This document shows positions 1 through 64,000 of a DNA stretch of 64,000 bases, one piece after another. Source of the DNA: Antechinus flavipes (lineage: Eukaryota); assembly GCF_016432865.1 (NCBI RefSeq), contig NC_067402.1, forward strand, positions 296,236,001 through 296,300,000, in the 5' to 3' direction. The position numbers and the translations under genes are program-made. The notes beneath the pieces were generated by a model that searched no databases, had not been told where the DNA came from, and worked only from the letters and a program-made list of their open reading frames with translations. Numbering within the stretch: the stretch's first letter is position 1; each line of letters begins with the position of its first letter.

Positions 1-1230
1 TTTTGTATCCTGCAACTTTGCTAAAGTTGTGAATTGTTTCTAATAGCTTTTTAGTAGAATCTCTGAGATTTTCTAAGTATACCATCATATCATCTGCAAA
101 GAGTGATAATTTGCTTTCCTCATTACCTACTCTAATTCCTCTTAATCTCTTTCTTGACTCTTATTGCCGAGGCTAGCATTTCTAATACAATATTGAATAA
201 GAATGGTGATAGTGGGCAACCTTGTTTCATTCCTGATCTCACTGGGAAAGGTTCCAGTTTATCCCCATTACACATGATGCTTACTGACGGTTTTACGTAT
301 ATGCTCCTGACTATTTTAAGGAAAAATGCATTTATTCCTCTCAAGTGTTTTTTTTTTTTAATTAGGAATGGATGTTGGATTTTATCAAATGTTTTTTCTG
401 CATCTATTGAAATGATCTTATGGTTTTTGTTAATTTGGTTATTGATGTAGTCAATTATGCTAATAGTTTTCCTAATATTGAACCAGCCCTGCATTCCTGG
501 TATAAATCCTACTTGGCAATTTTTATGCTAATATTTTATTTACGATTTTAGCATCAATATTCATTAGGAAGATTGGTCTATAATTTTCTTTCTCTGTTTT
601 CAATCTACCTGGTTTAGGTATCAATACCATGTCTGTGTCATAAAAGGAATTTGGTAGGACTCCTTCAATCCCTATTTTTTCACATAGTTTATATAGCATT
701 GGAGTTAATTGTTCTTTAAATGTTTGGTAGAATTCCCATGTAAATCCATCTGGTCCTGGGGATTTTTTCTTAGGGAGTTTGTTAATAGCTTGTTCTATTT
801 CTTTTTTTTAAAGTGGGACTGTTTACTTCTTCCTCTGTTAATCTGGGCAAGCTATATTTTTGAAGGTATTCTTCCATTTCATTTAAGTTATTGAATTTAT
901 TGGGATAAAGTTGGGCAAAGTAATTCCTAATTATTGCTCTAATTTCCTCTTCATTAGTGACAAGTTCTCTCTTTTCATTTTTAAGACTAACAATTTGAGT
1001 TTTTTTCTTTCCTTTTTTAAATCAGATTTACTAAGGGTTTATCTATTTTGTTGTTTTTTTCATAGAACCAACTCTTAGTTTTATCAATTAATCCAATAGT
1101 TTTTTTTTTTACTTTGAATTTTATTAATCTCTTCTTTATTTTTAGAATTTCAAGTTTAGTGTTAGACTCGGGGAGGGGTTTAATTTGTTCCCTTTCTAGC
1201 ATTTTTAGTTGCAAGCCCAATTCATTGACC
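1..1230 (-). mobile_element. LINE-1 ORF2 fragment (RT and upstream region), decayed; runs off window start
   Basis: ORF 132-494 reads GWFNIRK...[16 protein letters not shown]...[18 protein letters not shown] (L1 RT motifs); ORF 1017-1220 reads KTKSWFYEKNNKIDKPL. Confidence 0.95.
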
Positions 1231-1370
1231 TAAAGCTTTGGATTTTCAAAACATGTGCACAGATAATTTTTCAACATTGATCCTTGCATAGCCTTGTGTT
1301 CCAAATTTTTCCTCCTTCCCCACACCCCCTCTCCTAGATGGCAAGCAATCCAATATATGTTACACATCAC
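1231..1370 (-). mobile_element. LINE-1 3' UTR fragment
   Basis: cctagatggcaagcaatccaatatatgtt matches the L1 3' UTR seen at 39.7 kb and 61.7 kb in this window. Confidence 0.6.
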
Positions 1371-2089
1371 ACTGTTTCCAATGCCTAAGAGGAGTGTATT
1401 CTTCCCTGCCCTGAACCCCTCCTCTTCCCACCAATCTTTTGTCAGTTGGAGTTCCTATCTTCCTTCAAGCCCAGTCGTTAAGATACCAAACCTTCCCTGC
1501 CTCTTTCCTGGGAAAGAGTTCTGTTGGAATAGACACCGGAGACATATAGTTCCAACCTGTAGCTGAGCAAGCATCCCGATAGGTGGATATTCAAGGGAAG
1601 TGAGCTCACCACTTCCTGAGATGACTCTTGTCTTTGGGGAAGCTCTCCAACTTAACAGATTTTCCTCACTTTTGTAGAATGTCAGGAGTCTGGGACTGTT
1701 GGGAGGGCCTACCAGAATGCCACATCTTACTTTGAAACAGCTCACCTACTATTTCTTCCAGGAAGTCTCCCTAGATTGCTCCACCCCACCAGCATCTCCC
1801 CCTCTGCCATAATCTACCATGGTGCCCACATCCTAAGTGATACAGCCTGGCACTTACATAGCATGCTGGATATCCTCAATTAGCTACAAGCGAGCATACG
1901 GGTGACCATGGTTCTGTTCTGCGGGAACAGGATTATACATCGATGTCTTTCATGTCCTTTGTAGCTCAAAGTGGAATACTTACTGTTCTTCACACACAGA
2001 GTTCTCCATCTTTGGCCTCCGTGCCTTTGCTCAGGGTATTCCCCCATGCTCAGGGTATTCAGGAGGAATGCCCTCCTCCCTCCCAACTG

Positions 2090-2300
2090 CTTCCATTCAA
2101 AGCCCAGGTCTTGCAGCACCTTTTGAAGGAAGCCTGTCTTTCTGTCCTTAAGTTCCCTTTGCTTTGTTTTTATTGAGAGGAGCACCTTTAGTTTCCCCAG
2201 AGAGACTGTAAGACTCTTGAGATCAGAAACTATTGCTTTTGGCCATCTCACTAGCACCTGACCTGGCATACAGTAGGTGCTTAATAAATACTATTTGATC
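2090..2300 (+). mobile_element. L2 LINE 3' end remnant
   Basis: gactgtaagactcttgag...cctggcatacagtaggtgcttaataaata is the typical L2 3' terminus; boundaries approximate. Confidence 0.6.
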
Positions 2301-2358
2301 AACTGACAGGTAGGGCTTTGGGTTCATGTATTCCATCTTTTTACAGATATAAAAGTTT

Positions 2359-2507
2359 NNNNNNNNNNNNNNNNNNNNNNNNNNNNNNNNNNNNNNNNNN
2401 NNNNNNNNNNNNNNNNNNNNNNNNNNNNNNNNNNNNNNNNNNNNNNNNNNNNNNNNNNNNNNNNNNNNNNNNNNNNNNNNNNNNNNNNNNNNNNNNNNNN
2501 NNNNNNN
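2359..2507. other. Assembly gap (149 N)
   Basis: Run of N. Confidence 1.
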
Positions 2508-3099
2508 CAGAGCTAGAGAGAGACAGAGACAAAAACAGATACAGAGAGACAAATCTCCCTTCATTTTTATCCAATTTAAAAAGCTTCTGTAGCTCCCCCT
2601 CCTCCATTTGGCCTTTCAAGCCCCTCCCAGCTGGGCTTGGTCCAAGCTTTCCAGACTGAGTCAGCAGCCTCAGGGTCTGTACACTTTGGGCAAAGTGGCG
2701 CACTCATTGTCACCGTATTCAACAATGACCATCTCCGGCCAGTGAGGGCTCTGCTCTTAGAGACAGCTCCTGCTGCTTACTCTTCCCATCATTCATATTT
2801 TTTTTTTAATAATTAGAAAATGCTTCAGAGAAAGATGAAGCAGACACAGGGTTTGGTGACATCCGGCTGACTTCCTGCCAGGTTCTGGATGCCCATTCTC
2901 TAGAAGGCAAAGGCTCAGCAGGGAAGTGAGTTGCCCACGGTCACATGACCAAATCAAACATCTCCCAGGGCCAAGAATGTGCGGTGAGCTTGGGGGAGGG
3001 GATGAGTGACTGCCCAGTGACGCCCCTGGGGGGGGGGGGGTTGGGGCTGCTTCTCAGTCCATCTTTACAATGCTGAAAGGACTCCTTGACTGACAGGCA

Positions 3100-3290
3100 G
3101 TTTCAATGCGTGTGGGCTCCCACAGAACAGCGGAGAAGCTCCAGACCTTCTCAGCCAAGCAAAGGCATGGGAAATCAGCCCACCGGGGCAGGGGAGGGAT
3201 CTGTCCCGGGCTGTCTAGCTTGTCAGTTCCCGCAAAGTACAAAACCTGGACCAGAGGGTCCAGAACTAGGAAAGCGATGGTTCCCTGACC
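3100..3290 (+). mobile_element. CR1/L3 remnant
   Basis: ggaccagagggtccagaactaggaaagcgatgg resembles the CR1/L3 3' region (recalled consensus). Confidence 0.4.
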
Positions 3291-3814
3291 CAGACCCCAC
3301 CCAGAGCCAGGGCAGAACATGGGAATATCTTTAAAATCTTATGCCAGAGGTGGGGAGCACACTGATGACCTGGAGGATGATCAGAGCAGGGGGAGCCCCT
3401 TGCAGGAGTGGAAGAGACTTGGGAGCTGTCCCAGGTCCTTGACCTTGTTCTTCTCAGCCCCATAGAAGAAGCAAAAGAGGAGAAGCAGCTGAGCCATAGA
3501 CTTAGATTTCATCATCTTTCCCCCTCCCAACCTCACTAGCCTCCTCTGAGTCCCAATTGAAAGGCCATCTTCTCCAGGAAGCCTTCCGGATCCCTCACAG
3601 CTCAGTGCTCTGCTCTGGACCGTCTCCAGCTAGGCTTATCCTTCGGCTGATTGCCTCTGTCTCTCCCATGAGATCTGCTCTCACCCACCCACATTTTCTA
3701 CCACTCTGGATGCTGTTCTCTCTCCTGTGCTTATCCTGAGAGGGATGCTCCCAGTTCATTAGCATAGGGGCCATGGACAAACTTCTTTCCCTGCTTTCCA
3801 TCTTTTTTTATTCC

Positions 3815-4220
3815 AGCTGTAAGAAATGAGTCTGGCGTGGCTCTATTTGAGAACAAGGTGATTCAGGCCAGTTAACAATGGTCTTGTGATGGAGAGCGCC
3901 ATCTGCACCCCAGAGAGGACTGTGGGAACTGAGTGTGGATCACAACACAGCATTCTCACTCTTTTTGTTGTTGGCTTGCTTGTTTATTCTTTCTCATTTC
4001 CCCCCTTTTTGTTCTGATTTTTCTTGTGCAGCATGGTAAATGTGGAAATATGTATAGAAAAAATTGCACCAGTTCAACACATATTGGATTAGTTTCCTTC
4101 TAAGGGAGGAGTGTAGGAAGAGAGGGAGAAAAAAAAATTGGAACAAGGGCTTACAAAGGTGAATGATGAAAACTATGCATGTATTTTAAAAATAAAAAGC
4201 TAAAAAAAGAAAAGAAAAGA
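3815..4220 (+). mobile_element. 5'-truncated LINE-1 3' end
   Basis: Marsupial L1 3' UTR (gaggactgtgggaactgagtgtggatcacaac...), ending aataaaaagctaaaaaaag. Confidence 0.75.
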
Positions 4221-4833
4221 AATGGGTCTGGGGTATTTGTTCTGCGTTGATCATCCTCCCTGAGTTTAGGTGAGCCTCCTATGCCAACCATGACAACCTT
4301 GGAGCCAGGATTACGGCCAGCCCCAAGAAGCCGAATGATTACTTGGTTTAGACCTCCTAGACCTGCTCCAGAAAAAGCCCCTTCCCCTATGAGGGAAGAG
4401 CTGCAGGGAGAAGCTTCCCTTGGTGGAGGATTCAGAACTTTGCAGGGAACTCTTGTCTCCCATCAGAAGCTCTGCTTGGTTTGGGCTCCTCACAAGCATC
4501 ATGTCCTCCTCCGAACTCCACAGTGGCTACTGCTTTTTCAGTTCCCTGTTTTGCCTCATTAGATTGTAAGGTCCTTGAGGAAGGTTCTGTCTTTTTCTTA
4601 TTTTTATCCCCAGAACTTAACACAGTGCCTATAAAATTTTGTCCAGGAGTTATTAGGGAAGCTAAAGACCACACAGGAAAAAGTACTTCATGGATCCCCG
4701 GACCAGGGTCAAACAGCGTGGGTTCCGGGGGCTGGCTCTTGCTCTTGCTAGATGGGCAAGTCCCCTCCTCTCCCCCTGCCATCCCACAGGTTGGAATTTC
4801 TACTCTGAGAATGGGGGCATATGCCAAGAGAGG

Positions 4834-4836
<3 letters not shown>

Positions 4837-4867
<31 letters not shown>
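4837..4867. repeat. (GT)n microsatellite
   Basis: Perfect GT run. Confidence 0.95.
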
Positions 4868-4868
<1 letters not shown>

Positions 4869-4938
4869 ATGTAATAACTATAATGTAAAACTAAAAGACT
4901 TCAGTAAATTGTGTTTTATAATGATAGAAAAAATGTAA

Positions 4939-5123
4939 GGGCAGCTAGGGGGGCGCAGTGGACAGAACACCAGCCCTGAAGTCAGGAGGACCTGAGTTCA
5001 AATTTGACCTCAGACACTTTACACTTCCCAGCTGTGTGAGCCTGGGCAAGTCACTTAACCCCAGTTGCCTTGGGGGGGGGGGGTGCGGAGAGAAAGAAAA
5101 GAAAAGAAAAAAGAAAAGAAAAA
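4939..5123 (+). mobile_element. WSINE1-type tRNA/CORE SINE
   Basis: gggcagctagg...gcagtggacagaacaccagccctgaagtcaggaggacctgagttcaaat (A/B boxes), CORE gggcaagtcacttaaccc, A-rich tail. Confidence 0.85.
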
Positions 5124-6748
5124 AATGTGAGCTAGTGTCTGAAGTTCCTTCTGGCCCAGTTGTCTCCCCGGTTTCCCCAACTATGTGTAAATCTGCTTCT
5201 GTTTAGTGCTGAGCTGGGTTTGCAGAGATGCCCTGACTGTGGTTGCCCAGATGAGCCTCGACTCTTTATTGGGGAGAGGAACAAGGTACTACCCTCTGCG
5301 CTGGCGTGAAACCAGGTGGGAGGGGACAGTCTGGCCTCTGTGGGAGACGCTCAAGAGAGATAGGGAGGGGGAAAGGTGTAAACGAGCATCATCATCCCCC
5401 ATGTCCCCAGAAGTGCAGCCACTGACCCAGAGTGCTGGGGGTCCGGGCCTGCCCTTGGCCCAGGGATTCTCTGCCTCTGTCTCCCTGTCTGTGTCTCTGT
5501 TTCTCCCTCGATGTATGTGTCCTGATTTGAGCGGAGATCTCATCTTGCTTTGAGCTGGAGAGTTCATTTCCCTTGTGCATTATTCTCCAGTATATTCTGA
5601 TTTAGAGAACTCCCATCTGTTTCCTGTAATAAATGGGTTTACTATTTATGATTTGGTTGGCTTTTTTAAATGTGGCTAGCATTTGGTGGGAAGGAACTCA
5701 GCTAGGAGAGTAAATGTAGAGCTGTCACCTCCCTGTGGAATGACTGGAGAAGCAGCTTTCCTTTGTGCTTCTAGACCAGACAGATACTTGAAGTGAGGTG
5801 GGAAAATGGAATTCTAGGCTGGGACTCCCCTTGGGATTGGAGAAAAACTCTCCCAGCTTTTTTGGTGCTCCTGGGCCTGCCCACCTGCCCTCCTGCCCTG
5901 TTCCATGTTTTCCCTCACTCCTCATGCCCTATCACAGGCCCTCTTTCATTCACGTGAGCGACCTGTCCACAGCAGGTGACACCCGTGGGGCCCCTCCTAT
6001 CCCTGGCACCAGGCACTGGCCCCGAGTTCTTGCTGGGTGCGCCTGGGTAAGCCGTCAGCAGCTCCCCCTGAGTGAATGTTTGTCGCTGGTTCCTCATCAC
6101 CGGCTCCCTGACGTCATGGGATCGCAGCTGGAAGGAGTTGGGAAACTCCTGTCCTGACTCTCTTCTGTTTCCCAGAGTCCTGTCATAAAGGAAACCTCTA
6201 GCCTGGGAGGGGAAAGCCTCAGACCACAGCTTTGTTCCTACTAACTGGCGTGGGCTGGGGTTAGGTTCAGGAACCTCTGAAAGACTAGCTTGGCAGGGAT
6301 TTGAACTCAGATCCCTAAACCCATCCCTTTCCCAGCCTTCCATGCCATCTCTGGTCACAAACAGGTCTGGGGACAGATGGGCTCCCCTGTCTCAGGCTTA
6401 CTCACTTCAGGGGCTCCATCTGCTTTGCAGGTACAATAGAACCCGGTACGTTTGGTCTTTCCCTCCCGGCCCCCCTCCCCTGCCCATCCCCCTCACTGAA
6501 GGGCTTCAAGCAGAATTGACACATCCCTTTGTCAAGGAAGCTGTCCCAGTAGGCACTGGCCCAGATGGCAGTCCCCATGCGCCTAGTTCAGAGGCTTTGG
6601 GATTCAATGTTGGGACACTCTGGCCAGACTAAGCCCCCTTTGGCAACATATCATGGAGGGGCAGAGGGTTTGGAAGGCTCCGAAAAGCTCCATGCTTCAG
6701 GGTGCCTCCGGGTGCTTCCCTGCTTGGTGTCCACCCAGAAAGGTGGTC

Positions 6749-7273
6749 AGGGGCTCGCGTGGCCCCCCTGGGCGGACCAGCTTGGGCCAGCTCTGGGGAG
6801 CTGGAGCTCGCGTGGCCCCCCTGGCCGGACCAGCTTGGGCCGGCTCTGGGGAGCAGGGGCTCGCGCGGCCCCCTGGCCGGACCAGCTTGGGCCGGCTCTG
6901 GGGAGCTGGAGCTCGCGTGGCCCCCCTGGCCGGACCAGCTTGGGCCGGCTCTGGGGAGCAGGGGCTCGCGCGGCCCCCTGGCCGGACCAGCTTGGGCCGG
7001 CTCTGGGGAGCTGGAGCTCGCTGGGCCCCCCTGGCCGGACCAGCTTGGGCCGGCTCTGGGGAGCTGGAGCTCGCGGGGGCCCCCCTGGGCGGACCAGCTT
7101 GGGCCGGCTCTGGGGAGCAGGGGCTCGCGCGGCCCCCTGGCCGGACCAGCTTGGGCCGGCTCTGGGGAGCTGGAGCTCATGGGGCCCCCCTGGCCGGACC
7201 AGCTTGGGCCGGCTCTGGGGAGCTGGAGCTCGCTGGGCCCCCCTGGCCGGACCAGCTTGGGCCGGCTCTGGGG
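6749..7273. repeat. GC-rich minisatellite, about 10 x 52-54 bp
   Basis: Core gaccagcttgggcc starts at 6775, 6828, 6880, 6933, 6985, 7038, 7092, 7144, 7197 and 7250. Confidence 0.95.
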
Positions 7274-10200
7274 AACACATTGTTAATTACTCAATGGGAG
7301 CATTTGTGTCTTGGAAATCAGCACAGGCTAAAAGCAGGAGCCGATCTATTGTTTGGATAATTGTCTAGACTTGTGAAGGTGAAGGAGAAAATGTTCACAT
7401 TAAGTTTATGGAAGTGAAAGGGAGAAGGCGCATTTATTTGTCTTTCCCCCAAGAGCTGATTGTTAAACATTTACCAGCATCCCCCAAGGCAGGGTCCTTC
7501 AGGGCATCTCTGTCAAGGTCACTCGGGTTCTGCAAACGTGGGTCTGGCTCCAGGCTGGGTGCCCCCGAACCCAGCAGCGGTCCGGACCCTGCTGCCCAGC
7601 CAGGGCCTACCTGAGCTGGCTTTCTGAGAGATCAGAGATCCCGCAGGGACAGGGACGCCTGAGGGAGCTCCTCAGGGGGGATGGGGAGATGCGGGACGGG
7701 GGATGGGCAGGGCCAGCCCCATCTGCCACCCATCCGTGTTGTGACAGGTCTCGTCTGGCTTGACGCGAGGTGAGAACTCGGCGCACCAGGGCTGCCAATC
7801 TACGTCAGGGTCCCTGCTGGCCGCCCAACTGCCAGGGCAGCTGGCCCCAAGGGTGCCCGCGGAGAAGCGTCTGCTTTGAGTTACCGTGCCAGGAATGGCG
7901 CCCGCCCTTGGGTGGCAGACTGCCATGGCTGCACCGTCCCCCGCAGACTCCCAGATCCAGCCCAGCCTCTGAAGACGAGCCCTCCCCCGGGGCAAGGAGC
8001 AGCAGATGAGGCTCCGCTGCCAGGGTCTTTCTGGGGCTAGCAGAGTCAGACGGCGGAGGGAGGACCCCACGGTCCGCCTCAGCCTGTTTCCTTCTCCATG
8101 ATGTGAGGGGAGCTGTCCCACCGACCCTCCTCAGGGCTGCGACTTTCCTGGGGCAGCCCCCAGCCCTGCTTCCAAGGGGAGCAGCCACCTCCAGGGGAGC
8201 AGCAACAGGGCTGGGCAGGAAGGCCCCAGGCCTGGCACCCTAGACATTGGCTGCAGCTGACTGCAAAACATTAGGGGTGGGGGCTGTAAGGGCCTCTTTG
8301 GAAGGGCTGAGGGATCGTGGGCGGGTCCGCCATCTCCTCCCATTTTAATGGGGCTCCTTATCTGATGTCTTCCGAGAGGGTCGAGTTCCATGCCCAGTTT
8401 CTGATGATAAAATAACGGCACAAAACCATTTTCCCTCTGGCCTGGCCTCTGAGACTCACCGGAGCCCACAGAGCCAGGCCCAGCCAGCCTTCTCTGGAGG
8501 CAGCAGCTTGGCCGAGCCTCCCGAGGCCCTTAGAGGCCGCCGCCAGCTCTCTGGGCCCGAGTGGTCTCCCCCCAGCCCCTGCCCCATCCACGCAGGGGCC
8601 GGGCCTTGTCCATCCCACCCCACGTGGTCTTTCCCTTTCTTCTCCACTCACAGTCACCGCAGCAAAGCAATCCCTCAGCCTCCAAAATCTTATTGTTCAA
8701 ATGAGCACAACGGTCCCAGCATTCTGCCCACCTTTGCTCTGTTCTCTCCCTCTCCCTGTGTCTCTCTCTGTCTCTCTGGGTCTCTGTCTCTCTGTGTCTG
8801 TGTGTTTTGTGTGTCTTTCCCTCTCCCACCTATTTCCTGGACACCATAGCCGATCATTGCGATTCCCTGACTGACAATAAGAACCAGAGTTTCCCAACCT
8901 CGGAGGCCTGCAGGGCTACAAAGCTTTGCCTTGGGAAGGAGCCCATGGGGGCGGGGGGAGCTCACTCCCAGTCCCATTTACAGGAAATTTCCATAAAATC
9001 CCCTAAGAGAAAAGACGGCCCAGTGGTCCCCACATTTACGGCCTGACTCCAGCCTGCTTTTCCCCATTTCCTCATTCACCCCTTCCTCTAGTCAAGCCAG
9101 GCCCCCTCCCCCTGAGTCTTGCTCCTTTCAGCTGGCTCACGGAGGACTCGCCTTCCCACTGCCACCTTCTTGAGTCCTGCCCTGGCCCTCCTGGAAGCCT
9201 TCCTGATTGTTCCGGCCCAAAGCACTCTAGCCACTGTCCGGACCCCAAGGCTATGGCTCTCCGACCTTTGCCAGAGTCCGGGGCTTCTGAAGGGCCCGCT
9301 CAGCCAGCCTGGCTCCTCAGCCCCGCCTGCCCTCCCATTCACAAAGGGAAGGGCAAGTGCCAGGCTGGAAAGGCTCCGGGTGCCGCCCTTCACCAGCTTA
9401 CGCTGTGCCCACCTTTCCTCAGTCAGAAGTTAGGAAGGAAGTGGCAAGCAGAGAGCTGGACAGATGTAAAAACTGGGAGGAAGTTTATGCTGAACGACAG
9501 ATCTGGGAAGATTTGCATCCTAAGATCTTTTAGCTGAAGGCCCCCCTTCTTACTGGGGATCTTGTGGCTGTGCAGGTGCCCAGCAGGGGTAAATACTGGG
9601 CCACCCACAGAGCCGAGTCCAGCCCATCCACTTGTCACAGGCAGCCAGTCCGGGCCAGTGAAGAGCTCACTGTCCTGCCCTCACAGAGGGGCTTCTGTCC
9701 CTCGGCTCCCCCCTTTCCAAGCCTGGGTCCATGGGCACTTCCCCAGCACCTTGGCTCCTGCCCACCAGGCGTGGTCCTACAGACGCTGACCTCCGCCCAT
9801 CTCAGACTTTCCTCTGGGCTCCCAGAATCCTCCCCAGTTCCTGCCTCCACCAGTGTCTCTACTGGTGACTCCGAGTTGAGGACCTGTCCGCCTTCCCTCT
9901 CCCAAAGAGATTTGCCCCAGAAGTTTCCTTTTTTGACTTGAAAACAAGACAGCGAGCCAGCCACTCCAGAGCAGGTCTTTATAGGGTTCACTTTTGATGA
10001 GAAGGGAGAGCGCCCAGGAAGTGAGAGGGGTGCCCAGAGTCACCCACCAGGACACAGCAACTTCAGCTAGAGGCTATTGGAAAGACGGGCACCACATTCA
10101 CAGGCCCCCCCCAAACTCTCCAAGGGCTCTGCTCTCCTACTGTGATCCCGGAGCTCCTCCCCAGGACCCAGAAGTCTCCACCCTGTTCTGGGACCCTCCC

Positions 10201-10761
10201 CAGGCCCCCTGAGGCTCCTCATCCTGGGACAGCTCTGCAGCCTTGGGACCCCTGCCCTGCCCTCTGCTTTAGGGGGGCCGTGACTCCCCCACCTCATTTC
10301 TCACCTGACCTGCTTCTCTATCCTGTGCCTGAAGAGTCAGAATTCTTCCCTGCCTCCCCCGGCCTTCTTGCCCTGCTTTCAGCTTCCATTTGTGGGTTGA
10401 ACCCCCTCCTCTGATTGGAAGCCTTCCAATACGGGCAGGACTCGTTTTGGCATTTGGAGGGGCGCCTGGTCTAAACAGTAGGTGCCTAATAATGACTTCT
10501 TCACTATTGGCAGCATCTCCAGCAACATCATTCAGGCAGCGAGGGAGAGGAAACAGGATTGTGCAGGGGGTAGAGCGCCAGTGGGCCCAGAGTCTAAGGT
10601 GGCTTTGGACACATCCTGGCTGGGTGACCCTGGGCAAGATGCTAACCCTTAAACAGAGGGGACGAGAAAGTGGCAAGACCCCAAGTGGGGCAGAGAAAGT
10701 CGGGCTCGGGCAGGAATGACCAGAGAAAAGTGGGAGGGCTCCAGGCCTGCCTCAGACACAG

Positions 10762-10925
10762 TCCCCTAGCTGTGCAATCCACATGGAGTTTTTGGGTGCC
10801 TCAGTTTTCTCATCTATAAAATGGGGATAACAACTACTCTGAACTTAGAGGGCTGTTGTGAAGGAGCCTGTGCAAGGCGAGTGCTTGGCAAGCCTTGAAA
10901 CCGCTGTGAAATGTGGGTTATTACT
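10762..10925 (+). mobile_element. MIR-type SINE remnant
   Basis: cctcagttttctcatctataaaatggggataac...gttgtgaagg...gtgcttggcaagccttgaaaccgctgtgaaatg. Confidence 0.7.
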
Positions 10926-12657
10926 CTGGGCATGGCCGTAACTCTTGTCCCTGGGCCCGTGCTCCCATGGCTCCTGTTGCTGCCCCCTTGATATCAGTGA
11001 AAATCGCAGGACCCGGGGTCTCGCCTGAGCAAGGTACTTTTACTGACAAGCTTTGGCAAAGCTCAGAGATGACGGTGTCCCAGAGGAGGGGCTTTCTTAG
11101 CCTCCGACACCTCCCGACTCCAAACCGTCCCCATCATTTTGGAGCCGAGGTCATTGCCGGATATGCTGGATGAGCGCATTCGCTCCCTGCTGAGCTGGGG
11201 CCTCGGGGTCACTCCTTAGGGTCTCCACGGGAGAGACCACTGGCTCTCCACCCTCCCCAGAGGGCCGGCTCTGTCTCAGGTACAAGGGCCTGGCCACCCT
11301 TCCCCCAGATCCAAGTTCTTTGGAGCACAGGACATGGCCCAGTGATCGCTGTCTGCATCCCCCCGAGGCTCCTGGGACTCTGGCTGCCGTGCTGCTCCCC
11401 GGGACACCCGTGCACTGATCTCTCCCTCTGCTCTCCGAGGCAGGCAGGGGAGCGAGCCCCGAGCTCAGAGAGTCGGGGCCCAGGCTGTCCCATTGTCAGA
11501 GTCCGAGGCCTGCCCGCACAGGGCACAAAGAAAGAGACTCTGCGCTCTCCAGACTGTGAGGATCGCTCTGGCTTCCTAGTGCTGCTCTGCTTCCTCGCGT
11601 AAAACAAAAGCATCAGGCCGGGTGGTCTCTGAGGTCCCTTCTCACTCTGTGTCTGCGTGCCAGCCGTGACAGAGGCTCGGGAGGACGGAGCTGCTGGAGA
11701 GGCCCCTCGGAAGCTTGGACCTGGAGCTCCAGCTCGCCTGCTCACTTCCCACTCCCCAAACCTTCTCAGGGTTCTAGGAGCTGAGAGGGTCTGGACCGTT
11801 GCTCACATCCCCAACTTCGAGCTTCCCACGGACAAGCAGTTTTTTGAAAAAGGAATTACTAAGAAGGGATAGTTAAAAAGTCCCTCCAAAAAAGGGGCTT
11901 TCTCCCACAAATTCGGGCAGCATCTCCAAGAAGAGGGGGCTCCGCTGTAGAGGATGAGGGATGAAGTTCAAGCACTGAGTACTTTAGGGATGTGTGAATG
12001 TCTCCTCCGAGCCCAGGAATGGGGCCTGGGAGTGATTCAGGGGGCGTCCTTCCCCAGGGCGGGTTGGCGGTTTCTCTGCAATGTGCCATCTTTGAGATCT
12101 GGCTAGAGCCTGGAGAGGTCCCGCAGCCAGACCTGAAGCACGGGGCTTTCTGGTACCGAGGCCGGCTCTCCATCCCCTGTCCTCAGCTGTCCGGGTGTAC
12201 GCTTCGTGGGCATCAGTTGGCTTCCCCGGCAAAGAGTACCGCTCAGCGGCAGGTCACTGAGTTCTCCCCTTTCTGAGGAGGCGACGCACTGGAGGAGATG
12301 GGGGAGAGATGGGGCGGGCTGCTCCATTGAGAACCCAAGAGCTCCCATGTGCCAGGCCCAGTCCGAGGCGCCAGAGGCATGGATACCAGGCTTGGGCTCT
12401 CCCACGTGATGAGCCTCCGCGGATGTCCCATCCAGTCCAGGTCAGCTCCCCCCCAGCTCTCCAGAGCCCTCGGTCAGTCTGGGGGAGGGACGCCTGCCCG
12501 TGAGCTTGCACGGTCTCACCCGGTCGGGGGGGGGGGTCTCAGCGACCCCCGTGACTCTTAAACGCCAGCTTCTTCACCTTTTGCACGGACTGCTCCCACA
12601 GGCACCACGTACCGCGTGAGACTTTTGAGTGGCAAATCTTTAGTGGAGCTCAGTAGG

Positions 12658-12785
12658 CCAATGGGATGGGGGCCACTTGGGTTCTCTCTGGCGCTGGCCA
12701 TCATTGGCCCGGAGAATTCCCCCCACATTCTCTTCTGGCATCACAGAGGCCCAGGCCTGTGATTGGCCGGAGGAGTGGACATTGG
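12658..12785 (+). promoter_or_regulatory. ACR proximal promoter: cluster of four CCAAT/ATTGG boxes, no obvious TATA
   Basis: CCAAT at 12658; ATTGG at 12703, 12762 and 12781; all within 160 bp upstream of the ATG at 12819. Confidence 0.5.
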
Positions 12786-12818
12786 GAATTCTTCCAGGCT
12801 TCCAGTGCAAGCTGTAGG

Positions 12819-12901
12819 ATGGCAGGGACTGGTATGCTGTGGCAGCTAGTGCTGCTGTCCCTTTTGGGGACTGTTGGGTCTAATACTGACACCTCCTGCT
12901 C
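12819..12901 (+). CDS. ACR: ACR exon 1 ([27 protein letters not shown])
   Basis: Hydrophobic signal peptide; donor tc|gtaagt, phase 2; second ATG at 12834 is an alternative start. Confidence 0.88.
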
Positions 12902-13576
12902 GTAAGTGAAGGAGACACAGGGGAGGAGGGCCTAGGGGGCCTAGGCCCATTAGGGGAGAACTGGGTGGACCCCTCCTCCTCCTGTCTCTCCCAGGGATCC
13001 CGTTGGGAGCTGGGGACAGCCAGCCTGTCTCCCAGAGGAGGGAGGGGGCCCATGGTACCTCATGACTTCTTCTCCCGCCAGGGGTCTCTGTGGACAGAGG
13101 CCATTGATCAACAGCATTGGCCATCGGGTCGTTGGGGGCATGAATGCACGCCCAGGGGCGTGGCCCTGGATAATTAGTGTGCAGATCGTGTATTGGAATG
13201 GCAGGTACAGGCACCACATGTGTGGGGGCTCTCTCATAGCTCCGTCCTGGGTTCTCACTGCTGCCCACTGCTTCAGTAAAAATGAAAGGTGAGTGAGCTG
13301 GGACCAGGGGGTGGCGAGAGGGGGTCCCCCCTCCAGGGGTGCTCCCTTTTTCTCTGCCTGCCTCTGGAGGAGCCCTATCTGTGCACACCCTTGATGAGGG
13401 GGCCTGATTTCTCTCCCCTCTCTCTTTCCCTCCCCTCCTCCATTTCGCCTCTGTGTGTCTGTGACTCTCTCTGATAGCCCTGTCCAGGACACTCAGGAAG
13501 GGGGTCACAGTTTCTGTTCTAGTCTCTTTCTTTTCCTCTTCCCCCCTCTCTCTTTCTTTTCTTCTTCTTCCTCCTT

Positions 13577-13633
<57 letters not shown>

Positions 13634-16600
13634 CTCTCTTTCTCCCCACCTCCTCTCTCTTCCCTCCCCCCTTTTCCTTCTTCCTTCCTTTCTCTCTCTC
13701 ACTCCTCCCTCTTTTCCTTTCCTCCCTTTCCTATCCTTGCCTTCCTTCCTATCTTCCCTTCTGTCTCCCTCCCTCTCTCTTTCCCTTCCCCTCTTCCCCC
13801 CTTTTTTCCCTCTTTCTCCCCCCCCCCTTGCCTGAGCTATCTGTGGGTAATCGGTGGTTCTTTTCCCAGTGACCTTAACAAATGGCGATTTGTGGCTGGT
13901 GCATGGGAGATTCAGCACGGGTGGAATTATGGCCCTATAGACCCCAAAATGCAGGAGCGAAAGCCCATCAAGATTATACCACATGAACGTTACCATAGAG
14001 CCTTTCAGGAAAATGACATTGCACTAGTCCAGCTGGATAGTCCGATCCGGTGTGGGGATGTGATCCGTATCGCCTGTCTGCCTCGACCTAGCGAGGGCCC
14101 TATCAAGACGACGGAGAAGTGCGCCGTTGCTGGCTGGGGCTACACGAGGGAAGGCGGTAAGCCTGCGATAGGACATTGGCAAACCCGAGGGGGACTTCGG
14201 GGGCATGAGGCAGTCACAAGAAAGTTATGGTAACGCGGGGGACCCCTGGGATCACTGAGGGTCATAGGGACTGTGGGAGACTCCACACCTATGAATACTG
14301 ACTCTTTGGGTCCAGGCCAGCTTCTTTGGCAGACTTTGTAGACCCCGAGGTCCACCACTGTTTTCTTTACCTGCCAACACCCAACACTTTCATAAGACGG
14401 AGCCATCTTTCTGAGAAACCATCATCCTCCAACACTTCTTTTGGAAAATGCATCTTTTGTTTTTCCTCTTCAAGGCCCTTACTCCTAATTCAGGCATGGA
14501 CAACAGACCCCATTGCTATAAGGCTCAAGTCAAGGCCTGCCCTGCAGTCAGAAGGCCCTAACGCTTGAGGAAACCAGGGCAGAATATGCATGTGGCCTGT
14601 TTTCCTCCAGAAGGGAGAAGATTTGGGTGTATCAATTCTGCCACCCCCCCCCTCCCAATACATTTCCTCTTCTATCCCTTACCATTCAGTTGGTTCCAGA
14701 GCTCCTAACCTTAGAAAACTCATTGGCATCTCAGAAACCTGTCCTAGAGTCCCAGTCTTGCCTCTGTCTTCCAGGGCAGCCTTGGAAATCAGGATTCCCC
14801 CCTCTGCTTGAGTTCTCTTCCCCCAGTGTGGGGCATCTGCACATCCCGAAATGGGGATAGCTTTTCCACTGGACACTGCCTCTGATATGGACAGGATTCC
14901 ATTCCCAGGGTCAGTCAGATTAGAACTCATCTAATGGAACTTGGCATAGGATTTTCTCTCTCCAACTTATCCAGAAGGATAGCTCATGAAATCTCCTGAT
15001 GGACCCATTTTGTATTCATGTCAACAAAGGAAGCATAGCTAATTTGTCATGACATTTTAAAAATAATATTTTCTTTTCCCCCAATTACATGTAAAAAGAA
15101 TGTTTCACATTCATTGCTTTTTTAAAAAAATTTTTTGAATTCCAAATTCTACCCCTCCTTTCCTTGTGATCCTTCTTCCTGAGATAGTAAGCAATCTGGT
15201 ATAGATTACATGTGTAAATACAATTGATAGGCAACCTTGTAAAAACATTTCTATATTATTTNNNNNNNNNNNNNNNNNNNNNNNNNNNNNNNNNNNNNNN
15301 NNNNNNNNNNNNNNNNNNNNNNNNNNNNNNNNNNNNNNNNNNNNNNNNNNNNNNNNNNNNNNNNNNNNNNNNNNNNNNNNNNNNNNNNNNNNNNNNNNNN
15401 NNNNNNNNNNNNNNNNNNNNNNNNNNNNNNNNNNNNNNNNNNNNNNNNNNNNNNNNNNNNNNNNNNNNNNNNNNNNNNNNNNNNNNNNAGTATGCTTCAG
15501 CCTAGATTCAGACAACATCAATTCTTTCCCTGGAGGTGAAGAACATTTTTCATCATGAGTTCTTTGGAGTTGTCTTGACTGTATCACTGTGAATTGTTTA
15601 AGTCATTCACAGTTGATCATCACATAATGTTGCTGTAACTGTATACAATGTATTCCTGTTCTGCTCATTTTACTCTGTATCAGTTCGTGGAATTCTTTCC
15701 AGGTTTTTCAAAAACCATTGGTCCTGATTGATACACAGTGAAAGCATGCTGGCCCTCAATGATTGCTGCTTTTCTTTCTGAATCCTAATAAACCAATGCC
15801 TTACTGACACGTTCAAGACTTCTGTAAGAATGCAATGCCCAGCCTGCTGCTCTGCACCCAGAAACAATGCTTGTCTCATGTGCGCCTCCTCTTTTCATGT
15901 CTTAGGGGGCTAAGAGTGATTTGTGCAAACACTTGTGAGGAGGAGAAAAGCTTTTGCAGATGATGTTATGTAGCAATCAACATATTGACAGCAACCGGCC
16001 TGACAAGATAAAAAGACAAAAGATGGGGCACGTCCCTTGTGGATTAATGCCCAATCAGGGAGGAGGGATAAAATGCCCCCTCGGAATGTTCAAATGAAAA
16101 AGGATTTACTCTGTGGATTTTGGTTTTTTCATCGCAGAGATAGATTTCGGTCAATGGAACACCGAAGGTCACCATCAAAGGAGGCCTAACAGAGGGTCCG
16201 ATCACGTAGGGCGTTTGCCAGTGTCACTGATGATGTTTTGGATGGATCCTAAGTAGAAGAGAGTTTCTTTGGTTGTGGCAGTTCTCCAAACGCCGCCCTT
16301 TTGAGAGAGTGGTGATCGTAACCAGTAACATCATGCAGCCTTTGGAATGAAATCTGTTGAGGCTGTTTTGGGATCATTTTTCAGGCATGTCGGATTCCTC
16401 ACAAGCCCATTTGGGATTTTCTTGGCAAAAATACTGGAGTGGTTTACCATTTCACACAGAATGAAATCTAGTCATTTAAAAGGGATTAGCCTAATTTTCT
16501 AGTAGGAAACACAAAGTGGATGATAAATTCATGGCACCCAGTTTTCACTATTCAGGCAGATGGATAATCCAACCAAACAATTCATCATTAGTTATGTATG

Positions 16601-18146
16601 TCGGGGCAACACTGAAGTAAGCCCAAAATTCAAAAGGAGTTGATTCCCTATATCAGGTATAAGAGATTTTGTGGCACCTTTCAATAGCCAATAGCCACGC
16701 CTCTCACAATCCCAAAAAGTGCTTTCCTAAGTACCTTATGCTCCACATACTCTATTTTGTGGGGGGAAGTGGAGCTCCACAGTCTCAGAAGAAGTGAAAT
16801 GCCAAGCAGCAGCAGGGAATGGCTTGCTGTGAATCCACATCCCCATGTTCGTGTGAGTAGTGGAAAGAACAGAATCCCTGTTTGGGCTGGGGGCACGGGC
16901 TGGCCGTGGAGTGAGCTCAAAGAGAACAGCCAGCCAGCCAAGAGGTACCAGCCACGGAAGATCCCAGGCAGCTTGGCAGGATGAAAAGTTGGGGTAGTCT
17001 CCAGCACCTCTCTCCAGACTCCTGATGACCAAACTTAGAACTTCACAGTGAGAGGCTCTTCAGTTGTGGTTGAGCCACGATCTCCCAACCATAGTCTTCC
17101 CCTCCACGGAAGGGACTTAGGGCCTGAGGATCTGTTCCTCAAAAGCTGGCCAATGTTGACAGGAATAACACGGACAAGCCTCTTTTCCTTAGTGTCACGC
17201 CTTCCTCAGATGCCTTAATCTTGGTGGAAGGTGGATGGGGAAGTGAACATCAGGCCAAATGGGCAAGTCTGACAAACTTAGAAACACTAGCTGTTCACAA
17301 AGGCCACAGCCCCCATTCGTCGATGGCTTGGAGAGAAAAGCTAAGTCTTTCTTAACAACTCTGGGAAGCCGGCTTGCTTACGTTTTCAGTAGACTCTGAA
17401 GAAAGTCATTCATCGCTTTCCCAAGTATGGTTTCCATACTTGATGGTGTCCTAGGAAGAAGTATTTGAGAATGATAGTCTACTGTCTACAGTTGTCTAGT
17501 GGGATGCAAACTTCCTGTTTAAAAATAAGTGGTTACAGGAGTCAGAAAATAAATCCATGGATCTCAAGACTCTTGCTATTTTTAAAAATTAACTTTTCTT
17601 TTTCAATCAGCAAAGATAAAAACATATGCCCCCCACAACCTACCGCAAACATGCGTGATCACATACATCAAATGTCCATATTGGCTGTGGCCAAAATAAA
17701 ACAAAGGCGGCCTTCCTCAGTCCATTTTATGATTATTCTCTTGTCATCATGACGGATGATTTTTGCTGATGAGGGTTCTCAAGTCTTTCCAAGCTGTTCA
17801 TCTTTCCAATATCATCATCATTATATAGTTTATTCTTCTGGCTCTGGTCACTTCACTCCTTCGTATCCGTTCATACACATCTTCCTAGGTTTTTCTTAAA
17901 AGCATCCCCTTCATTATTTCTTACAATACATTAGCAGTGCTTTACAATCATAGATCACTTGTTCAGTCAGTCCCTAGTTGATAGACACACTTTCCCTCAG
18001 TTTCTAATTCTTCGCTCTCACCAAAAAGAGAGAGGAAATTGTTGTACTTTGTTTTGCTGAAGACTAAACCCTCCTTGAATCCTGCCTTCCTCCGTTCTTC
18101 ATTCTTACCTTTTCATCCTATTTCCATGTTGAGTGAAATGTATTTG

Positions 18147-18179
<33 letters not shown>

Positions 18180-19320
18180 CTTTCCTCATTTGCCTAGTTT
18201 AGATAACAATGAAGTTCACTCATCACTCCCACCATCCCTCATTTGGATAGATTTTAACTTGCTCACCCTGATTCTAACCTTCTTTTCCTTGGCTCCACTC
18301 CCACCCCATGTTTTGAACTTCCTCTCTCCTTCCTCTCTTAAGGTCATAAAAACAAGATGGAACTACTCCCTAACCTTCTGTCCAATTAGCCTTCCGCTAT
18401 GACCCATGGTGGAGAAACAAGCATCACTTCCTCATATAGAGTGTAAATAATGGGGCGGCTAGTTGGTGCAGTGGATAGAATATCAGCCCTGAAGTCAGGA
18501 GGACCCGAGTTCACATTTGGCCTCAGATGCTTAACCCTTCCTGGCTGTGTGACCCTGGGCAAGTCATTTAACCCCAATTGCCTCAGCAAAACAAAACAAA
18601 ACAAAACAACAAAAAAAGAGTAAATAACATTTCATCGTTTAGCCCCTTCTGATTGTTCGTGTTTACCTTTCCATGTTTCTCTTCACTCCTGTGTTTGCAC
18701 TTCAAAGTTCCTATACAGCTCTGGTCTTTGTATCAACAATGCTTAGAAATTCTATTTCATTAAAGATTCATCTTTTCTCCCCCCTTCCCCCCCCCCAAAT
18801 AGGATTATATTCTATTTTCCTGGGTAAGTACTCTTGACCAGAAGCCCATATTCTTTGCCTTCCAGAATATAATATTCCAAGCTCTCTGTTTTGACTACTA
18901 AATTGTGTGGTCCTGACTATGGCTCCTTTGAACTCTTTCTGGCTACTTGCAGTAATTTTTTTTTTTTTTTTTTTTTTTGGCCTGGACGGTCTGGATTTGG
19001 GCTGTGATGTTCCTGGGATTGTTTTCATTTTGGGATTTCTTTCAGGTGACTAATGGATTTTTTCCTAGTTTACTTTGTCCTCTGATTCTAAGAGATTTGG
19101 GCAATTTAAAGATTTCTTGAAATCATGTATCTATACTCTCTTTTTCAATTGTGCCAAGCTTTTAATTTCTTTGCTAATTCTTAAATCCATAACTCTCATT
19201 TCCCTTTCCAATTTTTTTGTGTTCTCATTTCATTTATAAATTTAAAAAAATATATAGTTTAAATTTTTTAAAAATTTCATCTCTTCTAGGAATTCTATTG
19301 AATTTATGCCCAAACACTGT

Positions 19321-19364
<44 letters not shown>

Positions 19365-22300
19365 GCTTCAAGTCATTTTTTTTCTGGGTTTGTGTTTTGA
19401 GTGTCCCTGCACTCAAATATAGTTTTTATGATGAGATTTTTTTTTTTTGCTTGCTAATTCTTCCAATCTACTTCCTAGCTTTGGACTTTGTTGGAACCAG
19501 TCTCTGTACAATTTTGAATGGAATGTCNNNNNNNNNNNNNNNNNNNNNNNNNNNNNNNNNNNNNNNNNNNNNNNNNNNNNNNNNNNNNNNNNNNNNNNNN
19601 NNNNNNNNNNNNNNNNNNNNNNNNNNNNNNNNNNNNNNNNNNNNNNNNNNNNNNNNNNNNNNNNNNNNNNNNNNNNNNNNNNNNNNNNNNNNNNNNNNNN
19701 NNNNNNNNNNNNNNNNNNNNNATCTTAGATCAGCCTGCAAAGTTTTTATTGCTCCCAAAGCTGTCTGATATCTGGGTTGGGGTTTGAGCAACACCCCTGT
19801 GAACATGCCCTGTTTGGAGTTCCAGTAGACTGCTATTCCCAGCCAGTTGGGAATCCCTGCTTTTTCAGAGGGATGGAATTTCAAACTCCCTTGAAGTCTG
19901 GGATTCCTGTCTACAGAGGTCTGTCTGAGCTGGGGGCTAAAGCTGAGACTCTGCTTCTCAGCCTGGAGCGTCCCCTGGGGCATAGCTCCCCTCCTGAGTC
20001 GACCCTTGATCAGTGTCCTGCCTCGGGCTGGCATCTGTATCTTCTCAAGTCACGAGAAGTCCTCTTGCTCTGTCTACTGCCTTCCCCTGGGATGGAGAGC
20101 GACACATGGAGGGCTTCTGGCCGCGCTGTGTTCTCAGTGTCTTTGGACCAGAAGCTTCCTCTCTCTCCCCGTGCAAATCTAGGTTAGAAAAAGGATCTGT
20201 GAGATTGCTTTTTGGCCTAGTGGATTTTCCAGATCTCTTTGAAAGTTTCTTCTTACTGCTGCTCTGCAGAAGCTCAAGCTCCCCTTCCACAGCTTTGGTA
20301 GAGTGAAAAAATACAAAACACAACGCAAACCACACTTTTGTGTCTTCTCGGCCTCCTTGAGATGCACGGGATCTTGTCACGTGCTTTGGGGCAGGACCCC
20401 CCCCCCCGAGACCCCTCAGTTACCCTCCACCTGGTTGATGCTGTTAAGATGGTTTTTCAGGGTGCGGCGAATGGGCATGTTTCTTGAAGTTGGGGTGTGC
20501 AGGGCCCTTGCAGAGCCGCTCATCTCCCTTTGCTGTATACCTGCCGCCCACCTCTCCAGGAAATAACTCCCCAGGCTGACTGCCCAGCCTGCCCAGAGCC
20601 TCCCTCGAGATCCACCCCGAGGCCTTGTGCTTTCCCAGGGAGGCTGTATGTGGTCGCACTCACCACGTATCTGTGGTATGTGCTTTCCAAGGCATCCTCG
20701 TAAAACCATGGAAGATGGAAAGTAGGGAAAACCTTAACGCTGTCCAAAGAACTGCAGGATCTCCCAAATGCAGCCTAGTCCCTCCTCCCCCTCTGCGACC
20801 CCTCAGATGTGAACAGCACAATGCCCCCTGCCCGACAGCCGCAGGGGGCCTCCCTCTCCCCTCGTCGTGGCTTCTGAGTCGCGTCTCTCACACAAAGGTG
20901 ACACAAAAGCATCGGGGAGCGAATACACATTTGCCCCTTTGGAGGAATCTTGTATGTTTTTTTATACTGGGAAGCCTTCCGTGGGGCATCTTTCCCTGGC
21001 AGAGGAAATGTGTTCCTGGAGCCCACAAACGGCCCGGTGGGATCATCTCCCCTGGAGACCGCTTCGGCCCTGCCCGTGTCTGCCTGTGCCGCTGGGGCTC
21101 ACGCTCTACCCTCCGCTCCCAGGACTCTGAGTCTGGTGCACGTCCCAGTTTGGGCTCCGCAACCCTTCAGGGAGGGGGGTCTCCCCCTTGTACCTCGTAT
21201 ACCTCCAGGCTCTCCCCGCACCCAGGGGCACTGCCCCCAGCTTCCTCCTCGGGCTCCTGGCATAGATAGGCCTTGGGGCACGGTCTGAGGGCAGCTGTTC
21301 AGGCCCAGAGAGCCCAGGCCACTCCTCTGCTCTCAGCCCCGAGAAGGCCTGCTGGGGCTGGGGGGTATCCCCGGATGGCAGTAGTTGAGCTCAGGCTGAG
21401 ATGGGCCGGCAGGCAGCTGGCTGATGGCGGGCCTCTGGCTTTGACAGGCTCCTCACCGCGGATACTGCAGGAAGCCATGGTTAACATGATAGATACTAAG
21501 ATCTGCAATGGAAGCCGCTGGTATTACGGGTACATTCACCGACACAACCTTTGTGCTGGCTACCAAGAGGGGAAGATCGACACTTGCCAGGTAAGCTGGC
21601 TTTTGGGGGCTCCCCTCAGGGTCTCACGCCCAGGACCCCCCTCTGTCCATCCCCCCCGTACGACAGAGGGGCATCCTTGGGTGCGGTCTCACCCCTAGGC
21701 CAGGGGAGCTCCGCCAGGACCTTCCCCCCTGCTCCAAGTTCCAGGCCGGCCCCCGCTGATGGAGTGTCCTTGTGTCTAGGGGGACAGTGGGGGGCCGCTC
21801 ATGTGCAGAGACAAAGACACCGGCATCTACGTGGTACACGGCGTCACGAGCTGGGGGACCGGCTGCGCCCGGGCCTTCCGGCCGGGCATCTACACATCCA
21901 CCTGGCACTTTCTGGACTGGATCGCGTCCAAGATCGGGCCCGGCTCGGTCATCTCCGACCTACCTCCTCGGACCACGACCCCGCCCCCCCCCACCACCAC
22001 GATCGCCCCCCCTCCCCTTCCCACCAACATTCCCACCACTGCGGTAACTCAACGGCCCTGGAGCTGGATCCCCACTAACAGACCCTGGGAATACAAGCCC
22101 TGGTCCTACTTCTTTATCAGGACCACCACCACCCGAGGCTGGGTCACCCGTTACAAGCCCTGGAAGAGGAGTTCCTCCAACAGTTGGTCTCCGAGCTTCC
22201 AGCCCTTAGCAGGCCCCCTGCCCACTGGCCCATCCATGTACACAGCTCTCCGGCCCTGGATCTCCAATCCGGTGATGGTCAAGTCCCAAGCTGTGGGCCC

Positions 22301-22379
22301 CGGTCAGCCCGTCTCTCTCTCCTTCCCCAAGCGCTTGAAGTTGCTCATGGAATCCATGAAGAGCAGCAGATCCACATAA
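12819..22379 (+). CDS. ACR: Acrosin (proacrosin), 5 exons, 439 aa
   Basis: Exons 12819-12901, 13082-13288, 13870-14156, 21448-21590 and 21780-22379; all GT-AG; phases 2,2,1,0; 1320 nt. Shows a signal peptide, two light-chain Cys (SCSGLCG), R|VVGG activation site, TAAHC, NDIAL, DTCQGDSGGP, the acrosin double Cys [13 protein letters not shown], a Pro-rich tail and [10 protein letters not shown]; adjacent to RABL2 as in eutherians. Confidence 0.96.
13082..13288 (+). CDS. ACR: ACR exon 2 (activation site, catalytic His)
   Basis: ccgccag| ... ag|gtgagt; GLCGQRP...RVVGG...WPW...CGGSLI...TAAHCF. Confidence 0.96.
13520..13830. repeat. CT-rich low-complexity tract including (CT)n, ACR intron 2
   Basis: Pyrimidine-only tract with a long perfect CT run. 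Confidence 0.9.
13870..14156 (+). CDS. ACR: ACR exon 3 (catalytic Asp)
   Basis: ttttcccag| ... g|gtaagc; IIPHERY...ENDIALVQL...CLP...CAVAGWG. Confidence 0.96.
15055..15720 (-). mobile_element. LINE-1 3' end spanning an assembly gap
   Basis: ccccaattacatgtaaaa...gtaagcaatctggtatag...gttgatcatcacataatgttgctg...gctcattttactctgtatcagttc. Confidence 0.7.
15262..15488. other. Assembly gap (227 N)
   Basis: Run of N. Confidence 1.
16200..16453. mobile_element. RTE / Mar1-type remnant
   Basis: cccatttgggattttcttggcaaaaatactggagtggtttaccatttc is the Mar1/RTE-derived signature; left boundary uncertain. Confidence 0.5.
17575..18000 (-). mobile_element. Old LINE-1 3' fragment
   Basis: caaatgtccatattggc...ctggtcacttcactc...cattatttcttacaatac...ttgttcagtcagtccc. 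Confidence 0.55.
18452..18620 (+). mobile_element. WSINE1-type SINE
   Basis: ggggcggctagttggtgcagtggatagaatatcagccctgaagtcaggaggacccgagttc; (CAAAA)n tail; gtaaataa flanks both sides. Confidence 0.85.
18650..19220 (-). mobile_element. Old LINE-1 ORF1-region fragment
   Basis: ttctttgccttccagaatataatattccaagctct...ttgtgtggtcctgactatggctcc matches marsupial L1 ORF1 antisense (recalled). Confidence 0.6.
19318..19365. repeat. (GTT)n microsatellite
   Basis: About 15 perfect units. Confidence 0.95.
19528..19721. other. Assembly gap (194 N)
   Basis: Run of N. Confidence 1.
21448..21590 (+). CDS. ACR: ACR exon 4
   Basis: ttgacag| ... cag|gtaagc; [21 protein letters not shown]...[15 protein letters not shown]. 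Confidence 0.96.
21780..22379 (+). CDS. ACR: ACR exon 5 (catalytic Ser and C-terminal tail)
   Basis: gtctag|ggg gac agt ggg ggg ccg; [19 protein letters not shown]; TAA at 22377-22379. Confidence 0.96.
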
Positions 22380-22468
22380 TGCTCTGTCTGGAGAGAGCTC
22401 TCCATGCGCAGGCCTGGTGCCCGGCTGCCGCCTGGGCCCTCTGCCCTCCACCCCCCGGGGAACAGGTC

Positions 22469-22474
22469 AATAAA
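22469..22474 (+). terminator. ACR polyadenylation signal
   Basis: AATAAA 90 nt after the stop codon. Confidence 0.8.
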
Positions 22475-22817
22475 GTTGTATATGAAGCTGGGCCTGCCTG
22501 CTCGCTCCTGCCTGCATCCTTCACGGCCTTGGCGGGGACCGCCCGGAGGGGCTCAGGGCCCGGGGGAGATAACCCCGATACACACGGCTGTAGGAAGACC
22601 ACCCCTAATAAGCTCCCCCCAAATCCTGCCCTGCAAGACTCTTGGACAACCTCAGGGCTGGATGGGGCAGGGGGCAAGGCAGCCTTTGAGCCCGGAGTTT
22701 CCAGCTTTCCGGGACGACCCCGCTCCTACCACTCCCTAATGGCCACCCAGGACCTGCAGGGATGGCGGATCCTCAGAAGGTCCTTGCGGGCAGCTTGGGT
22801 GGCCCTCAGATGGGGCT

Positions 22818-22954
22818 CCACCGGTCAGGAGGCCCGGTCCCGTCCACCTCCGGCCGGGGGGCCCGGTCCCTCCACCGGTCAGGAGGCCCAGTCCCGTCCA
22901 CCACCGGCCAGGAGGCCCGGTCCCGTCCACCTCCGGCCGGGGGGCCTGGTCCCA
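22818..22954. repeat. GC-rich minisatellite, 5 x 26-29 bp
   Basis: Units tccacc(tcc/acc)ggyc(a/g)gg(a/g)ggccyrgtccc. Confidence 0.85.
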
Positions 22955-23766
22955 TCCCCTGCTGAGCCTCCGCCCCTTCCCCTCAGCCAATCTCCTTGCT
23001 CCAGCCTTTCATCTTTGTTTCCCGTCACTGGGCTTCCAGGCTCTCCTCCCCGCTGGAGGAGGCCACGTGTGGCGGCTGCACGCCCTGCCGTGCGCTGTGC
23101 TCACAACGGGGGGGCTTGCATCAAGCTGCAGACTCTATCTTTGGGGGAAACTTGAACCCAAGCCGCTGGAGCATGAAGATAGCTCAGAAAATTCCCGAGA
23201 AACCTCCAGAGAAATGGGGAGCCAGAGGAAGGCCCATGACCCCCGGGGTGAGGCTGCGGGTTATATGGGAACCCAGAGAGACTGGGATATGGGCAGAGAC
23301 CAGTGCCCGGACTGCGGCTCCCCCCAGAGCTCGGTCCGGGGATGTGGTTCGCCCCCCTCGGCCGCTCTGTCTTGCCGACATCTGCCAAAGGCAGCCCCAG
23401 ACACAAAGCCGAGGCCGCTGGCTTCCCCAGGACATGCCCTGCTGTGGCGGCTTTCATGGGCCTCGGTGGCACCTTGGCAGATCTTCGTTGCCCGGCGCAG
23501 ACAGGAGTGCCCTGCCCCGAGCTGGCTCTGTGGCCGCTCCGTCGATGCGGAGGAGGGGCACGGGGAAGGCCGGCCGCAGGGCTGCCCCCTTCAATGATCC
23601 TGCCCTTGACACCTGGGAGTTCTCCCTCATCCCCGCCATCCCAGCGCCCTCGCTCTCCGCTACGCTTCTGCCCTCCCTTTGGGGAGCAGGACCTTCTCGT
23701 CCCCTTCCAGCTGCAATCCCCGCTTCCTTTTACCATCGCCCTCCTCCTCGGACATGTCTCTGGCCC

Positions 23767-23837
23767 GTGTGCCAGCTTCCAGCCCCTACATCCGGATGAG
23801 TGAAAGCCGGGGATGCCCAATCTGGAAGCTGGCACAC
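23767..23837. repeat. Perfect 16-bp inverted repeat with 39-nt spacer
   Basis: gtgtgccagcttccag (23767-23782) / ctggaagctggcacac (23822-23837). Confidence 0.85.
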
Positions 23838-24213
23838 AAGTGGCTACTGTGCTGGGTGCTGCCCAATGGGGCGGACAATAAGCAAACCAGAGGCACAAAG
23901 CCAGCCGTTGCCAACACCCCTCAGGGGCCGTCTCTGAAGCTCGTAGACAGCCCACCCCCGGTGCAGCCATGGACCAGCGACAGCTTCCTGCCCCCGTCTC
24001 CCCGCCCGTGGCCATCACTGCTTCCCGAGCCACGGCAGGACCAAATGGGCTTCAAGCCCCATCCCTCCTCAGCTTTACTCCCTTCCTGCCCTCCGGGGTG
24101 CTTCCTGCCCCAGATCTTGGCCAGCTCCCGGTGCCTGGAGGAAGCTTCGTGACCCAGCCCAGAGCCAGTGCCGGGCACTGCCAGCCATTCGGGGGCTTCA
24201 GCATTGGGACCAT

Positions 24214-24310
24214 GTGACCCCGTTTGGGGTTTTCTTGGCAAAGACCCGGAGATGGCCGGCCACTTCCTGCTCCGGCTCATGAGGAAGGGCTGAGTGACTT
24301 GTCCGGAGTG
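24214..24310 (+). mobile_element. Mar1-type SINE remnant, GC-shifted
   Basis: gtgaccccgtttggggttttcttggcaaag...gctcatgagg...gagtgacttgtcc. Confidence 0.6.
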
Positions 24311-24725
24311 CTAGGGCCTGAGGCCACAGTGCAGCTCTTCCTGACCCTGCCTTACAAAGGGCCGTGTCCTGAGAGACCAGAAGCCTGGGGGGAGGAGCAC
24401 TTTGAATGGCCCTGTAACTACAGCACTTGGCACAGGGCCTCTCCTGCTCCACGGATCGGGGGTCTCAGCTCTCTGACCCCAACCGGCAGCCTGGGCACCC
24501 GGGCATGTGGACTGGGGAGGGGAAGGGGCGGCAGACCCGTGCCCAGGCCCTTCCCAAGAAAGCCCGGCTGGGCCGCGGTGGATGCCGCCGAGCTCTGCCA
24601 GGCCATAACGTGGCTCCCGTGGACGGGGGCCAGCATCCGTGTGTGTTCTGGGGGACATAAGTGGGGGAAGCAGGAGCTAACCAGAGTCACAAGGAAAGGC
24701 CAAGGTCAATGTTGACAAAAAAATA

Positions 24726-24731
24726 TTTATT
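24726..24731 (-). terminator. RABL2 polyadenylation signal
   Basis: AATAAA on the minus strand about 340 nt after the stop, followed by a U-rich tract, in otherwise GC-rich DNA. Confidence 0.75.
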
Positions 24732-25068
24732 TTTTCTGTTCCTCAGGTGGATGCGTACATCACCTCATTGCCCTCGCTGCCCCCGGTTCCGAATGGGGGG
24801 ATGGTCGGCCCGGGGCATGTCCCAACCCTGCCCCGGTGGGGGATGGCTGCCCTCTCGGTCACCGCTCTGTCTCTGGGATGGCTCCGCGGCTGCATCCCTT
24901 TCCGCTTGGGGTCTCGGGCCTCCTGCCGCACCCCAGAGCCGAGGGGGAGCTGGGCGAGGGCAGCAGGAGCTGGCACGGAGGGGAGGTGGGGGGGCGGGGC
25001 TCGGGCCGCTTGGGACAAGGTGACTCAGGGTGCTGGGGTGGTGAGGAGAGGGGAGGGCAGAGGGTGAC

Positions 25069-25149
25069 TCAGGGGGATGGAAGGTTCAGAGAGGCTTCGC
25101 TCGGTTCCGATTCCGTCACGGACCCCACCTTCTTCTCCAGCTCAAAGTT
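25069..25149 (-). CDS. RABL2: RABL2 last coding exon (NFELEKK...LPSP*)
   Basis: Acceptor ttctggcag|aac; phase 0; TGA. Confidence 0.88.
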   Translation of the reverse strand, partial: NFELEKKVGSVTESEPSEASLNLPSP

Positions 25150-28100
25150 CTGCCAGAAAAGCCGTAGGTGAGACCGGCCTTGGCCAGGTCCCAAGTCAGA
25201 GGGCGCCCAGAGGAGGGGGCCCGCCCCGCCCTCCCCGCTCCCCACCACCCACCTCGAGTTCTTGTAAGATCTCGTCCATGAAGTCTTGGGAATTCTGTTT
25301 GTAAGAAACCGCCAAACGGATAGCATCATTGAAGAGCTGGGGGGAAGAGAAGGCGGGTCCTGGAGGGCAGGGGCGGGGCTCCCCGACATCCCTCGCCCCG
25401 GCCCGGGCCCGGGCTCCCCCCTCGCCCCCAGCCCAACCCGTTACCTTCACCACGTTGGTGCCGTCGGCGGCCGAGACGAAGTACAGAGGCAGTGAAAACT
25501 TCCTGGCAAAGTTGAAGCTTTTCTGGGTTACCTTGGTGTCGGCTGCAGAGGGGGAGAGGGTCACGGCAAGTAGCGGAAGAAGGGGGTGCAAGCCCAGTCC
25601 CCCCCAGCCTCCCCTCCCTCCACGAGGGGCGGCTCCCACCATCAATCTTATTGGCCACCACGACGCAAGGGATCTCGGGGCGGAACTCTCGAAGCTCCGC
25701 ATACCAGGTGTTCAGGTTCTTGTAGGTGACTTTTCTCTGCACGTCAAACACCTGGGGAAACAAGAAGGCGGGGCTCTCCACCAGGCCCCGCCCCCAGCCC
25801 GGAGCCCTCGGGACCCACACCTTCAGGACTTTAAGGGAAGACGGCGGATTAAGGGGCCCGGGTGCTCCCGAGCCGCAGGCACCGAGGACTCCCCCCTTTG
25901 TTTCTGGGAGCGAGCCCCAGAACTCTGGGGAAAGCGCAGTCCGTGTTCCGGCTCTGCAGGGGGCAGGAAGCCCCCGATTCAGCAGGAATCGCCATAATCC
26001 CAGCCCCCCACCCCCGGGGCAGAAGGGAGCGGGAGCGCAAGGCTGCTTGGGAGGCGGACCCCAGGAATGACTAAATGCCCAACTCCCCGGCTCCCCCCTG
26101 AACAAGGGAGCTCCCAAAGGGCCCCCCGGGCTGCTCCCTTACACGCCCAGGCTCCTTCTGGAGGACAAAGTGGCCGGTTCTTCCCGGAACCCTCTCTCCC
26201 TCTCCCTCCAGGGCACTCTGCTGGGTGCTTCCGCCCCTCCCGGCCAGTCTGGCACCGGCACGGGCATCTCCCTCACCTCAACGTCAGCACTCGCACGGAT
26301 GAGCCACCCAGAACGGTGCCGGGGATCAGAGCCAGACCCGAAGGGATGGGGCGGCCTCAGCTGGGGAGGGCCGTGCCAGAGGGAGCCGGCCCCGGGGGCT
26401 TGGGACCCAGGCAGGAGAGCTCCCGCCAGAGCTGGCCCCGAGGGGCCTTTCCTGAGCCCCGGTAACTACCTTGCCCGCGGAAGAAACTCTGTGAGAAGGG
26501 GTCTTCGCGGACAGTTCTGCAGGTGGGCGGAGCCACATTTAGAGCCCGGAAGAACGCCTGCTCTATCTCCCAGGAGCCGCCTCCTTAGGGGGAGTCAGGG
26601 GAGGGGGTCCTGACCCCGGATGCCATGATTTTCCATGAGCCCCTCCTGGGGCCACCCCCAGGGTCCCGGCTCTAGCCAACAGGCTGTGGGATACTTGGGA
26701 CCCCCTCCGGTGGGCGCCGCCTTTTCACACTAAGAATGGCTTCCCTGCCCTTGGGAAAGGCACCACACCAAATGGAGGCGTCGCCAAGGAGCCAAGCCTA
26801 TGAAATCGGGAGGTGACTTTTTCCCATCCAAGACCAGACTCCCTAAAAGCTACCCGAGAGCATGGGGCAGCAGACACGGGGAGACGGCCTCACTGGACGG
26901 GGGAGAGAGCCAAAAGGCTTCAGGGAACCCTTGGGTCCGGGCCCTGCCCCCTGACGGCCCCATCTGAGCCCTCGGGAAGCTCCAAGCCGGCGCCTTCCTG
27001 GAAGGATCCAGCCCCTGGTAAGGCTCTCCCAAGCTGGGGAGCGAGGGCCCGGCCAGAGCAAAGGGGGCTGAGGTGAGAGGGGAGGCAGATGGGCACCGCA
27101 GACGCAGCCTGAGACCCCAGCCCTGCCCCAGCGGGCCGCCCTCCCAGGGCTGCAGCTCTCACGCCTCGCTGCCCCAACTCCTCAAGCTCAGAGGCTGAGG
27201 GGTGGGGGCCAGCCACCAGTGAAGAACTCTGGGATGGGACGGACCACTCCATCCTTGGTCCCGGCCGGGGCTGGAGGGACGGTGGGACCCTGGGGGAAGC
27301 CGGGGCCCTGCCCGGCCCAGAGCAGTCCCCAGGACGCCTCGGTCACCTACCATGATGCAGGCGTGGGCCTTGTGGTAGTAGGAGGCGTGCATGCTCTGGA
27401 ACCTCTCCTGCCCCGCCGTGTCCCAGAAATCTGCCACGAGAAGGCGGACGTCAGGCTGCGCCCGGCGGGAGCAGGAGCCTCCGGGAGCAGCGCACAAATG
27501 CAGGGGCGGAGGGGGGTGACACGTGCACAGGGCCCCGGGCCCTGCCTGTGAATCCCCAGGGGGGGGGCAAGCTCTGCAGTGACGGGGGAGGGGGCGCTGT
27601 CTGCACATGTGCTGCTGCCCGGAGACCTTCTCTCCCTTCACGCCTCCTCCTGCCCCCCTTCCCCGTCACTGACCCCCCGGGCAGGAAGGGGGTGCACAGG
27701 GGGGCTGCAGGAGGCAGGTGAAGGCCCCAGTCTCCCCTCCCGGGGCGTCACTCACCCACAAGGATGGTTTTACCGTCGATAGTGGTCGTGTGCTTGTAGA
27801 GGGTCAGGGCGTAGGTGGAGAGCTGCTGGGGCCGGCTGCACCCCCGTTAAGGACGCGTCTAACGGGCGGCGGGCCGGGGCCCAGGGGAGCCGCAGCGGCT
27901 GGGAAACAGCGCGGGGAGCTCCCTGCCTAGGAGACGGGGGAGCCCGGGGGAGCGGCTGAGGTCACTGGGAGTCAGGCGGGGAGCGGGGAGGGACAGAGAC
28001 AGAGGTAAAGGGAGACAGAGACACAGACAGAGACAGGGAAGCAGGGCAGGGGAGGCAGGGACAGGCAGGGACAGGCAGGGGCCGGGCCGCCCTGGAGCCG

Positions 28101-28871
28101 TCAGGGGTTCCCAGCTGCCCCCGGGGCCCCGGCCCCCACTAGATCCCTGGGACTTTTCCAAGGGAAGGACTCTGTTCTGTGCCCAGGGCAGCTGGGCGGG
28201 GGGAGGGGGGAGACTGGCAGACGGGGTGCCGAAGGATACAATCCGTCCATGAGGAATCTCTCCATGAGCCTGCAAGCACAAGTGGGGGTGGTCGGTACAC
28301 GCCCCTCCCCCTCCCCCCCAAGGCTCCGGCAGCCCCGAGCGCTGGGACCCCGGCCTCAGTTTCCCCCTCTGCCACAGGGGCCACTCCCGGGCACCAGCTT
28401 CTCCCTACACTCCCCGACTCCCGGGAGAGGCTGGGGGCCAAAAGCAGCGGCCCTGGGTTCCAGTCCTGCTCCGGGACCCGCGAGCCTCCCGGGACCTGCA
28501 GGGAGGGCCCCCTTGCACCATCGCACGAGAACAAGGGGCCCTTCAGCCCGCTGGAATTCAGGCTCCTCCCACCCACGCCTGGCCCCGGCGCTCAAGGCTT
28601 TTCCCTCTCCCAAGCTCAGCATTCAGGTCCTCCTGGAGCTCGGCGTTCAAGGCTCCCCTGTCCCTGAGCTCGGCGGTCAAGGTCCCGTCCCCCCCACGCA
28701 CTTGGACTTGCCCACGGCGCTGTCCCCAAGGCAGATGATCTTGACGTTCTCGGCCGCGTCGTACTTTTCCTGGTCGAACTCCGGCTCCACGTCCGCCCCG
28801 ACCCCGGCCCCGGCGCCGACCCCAGGCCCGGTTCCGGCCCCGGCCCCGGCCCCAGCGGGCTCCCCCGCCAT
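25069..28871 (-). CDS. RABL2: Rab-like GTPase RABL2, 8 coding exons, 244 aa
   Basis: Exons 28871-28702, 28269-28240, 27835-27756, 27430-27351, 25751-25640, 25542-25445, 25336-25253 and 25149-25069; all GT-AG; 735 nt. Motifs KIICLGDSAVGKSK, DFWDTAGQERFQSMHASYY, VVANKID, FVSAADGTNVVK. Confidence 0.96.
25253..25336 (-). CDS. RABL2: RABL2 coding exon 7 (LFNDAIRLAVSYKQNSQDFMDEILQELE)
   Basis: 84 nt, canonical splice sites. Confidence 0.95.
25445..25542 (-). CDS. RABL2: RABL2 coding exon 6 (ADTKVTQKSFNFARKFSLPLYFVSAADGTNVVK)
   Basis: 98 nt, canonical splice sites. Confidence 0.95.
25640..25751 (-). CDS. RABL2: RABL2 coding exon 5 (VFDVQRKVTYKNL...VVANKID)
   Basis: 112 nt, canonical splice sites. 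Confidence 0.95.
27351..27430 (-). CDS. RABL2: RABL2 coding exon 4 (DFWDTAGQERFQSMHASYYHKAHACIM)
   Basis: 80 nt, canonical splice sites. Confidence 0.96.
27756..27835 (-). CDS. RABL2: RABL2 coding exon 3 (RPQQLSTYALTLYKHTTTIDGKTILV)
   Basis: 80 nt; gtgcag| ... gtgg|gtgagt. Confidence 0.95.
28240..28269 (-). CDS. RABL2: RABL2 coding exon 2 (LMERFLMDGF)
   Basis: 30-nt exon; cttgcag| ... tt|gtatcc. Confidence 0.93.
28702..28871 (-). CDS. RABL2: RABL2 coding exon 1 with Gly/Ala-rich N-terminal extension
   Basis: gccATGG start; DQEKYDAAENVKIICLGDSAVGKS; donor aa|gtgcgt. Confidence 0.92.
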
Positions 28872-29326
28872 GGCGTCCCGGCCTCGGGCTCGGCAGCGTC
28901 GTCCCTGCTGCTATGCAACCGCAGGGGCTGCCCGCGCCGGACGCCAGATGGACTGCGGGGAGGCCCCCGGGGCTGCCTTCGGCGCCGCCTGAAGGACCTC
29001 GCTACAAGCGCGCACGCGCAAATCCCCGCGCAGAGCGCGGGATGCATAGGGCCACACTGAGGGGCAAGGAGTACAGACACGGGCCGCAGGGGGGCGCACG
29101 GGGACTCAGGAGCACGCATAGCTGCGCAAGGGCGGGACGCACGGCGGGTGGGAGGAGGTGTGTGTGGCTGGGGAGCAGTAGAACCACGAGGGACGTACAG
29201 GACCTCAGGAGCGCGTACGCGAGCACGTCAGAGCACGCCGGGGAAGGTCCCGGCGAACTTTACTCTGAGTGGGGAAGCGGGGGCCCGCCGGCGCGGTTCA
29301 GACCGGCTCCCCCGGAAGATGGCGGC
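28872..29326. promoter_or_regulatory. Bidirectional CpG-island promoter of RABL2 and NME6
   Basis: 447 bp between divergent ATGs, CpG-dense. X-box-like GTTGCATAGCAGC (28907-28919, minus), NRF1-like GCGCACGCGCA (29010-29020), ETS CCGGAAG plus YY1 AAGATGGCGGC (29312-29326). Confidence 0.75.
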
Positions 29327-29411
29327 GCTGGGGCGTGGGGGCGGCCGCCTGCTGCAGCTCACCCTGGCTCTGATCAAGCCGGACGCCGTGGCCCATCCCC
29401 TGATCCTGGAG
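29319..29411 (+). CDS. NME6: NME6 exon 1
   Basis: aagATGG; LTLALIKPDAVAHPLILE|gtgccc. Confidence 0.92.
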
Positions 29412-30595
29412 GTGCCCGGGCCGGGCAGGGAGAAAGGAGGGATGGTTGGGGAGGACTGTCCGGCGGCAGCGGAGCCCTGAAGGCCGTCCAAGGAGGCGAG
29501 CGCTTCTTTCCGTAGGGAGCCGTGGAAGGCTTCGGAGCGAGAGCGGCAGTGACCTAGCGGGGTTAGGAGCACGGCTGGGATGGCCCAGACCCTGTGCATG
29601 TGGGGAGGGGAGGCGCCCCCTCTGCCCCCAGCCTGGGACCCTTCCCTAGTAATAAAGCAGGACTTTGAGTTTGCCGAGGGCTCGCGCTCTTATAGGCAGG
29701 AAACAGGCAGAGAACGCGTCTGAGCTTTGGAGCCCGGGAGTCTGGCTGCCGGAGGGCCGAGGGGTGTCGCTGCCGGGCGCCCCCTGCAGGCTGAGGCCGG
29801 AGTTACCATAGGCAGGCGCTGCAGGGATGCTCATCCTGGGAGGCCCCGGGGGAGGGGGTCCCCCGGACTGGCTTTTTAGCCGCCCCGGCTTCCTTCCAGG
29901 CCATTCACCAGCAGATCCTGAGCAGTCAGCTCCTCATCGTGCGCGTGCGAGATCTGGCCTGGAGGCGGGAGGAGTGCCAGAGGTTTTACCAGGAGCACGC
30001 AGGTGGGCGGGGCCCGGCCCCGGGAGGGGGGCGGGTGGGGCGCCCCCTGCAGGATGCCAGCTCTGTCCGTCTGTCTCCCACAGGGCGCTTTTTCTACCAG
30101 CGGTTGGTGGAGTTCATGGCCAGGTACCCCCGCTTCTCCTGGGGAGGGGGGGTGGGTGTGGAGCTCATGGGTCACCCCCTTTCCTCATCCCCAGTGGCCC
30201 CATTCGGGCCTACATCCTGGCTCACGAGGACGCCATTCAGCTCTGGAGGAACTTGATGGGACCAACCAAGGTGTTCCGCGCCCGCTACGTGGCCCCGGAC
30301 TCCATCCGTGGGCGCTTCGGCCTCACGGACACGCGCAACACCACCCATGGCTCAGGTGGGTGCGGGGAGAGGGCGAGGGCGGGCGGGGCCTTCCTGGGAG
30401 CACTGACCCCCCCTTCTCTCCCCAGACTCCGTGGTCTCTGCCCGCAGAGAGATCGCCACCTTCTTCCCCGACTTCGATGAGCGGCGCTGGTACCAGGAGG
30501 AGGAGCCCGGCCTGCGCTCTGGCCCCGTGTACTATGACCCCGAGGGAGGCATTCACTGCCCCCAACCGGCCGCCCCTGCCAGTGACCTGGCCTGA
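29319..30595 (+). CDS. NME6: Nucleoside diphosphate kinase 6, 5 exons, 188 aa
   Basis: Exons 29319-29411, 29900-30002, 30084-30123, 30195-30355 and 30426-30595; all GT-AG; 567 nt. LQLTLALIKPDAVAHPLILE, RFFYQRLVEFMASGPIRAYILAH, TDTRNTTHGSDS (catalytic His). Confidence 0.96.
29900..30002 (+). CDS. NME6: NME6 exon 2
   Basis: ttccag|AIHQQIL...CQRFYQEHA g|gtgggc. Confidence 0.94.
30084..30123 (+). CDS. NME6: NME6 exon 3
   Basis: 40 nt, RFFYQRLVEFMA. Confidence 0.94.
30195..30355 (+). CDS. NME6: NME6 exon 4
   Basis: 161 nt, GPIRAYILAH...TDTRNTTHGS. Confidence 0.95.
30426..30595 (+). CDS. NME6: NME6 exon 5
   Basis: DSVVSARREIATFFPDF...*; TGA at 30593-30595. Confidence 0.94.
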
Positions 30596-32129
30596 GCCTC
30601 GGTTTTCTCCTCTGGGAAAGGCCCCATGGTCCTACCTCACAGCTTTGTGGTGAGGATTCAGTGAGAAAAACACCTGGTCAGCCTCGGGGTAATGTCTGCC
30701 CTGGTGTCTGACTGGCTCTCCCTCCTCCTTCCTCCTCCTCCAGACCTGCCGGAGGGGCTCCAGGCTCCCCCTGCAGCCCCCTAAACTCCCACTCCCCTCC
30801 ACCTCAGTCCTGTGGCTTTGGCCAGAAAGTCCTTCTCGGGCCTCCCCTGCCCCAGCCCCTGCCCTTGTCCGGGACAGCATTTTAGAGCACATCAGCTGGA
30901 GGTTCCTGCCTCCCCCCATCGGCCTGTGCGGAAGGCAGCCGGTTTTTGCCTTCCGGGGGAGCTACAGACCTCTCCCACAGCCCGGCTGCCTTGCTTTGGT
31001 CCCTCAGGCTCATCCTGTCCTTCCTAACTCCGGCCCCTTCCTGCAGCTCGAAGCCTGGGAAAACCCCTAAGTCTTCTCAGGTCATTTCTCCGGCTTGGGA
31101 AATTGGTGTCTCAGGTCCAGTTAGATCTGGCCTTTGGATTCCAGTCCAGGTAGACCCGAGTTCAAATCCTGCTTCAGACGCTCTAGCTGTGGAGACCACG
31201 TCCATATCCTTGCATGGGAAGCTTTCTCTAAGGCCTCTCGAGGACTTGGGTGAGATTCTGCAGCACCCCCTGCAAAAGCTCTGATCTGACACAGTGCCTT
31301 CTGGGAGTCATGCTGGCCCTTGGGTTCCCCAACAACGTTATTCACTCCTTATTCGCTCCCTGTCATCGGCAGATGGAAGTTTCTTTGACGTTGAGCCCTG
31401 GCCCGTCCCTGTTCCTTGTACTTTTCTTATCTCTTTTCTCATCAAGCGTCCCCTTGTCCTTCCTGGCCCTTTTCTTTCTCTCTCCCATGTGGGGATCCCC
31501 GGTGTCTGAGCCCCCCACCCCCCGAAAAGCTTTTTGCTGAGCTCCCCCACAGGATGCTCCACTCCACAGTTGCCTGTCTGTTCTTGCATCTTGTACAGAC
31601 TGGTCAGCTTTTGATTTCTGCCTTAGCTGCCCCCTCGTTTGGGGTCGCCTCTCCTTGTTGCCAGCTACCTCTCCCTTCCAGCTGCACCTCCACGGAGGAC
31701 TTGGGACTAGGAGCCAGGCTATCACCCCAGTGCCGGCCGCCTTTTCTCCCCAAAAACCAATTTAATCGCGTGTGCCCTTGGTTGGGTTCTCCTGTCACAC
31801 TCATCCCTGAGGGACAAAATTTGCCCCAGGAAGCTGGGGCGTTGTGTAGACTCAGTCTGCCAAAAATTCACCACAACATACCAAGGTTGTGCCTCTTAGC
31901 TGCTAGCGGGTCTCCGCCTTCAGTTTCCTTACCTGTAAACTGGACATCCAGGTGTGGCCTGGAGCTTAGTACAAAGTGCTTTTTAAACCTCCTGGGATCA
32001 GGGAAGCGGGGCAATTGGCCTTCAGACATCCCCTAGGAGAAGCAACGTAGCTGCGCCCTGAGAACTGGACATTGTTTATGTGGTTTAAGCCCTTTCTTCC
32101 ATTTTCCCAATGAATCCATGGTTGAGGCA

Positions 32130-33010
32130 TTTGAACAGGCAGTATTCAGTTAAAGAAAGCAAAGCTATCTATAGGCATATGGAAAAGGGCTTTAAATTAC
32201 TTTTGATGAGAGAAATGCAAATTTAAAACAACTCTGAGACACCCGTTGGCACCTCTCAGATTGGCCAAAATGCTGGAGAGGATGTGGAAAAATGGGGACT
32301 AATGCATTGGTGGTAGAGTTGTGAACTGATGGAGCCATTCTGGAGTGCCATTTGCAACTATGTCCAGAAGATGACCAAACTGTGTACCTTTTAACTCAGC
32401 AATACCACTGCCAGGTCTGTAATTCAAAGAAATTATAAAAAAGAGGAAAGGACCTATTTGTGCAAGCAAGTGGTAGCAAAATGCTGGAAATTGAGAGGGT
32501 GCCCATCAATTTAGAAATGGCTGAATAACTTGTATATGAATGTAACGGAGTACAATTGTGCTGTAAGAAATTACGAGCGGGCAAATTGCCGAAAAGCTGG
32601 AAAGTTGGGTACAAATTGATGGAAAGTGAAATGAGCAGAACTAGGAAAGCAGTGTACACAGTACCAGCGACATGGTGTGATGGAGCTGTTATGAATGACT
32701 CGGATCTTCTCAGCAGCACAAGGCCCAAGACAAGTACAAAGCACTCCTGAAGGAAAATGTTGTTCGTATCCAGAGAAGATAGATGGGATCTGAGTGCAGA
32801 TTGAAGCACATTTTTTCACTTTATTAATGGGTTTTTTTTCCCTTTTGAGTTATTTCACAACTGATTAATATAGAAATGTCTTGCATGATAGCACATGTAT
32901 AAATTAGATCAAACTGTTTCCGTTTGGAAGAGAGGAGAAAAAGGAAGGAGAAAACTTTGAAATTCAAGAAATTGTAAAAATGAATGCTAAGGAACTTTCC
33001 TGTATCAAGG
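32130..33010 (+). mobile_element. Old LINE-1 ORF2 C-terminus and 3' UTR
   Basis: gagaaatgcaaatttaaaacaactctgag...gctggagaggatgtggaaaa...gggtgcccatcaatt; many disablements. Confidence 0.8.
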
Positions 33011-34504
33011 AGAAAAAATAAAATACTATTTTATATACATTTTTAAATCGTTTTCTCTGGGAGTTGGGGCCTATGGGAGAACAGATGGAATGATTCAGAT
33101 AGGTCTGGCCAAACCTACTGACTAAGGAAAACAGCCTCTGTATTCCTGGTTGCCATCTCTGTCGTCCCTTCCTTGGTCCCCTGGAGGAGGACTGCATGAG
33201 CCCAGGTGGAACAGCACTGGGAGGTTCTGGTTCTGGGGAGTAGGTGCAGGAACAAGGAATAGGCTTTTCTGGGTGCTCATTAAGGTCTGGTATGTTAGCC
33301 CATGGGGTGTTTTACTCAAAAACAGCTCTCAGAGGCCCCTGAGAAGGGTTGCATGACATTTCTGCATAAAGACTTGTTAAGGGGGATTTGTTATTCTGCT
33401 GAACATTCAAGGACTCAGACACCAAAGTCTGGAAGCTTATTAGTGAGGATGCTGAGAGATGATGGGAAGCAGAGAGGGATTTTCTGTGTTGAGACAGAAT
33501 GGGAATTGGGGAAATTTTCAAGACAATCTGACATGAAGTTTCATAAAGCATAGATGTTAAGTCCTGAATGTCATTTAAAAGAACAAAATGCAGAAGTGTT
33601 CACTATGCATTTAGGAAGTACCTACTGTATTACTGGATAAGGGGCCAAGTGCTGGGGATACAAAGGAAGGCAAAGGACAAGCTATAAAGAGAGCTTGATC
33701 TCAGAGGGAAGGCATTGAGATTAAGGATGAGAAAGTCTCAGAGGGGAGGAAGGGCAGGAGGAACAATTAGAGAATGTCCAGAGCTGGAAGGGACAGTCTT
33801 GTTTGGGAAGGCCTAGGTGGGAAAAGGCCATGATGGGTGGAGGGAGGACATTACACAAAGATTGAGAGGGGGCAGGTTATGGAGGGTGGGTGCCAAGCAG
33901 AGCATTTTGTACTGGACAGAGGGTGATAAGGAGCCACGGGGGTTCACTGAGTAGTGGGGTGATATGGTCAGATTGGCATTTTGGGAAAGTTATTTATGGG
34001 ATGAATCATCAGTCTGACACTTCAGATGTGGAGAAAATATAAAGGGTTTATCAAAGATTTTCCAGAATTTATGTATGGGCAGGATGCAAGATAAACAGCT
34101 AAATCGCCTCTGTTTTTATGCCCTTTCTTAAACTGCTCTGGCTGCTTCTTTTTACCCGAATTGTTCCCCACTGACATAATTAATGTTGACATTGGCCCTT
34201 TTCTTACCTGGGAGATGCTCTGTTTTGTGAAACTCCAGTGGTTTTCTATACAAACAATCCTGCAGTTTCCCCACCATCCTATTGCCTCCATTTTCTGTTT
34301 TGCAGCCCTCAGGTAGCACAATTTCCCTTATACACATACTCAGAAATGCTCCCTCAGAGTCAGCAGCATGGCCAATGACACCTTCAGCTCTGAGGCTAGA
34401 ATGCCATTGTACAAAAATGACAGTCCTACTGTTCTCTGCTCAGGTCTGGGTTCATTCCTCTCCTTCTTCCTCCTGGTTTTTGTCCTCTTCCGGTTCTTTG
34501 TCCA

Positions 34505-36880
34505 CATGAATAAGTTCACCTACTTTGGCAATATACTTTAAAAAAAATTTTTTTTACTTGCTTTTTTTTTGTTCCTTTTGTTCCAACTTTTTCCCTCCCC
34601 CATCCCCTTCCCCCAGATGGCAGGTTGACCAATAAATGTTAAATATGTTAAAGTATAAGTTAAATACAATAACTGTATACATGTCCATACAGTTATTTTG
34701 CTGTACAAAAAAAATCGGACTTTGAAATAGTGTACAATTAGCCTGTGAAGACAATCAATTTTTTAATTATACTTTTTATTTACAAGATATATGCATGGAT
34801 AATTTTTCAGCTTTGACATTTGCAAAACCTTTTGTTTCAATTTTCCCTCCTCCCCATCCCCTTCCTCCAGATGGCAGGTAGACCAATACATGTTAAATAT
34901 GTTAAAGTATATGTTAAATACAATATATGTATGCATGTCCATACAGTTATTTTGCTGCACAAAAAGAATGGGAGTTTGAAATAGTGTACAATTAACCTGT
35001 GAAGGAAATCAAAAATGCAGGCGGACAAAAATAGAAGGATTGAAATTCTATATAGTGGTTCATAATCATCTCCCAGAGTTCTTTCCCTAGGTGTAGCTGG
35101 TTCAGTTCATTACTGCTCTATTGGAACTGATTTGGTTCATCTTATTGTTGATGAGGGCCATGTCCATCAGAATTGATCATCATACAGTATTGTTGTTGAA
35201 GTATAGAATGATCCCTTAGTCCTGCTCATTTCACTCAGCATTAGTTCATGTAAGTCTCTCCAGGCCTTTCTGAAATCATCCTATTGTTCGTTTCTTATTG
35301 AACAACAATACTCCATAACATTCATATACCACAATTTACTCAACCATTCTCCAATGGATGGGCATCCATTCATTTTCCAGCTTCTGGCCACTACAAACAG
35401 GGCTGCCACAAACATTCTTGCATATACAGGTCCCCTTCCCTTCTTTAGTATCTCTTTGGGATATAAGCCTAGTAGTAACACTGCTAGATCAAAGGTTATG
35501 CACAGTTTGATAACTTTTTGAGCATAGTTCCAAATCATTCTCCAGAATGGCTGGATGTGTTCATAATTCCACCAACAATGTATCAGTGTCCCAGTTTTCC
35601 CACATCCCCTCCAACATTCCGCATTATCTTTCCCTGTCATTCTGGCCAATCTGACAGGTGTGTAGTGGTATCTCAGAGTTGTCTTAATTTGCATTTCTCT
35701 GATTAATAATGACTTGGAGCATCTTTTTATATGGCTAGAAATAGTTTCTATTTCTTTGTCGGAGAATTATCTGTTCATATCCATTGACCATTTATCAATT
35801 GGAGAATGGCTTGATTTCTTATAAATTAGAGTCAATTTTCTATATATTTTGGAAATGAGGCCTTTATCAGAAACTTTGACTGTAAAAATGTTTTCCCAGT
35901 TTGTTGCTTCCCTTCTAATCTTGTCTGTATTAGTTTTGTTTGTACAAAAACTTTTCAATTTGATATAGTCAAAATTTTCTATTTTGTGATTAATAATAAT
36001 CTCTAGTTCCTCTTTGGTCATAAATTCTTTCTTCCACAGATCCAAGAGGCAAACTGTCCTATGTTCTTCTAATTTATTTATAATCCCATTCTTCATGCCT
36101 AGGTTATGAACTCATTTTGACCTTGGTGTACGGTGTTAAGTGTGGGTCAGTTCTCAGGCAATATACTTTTAAGGGATGTACATATTTATGATCAGACACA
36201 TCCATTGCCAAGAGCTAGCCCAGTGTTTGAAATGGTGAATCCAAGGAAAAGTGTGAGAGAAAAGAGGTTAGATTGACTACTAAACTGAAGGGCTGCAGAG
36301 CTGTTGTGTTGATCTCATGACTGGGAGACAGTTTACCAGCACGATACCAGGAAACCGAATTGCTTCCATTTGAATTGTCTTAGGAAGACTCTGAAGATCG
36401 CCTGGCAGGAGAAGGCACCGAACACTGAGGTCTTTTCTCCCACTAACCTGCCAAGCATTCCAACTCTGCTATTCTATTGGCTGGCCACAAAGTTCAAAGG
36501 CCAAAAAGACTTTTATGGAGAACTCACACAGAGCAAGTGCTCATGTGATGGTCAGAAAAAAAAAGATACAAGGCCTCTTTGAGGAACTTTAGAATTGATT
36601 GAATGACGTGAGAGACACTGGCATAGGACCATCCAGCATGGAGTACCCTCATTAGAAGGTGCTGTGCTGTATGAGCAAAGCAGAATTGAATTAGTTCAGA
36701 ATAAGTGCAAGATGTGCAAAGTTAAAGTGTCTGTTCCTAACATTCATAGGGACGATTTGTGTCCAACCTGTGGCAGAGCATTCTGAGCAAGTATTGGTCT
36801 GATTAACAGAGTCAGACACGCTGTAACTTGACTTGAATATAATGAGGTCATTTTGGTCCTCTTTGAGAATGAAGGGCAAC
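34505..36880 (+). mobile_element. RTE LINE 3' fragment split by an L1 insertion
   Basis: 34505-34539 encodes NKFTYFGNIL and continues at 36170 as LRDVHIYD...; ends ggtcattttggtcctctttgagaatgaagggcaac. Confidence 0.8.
34540..36156 (-). mobile_element. 5'-truncated LINE-1 with a second copy of its 3' UTR segment, inside one TSD pair
   Basis: ORF2 C-terminus MQIKTTLRYHYTPVRLA...CWRGCGKTGTLIHCWW; TSD GGCAATATACTTT at 34527-34539 and 36157-36169. Confidence 0.9.
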
Positions 36881-37199
36881 TTTATAAGATATCTTTGAGT
36901 TGGGGATCTAGATTTTTTTTCTTCTCTTCTTATTCTATCATTAAAAAACAAAAAACAAAACTGGAACAATTAACATCTTTGTCTTAAATAATTTTCATTT
37001 ATAACTAAAAAACCAGGCTTTGATAAAGTTCAGTAGGACTCCAGTGGAGTTACTTAACTATCACCCTGGGTCTCACAGACTGGCCAATAATAGGCCTCAG
37101 CCCAGGCTTCACTTGGATGGCTCACGTGAGTGGAAATAGCAATAGTGGAAATAGACACAAGCTCTGAAGATCTTTCCCTCGCTGATGGATTCTCATGTG

Positions 37200-37490
37200 A
37201 AGGCAAATTAAGATGTCTTTTCCCTCAATTCTTACCTTAATCACTGAATGGATGTTGCCGCAGACACTCTGAGACCTAGCTAAGGAAAAGGCCAAGGTGG
37301 CCCACCAGATCTGGACCACCACACTTGTTCTGACCTGTGTCTTGTACCACTGGAATGATTCTGGAGGAGAGAGGGAGGCTAGTGACTTTGCACAGCTCTG
37401 CTTCACTTAAACCCAATTCCCTGACAAGTAATGTCATTTATCCTCTTTGAGAAGGAAGGAATAACAACAACAACAACAACATCAGTAGCA
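37200..37490 (+). mobile_element. Marsupial RTE-derived SINE remnant
   Basis: gaggctagtgactttgcacagctctgcttcacttaaacccaattc; (CAA)n tail; a related copy lies near 45570-45770. Confidence 0.5.
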
Positions 37491-37672
37491 GCAATACTTT
37501 ATGATTACACTCTAAACTTTCTGTGGCTTCAATGGAGGTGGAGGAATGTCCCCTTTTATAGCAACAATCACCTTAAAATACTATGGAAATGCTAGCTGCT
37601 TATGGTCATCATCATTTCTTTCTTTCTTTTTTATTTTTTCATCATTTATTTCTTTACCTGTTTCTCCATTTG

Positions 37673-38578
37673 TTAAATGCCCATGCACATGACACAGCAG
37701 GACTACAGTATTCGGACATAGCTGATGAGCAGCACAAAGGGGCTGATGGCTGGAAAGCAGAGCATCAAGATAGTAGACACATAATGAAACCAAAAATCAG
37801 GCTTCTTCAAATAACGTTTTCCTAGTTCAAGGCAGATATTGATAAAATAAAAAGAAAGAAAGCTGCTCATCAGCAGCAGGATGGATATGGAGGCCCTGAT
37901 CTCTGGGGAGGCTCTGGGAGGGAGGCTGATTCTGTGCAGGTACTGGACTTGCCGGGAGTGTTTCCTCAGCAGAATCACCATGTAGCCACTTGTCCACACC
38001 ATCAGTCCCACAAAGACCGCATCTCAAAGATAAGTGATGATGATATAATCTGCCAAAGAAGGTTCCCAGGAGCAGTAGAAGAACTCAACAGCCCCCGTCT
38101 GAGTGGGAGGGCCTGGCCTCGGGCCCATCACATGGATGGGCACATCGATGTCTACAAAGAGACTGCCGAGCCAGCAGAGTAGGCAGGAGGGGAGCACGTA
38201 TGTTGGGGCACCTGCTTTGAGCCTGGCAGCCAGGGAGCCGCGAGGACTGATGATGATAGCCTGGAAGCAACTTAACAGGCAAATGGTGCAGATGGAAAGA
38301 TCCCGGCTGACACACTGAAGATACAGGACCATTTTACACCCCAAGTCCTTCAAGAAGTATTTCATCCTCAGCACTGCAATATTCATAGGGATGCTTCTGG
38401 ACATAAGCAACATGGTGTTTGCCAAAGTCAGCTGAATGATAATGAGGTTAACGCACCTCCACCGATGGCCTGTGAGATAAGGAAAGCTACACAGACACAG
38501 GAGAATGGAGTTCCCCAGGACCCCAAATGCTATCTGCAAAAGGAAGATGGTCCCCAGAAACAGGAGGCGAGGAATCAT
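37673..38578 (-). pseudogene. Vomeronasal type-1 receptor (V1R), single exon, in-frame nonsense codon
   Basis: GVLGNSILL, LTLANTMLLMSRSIP, GCKMVLYLQCVSRDLSICTICLLSCFQAIIISP, MVILLRKHSRQVQYLH, CFPAISPFVL. ORFs 38024-38578 and 37703-38011 are in the same frame, separated by TGA (38026-38024); a second TAG at 37705-37703 precedes 9 more codons. Confidence 0.9.
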
Positions 38579-39632
38579 TCTCTTTGTTCTTAGGGAGGAG
38601 AATTAAAGCCAGAGTCAGCAGGACCTGTGTATATCACGGAGGACAGAAGAAAACGAGAACCTTTAACATTCAAACTGAGTGGAAACCAGACAGAAGTACT
38701 AATTATTCACCCTCTGTGCACTCAGCTAGCCAGTCTGAATGGAATTTAAAGACGGGGCTCCAAAGGGGAAAGCACAACAGTAATAGCAGTTCTGGTGTGA
38801 GGACCGGGCAAGTTTGCTCCTTGGTACCTCAAGTGAAGGTTGAAGATCATTTGAGGACCAAAAAGCTGGAGAAATAGTGATGCAAAATTGTGTAACTTTA
38901 GCGTATATATACACCAGAAGGGCAAGGATTTATCAGTTTTTATATCCTCCAATATTTAATACATGTCTGTGCAACAGTGAGTATTTAATTTATTAAATTT
39001 ATGAAAAGTTTATTCAAAGTAAGCATGTCCAACACACTCATATACACGTGCACATATATCGCTCATTACTCATTTCCCATCCTTCCCACCCCTTACCCTG
39101 CAAAATCCCATGGAGACGGAAATGAGCAAAGAGATTGATTTATCCCAGAACAATATCATAAAGACAAAGAGCCATAGGAGTTCCAATCGACGCTATAATT
39201 CCAATGCAATGATCAACCCCAAACCCAGACAAACTTGCCATTCCCCTCCAGATAGAGAAGATACACTCCCCAGAGTGTATGTTGACATGTACTTTGTTGG
39301 ATGGGGTCAGGGCAGGGATTTGTTTTGTTCAGTTATACATATTTTGTTTCTCATTTTCTCATTATGATTGAGGGGAAGTGGAGAGAAATGTGAAAGGTAG
39401 AAAAGATAAATTTTCATTGGCTGAAAAAATTTAGTTGAAGAAAATCTAATGTAGGCACTCTCCTTTCCCATTCTGCCTTCCCAATCAAGAACTGTCTTTG
39501 AAAGCCCTTGGTTCTCTGAGATATGGAAGGGGAAAACCATGACCTTACCCCTCCTAGGTTTGACTCAGTGCCTTTCCTGAACGCAGGCCCTGGCACATTT
39601 CTTCTAAAACTGCTTCCTTCAACCTAAGTTTC

Positions 39633-39850
39633 CTTCTTTTTTTTTTTTATAATAACTTTATATTGACAGAATCCATGCCAGGGTAATTTTTTTACAACAT
39701 TATCCCTTGCACTCGCTTCTGTTCCGATTTTTCCCCTCACTCCCTCCCCTAGATGGCAAGCAGTCCTATATATGTTAGATATGTTGCAGTATATCCTGGA
39801 TACAATATATGTTTGCAGAACCGAACAGTTCTCTTGTTACACAGGGAGAA
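39633..39850 (-). mobile_element. Young 5'-truncated L1 3' end
   Basis: Poly-T tail; TSD TTCAACCTAAGTTTC at 39618-39632 and 39851-39865. Confidence 0.9.
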
Positions 39851-40535
39851 TTCAACCTAAGTTTCTTAAGTGGTCCAGGCACAGGTGGCAACCTCTGTGG
39901 ACCTTCAGAAATAAATCGGGCTTGGCAGCAGGTTCTGTGAAACATTCCCTTTGCCCTTCTGTGATTAAGAATGAGATGCACCCACCTGTGCACTCCCATA
40001 AATTCACAAGAGAAGGAATATAGAGATGGAACAGGTGAGCTAGCATTTTTATAGGAAAATTCGTGGGGTTTGTTAGGAGAGAGGAGATGGGGGAACTGAG
40101 GCAAAGAGTAAGTTAATGTGCTTACCCCCAATGCCTCTGAATTCTCTCGCTCCTCATACCCCACTGCTGGATCTCAGGAGCCCTGTGCCTTCATAGTGTC
40201 ATCTTCAGGAAGACAGAGATTTACTTCAGTTGCATTACAGAACCTGCTCCTGAGGAAAGAGGATGTTTAAAGCTTTCTTTCCTTTGGCAAAGAATGGTGA
40301 TGGAGGCTAGGTCTGGGATTTCAGTGATGGAGGGGATAGCCAGAAGAGAAAGAACTCTACCAATGCAAACTGGCAGCTTCTCTACAGCTTGCAATATGAG
40401 AGTTGCTTAAAGCACTGAGATGTCTGTATGAGATAGAGGCGGGATGTCCTCCAAGCCAGGCCTTCCTACCCCAAGACCACTTCTGAAACAAAGCCATCCA
40501 TACTGGCTCTTGGGGGTAGAGAAAGAGGAAAAAGC

Positions 40536-40583
<48 letters not shown>

Positions 40584-40890
40584 GAGAGACAGAGAGAGAG
40601 AGACAGAGACAGACAGAGAGACTGAGACAGAGACAGACAAAGACAGAAACAGAGAGAGACAGAACAGAGACAGAAAAACAGACTGATAAGGGGGGAGAAA
40701 AAGACAGGTGGAGAAAGACAGAAAAACAGACAAAGAAAGAGACAGACAAAGATGGAAAGAGAAACAGACAGAGAGACAAAGAGACACACAGAGAAAGAGA
40801 GACAGAGACAGAAAAAAAAGAAATGTCTCTAGACAGACAGAAAAATGAAAAGGGAGAAAGAGATGGAGCTGGGGAGAAAGATAAAGAGAG
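40536..40890. repeat. (GT)n(GA)n compound microsatellite and GA-rich low-complexity tract
   Basis: Seen directly. Confidence 0.9.
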
Positions 40891-41042
40891 CAAGATTGTC
40901 TCCATATTCTTGTTAGCTCTGTAACATGAATTCTCTATTGCCATTTAGATCCCCATTTAGCTCCAAAGGATCCCAGCCCATTCCTGATAAGCTCTTATTG
41001 AAGGATACCTGCAGAGTTCTAGGGGAGGGATCAGTCATATCC

Positions 41043-41582
41043 TGTTAGAATCCTTACAAGCTGCTAAGTCATTAGAATTGATAGAGACAATAATTATCTA
41101 ATTTAGCATGGTCCAGTATGATTGATCTGATCTTACAAGGAGATGTTATGGGCCAGAAGAAACAAGGTACTAAGTGGAACTGATAGAAACAATGCTTGTG
41201 TTCACACCTTTAGAGAGCTCATATAAGCAAGAAGCTCTTAGGGCCAGAGAGGACTCTGGGAAGAAGCCCACAAGCCCACTCTAGGAGGAGGAGTCAGATT
41301 CATTCCTTCTTCCACCTTTGTGCTATCTGGAGGCTGAAGAAAGCAGAGGCAAAGGACAACTGCAAGAGCTCTTGGAACCAAGCAGAAAGACAGGCCTCTA
41401 AGAAAAACTATCTGGGCTATTTTGGAAGGAGAAAATAAACGTTTGGATTTTATCAACTGGCTACATTTGAGGTGATTATTACTTTTAATTGAAACTAAGG
41501 CTGCCTCCAGAAAACCTCCCCTCCCCAAGAAACCTGCTCCCAGAGAACCATCATTTATATTATAAAAAAAGAGAACACCACA
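41043..41582 (+). mobile_element. Solo LTR (540 bp), 6-bp TSD
   Basis: TG...CA termini flanked by ATATCC on both sides (41037-41042, 41583-41588); TATA-like atataa at 41221; AATAAA at 41434. Confidence 0.85.
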
Positions 41583-41631
41583 ATATCCCTGAAGAAAGCT
41601 CTGGTTTTCAGGCCATCAAGACTAGCCTCCT

Positions 41632-42103
41632 ACTGGCGAGACTTACATGAACTGATGCTGAGTGAAATGAGCAGAACCAGGAGATCATTATATACGTCAA
41701 CAATGATACTGTTTGAGGATGTATTCTGATGGAAGTGGATCTCCTCGATAAAGAGAGCCTTAATTGATCAAAGATGGACAGAAGCAGCTACACCCAGAGA
41801 AAGAACACTGGAAATGAATATAAACTGCTTGCATTTCTGTTTTTCCTCCCGGGTTATTTCTACCTTCTGAATTCAACTCTCCCTGTGCAACAAGAGAACT
41901 GTTCGGTTCTGCACACATATATTGTATCTAGGATATACTGCAACCCATTCAAGATGTAAAGGACTCTTGCCATCTGGGGGAGGGAGTGGAGGGAGGGAGG
42001 GGAAAAATCGGAACAGAAATGAATGCAAGGGATAATGCTGTAAAAAATTACCCTGGCATGCGTTCTATCAATAAAAAATTATTAAAAAAAAAAAAGAAAA
42101 GAA
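41632..42103 (+). mobile_element. 5'-truncated L1 3' end
   Basis: AATAAA plus A tail; TSD AAGACTAGCCTCCT at 41618-41631 and 42104-42117. Confidence 0.9.
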
Positions 42104-42929
42104 AAGACTAGCCTCCTCATTTCTACTTGTGAGAAAAATAAAGAAGAGACTCATGAAGTAGCTTGCCCAGAGTGAAACAGCTGGTAAGTATCTAAGGCAG
42201 GATTCAAAGCCAGATAGTGTGGAATCCAAGCCCAGTGTTCCATCCACTACACCACACTGCCTCAATGAGGACCATTCTCCCATAGGAAGTTTCTTCAGAC
42301 AGGAGCCCAACCCAGCTCCCATATTCCATTGGAAAGCAGAGAATAAGTGACATTTGACAGAGCCTGGAGGGGCTGGAGCAGCTGCTCATCCCCCTGTCTG
42401 AAACAAAGGGCATCTTTTTCTCTTTAACGAGAAGAGGCTATCAAATTGATATCATTAATTACAATATGAAGTGCCCTTCAGTGTGCAGGGCACTGGGTTA
42501 AGTAGCCACTGACTTGAATTCCTGAGTTCCTGATCCCAGGGACTCCTGGGCAGAAGTAACCAAGCTTTCTAGGTTCCCATTACAAGGGGAAGGACTAGAA
42601 CCTGAGATTAGAACCCCGTGTCACAAGCTCTCCCTGCACAGAAATATGCTCAGCTCAGATGGAGCAAGGTCGGACACATATAAAGTGCCCACTGAATGAG
42701 CAGTATCATGGTAGACATCCCTAAGATACCCTTCCCTTGTGGTACTTACAGAATAGTCCGGTGATAAGACATCATAGCCAGGGGGCTAGGGAGGCAGGAA
42801 GACCCAGGAAGAACCTCTTCTTACAACACAGCTGGGGAGCCGCTTGACATTTCAGGGCCCCCAGGCCTTTCTACAAGTCCCCCACTCTGGTAGAGTTCTT
42901 TTTTTTCTCCCAGAGGTATCAATTTGTAT

Positions 42930-43148
42930 TCTTTTTTTTAATGTTAAATATATGTTAAAATATATGTTAAATTCAATGTATGTAAACATATTTGTATAAT
43001 TATTTTGTTGCACAAGAAATATCGGATCAAAAAGGAAAGAAAATGAGTAAGAAAACAAACTGCAAATGAACAACAACAAAAAGAGTGAGAATGCTGTTGT
43101 GATCCACACTCCATTCCCACAGTCCTCTTGCTGGGTGTAGATGGCTCG
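42930..43148 (-). mobile_element. L1 3' UTR fragment
   Basis: Antisense counterpart of the L1 3' end at 3.8-4.2 kb (gagtgagaatgctgttgtgatccacactc). Confidence 0.65.
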
Positions 43149-43544
43149 GTGGAGAGAGCTCCTGACCAGTGGGTCACTATAACAGAGAAAGCGCAGGTCT
43201 GCTCTCCATCCACTCTATCCTGACCTTCCCCGAAGGCAGCACCCGCGGTCACAAGCCAGAACCCTCTCCTGCTGTCTGCTCCTGAGGAGGCAGGCAGGGC
43301 AATGGGAGGGGATAGTTATTGGGGCTGGCTCCCTGAGCTCCCCTATCCCAGGGCAGTGATTATCTTGTCACCTGCTGGATTAGTGACACTGATTGCAGAG
43401 GGAGTCAGAGACATCTCCTAAGGACCCGGCTTCTGTATCGGAAACAAATTACCATTACCAGTGACTGGTGATTAATTACAATCATCAGTTAATGAATAAT
43501 GAAAACTCAGATTTAACAACTAGGAACATCGAGAGAGTTGGCTA

Positions 43545-43830
43545 TACTATCTATCTTTAACTATCTGTATTCTCTCAATCTATCAGCTGTATCAAGATCT
43601 ATCTATCCTTTATATCTGTCTTTCTCATAATCTTCTCCTCTTTCCTCTTCTTTTCCTTCTTCTTCTTCTCCACTGGCCTAGCACCAACTCTCTATAATCT
43701 ATCAGTCTATCATCTTATCTAGCTAATTATATCTCTAGTGTATCAGTCTCTCTACCGCTACATACATCTATCCACCATTCTCTCTACTTGTCATTTATAT
43801 CTCTCATGATCTGTCTATATATAATGATCT
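43545..43830. repeat. Degenerate (CTAT)n tract
   Basis: Repeated tatc/ctat units. Confidence 0.7.
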
Positions 43831-44647
43831 GAATAGTGTATCAGTTAACAAGGAATTGAGTACTTTGTATTAGATAGAAACGGATCCACTTGGGAAGGAG
43901 AAATCCTGGCTCATTTCAGGAGCCCATGGAACACACCAACTGCTAACCAAACTGCTCTTGCTGGAGAGAAGATTGACCTTTGCTTGAGAGCTGGACCTGC
44001 CTCTTAGTAGCTTTCTTTTCTCCCTTGTAAACTGGGGATAATACGATGTTTTCTATTTCCTAAGGTTGTTTGGGGATTGAAGTAAGATGATGCAGGTCAA
44101 GCATTCTGAAAATACTCAAGACCTAGAGAAGAGTCAGCCCCTTCCTTTCCTCTGCATACTATGAGAAGGTGCTCTAGCTGAGAAAAAGTATATTTGTCTG
44201 CATTGATCTGCTATATTGGCAGAGGGATTGAGCTAATAGACCAATAGACTGAGGGATGACCAATAGATCAGAAAGTGTCTCCTGATTTCTGATTTTTTTT
44301 GGTTTCTCCTGAGCTCTTTCAGCTGGGCCCAGATTTGTTCTGGGTGAATGGCAGTGAAACACCTGGGATCTACAAGAAGTAACCAAGTTTGGTTCTCTGT
44401 GATATACCCAGACAAAGATGGAGGGTGTCGACCAGATAGTACTAGCTGTACCAGCACAGGAGAAAAGTAGGGATAAAAGGCACAAGGAGAGGGATTTTCC
44501 TGGGTGGAGAGATAGAGTATAGTGAAATTTTTGAGATCAGCTGTAGGGAGTTAGGGAGATCACAGAGTTCTGGATGGATGCCATCCATTTTCTCTGGCTA
44601 GGGAACAGGTGGTGTTAGAGCAGGTTTCAAAAACAGTTCCTTTAGGC

Positions 44648-44805
44648 CAGGGGTGCGGAACTTCCGGCCCCGTGGGCTGAATAAGGCCCGGGAAATCATT
44701 TGCTAAGGCAGCCATAGACAATGATGAGCTGAAAGTCAGGTAAGTTGATAATTTTTCATGGCCCAGGAATGATGGTATAAATAACGAAAAGGTTCCCCGC
44801 CCCTG
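44648..44805. mobile_element. Non-autonomous hAT-Charlie-type DNA transposon (MITE), 158 bp
   Basis: TIRs caggggtgcggaac / gttccccgcccctg; degenerate 8-bp flanks ctttaggc / ctggaggg (5/8 identical). Confidence 0.7.
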
Positions 44806-47439
44806 CTGGAGGGCATTGAAAGGACTAAATAAGAGAATAATGTAGGACTGAGGGCCTGGTGTGGGTGACAAGATTTTGATTCGTGGTCTATGTATTTGGC
44901 TAAGAGATATGATTTTATGCTGGCTAAGGAGTAAGACTGAGGCTGATGTTTGTCTGAGACCCACTAGGTGAGTGGTAGAAGGACAGGGGCAAGGAAAATG
45001 AGGGCACAGATTAATGAACAGGGGAGTTGAGTTACATTAGAGTTCAGACTATAAAGAGAGGCCAGAAAAGAGATGTTGGGATGGCTGACAGGGAGGATGG
45101 GATAGGGTTAGAGAATATGAGGAAGACAATCACTGGGGTGAGCAGGAATAAAGTGCAAGGAGACACGTAAGGGCAGGGGATTGTGATTGGGGAAATGAAT
45201 GTTAGCATTCGTGTACAGGGAATAAGAAATGTCGCATTATCCATCTTTGGGGGCTGAGATGGATGGCAGATAGAAATTTAGGAAAATGGAGGTGGTTATC
45301 AATTCGTTGACTATTTTGATTATCTTTTTTCTGTCAATTTACAGAATTTTCTGACATCTATTCATTTTAAAAATGTTTGAATCATAATTTCACAAAATGA
45401 TGAAGGATATGGGGTTGCATTCCAACATAACAGTCTTTGGGATCACTCTTCCAGCTCCCATTCACACTTTCAGATTGGGGCTCTGATGTATGATGTAACA
45501 GCCTGTGAAAGAGGCAGTTCTCTGCCTCATTTCTTACTTAGCCTTACTCACTAATTGAGCATTGTCTTAGTAAAACTGAGACCTAGGAAAGACTTTAGTA
45601 TTAAAAGGCCAAGGTCTTCCACTGCACCAGGGACTATTTCCAATCATCTTGTTTTATATCTGGCCATTGGACCCAGAGGGTTCTGGAGGTGAAAGGCTGG
45701 CGACTTGGCCCAGCCCTGACTCATTTAAATCCAATTCACTTGCAAGTCATGGCATCCACTCCCAACATTAATTAGCCAAAAGAACTATTAGATTTTTTAG
45801 AAACTTGTATTTACTCCGATGGTATAGAAAGAACATTTAATTCAAAAGGTTCCCCTTTCCTAGCTGGGAGTACAAGCTTCCACAAATAGATCCAGGATCA
45901 CAGGGAAAGGGAGTTCAAGCTTAAAAAAGCATCTGTCTTGGCAACTGTTTCAGTTCTATCTTCAATTCCAGTGTCAAAGGATGAAACCAATTACATGTTC
46001 ACAACTTCTCCACTTAACTCTATTTGAAATCCCCAAAGGGTCGATCCTTATTTTTCAGTTCCATTTCAAATACATGTTATCCACTGGTTCTCTTTAGAAC
46101 ACTCTATCAGGTAAGAAAGTAAAAAAGTTAAAAAAATCAAGGAACCTATTATCAAGAAATGGAAAATCAAGCATGAAGGTTCCAATATGAAGCAAAGTAA
46201 TAGCAAATCAGGAGACAAGATGAAGAGAGTAAGAGAGTTCCAACCTGTTAGATAGAGTCTAAGAGAGAGGGGAAACCCGGGAACTGTTAAGAGTTGTGTT
46301 GGAACAGCTGTCTTCCCCAGGACTTTATACTCGGGGACTATATATCCCAATCAAGGCATGAATTACTTGTGCTTTCTGTCTCCTAAATGTACCAAGCTTG
46401 ACAACCTATTAAGAATCTTTTAGAATTAAAATGGGGGTTTTAAACTTACAGAAGACATTTGACCTGAACAGAATAAGGAAGAAATCCAAACACTTAGTGG
46501 TTCCTGAGAGTTTCTGGGGCGGAGTTACAGAAGATAATGCTCAATCCATAGGTCAAATTCTACCCCCCAATTCTTGGGGATTTTCAGTGGATTCCTTTTT
46601 TATCTTACATTGTCTCTGTTCATTTTATTTCTTGAGTTGTATGATGAAATCCATGTGCAGAGAATGATATGGTGAAATGACAGAATTGCAGACTTGCAGT
46701 GACAGAGAATCTGGTAGTTTAGAGACATGGTAGAAGCTGCCTATTTCAAGTAATACTTGAGCTGCTATCCCCTCTGCATTGTGCTGATAAAATCAGCAAC
46801 CACCTTCCAACTGAATAGCACTTAACCCAATGCAAATGCATCTTGGATACTAAATTAAATGACTGTGCTTAGAAGGAAAACCAATCATCTCACTGAGGAA
46901 GACATCCCCAAAGACAATTCCAAGGCAACTATTCCCCTTTTTCTAGTGAAACATGTTCATTATATGGAATATTTCAGACAAGATTATTTTCATGGTTACA
47001 TCCAGTTTATCCATTAGGATAAAGATGATAATATACAATCCCTAAGTAAGATTATTAATGATTAATTAATTAAGAGTATATTTATAGAAGGCCTTTTGCT
47101 TTGCAAAGTACTCTATGAACACTAACTTTTATCAGCCTCATACTGGTTCAGGGAAGCAAATGGTGTTATTATACTGTTTTGAACAATGAAGTAACTCAAG
47201 CTAATAGACTTTAAGTGAGTTCACTGGGGTCAAACAGCTAGTAAATGTTTAGAGTCACATTTGAACTGCCTACCCCAGAGTAAAACATACAGAAATATTA
47301 GTATTCTCTATTCTATTTTCCTTTTTCAAATGTTTTTCCCATTTCCCATTCTAACAATTTAGGAACTACTTCAAGGTATTATACCCCATTTTTCTTCCCT
47401 CATAAAAGCTCACCTAAAATTATGTATTGACTTTTGCAA

Positions 47440-47600
47440 GGACATTAATAAGCTGGAGGCTGTTCGAAGAGATCAACAATAATTGTGAAGAGCCTTGCAT
47501 CAGTGACCAGCTAAAGGAATCAGGTCTAATCAGTGTAGAGAAGAAAAGACCTGGGTGGAGCATGATGAATGTCTTCAACAATGGGAAGGGCTGGCTTGTA
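47440..47600 (+). mobile_element. CR1/L3 remnant
   Basis: gacattaataagctggaggctgttc...gtgtagagaagaaaagacc...catgatgaatgtcttcaa. Confidence 0.55.
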
Positions 47601-50063
47601 CTTGTACTTATTCTGTTTGGTCCTATATGGTATAATAAACAAACATTTCAGTAAAGGGGCTGCTAAGTGGTGCAGTGGATAGAGCGCCAGCCCTGAAGTG
47701 AGTCTTGTGATCTTATCTCACAAATAGCTTTCCAGCTTCAGATTGATCTCCCCCAGTGAAGGGGAGCCCAATGCCTCATAATGAATTTCAGAAGCTCTTA
47801 CGTATTTTGAATCTTTCTAAAAGATAGCTTTCCTGTTTTTTGAATTGTAATATTCCTCTTTGCAAATTCCACATCTTAATTTTTGAGCTTTCCTCTTTGG
47901 TGAATCACTTCCACACTGGGCACTCCCTCTTCAACTGTTTGAAAATAACAAACAAGCCACATTCAATTTTCTCTCCTCCAAGAAAAAAGAACCCCAGTTC
48001 TTATACCTGACCTTGAGACATGGTCCCATCCACATCATCCTACTCTAGAGGTTCATCCCCAAGGTTTTCTCTCAATACAAAGTCCTGGAATGCTCCCTAA
48101 ATGAAGGAAATGGGATGTATCTAAGGGAAATTACAAGCCGCTGGTAACTGAAGGAAAACAGTTATGAAGGAAAAATCATGCCCATCAGTGAAGCAGATTA
48201 ATAAAAGAGAAACCAAAAAATTAAAAAAGAGAAGAAAAAACTTGTATATTTAGAAAAAGCTGACAAATCAAATCAATTGTGTGATTAAAAAGGGTAGAGA
48301 GAAAGAAACTTACTTCCTGAGGGTCTAACACAGTTGCACAACAAAGTCGGTAAGTTCACACCTTCCATTGTTCCTCAATGTATAAACTCCACAGATGAGA
48401 AGAAATCCCAGAATTCCTGCTGTCTCTGCTAGCCTCCATATAAATGGGCCTCAGGCCACATTGAGAATCACTGGCAGTTTCTCTACATCCCAATTTAGAG
48501 AAGTGGCGTTTTGCTCTCCCTCAAAATATCTCAAGAATCACCTCAGCAAAATTCTCCAGAAAAAAGATACTCCTTATCTGGTAAGTGTTTCATTGATCCA
48601 ATGGATCCTGTTATATGGCTCCATATTTCTGTAGGATAGATATAGAACCAATTTGGCTGAAGCCATCAATGGTCATTTGGGAAGCCCTGGGCAATAACTC
48701 AAAAGTAACAGGAGCCCCCGTTTCTGAGGAAAAATCCAAAACCATTTTTATGTAAATGGTACTGAAGATAGACTCAAAAATTAAGGGTTTTCATCCTGAC
48801 CTTGCGTCTTCCTAGCTGTGGAACCTTGAAGAAACCTCTTTTGCTCACTGGGCCAGTTTTCTTCTCTGTAACATGAGCAAAATAAGACTTTGTCCCTCCA
48901 TAGTCATAAGGATGTTTTGGGGATGGGGAAATGAAAAGGAATAAGCATTTATAAAGAGACCACTGTATGCTAGGCACTCTTCCAAATGCTTTACAAAGGT
49001 TGCACAGTTTATCCTTATAACAATCCTACCAGGTTGGTATTATGATCCCATTTTACAGATGAGGAAATTGAGACTAACCAAAGTAAAGTGAGTTGCACAT
49101 AGTCACAATCTAGGAAACAAATGTGTCTGGCCAGATTTCTCTTAGTTCTTCCTTGCTCCAGGTCCAGTGTTTTATCCACTGGGTCCACATGTCAGTGGTG
49201 GGACTATAGAACAGAAAGGAGAGATATTTTCCGCAGAGACTATAGAAAAGCAGGCAAGAGAGGGGGAAGTTTGACAGGGAATCTGCTACTTAAAGTGGGC
49301 AAGAGGACAGAGCTCTTAATGGATTTTCTTTGAAATGAGTATTTGTGGATTTGTGCTGATAAGGAGGACATGGGGCATTGTTGAAGAGCTGTGCAAGTGG
49401 ACTGACTAAGAAGGGAAACCGTGGGCATGAAGGAGGCAGCTGGGTCTCGGCACATAAAGTCCGGGGGATGAGGTCAGAAAGATGTGAATTCAAATCCACC
49501 TCAGGCACTAGCTGGGTGACTTTTAGCAGGAATTTTAATTTTTGCTTCCCTAACTTTCATCATCATATGAGAATAACAACCATCTCCCAGGGCTGTTATG
49601 AGGATCAGATGAGATAATAATTTTTAAAGCCTTAAATGCCTCTGTGAAGACCGAGTTAGCACCCTGGATGCCCCAGAATCAGCCGGAGTCAGGATACGCA
49701 AAAGTCCTTGGTCTTAATTCTTGGTCTTTAGGGGTAGAAGTAAACAGGATGGACGCAAGTTCTCCACGACCTCCCTTCTCCTCGTCTACTACCAAAGTGA
49801 CTCTGGCTTGTCTTACTCTACCCCCTAATCCTTTTCACAATTCTTTGTATACTCCAATTATCGAGCCAGCACAGAATAGTGGGAAGGACCATTTTCCAAG
49901 CATATGCTAAAAAAGTATTGTCCAATCGGTAGTTAGCCTTAAGTGCTCGGTTGTCCGACCTCAGTGTACCTACTCAGAGTTTCAGCCCTTTACATGCCTC
50001 CACATGATATATGCTAGTTATAATTATTATTATTTCTTGTTCTTCTTTTTTCCTCCTTCCTTC

Positions 50064-50216
50064 TTTTTTTTTTTTTTTTTTTTGGAGGCAATTGGGGTTA
50101 GATGACTTACCCAGAGTCGCACAGCCAGGAAGTGTTAAGTGTCTGAGGTCAGATTTGACTTCAGGTCCTCCTGACCTCACAGCTGGTGCTTCATCCACTG
50201 CCCCTCGTAGCTGCCC
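50064..50216 (-). mobile_element. WSINE1-type SINE
   Basis: Poly-T then ggaggcaattggggttagatgacttacccag...gtagctgccc. Confidence 0.85.
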
Positions 50217-51310
50217 TTTCTTCCTTAGTTCTAATAATCATTATCATTACTTTTTCATCATACCTTCTGCATTATTACTTCAATTATTGACTGGTATTAT
50301 TTTCAATTTTTCATTAACTTACAATTTTTATCTCAGTTATATATGCATATATACATATATGTGAATTTTTACCCCTTGAAAAATACACACTTAGTAAATT
50401 TGGGCTTCTGTCAGTAGTCCTGAAGACATTTTTAAATGTTAAAATTTCTGAAGATGATAGAAATCAAGGGAACAAGTATTATTTTTCTTTCTTTTTTTTA
50501 AGGGACTTTCCCCCCTCAATAGTAATTTATTTTTCCAAATACAGGTAAAGGTAGTTTTCAACATTTATTTTTGTAAGATTTTATGTTCCAAATTTTTCTC
50601 ACTCCTTCCTTTATCATCTTCTTATCAAGACATCAAGCAATCTGATATATATTCATATATATAACTGAGGCAAAAAATTATAAGTTAATGAATATATATA
50701 TATGAGAATAAGATCTCCTTACCAAGATAGTAAGCAATCTGATATCTATCTATCCATCTATCTATCTCTATATATAATTGAGGTAAAAATGTAAATTAAT
50801 GAAATATATTTATATTATATATAAGAATAAGAATATATTTAATATATATTTGTAAGAATTAGAAATATATATAATTATTGATTCAATTGATGAAGTGCTC
50901 AAAATAATTCTCACATAAATCTTTTTTAAATGTCTAAAGAGTCTGCCCCGATCGCTCAATTTGATTTCATTGGACAAAACAACTCATGAAGTAGATGATG
51001 TACCTGCTACATGCAGGGTTCTTTACCAGGTAGCAAAGTAGCAAGAAAGACCTTGAATATGAACAGTCTGCCTCAAGAAGCCAAAAATTGAAGCAGGAGG
51101 CTGCACCAGGAGCACCAGTAACTTTAACTGAGAGGAGGAAATGATGTAAGTGAGAGGTGGTAGAGATAATCAAAAAAAGGAAAAGAAACTTCCAACCATT
51201 TAGACTGGTGGGGTGAGACGCATTGTCTTTTTTTCAGGTGTTTCTTCATGCAAAAGTATAGACTTTGAATTGAAAAGGGAATACTGATTTTTAATTTCTT
51301 TCTGATTCAG

Positions 51311-51568
51311 GTGAAGCCAATTTAATCAATTTGACCATTAATCCTAGGAAAAAACAAGAACAACCCCCCCAGCATCCACACCCAGAGGCCATCATGCCCA
51401 GCAATCAGCCAGCCAGCTTTCCCAAGAGGCCTCAGAAGACCAGCCAGCTCCGTTTTCAGGGCCAAGAAAAGGACCCAGCACTTCTGAGACCTGAGATGCC
51501 ATCCGTCAACTCCTCAAGAACTTGGAGACAGGACCCTGGAGTTGCACAAAATGCTAGTCAATCACAAG
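51311..51568 (+). CDS. Candidate exon, repeat copy 1 (Pro/Gln-rich, phase 1-1, 258 nt)
   Basis: tttcttctgattcag-type acceptor and cacaag|gtaaaa donor; open frame EANLINLTINPRKKQEQPPQHPHPEAIMPSNQP...AQNASQSQ. Confidence 0.55.
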
Positions 51569-52679
51569 GTAAAATTCTAAAACTCAATCCTGGAAGCCGT
51601 TTAATAAGATCCCCACATTTTAGGAATGCTTTCTGATTTTTCATTTATTCCTTGAACATTCAGTGACAGGAGAATATATAGTTGAACCACAGGCCTAAAG
51701 TCAGAGAACATCCGAGTTGGGAAGGAATTCATAGAAGTTTGAGTTCTGACTCAGTTCTTCCTTCACCCACCCCTGTCCCTGTCCCTGCCCCTGTCCCTGC
51801 CCCTGCCCCTGTCCCTGCCCCTGTCCCTGCCCCTTGATGACACACCTGAAATGGGGGCATGAGGGCTCTGATGGTTGATTATCAGTTGGAAGACAAGGAT
51901 TTGAGTCTTTATAACTTCTGTGACCTCAGGCCCCTCAATTCATTTCTGCGTCCACATGTATAAAGCAAGCCATCCATCAAGGCTTCTATGTGAATTCGTG
52001 ACCCTTGAAAAATACACACTTAGTAAATTTGGGGTCTGTCAATGGTCCTGAAGACATATATATGAGAATAAGATCTCCTTACCAAGATAGCAAGCAATCT
52101 GATATCTATCTATCCATCTATCTATCTCTATATATAATTGAGGTAAAAATGTAAGTTAATGAAATATATTTATATTATATATAAAAGAATAAGGATATGT
52201 TTAATAAATATTTGTAAGAATTAGAAATATATATATAATTATTGACTCAATTGATGACGTGTTCAAAATAATTCTCACATAAATCTTTTTTAAATGTCTA
52301 AAGAGTCTGCCCTGATCACTCAATTTGATTTCATTGGACAAAACAACTCACGAAGTAGATGATGTACCTGCTATATGCAGAGTTCTTTACCAGGTAGCAA
52401 AGTAGCAAGAAAGACCTTAAATATGAACAGTCTGCCTCAAGAAGCTAAAAATTGAAGCAGGAGGCTGCACCAGGAGCACCAGTAACTTTAACTCAGAGGA
52501 AGAAATGATGTTGTGTGAGTGAGAGGTGGTAGAGATAATCAAAAAAAGGAAAAGAAACTTCCAACCATTTAGATTGGTGGGGTGAGACGCATTTACTTTT
52601 TTTCAGGTGTTTCTTCATGCAAAAGTATAGTCTTTGAATTGAAAAGGGAATACTGATTTTTAATTTCTTTCCAATTCAG

Positions 52680-52928
52680 GTGAAGCCAATTTGACCATTA
52701 ATTCTAGGAAAAAACAAAAACAACCCCACCAGCATCCACACCCAGAGGCCATCATGCCCAGCAATCAGCCAGCCAGCTTTCCCAAGAGGCCTCAGCAGAC
52801 CAGCCAACTCCGTTTTCAGGGCCAAGAAAAGGACCCAGCACTTTTGAGACCTGAGATGCCATCAGTCAACTCCTCAAGAACTTGGAGACAGGACCCCGGA
52901 GTTGCACAAAATGCTGGCCAATCACAAG
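52680..52928 (+). CDS. Candidate exon, repeat copy 2 (249 nt)
   Basis: ccaattcag| ... cacaag|gtaaaa; same open frame. Confidence 0.55.
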
Positions 52929-54064
52929 GTAAAATTCTAAAGCCCAATCCTGGAAGCCGTTTAATAAGATCCCCACATTTTAGGAATGCTTTCTGATTTT
53001 TCATTTAGTCCTTGAACCTGATAATCCATTCAGTGACAGGAGGATATATAATTGAACCACAGGCCTAAAGTCAGAGAAGATCCGACTTGGGGAGGATTCC
53101 ATAGAAGTTTGAGTTCTGACTCAGTTCTTCCTTCACCCGCCCCTGCCCCTTGATGACACACCTGAAATGGAGGCATGAGGGCTCTGATGGCTGATTATCA
53201 TTTGGAAGACAAGGGTTTGAGACAAGGAACAAGCATTATTTTTCTTTTTTTTAAGGGACTTTCCCCCTGGAAAAGTATTTTATTTTTCCAAATACAGGTA
53301 AAGGTAGTTTTCAACATTTATTTTTATAAGATTTTATGTTCCAAATTTTTTCTCACTTCTTCCTTTATCATCTTCTTATCAAGACATCAAGCAATCTGAT
53401 ATATATGCATATATATAATTGAGGAAAAAATTATAAGTTAATGAAATATATATATGCGAATAAGATCTCCTTACCAAGATAGCAAGCAATCTGATATCTA
53501 TCTATCCATCTATCTATCTCTATATATAATTGAGGTAAAAATGTAAGTTAATGAAGTATATATATATAAGAATAAAAATATATTTAACAAATATATGTAA
53601 GAATTAGAAATATATATAATTATTGATTCAATTGATGAAGTGCTCAAAATAGTTCTCACATAAATCTTTTTTAAATGTCTAAAGAGTCTTCCCTGATCAC
53701 TCAATTTGATTTCATTGGACAACACAACTCATGAAGTAGATGATGTACCTGCTACATGCAGGGTTCTTTACCAGGTAGCAAAGTAGCAAGAAAGACCTTG
53801 AATATGATCAGTCTGCCTCAAGAAGCCAAAAACTGAAGCAGGAGGCTGCACCAGGAGCACCAGTAACTTTAACTCAGAGGAGGAAATGATGTTGTAAGTG
53901 AGAGGTGGTAGAGATAATCAAAAAAAAAAAGAAAAGAAACTTCCAACCATTTAGATTGGTGGGGTGAGACGTATTTTCTTTTTTTTTTCAGGTGTTTCTT
54001 CATGCAAAAGTATAGCCTTTGAATTGAAAAGGGAATACTGATTTTTAATTTTTTTCCAATTCAG

Positions 54065-54313
54065 GTGAAGCCAATTTGACCATTAATTCTAGGAAAAAAC
54101 AAAAACAACCCCCCCAGCATCCACACCCAGAGGCCATCATGCCCAGCAATCAGCCAGCCAGCTTTCCCAAGAGGCCTCAGCAGACCAGCCAGCTCCGTTT
54201 TCAGGGCCAAGAAAAGGACCCGGCACTTCTGAGACCTGAGATGCCATCCGTCAACTCCTCAAGAACTTGGAGACAGGACCCCGGAATTGCACAAAATGCT
54301 GATCAATCACAAG
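54065..54313 (+). CDS. Candidate exon, repeat copy 3 (249 nt)
   Basis: ccaattcag| ... cacaag|gtaaaa; same open frame. Confidence 0.55.
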
Positions 54314-54699
54314 GTAAAATTCTAAAGCCCAATCCTGGAAGCCGTTTAATAAGATTTATTCCTTGAACCTGATAATCCATTCAGTGACAGGAGAATATAC
54401 AGTTGAACCACAGGCCTAAAGTCAGAGAACATCTGAGTTGGGAAGGAATTCATAAAAGTTTGAGTTCTGACTCAGTTCTTCCTTCACCCGCCCCTGCCCC
54501 TTGATGACACACCTGAACTGGAGGCATGAGGGCTCTGATGGTTGATTATCAGTTGGAAGACAAAGGTTTGAGTCTTTATAACTTCTGTGGCCTCAGGCTC
54601 CTCAATTCAGTTCTTCATCCACATGTATAAAGCAAGCCATCCATCAAGGCTTCTTTATGAATTCTTGACCCTTGAAAAGCACATACTTAGTACATATAC

Positions 54700-56110
54700 C
54701 CAATATTCTATCTCTACAATATATCCTCAAGCACGCATTTGATCACATCATTCCCACATTCAGTAAACTCCAGTAGCTTCTGATTACCTTCAGCATCAAG
54801 TATAAAACCCTCTGATTGGTGTTCAAAGCCCTTCAGAATCTAGCACCTCCTACCTTTCCAGTCATCTTGCCCAGCTTCTCCACCTACTCTTTGATTCATA
54901 GTCACTGGCTTCTTTGTTGTTCCTCCTTCAAAACACTCCACCTCCAGATTGGACATTTTCACTGGCTATCATTCATCTTCAGAATTCCCTCTTTTCTCTC
55001 TTTTGGTTTCCTTTCAGTGTCCTTAAAATCCCACCTTCCACAGGAAGGCTTTTCTAATCCCTCTTATTTTTATTGCCTTCATTTTTTTAGTTTTTTCTTA
55101 CTTAACCTATTTATAATTTGTTTGTATATAATTGTTTTTTTTTCTATTTAGATTATGAGCTCGTCAAAGACAGGGATTAGCTTGTGCTTTCATTTGTAAC
55201 TCCACCCAAAGCACTTAGCTGATCAAATAGTAGGCATTTAACATATCTAACATATATAGATAGGACTGCTTGCCATCTGGGGGAGGGGGTAGAGGGAGGG
55301 AGGGGAAAAATCGGAACAGAAGCAAGTACAAGGGATAATGTTGTTAAAAAAAATTACCCTAGCATGGATTCTGTCAACATAAAGTTATTATTAAATAAAA
55401 TATTAAAATAATAATAATAATAAATAGGCATTTAGCAAACGTTTCTATCCCTTTCCCTCAAATCACAGGACCTGACGCTAAATCAAGGGATCATCACCTC
55501 TCAATCAGACTATATTCCCATCTCTTCCTATTTTTCAGTCTCTTCTTTCTCCAATCCATCTTCCACATAGCTGCCAATATGATTTTCCTAATGCATGAGT
55601 CTGACTGCATCATTGCCCTGCTTAAAAAAAAAAAATATCTAGGAGCTCTCTACTGCCCCAAATCACTTATGAACTCCTCTTGATGGCATTTCAATCTCTT
55701 CCCAACCTGATTCCTTCCTGAATATAATCACTCCCCTTCTCACTCTCTACTGACCAGCCGCACTGACCCTTTTTGCCATTCCCTATGTATATGACACTCT
55801 GCCTTTCCACTGGTTGTACTTTGTGCCTGGAATGCTCTTTCTCTCCCTCACTTCAATAAAGAAGTTTCTGGCGGACTTAAAAACTCAATCAAATCACCAT
55901 GTTTATCCCCCACCCCAGACTTCCTGTGGCTACTTAGGACCCTTTTTTGCACATACTTTGAGAAGTGTGTGTCAGTACTCCATAGACAGAATGCAAACTC
56001 CTCAAAGGCAGGGACTCGTTCATATCCAGAGCTCTTGTCCATCCCCGTACCTGGCACAATGCCCTCAACACAGATCTTGCTGATTCTTGGCCAATTGATT
56101 AATTGCTCTA
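54700..56110 (+). mobile_element. L2 fragments (two decayed pieces)
   Basis: ttcaaagcccttcagaatctagcacctcctacc; caggaaggcttttctaatcc; cctggcacaatgcc; boundaries approximate. Confidence 0.6.
55241..55424 (+). mobile_element. Short young L1 3' end inserted into an L2 tail
   Basis: TSD TAGGCATTTA at 55231-55240 and 55425-55434. Confidence 0.8.
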
Positions 56111-56125
56111 TTTCTTCCCATGCAG

Positions 56126-56328
56126 GTGTTCCAAGAAGCTCAAATAACAAGACCGCTCTTACAACGCACCCAATTTATCCCTCTGCGGCTGAGATCCACA
56201 AAATGACATATGAACAAGTTGTAAGCTCCATCCTCCAGTTTCTTGGGAACGATCCACAGTACATGGCATCTGTGGACCCCAAACAACAAAAACTGTCAAA
56301 ATCATCCAAGGGGACACAGAATCGCAAG
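56126..56328 (+). CDS. Candidate unique exon (phase 1-0, 203 nt)
   Basis: tttcttcccatgcag| ... cgcaag|gtaact; open in the phase-1 frame VPRSSNNKT...AEIHKMTYEQVVSSILQFLGNDPQY...GTQNRK. Confidence 0.5.
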
Positions 56329-56348
56329 GTAACTTTCCCACACAAAGC

Positions 56349-57495
56349 TTAGAGAATTTTCAGTATGAATTCAATCTAGATGTCCTTTTTTTTTTTTCAG
56401 ATTTTTTTCATTTATTGAGTTTTATTATATTGACAAATTTATTGAGTTTGATTATATTGATAAAAATACCATTATAGTCAAATAGGAAACGGGATGGCTT
56501 TGGTGTTCCAGTGTTTGCCTTCAGATCCTGGTTGTGATGATTGAATGGTCAAGCACAGTAGATAGGTCTTGGGGCCACATTTCCTCAAAAGCAAAATGAC
56601 CGGCTTGGACAGTTGGCTTCTAAGGATCCTTCCAACAATTTAAGAGTTATTAACTCGTTGTAGTCAAATATTGTTTTTGTTCATCTCAAAACTTGATTTT
56701 GAGAAGGGTTTCATCTGATTGCCAAGGAGCACCATGACACCCCTTGTTCACACTTTAATCTGTCCTCCACTGATGGGCTTCCAAAGTTATTTCCCTAAGC
56801 AAGCTCTGATTTTCATTAAGTGAATTTCAGGATTCTGTTGTTTCTAGGATAAAAAACATCCCAATCCTTCCATAACCAGCCCCTTTTTTCACCTTTCTCC
56901 TGTTTAAGAGAAAATGTTGAAGAGACAATATTTGTAGATAAACTGTGCCTAGCACAGTACTGGCACAAAAATGGGCATTTAAGACCCTATTCCTTTTCCT
57001 TCCTTCCTCCTTTTTTTCCCCTCTCATTTCCCTTTGTCCCTCCTTAGCTCCTTTCTTTCCTTACTATTTTCTTCCCTCTTTCCTTTTTTGTCTGTGTTCC
57101 ATGTCTGTGTTAGGCCTGACAAAAGTAGGTATTTAAGACCCTATCCCCTTTCTTCCCTTCCTCCTTCCTTTTTTCCTCATTTCCCTTTGTCCTTCCCTAG
57201 TTCCTTTCTTTCCTTTCTTTTTTTCCCTTTCCTCTTTTGTTTTTTGTCCTTCCTTTTCTTCCTCCTTCCCTCTCTCCCTCCCTTATTTCCTTTTTGATCC
57301 AGCTATCATTGCCTACTTGCTTTTCCTCACATAATACTCCACCTCTCATCTCGGTCTTTGGCCTGACTGTGCCCCATGCACATTAGAGGATTTTCAGTAT
57401 GAATTCAATCTAGATATCCTTTTTTTTTCAGATTTTTTTCATTTATTGAGTTTTATTATGTTGACAAATTTATTGAGTTTGATTATATTGATAAA
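56349..57495 (+). repeat. Dispersed direct repeat of about 115 bp (56349-56464 and 57383-57495)
   Basis: ttagagaattttcagtatgaattcaatctagat...attgataaa present twice. Confidence 0.9.
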
Positions 57496-58569
57496 GCAAT
57501 GCTTTGCTTTCCTCACCTCTTCTTAGCTTCTCTGAATTGCCTCAAGATTCATCCCAAACCTTACCTTCAGCAGGAGGCTTTTCCCAATCACCTCAGCTGC
57601 TAGGGCCTTCCCCTCCCAGATTATCTTCAATTTCTACTGCATCATTGTTATATGTTCCCCATTTGTGCATACTTCCATTAGACTGTGAGCTCTGTGAGAG
57701 TAGGCACTCTCTTGTATTCTCTTGTCCCCAATTGATTAGGACATTAGGAGGAAGATCATTTGTCAACTTACTATTACACACATGGATGGCAAGGCTCTAG
57801 CATGGGGAGAGGACAGGTTGAGGGACACAATTAAAGGCTTCTAAAGGGTTAAATTGGATGGTGCCCATGAGGCATGGTCCAGAACAGAGAGTCAAAGACA
57901 AATTATTCAATTCAACAAATGTTTATTAAATACTGACCTGATGCTTTCAGGCTCTTATGGAGAGCAGACCTGCTGCTACCTCAGTTTTTAGTGTATCTTT
58001 GGATCAACTGGCATAGCCAGGTCTACCAGTCATGAGCATAACTAATACGAAAGGGAACAATCCAGTTTGCTGACATTCCCTAACTCTGGCTTTCTCTGTT
58101 TAATTCTTGAATCAAAGGAGTCTCTGGCATGGGATTGGTCAAATTGTAACACAAGGTCTACAGGTGCTTCAGTTTTGTGGTACCATACCTTTATTAGGCA
58201 GGGCAGGGGAAACAAGATAAGAATAGGGAGGATTCTAAGGAAGGGCTACTTGAGTTGAATAAGGCTTTCCTTCAAGTTCTGGAATTTGCTTCTACTACAG
58301 GAATTTTAAGATTTTAACTATTGAATCCACTTGTCAATGATTACAAGCATATTTATAGTCAAAGGAAAAGAATTCACTATTAAATAAACTTGTCCATCAA
58401 TTTATGACAATGTAAGCAGGATGACCTTTGTGAAGTCGTTAGCAATTAGGGAAAATCAGGGATCATGAATTACAATATCAACTTCTTCATCCATGTCATG
58501 ACTAAGATTCAGCTAGGATTAGTGACTTAAAGATTATTTTTCTCTCCTTGGCATCTTCCACTTCTCTCT

Positions 58570-58916
58570 GATGAAGGAAAAAGGCTTTCCCTTAATTACT
58601 CACAATCACAGGATTTCTTTTCACTCTGAATTCTCTGATAATAGAGAGGTTCTTGGTAAAGTCTCTCCATGTCCATTGCAACCAAAAGGATTTCACTCTA
58701 TGAGGCAGCTGGTGATATACAATAAGCATTACCCATAGGTCAAAGATTTTCCCACAGAATTTTCACCCAAAACACTCAAAAGGTTGATTTCCCAAGTAAA
58801 TGTTATGATTCCTTATAGGGGATGAACTGCTACTGAAAGCCTTTCCACAGTTATTCCACAGAGAGGGCTTTCTTCCAATATTGTGATGAAGGTTTTTCCA
58901 CAAGCATTCATTTATA
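58570..58916 (-). pseudogene. Decayed zinc-finger relics downstream of the ZNF stop codon
   Basis: Frameshifted remnants such as NNCGKAFSSSSSPIRNHNIYLGNQPFECFG and gggaaagccttt. Confidence 0.6.
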
Positions 58917-60820
58917 TTATTTTTCATCAGTATGAATTTTCTGGTGTTCTGTGAGGATTCCCTTCTGATTGTAGGATTTCCCACATTCAGTGCTTTCAGA
59001 GGGTTTCTCTCTGGCATGAGTTCTCTGATGTATGGCAAGATTTACACGGTGCCTAAATGTCACCCCACATTGAGGGCAATGAAAGAGTCTCTTTCCAGTG
59101 TGAATTATCTGGTGTGACTTGAGAGATGAACCTGTAGCAAAAGCTTTCCCACAATCGTCACATCCATATGGCTTCTCTCCAGTGTGACTTCTCTTATGAT
59201 CAATAAGGGCTGCCCCTCGGTCAAAGCCTTTTCCACACTCATTACATTCAAAGGGCTTCTCACCAGTATGAATTCTCTGGTGTACGGTAAGGTTTCCTTT
59301 TTGGCTAAAGGCTTTTCCACATATATGACACCCAAAGGGTTTCTCTCCAGTATGAATTAATTGATGGGATCTAAGGGTTGAGGTACTCTTGAAGGTTTTC
59401 CCACATTCATTACATTCATAAGGTTTCTCCCCAGTATGAATCTTCTTATGCTCAGTGAGAACTGTCCTCCAGTTAAAGCTTTTCCCACATTCATTACAAG
59501 TGAAAGGTTTCTCTCCAGTATGAATTCTCATGTGTTCAATAAGGGTAACTCTCTGGCTAAAGGCTTTCCCACATTCATTACAATCAAAGGCTTTTTCTCC
59601 AGTATGGGTTCTCTGATGTTTAATGAGGTTGCCTCGCTGATTGAAAGCTATCCCACATTCACTGCATTCAAATGGTTTCTTTCCAGTATGAATTAGTTGA
59701 TGCCTTTTGAGGGACATGCATTTGCTGAAGACTTTCCCACAATCATTACATTTGTAAAGTTTCTCTCCAGTATGAATTCTTTTGTGCTCAATAAGTCTTT
59801 CCCTCTGGCTGAAGGTTTTCTTACATTCACCACATTCGAAAAATTTCTCTTTGGAATGAATCCTCTGATGCATGGTAAAGTTCCCTCTTTGGTTAAAGAA
59901 CATCCCACATTCGCTGCACTCAAAGCTTTTCTTTGAAGTATGACTTTTCTGATGTGTCCTGAGGGCTGAACGATTGCTAAAGGTTTTCACACAATCATTA
60001 CATCCGTATGGCTTTTCTCCTGTATGAATTCTCTTATGTCCCATAAGGTTTGTCTTCCGATTGAAGCTTTTCCCACATTCATTACATGTAAAAGGCTTCT
60101 CACCAGTATGAATTCTCTTATGTTCAATAAGGCTTCCCCTCTGAATGAAAGCTTTCCCACATTCATCACATTCAAAGGGCTTCTCTCCAGTATGAATTCG
60201 TTGATGTTTAGTGAGGTTTCCCTTCTGAGTAAATGCTCTCCCACAATCATTGCATTCAAAGGGTTTATTTCCAGTATGAATTAACTGATGTTTCCTTAAG
60301 GATGAGCTATTCCCAAGGACTTTCCCACAGTCACTACATTCAAATAACTTTGTATTTTTGTGCTTTCTTTGACAGTGAATGGGATCTGGATGACAACTAG
60401 AGGAATCGCTGTACCTATCACACTTAAAAACCTTCTTCCCTGAGGAGTTTCTATTCAACTGAATTAGGTCAGAAAATGGTTTGAAATTCTTCCTATATGT
60501 AGCATATTTCTGAAAACTTCTTCCTGTACGAATCATTGGCAATGAATTAAAGGATGATTCCACACTGGAGCTTTGCTCCAGTGGATTGTATTCATTGAAA
60601 AAACGATCAGTTTTTTCACCTGTTATGGTTAGCTGCCTGGATTGTCTTTTCTTGCTCTCAATCTGTCTCTCTAATCTAACAGGATATTTCCAGACTTCTC
60701 CAAATCTGGAGTCCCAGATTTCATGCTTTGCAAGATTTTGCATGGATAATTCTCTTACAGAAATGCTCTCTTCTGGAGTCAGCTCTTTAGTTGGATACTT
60801 CTCCTTCTGTTTACAGAAAT
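58917..60820 (-). CDS. Final exon of a C2H2 (probably KRAB) zinc-finger gene: 16 intact and 2 degenerate fingers; 5' exons not found in the window
   Basis: Acceptor ttttttctcctttcag| at 60821, phase 1, open frame through TAA at 58919-58917; TGEKP linkers. KRAB is inferred from the exon architecture only. Confidence 0.92.
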
Positions 60821-60928
60821 CTGAAAGGAGAAAAAAGCAAAGTCAACATTGACTGGTCCCAATTACTTACTAAATATGAATGCTTCACATATTAGAGTCC
60901 ATCTCCTTCATTAAGAGGGATAATTATC

Positions 60929-61058
60929 AGGGGCAGCTAGGTGCTCCAGTGGATAGAGCATAAACCCTAGAGTCAGGAGAGTTAAAATCTGACTTCAGAC
61001 ACTTACTAGCTATTTGACCCTAGGCAGGTCCCTTAACTCTGATTGGCTCAAAATAAAA
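60929..61058 (+). mobile_element. Older tRNA/CORE SINE
   Basis: ggggcagctaggtgctccagtggatagagc...cagacacttactagc. Confidence 0.7.
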
Positions 61059-61529
61059 GATGATTATCATTCATCCATGATAAAATATTGCTATATTGCC
61101 AAAAGAGAACCGAAAGATGATATAAGGCACAGACTCTAATAAAGCCTGGAGGAGCAATATCCCAAAATACTATCTCACAGAAGCAATAAGATTCATCTCT
61201 TTCTTCCAGTTGAGATGGTAATATAAAAGGCAGGTTTACTCTAACCTGCAAACACCAAATTATATGCCAACAAAAATAAATAAAATGAATGTATACATTT
61301 TAAAAAGATATAGCCCACAGATTTACAGAGTATGAAATACAGAATTAAAAAATCCAAAATTGCCCCAAATCCAGAGCTTCCAGGTCAAAAAAAAATTAAT
61401 TACAAGCAACCAAAAAGAAAACATTCAATAACTAAGGAACCACAATCAGACTCACAAAAGATTATGCTATAAGTAGCACAAAAAAGAGAAAATCTTAGAA
61501 TATGACACTCCAAAAAACAAAAGAGAAAG

Positions 61530-61905
61530 GTTTTTTTTTGGTTTTTTGTTTGTTTGTTTTTTAATAATAACGTTATATTGACAGAACCCATGCCAGGGTA
61601 ATTTTTTAAACAACATTATCCCTTGTACTCGCTTCTGTTCCGATTTTTCCCCTCCCTCCCTCCACCCCCTCCCCTAGATGGCAAGCAGTCCTATATATGT
61701 TAGATATGTTGCAGTATATCCTAGATACAATATATGTTTGCAGAACCAAACAGTTCTCTTGTTGCACAGGGAGAATTGGATTCAGAAGATAAAAATAACG
61801 TGGGAAGAAAAACAAAAATGCAAATAGTTCACATTCGTTTCCCAGTGTTCTTTCTTTGGGTGTAGCTGCTTCTGTCCATCATTTATCAATTGAAACTCAG
61901 GTCTC
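61530..61905 (-). mobile_element. Young 5'-truncated L1 3' end
   Basis: TSD CAAAAGAGAAAG at 61518-61529 and 61906-61917; near-identical to the 39633-39850 copy. Confidence 0.9.
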
Positions 61906-61949
61906 CAAAAGAGAAAGTCTTAATAATTTAACCCGCATTAAAATGAACA

Positions 61950-63050
61950 CAATCATGTGGTAAGAAAAAGTGATATTCAAGCATTTCAAATGAAAAGAAC
62001 CAAGCCAACTAAAAAATTGAAACTGCAAATATCTTTTACAGGTGATGAGAGCAAATAAAAATTAAAACCATCAAAATTCTTTTGAAGGAAAGATTCAAAT
62101 CTAGATAACAAATAATTTAATTCTAAAGAATTGGTGGGTCAGAGAACACATCGTTGAAATAATAGATAATGTCATCAAAGAAAATGACAACAATGAGACA
62201 ACATCTCAAACCTTTTGGGAATATATGGCCAAAGCAGTACTTGGGAAATTATTTCTCTGGATCTTTTGGGTGGAAAAAAAAAAAAAAAAGGACAGATAGA
62301 TGACTAGGGCCACTAAAAACAAACAAACAAACAAACAAATAAATAAATGCAACAAGTCCCCTACCATCAAACCACCAACTAAACATAAAAATACAAATCA
62401 AAGAAATAAGTAAAACTGAAAGGAAAAAATCTACTGACGTTATAAGCAAAATTAGTAGCTGGATTGTTTTTAAAAATTCAAAAAAAGCCATTTTATTTAT
62501 TTATTTATTTTTTTGGCTGAGGCAATTGGGGTTAAGTGACTTGCCCAGTGTCACACAGCTAGGAAGTGTTAAGTGTCTGAGACCACATGTGAACTCAGTT
62601 CCTCCTGACTTCAGGGCTGGTGCTCTATCCACTGAGCCACCTAGCTGCCCCAATTTTCTAATGCGATATTTTTTTAAAGAGTAAAAGTAAAAAAATCAAA
62701 AAGAATACACAAAGAAGAAACTAGATTAGCCCAATTATATGCCAACATAAATAAAATGAATGTATACATTTTTACATTATATGGCCCACAGATTTACAGA
62801 ATATGAAATAGAGAATTAAAAAACCCAATCTCTGAGTAGGAATTTGAATAAGCCATAAAAATTCTCCAAGATGTACTATCAAGTGACTAAAATAAAAAAT
62901 AAGTGAATTCTATCAAAAATTCAAAGAACAATTCATTCTAATATTACATAAATTGTCTGCAAAAATAAAGAAATAAGAGCTGACCAAACACGTATGAAAC
63001 TAACATCAGTCTGATATCTAAACTATGAATTGTGAAAGAGGCAAAGGAAC
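61950..63050 (+). mobile_element. Old L1 ORF2 fragments (endonuclease to Z region)
   Basis: aataatttaattctaaagaattggtgggtc...gaaaatgacaacaatgagacaac...gccaaagcagtactt. Confidence 0.7.
62491..62651 (-). mobile_element. WSINE1-type SINE
   Basis: ggctgaggcaattggggttaagtgacttgcccag...gagccacctagctgcccc. Confidence 0.88.
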
Positions 63051-64000
63051 CACAACCCAATCACAACACCCTCCAGGATGCTCAAGCAGATTAAATTCTA
63101 ATTGGGAAATAATAAACAAATAAATATACAGTATGACAAAGATAATGTTAATATGCAGTTTTCTAATTTGGGCACATAATTGGGCTAATCTGGTTTCAGA
63201 TTTCCTTTATTTCTTCTTTGATTGTGTATTCTTTTTGATTTTTGATCGGAAGTTTATTTTTCCTCTTTAAAAAAAATCACATTAGAAAATGGCTTATTTT
63301 ATGAGTTTTTTTAAATCCTGTTACTAATTTTGTTTATAACTTTAATGGATTTTTTTTCTTTTCAATTTTACTTATTTCTTTGATTTTCAGAGTTTGTATT
63401 TTTGTTTTTAGCTGGTGGTTTGATGGGTGGGGAGGGGGATCATAGCCTTTATTTATTTATTTATTTTTCCACACATCATCTGTCCTTTTTTTGTTTCTCC
63501 CAAAGTGACCAGAGAAATAATTTCCTGAGTACTACTTTGGCCATATTTTCCCAAAAGTTTTGGTGTGTCGTCTCATTGTTGTCATTCTTTGATACATTAT
63601 TTAGTCTAATTTCACTATTGCAACCTACAGGAAACCTTATTTAATTTAGTGGCCCCTGTTTCTATGTGAATTTAATTTTTAAAATCTTCAACTGAAAAAT
63701 TAAACAATTAATAAATAAATTAGTTGTAACAGTAACTAACTCTACATCTGTCAGGATATTAGATCTCTCACAGTATTAATCAGCCATTCCCCATCCTATA
63801 TGAATGAAACAGAGCACGAAGAGATGGAAAAAAAGAAACTCCTTTCAAAACAATTACAGAATATATAAAATATCTGGATTTCTCCATCTCAAAACACAGG
63901 CAACCCCCAAATGAATATAACTATATAATATTTCTTGATAGATAACCTTCCCTGGAACCACAACCGTGGGATGCTTCCCAGCCATTTCTAAACCACGTCA

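What the first reader, a model, noticed from the sequence alone, without database searches (positions are those of the whole stretch)
50360..56328. Candidate undescribed gene expanding by tandem intron-exon module duplication
Each of three tandem units contains an exon with a polypyrimidine-AG acceptor and an AG|GTAAAA donor. All three are symmetric phase 1-1 (258, 249 and 249 nt) and open in that frame, so they can be concatenated or skipped without a frameshift. The only indel within the exons is an in-frame 9-bp duplication, while the flanking intron copies carry many indels. Among the three copies I count 7 nonsynonymous and 6 synonymous variable sites, more synonymous than the roughly 3:1 neutral expectation, although the numbers are small. 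A unique exon at 56126-56328 accepts the same phase and adds a helical-looking segment (AEIHKMTYEQVVSSILQFLG). The product would be three 83-86 aa Pro/Gln/Ser-rich, probably disordered repeats with a basic RKKQ patch, followed by a small folded domain. An in-frame ATG with A at -3 lies at 51394. I recognise no homologue. The architecture recalls lineage-specific repeat-domain genes such as NBPF/Olduvai (analogy only). The first and last exons are unresolved.
Basis: partly seen in the sequence, partly recalled or inferred. Interest (0 to 1): 0.82.

Follow-up and report, generated by a model that had tools for sequence, protein, structure and literature searches.

The report
Young marsupial gene growing by exon-module duplication
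The three repeated exon modules are real and belong to a gene that automatic annotation already lists, unnamed and unstudied, in the yellow-footed antechinus and the Tasmanian devil; the antechinus has three modules and the devil two, and the protein looks young, floppy and fast-changing, so this is a tidy example of a gene growing by exon duplication rather than a new kind of thing.

Summary

The gene is not unannotated. RefSeq lists it as LOC127539010 in Antechinus flavipes. Isoform X2 (226 aa) skips unit 2.

The Tasmanian devil orthologue, LOC116419675, has two units. Both species share the first duplication junction. The U2|U3 junction is antechinus-only, so the array grew from 2 to 3 units.

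I resolved the ends:
- The annotated ATG is at 51141.
- The last exon starts at 60376, antisense inside a zinc-finger gene's coding exon.
- Antechinus lacks 1.73 kb that holds the devil's exon 5, so exon 4 splices straight onto a TGA.

Selection is weak. Between species dN/dS is 0.6-1.2, and the exons diverge as fast as the introns. The frame is still intact in all seven exon copies, and the only exon indels are 9 and 3 nt.

AlphaFold2 predicts disorder plus one short helix. I found no homologue outside these two dasyurids and no paper. The scan noted a different tandem exon amplification (PMFBP1) elsewhere in this genome.

The parts
48441..48581 (+). Candidate non-coding first exon. A TATAAA-like box sits at about 48444 and a CTG|GTAAGT donor at 48581/48582. 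Speculative; not shown to belong to this gene.
   Evidence: Sequence read. The box, the donor and 40 nt after the donor are conserved in the devil, but overall identity (90%) is no better than background.
50360..52060 (+). Tandem unit U1. Full-length unit; contains a (CCCCTG)n expansion at 51770-51834.
51141..51145 (+). End of the upstream mini-exon that holds the RefSeq start codon (ATGAT|gtaagt). Its 5' boundary is unknown; a possible acceptor lies at 51030/51031.
   Evidence: The CDS span of P0009 in L002 (10001-19238) maps to window 51141-60378. The protein begins MMKKQEQ.
51311..51568 (+). Repeat exon 1 (258 nt, phase 1-1). The RefSeq antechinus models enter it at an internal acceptor, with 51348 as first base. 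The conserved in-frame ATG at 51394 corresponds to the devil's annotated start.
51990..53221 (+). Tandem unit U2. It lacks about 260 nt of the unit head and about 150 nt of the tail.
52680..52928 (+). Repeat exon 2 (249 nt, phase 1-1). Included in isoform X1, skipped in X2.
53222..54695 (+). Tandem unit U3. The antechinus-specific junction ...GGTTTGAG|ACAAGGAACAAG... lies at about 53221/53222.
54065..54313 (+). Repeat exon 3 (249 nt, phase 1-1).
56126..56328 (+). Unique exon 4 (203 nt, phase 1 in, phase 0 out). It encodes the only predicted helical stretch of the protein.
57770..57782 (+). Site where antechinus lacks the 1.73 kb present in the devil (L001 17507-19236). That segment holds the devil's exon 5 (LQETMTQVPKKRTKNETH).
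60376..60400 (+). Start of the terminal exon (acceptor ...ctttctttgacag|TGA). In antechinus the TGA at 60376-60378 ends the reading frame. In the devil the identical letters are read as (H)EWDLDDN*. The 3' end of the exon is unknown.
58920..60842 (-). Large C2H2 zinc-finger coding exon of the neighbouring gene on the opposite strand. The terminal exon above lies inside it, antisense.

Best explanation
This is a real, spliced gene that, as far as the searchable protein databases show, is restricted to dasyurid marsupials. It is LOC127539010 in Antechinus flavipes and LOC116419675 in the Tasmanian devil. Its coding region is built mostly from a 1.4-1.6 kb genomic module. Each module holds one symmetric phase 1-1 exon of 83-86 codons. 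Because the exon is symmetric, any number of modules can be spliced in or skipped without breaking the frame, and both species have isoform models that do each. The common ancestor already had two modules, since the duplication junction is shared. The antechinus lineage added a third by a second duplication of about 1.44 kb within the array, with a different junction that shows microhomology. Copies within a species have since been partly homogenised. The product is a Cys-free, basic (pI about 10), Gln/Pro/Ser-rich protein that is almost wholly disordered. It has a K/R patch in each repeat and one short amphipathic helical stretch from exon 4. It evolves at close to the neutral rate, and in antechinus it has lost its last 25 residues through deletion of exon 5. 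I infer, without proof, that it is translated and acts as a flexible basic protein with several equivalent units, perhaps nuclear, whose dosage of repeats is tuned by copy number and exon skipping. Shown here: the anatomy, the orthology, the duplication history and the weak constraint. Inferred: translation and any function.
For: - Anatomy.
- Independent gene models with exactly these junctions in two species, each with inclusion and skipping isoforms.
- The window is identical to the annotated A. flavipes locus.
- The devil has two units plus the same exon 4 and terminal exon.
- The D1|D2 junction matches U1|U2, and the U2|U3 junction is unique to antechinus.
- Frame preservation. Only the coding frame is open in all seven exon copies. 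Exon indels are 9 and 3 nt, while 19 of 24 intron indel events are not multiples of three. At the intron rate, about 4.8 frameshifting events would be expected in the exon, giving P about 0.008 for seeing none. The chance of no stop arising among about 44 substitutions is 0.07-0.10.
- Splice sites and the ATG at 51394 are conserved in all five repeat copies.
- Predicted disorder plus a helical stretch at residues 262-288, pLDDT about 83.
- pI and composition.
Against: - dN/dS between species is 0.57-0.91 for the repeats and 1.16 for exon 4.
- The repeat exon is 89.5% identical between species against about 92-93% for flanking non-coding DNA. Exon 4, at 95.1%, is not significantly above background.
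- Variable-site density among the three antechinus copies is the same in exon and flanks (5.2% against 6.7%, P = 0.46).
- A whole coding exon has been lost in antechinus.
- No homologue was found outside the two dasyurids in 1.84 billion representative proteins or in the word-indexed searches.
- No transcript-derived protein from public read assemblies turned up, so RNA support rests on my assumption that RefSeq isoform models reflect RNA-seq.
- The intron indels used as the yardstick sit largely in A/T-rich simple sequence, which inflates the expectation for the exon.
Confidence: 0.65

Rival explanations
1. The locus is transcribed and spliced, but the open frame is not a selected protein. 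It would be a young non-coding or 'proto-gene' transcript, partly antisense to the zinc-finger gene, and automatic annotation gave it a coding sequence because an open frame happens to persist in recently duplicated DNA.
For: - dN/dS is near 1 and the exons diverge as fast as or faster than the introns.
- Exon and flank do not differ among the paralogues.
- Antechinus has lost exon 5, and with it 25 C-terminal residues.
- No homologue beyond two close species.
- No Pfam domain.
- The model is mostly disordered.
- Keeping an open frame through substitutions alone is not unlikely by chance (P about 0.07-0.17).
Against: - There is no frameshifting indel in about 1.7 kb of exon sequence summed over seven copies, while the introns are full of them.
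- Exactly one frame is open in every copy.
- The start codon and its context are conserved in all copies.
- Exon G+C stands well above the upstream flank.
- Many accepted young or reproductive genes also show dN/dS near 1 (general knowledge).
Confidence: 0.3
2. The three units are an assembly artefact: one or two real units were expanded by mis-assembly, or haplotypes were laid side by side.
For: All antechinus sequence seen here comes from one assembly: L002 is identical to the window. Tandem repeats of about 1.4 kb can be mis-assembled.
Against: - The units differ by 4-5% in substitutions and by many private indels. These include a 54-nt microsatellite expansion in U1 only, a 35-nt deletion in U3 only, and different unit boundaries.
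- The independent devil assembly has two units that are 8% apart.
- The RefSeq X1 protein carries the copy-specific residues of all three exons.
- There are no N runs in this region.
Confidence: 0.03

Closest known systems
Tandem exon duplication with symmetric exons, the general class (for example the two-exon kringle IV-2 modules of LPA, or the nebulin and titin repeat exons). From general knowledge.
   Same: A genomic unit of intron plus exon is copied head to tail. The exon is symmetric in phase, so copies are added to or dropped from the mRNA in frame. Copy number differs between related species.
   Different: Only 2-3 copies. The exon encodes disordered low-complexity sequence rather than a folded domain. 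The host gene has no relatives outside one marsupial family, and purifying selection cannot be demonstrated.
NBPF / Olduvai (DUF1220) domain amplification in primates
   Same: Repeated coding modules in an otherwise poorly understood gene are amplified in a lineage-specific way.
   Different: There is no sequence or domain relationship: no Pfam hit of any kind. The scale is far smaller. Olduvai units are two-exon doublets in a multigene family, whereas this is a single-exon module in a gene for which the protein searches found no paralogue.
Lineage-restricted 'orphan' or young genes encoding basic, disordered proteins (reviewed in PMC12684174, title and abstract only, seen)
   Same: No detectable homologue beyond close relatives, predicted intrinsic disorder, near-neutral evolution, a short reading frame.
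   Different: Origin (de novo or diverged beyond recognition) is untested here, because no marsupial genomes outside the two loci could be searched. Expression pattern is unknown.
AP2-associated protein kinase 1 (AAK1), the automatic RefSeq name of isoform X1
   Same: At most a Gln/Pro-rich composition, which I presume is the source of the automatic name (inference).
   Different: No protein-kinase domain or any other Pfam match in the 309-aa product. The sister isoform and the devil orthologue are both named 'uncharacterized protein'. The name is misleading.
Tandem amplification of a symmetric exon in marsupial PMFBP1
   Same: Same genome and the same kind of event: head-to-tail copies of one symmetric exon with its intron.
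   Different: A different gene on another piece of the genome, phase 0, more than 20 old copies, inside a conserved and named gene.

Membership tests
Tandemly duplicated symmetric-exon gene (structural class) | Head-to-tail genomic units, each carrying one copy of the exon with its splice sites | tested here: met
   Three units in antechinus and two in the devil. AG acceptor and GTAAAA donor are intact in all five.
Tandemly duplicated symmetric-exon gene (structural class) | Exon length a multiple of three with equal entry and exit phase, so that copies concatenate or skip in frame | tested here: met
   258, 249, 249, 255 and 258 nt, all phase 1-1. Only that frame is open.
Tandemly duplicated symmetric-exon gene (structural class) | Copies actually joined in mature transcripts | tested here: inconclusive
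   RefSeq protein models in both species join or skip the copies. No RNA reads or transcript assemblies could be examined, and searches that could have found transcript-derived proteins found none.
Lineage-restricted (orphan) gene | No homologue outside a narrow clade | tested here: inconclusive
   Only the devil cluster matched exon 4 among 1.84 billion representatives; the other five hits are microbial Kelch-repeat proteins. Only devil and antechinus proteins matched the full length. The genomes of other marsupials could not be searched.
Protein-coding gene under purifying selection | dN/dS clearly below 1, with exons more conserved than introns | tested here: not met
   dN/dS is 0.57-0.91 for the repeats and 1.16 for exon 4. 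Repeat exon identity is 89.5% against 92-93% in the introns.
Protein-coding gene under purifying selection | Reading frame kept free of frameshifts and stops across copies and species | tested here: met
   No stop and no indel other than multiples of three in seven exon copies. P about 0.008 for the indels at the intron rate.
AAK1 / Ser-Thr protein kinases | Protein kinase catalytic domain | tested here: not met
   No Pkinase hit, and no other hit above its cut-off, in P0009 or P0007.
NBPF / Olduvai (DUF1220) | Olduvai/DUF1220 domain sequence | tested here: not met
   No Pfam family reached its cut-off for any exon peptide or full product.
SCAN domain (my own first impression of the EIH..EQ..L.QFL motif) | Match to the SCAN domain profile | tested here: not met
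   No SCAN hit in Pfam at E up to 1.

The most novel reading that the evidence does not exclude
This is a gene born in or near the dasyurid ancestor. It is still being built: modules are added (2 to 3), copies are homogenised by gene conversion, and amino-acid changes are driven through all copies. Six of the seven substitutions that separate all antechinus copies from all devil copies are nonsynonymous, and such fixed differences are about 3.5 times denser in the exon than in the intron. Its terminal coding exon was recruited from the antisense strand of a KRAB-type zinc-finger coding exon. This would be a live example of a protein gene assembling itself from non-coding and antisense DNA under positive rather than purifying selection.
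Probability: 0.2. Interest if true: 0.6.

Novelty: new member of a known kind. Interest (0 to 1): 0.36.

Why it matters
The anatomy and history now rest on evidence, so the locus is a compact, datable case of a gene lengthening by duplication of an intron-exon module: two units in the devil, three in the antechinus, with both duplication junctions readable. It also shows two rarer things. A splice junction creates the stop codon after an exon was deleted. A terminal coding exon lies antisense inside another gene's coding exon. If the protein proves functional, it would be a handy model for how young disordered proteins tolerate changes in copy number and loss of the C-terminus. In practical terms, the RefSeq name 'AP2-associated protein kinase 1-like' for isoform X1 is misleading and should not be propagated.

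Tried and rejected
- **Pfam.** Scans of each exon peptide and of the full products found nothing above any cut-off. That rules out SCAN, Olduvai and kinase membership.
- **Kelch hits.** The five non-marsupial hits to exon 4 (P0002-P0006, E from 2e-7 to 2e-4) are long microbial Kelch-repeat proteins. They match a motif of about 30 residues several times over. I treat them as chance similarity inflated by repetition.
- **Word-indexed search with one repeat peptide.** It found no candidate, so no short reading frames from public read assemblies carry this sequence.
- **Exact look-up of the devil X2 protein.** It found no contig because only the longest isoform is indexed. The X1 look-up worked.
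- **Scan of 56329-58950 for a further phase-0 exon.** It gave only SINE-like or low-complexity frames. The devil comparison then showed why: exon 5 is absent and the last exon lies at 60376.
- **BLASTN of a unit against the rest of the window.** Only weak simple-sequence matches, so there is no sign that the exon derives from a dispersed repeat present in the window.
- **Tree-like reading of the five units.** It failed. Distances and site patterns are star-like and mosaic, so I dated the events by their junctions instead.
- **Literature.** Searches for the two LOC identifiers found nothing. Two broader searches gave only general background.


Full report
**1. What is in the sequence**

Repeat finding and a three-way alignment confirm three head-to-tail units: U1 50360-52060, U2 about 51990-53221, U3 53222-54695. 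Each holds an exon-like segment with a polypyrimidine-AG acceptor and a CAAG|GTAAAA donor. The segments are 51311-51568 (258 nt), 52680-52928 (249 nt) and 54065-54313 (249 nt).

They translate without stops in phase 1-1 to 82-85 residue Gln/Pro/Ser-rich peptides. The other two frames hold 2-5 stops in every copy. The unique exon 56126-56328 is open in the matching phase. Exon G+C is 0.50-0.52, against 0.33 upstream and 0.45 downstream of the U1 exon.

**2. It is an annotated gene**

An exhaustive HMMER search of 1.84 billion representative proteins with the exon-4 peptide gave one real hit (E = 8e-30). Its cluster holds XP_031796905.1 and XP_031796903.1, "uncharacterized protein LOC116419675" isoforms X2 (150 aa, one repeat) and X1 (236 aa, two repeats).

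Searching with X1 found the antechinus proteins:
- XP_051818888.1, LOC127539010 isoform X2, 226 aa, built from U1 and U3.
- XP_051818887.1, isoform X1, 309 aa, built from U1, U2 and U3, and auto-named "AP2-associated protein kinase 1-like".

The antechinus locus fetched for X1 (L002, GCA_016432865.2) is letter-for-letter the window, with 0 mismatches in 22,860 nt. So the window is Antechinus flavipes and the gene is already in RefSeq. There is no kinase domain or any other Pfam domain, so the name is misleading. I found no paper that mentions either locus identifier.

**3. The unresolved ends**

The annotated antechinus CDS spans window 51141-60378.

*5' end.* The CDS starts in a mini-exon that ends ATGAT|gtaagt at 51145. 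It enters repeat exon 1 at an internal acceptor, with 51348 as first base, giving MMKKQEQ.... That ATG and its context are invariant in all five repeat copies.

*3' end.* The devil protein continues through a 53-nt exon 5 (L001 18772-18824, LQETMTQVPKKRTKNET plus two bases). It ends in a terminal exon that reads T GAA TGG GAT CTG GAT GAC AAC TAG. The same terminal exon is at window 60376 onward, behind a good acceptor.

Antechinus lacks 1.73 kb (devil 17507-19236) that contains exon 5. The flanks abut at about window 57776. The missing stretch in the devil is a patchwork of unique sequence, SINE-like pieces and microsatellites. A deletion in the antechinus lineage is therefore more likely than an insertion in the devil; this is an inference, because I had no outgroup. 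Exon 4 ends in phase 0 and the terminal exon begins T|GAA. Direct splicing therefore reads ...AAG|TGA, and the protein stops at ...GTQNRK, exactly as the RefSeq proteins do.

*Antisense overlap.* The terminal exon lies antisense inside the 641-codon C2H2 zinc-finger exon 58920-60842 on the minus strand. The devil shows the same overlap.

*Possible first exon.* A non-coding first exon may lie at 48441-48581, with a TATAAA-like box and a GTAAGT donor, both conserved in the devil. Nothing ties it to this gene.

**4. History of the modules**

The devil has two units about 1.6 kb apart, plus the first 270-290 nt of a further unit. The tail-to-head junction D1|D2 is the same as U1|U2, so the first duplication predates the split of the two species.

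The U2|U3 junction is different. Unit position about 1546 abuts position about 110 (...GGTTTGAG|ACAAGGAACAAG...), with similar short motifs on both sides. This is the signature of a second tandem duplication of about 1.44 kb within the array, in the antechinus lineage. U2 and U3 also share the 9-nt exon deletion.

Distances are not tree-like:

| Comparison | Intron divergence |
|---|---|
| Antechinus copies with each other | 4.4-5.5% |
| Devil copies with each other | 7.9% |
| Between species | 5.8-8.9% |

Site patterns are mosaic. Substitutions that separate all antechinus copies from all devil copies number 7 in 249 exon sites, against 7 in roughly 900 intron sites. By my reading, six of the seven exon changes alter the amino acid. 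This points to gene conversion between copies, perhaps with selection, but the counts are small.

**5. Is the protein selected?**

Evidence against constraint:
- Among the antechinus paralogues, variable sites are as dense in the exon (5.2%) as in the flanks (6.7%), P = 0.46.
- Between species, dN/dS is 0.57-0.91 for the repeats. For exon 4 it is 1.16, from 8 nonsynonymous and 2 synonymous changes.
- The repeat exon is 89.5% identical between species, while surrounding non-coding DNA is 92-93% identical. Exon 4 is 95.1% and the zinc-finger exon is 96.8%.

Evidence for constraint on the frame:
- No stop occurs in seven exon copies. By chance this has P about 0.07-0.17.
- The only exon indels are 9 and 3 nt, while 19 of 24 intron indel events are not multiples of three. 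About 4.8 frameshifting events would be expected in the exon, giving P about 0.008 for seeing none. This is inflated somewhat because the intron indels cluster in simple sequence.

**6. The product**

AlphaFold2 was run on the four-sequence alignment. It gives mean pLDDT 46, with everything disordered except helices at residues 262-266, 270-283 and 285-288, where pLDDT is about 83. This is the AEIHKMTYEQVVSSILQFLGNDPQY stretch. The proteins have pI 9.7-10.3, no cysteine, and Q, P and S as the most common residues. This is one short helical stretch, not a folded domain.

**7. Verdict**

It is supported by automatic gene models in two separately assembled and annotated species. The claim of expansion is supported by comparison with the devil. 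The claims of being undescribed, of purifying selection and of a folded domain need to be toned down.

The most likely reading is a young, weakly constrained, dasyurid-restricted gene for a basic disordered repeat protein (about 0.65). The main rival is a spliced transcript whose reading frame is not a selected protein (about 0.3). Transcription itself rests on my assumption that RefSeq isoform models reflect RNA-seq, because no transcript data could be reached with these tools.

Noticed in passing
window 21780-23150 (+): The last exon of an acrosin (ACR) gene. It holds the GDSGGP serine-protease C-terminus, whose best solved-structure matches are beta-acrosin heavy chains (E = 6e-23, against 1e-12 for other proteases). 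A long Pro-rich open frame follows. The gene studied here lies about 28 kb downstream of this sperm protease.
   Followed up: partly
window 37706-38602 (-): A V1R-type vomeronasal receptor reading frame (Pfam V1R, E = 3e-38). One in-frame stop at 38024-38026 splits it into pieces of 192 and 106 codons. It is probably a pseudogene, or else a sequencing error.
   Followed up: partly
window 58920-60842 (-), continuing beyond the window end in L002: A zinc-finger gene with about 17 C2H2 fingers (annotated products 725 aa in antechinus, 734 aa in the devil). Its finger exon is 96.8% identical between the two species, clearly above the 92-93% background. Its 3' end lies inside the last intron of the gene studied here, on the opposite strand.
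   Followed up: partly
window 51770-51834: A (CCCCTG)n / 18-nt microsatellite is expanded to about 11 hexamers in unit U1 only. U2, U3 and devil D2 have about two hexamers and devil D1 about five. This is a private marker showing that the units are distinct copies.
   Followed up: yes
window 51141-51146, 52506-52520, 53886-53897; L001 about 9745: Every tandem unit carries its own copy of the upstream mini-exon with an ATG and a GTAAGT- or GTGAGT-type donor, about 165-200 nt before the repeat exon. In U3 and in devil D1 the ATG would also be in frame if spliced to the internal acceptor (MMLKKQ... and MLKKQ...). Each unit might therefore serve as an alternative start module. Untested.
   Followed up: partly
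window 135-807 (-): Open frames with LINE-type reverse-transcriptase sequence (...[11 protein letters not shown]...) at the start of the window. An ordinary retrotransposon fragment.
   Followed up: no
   Followed up: no
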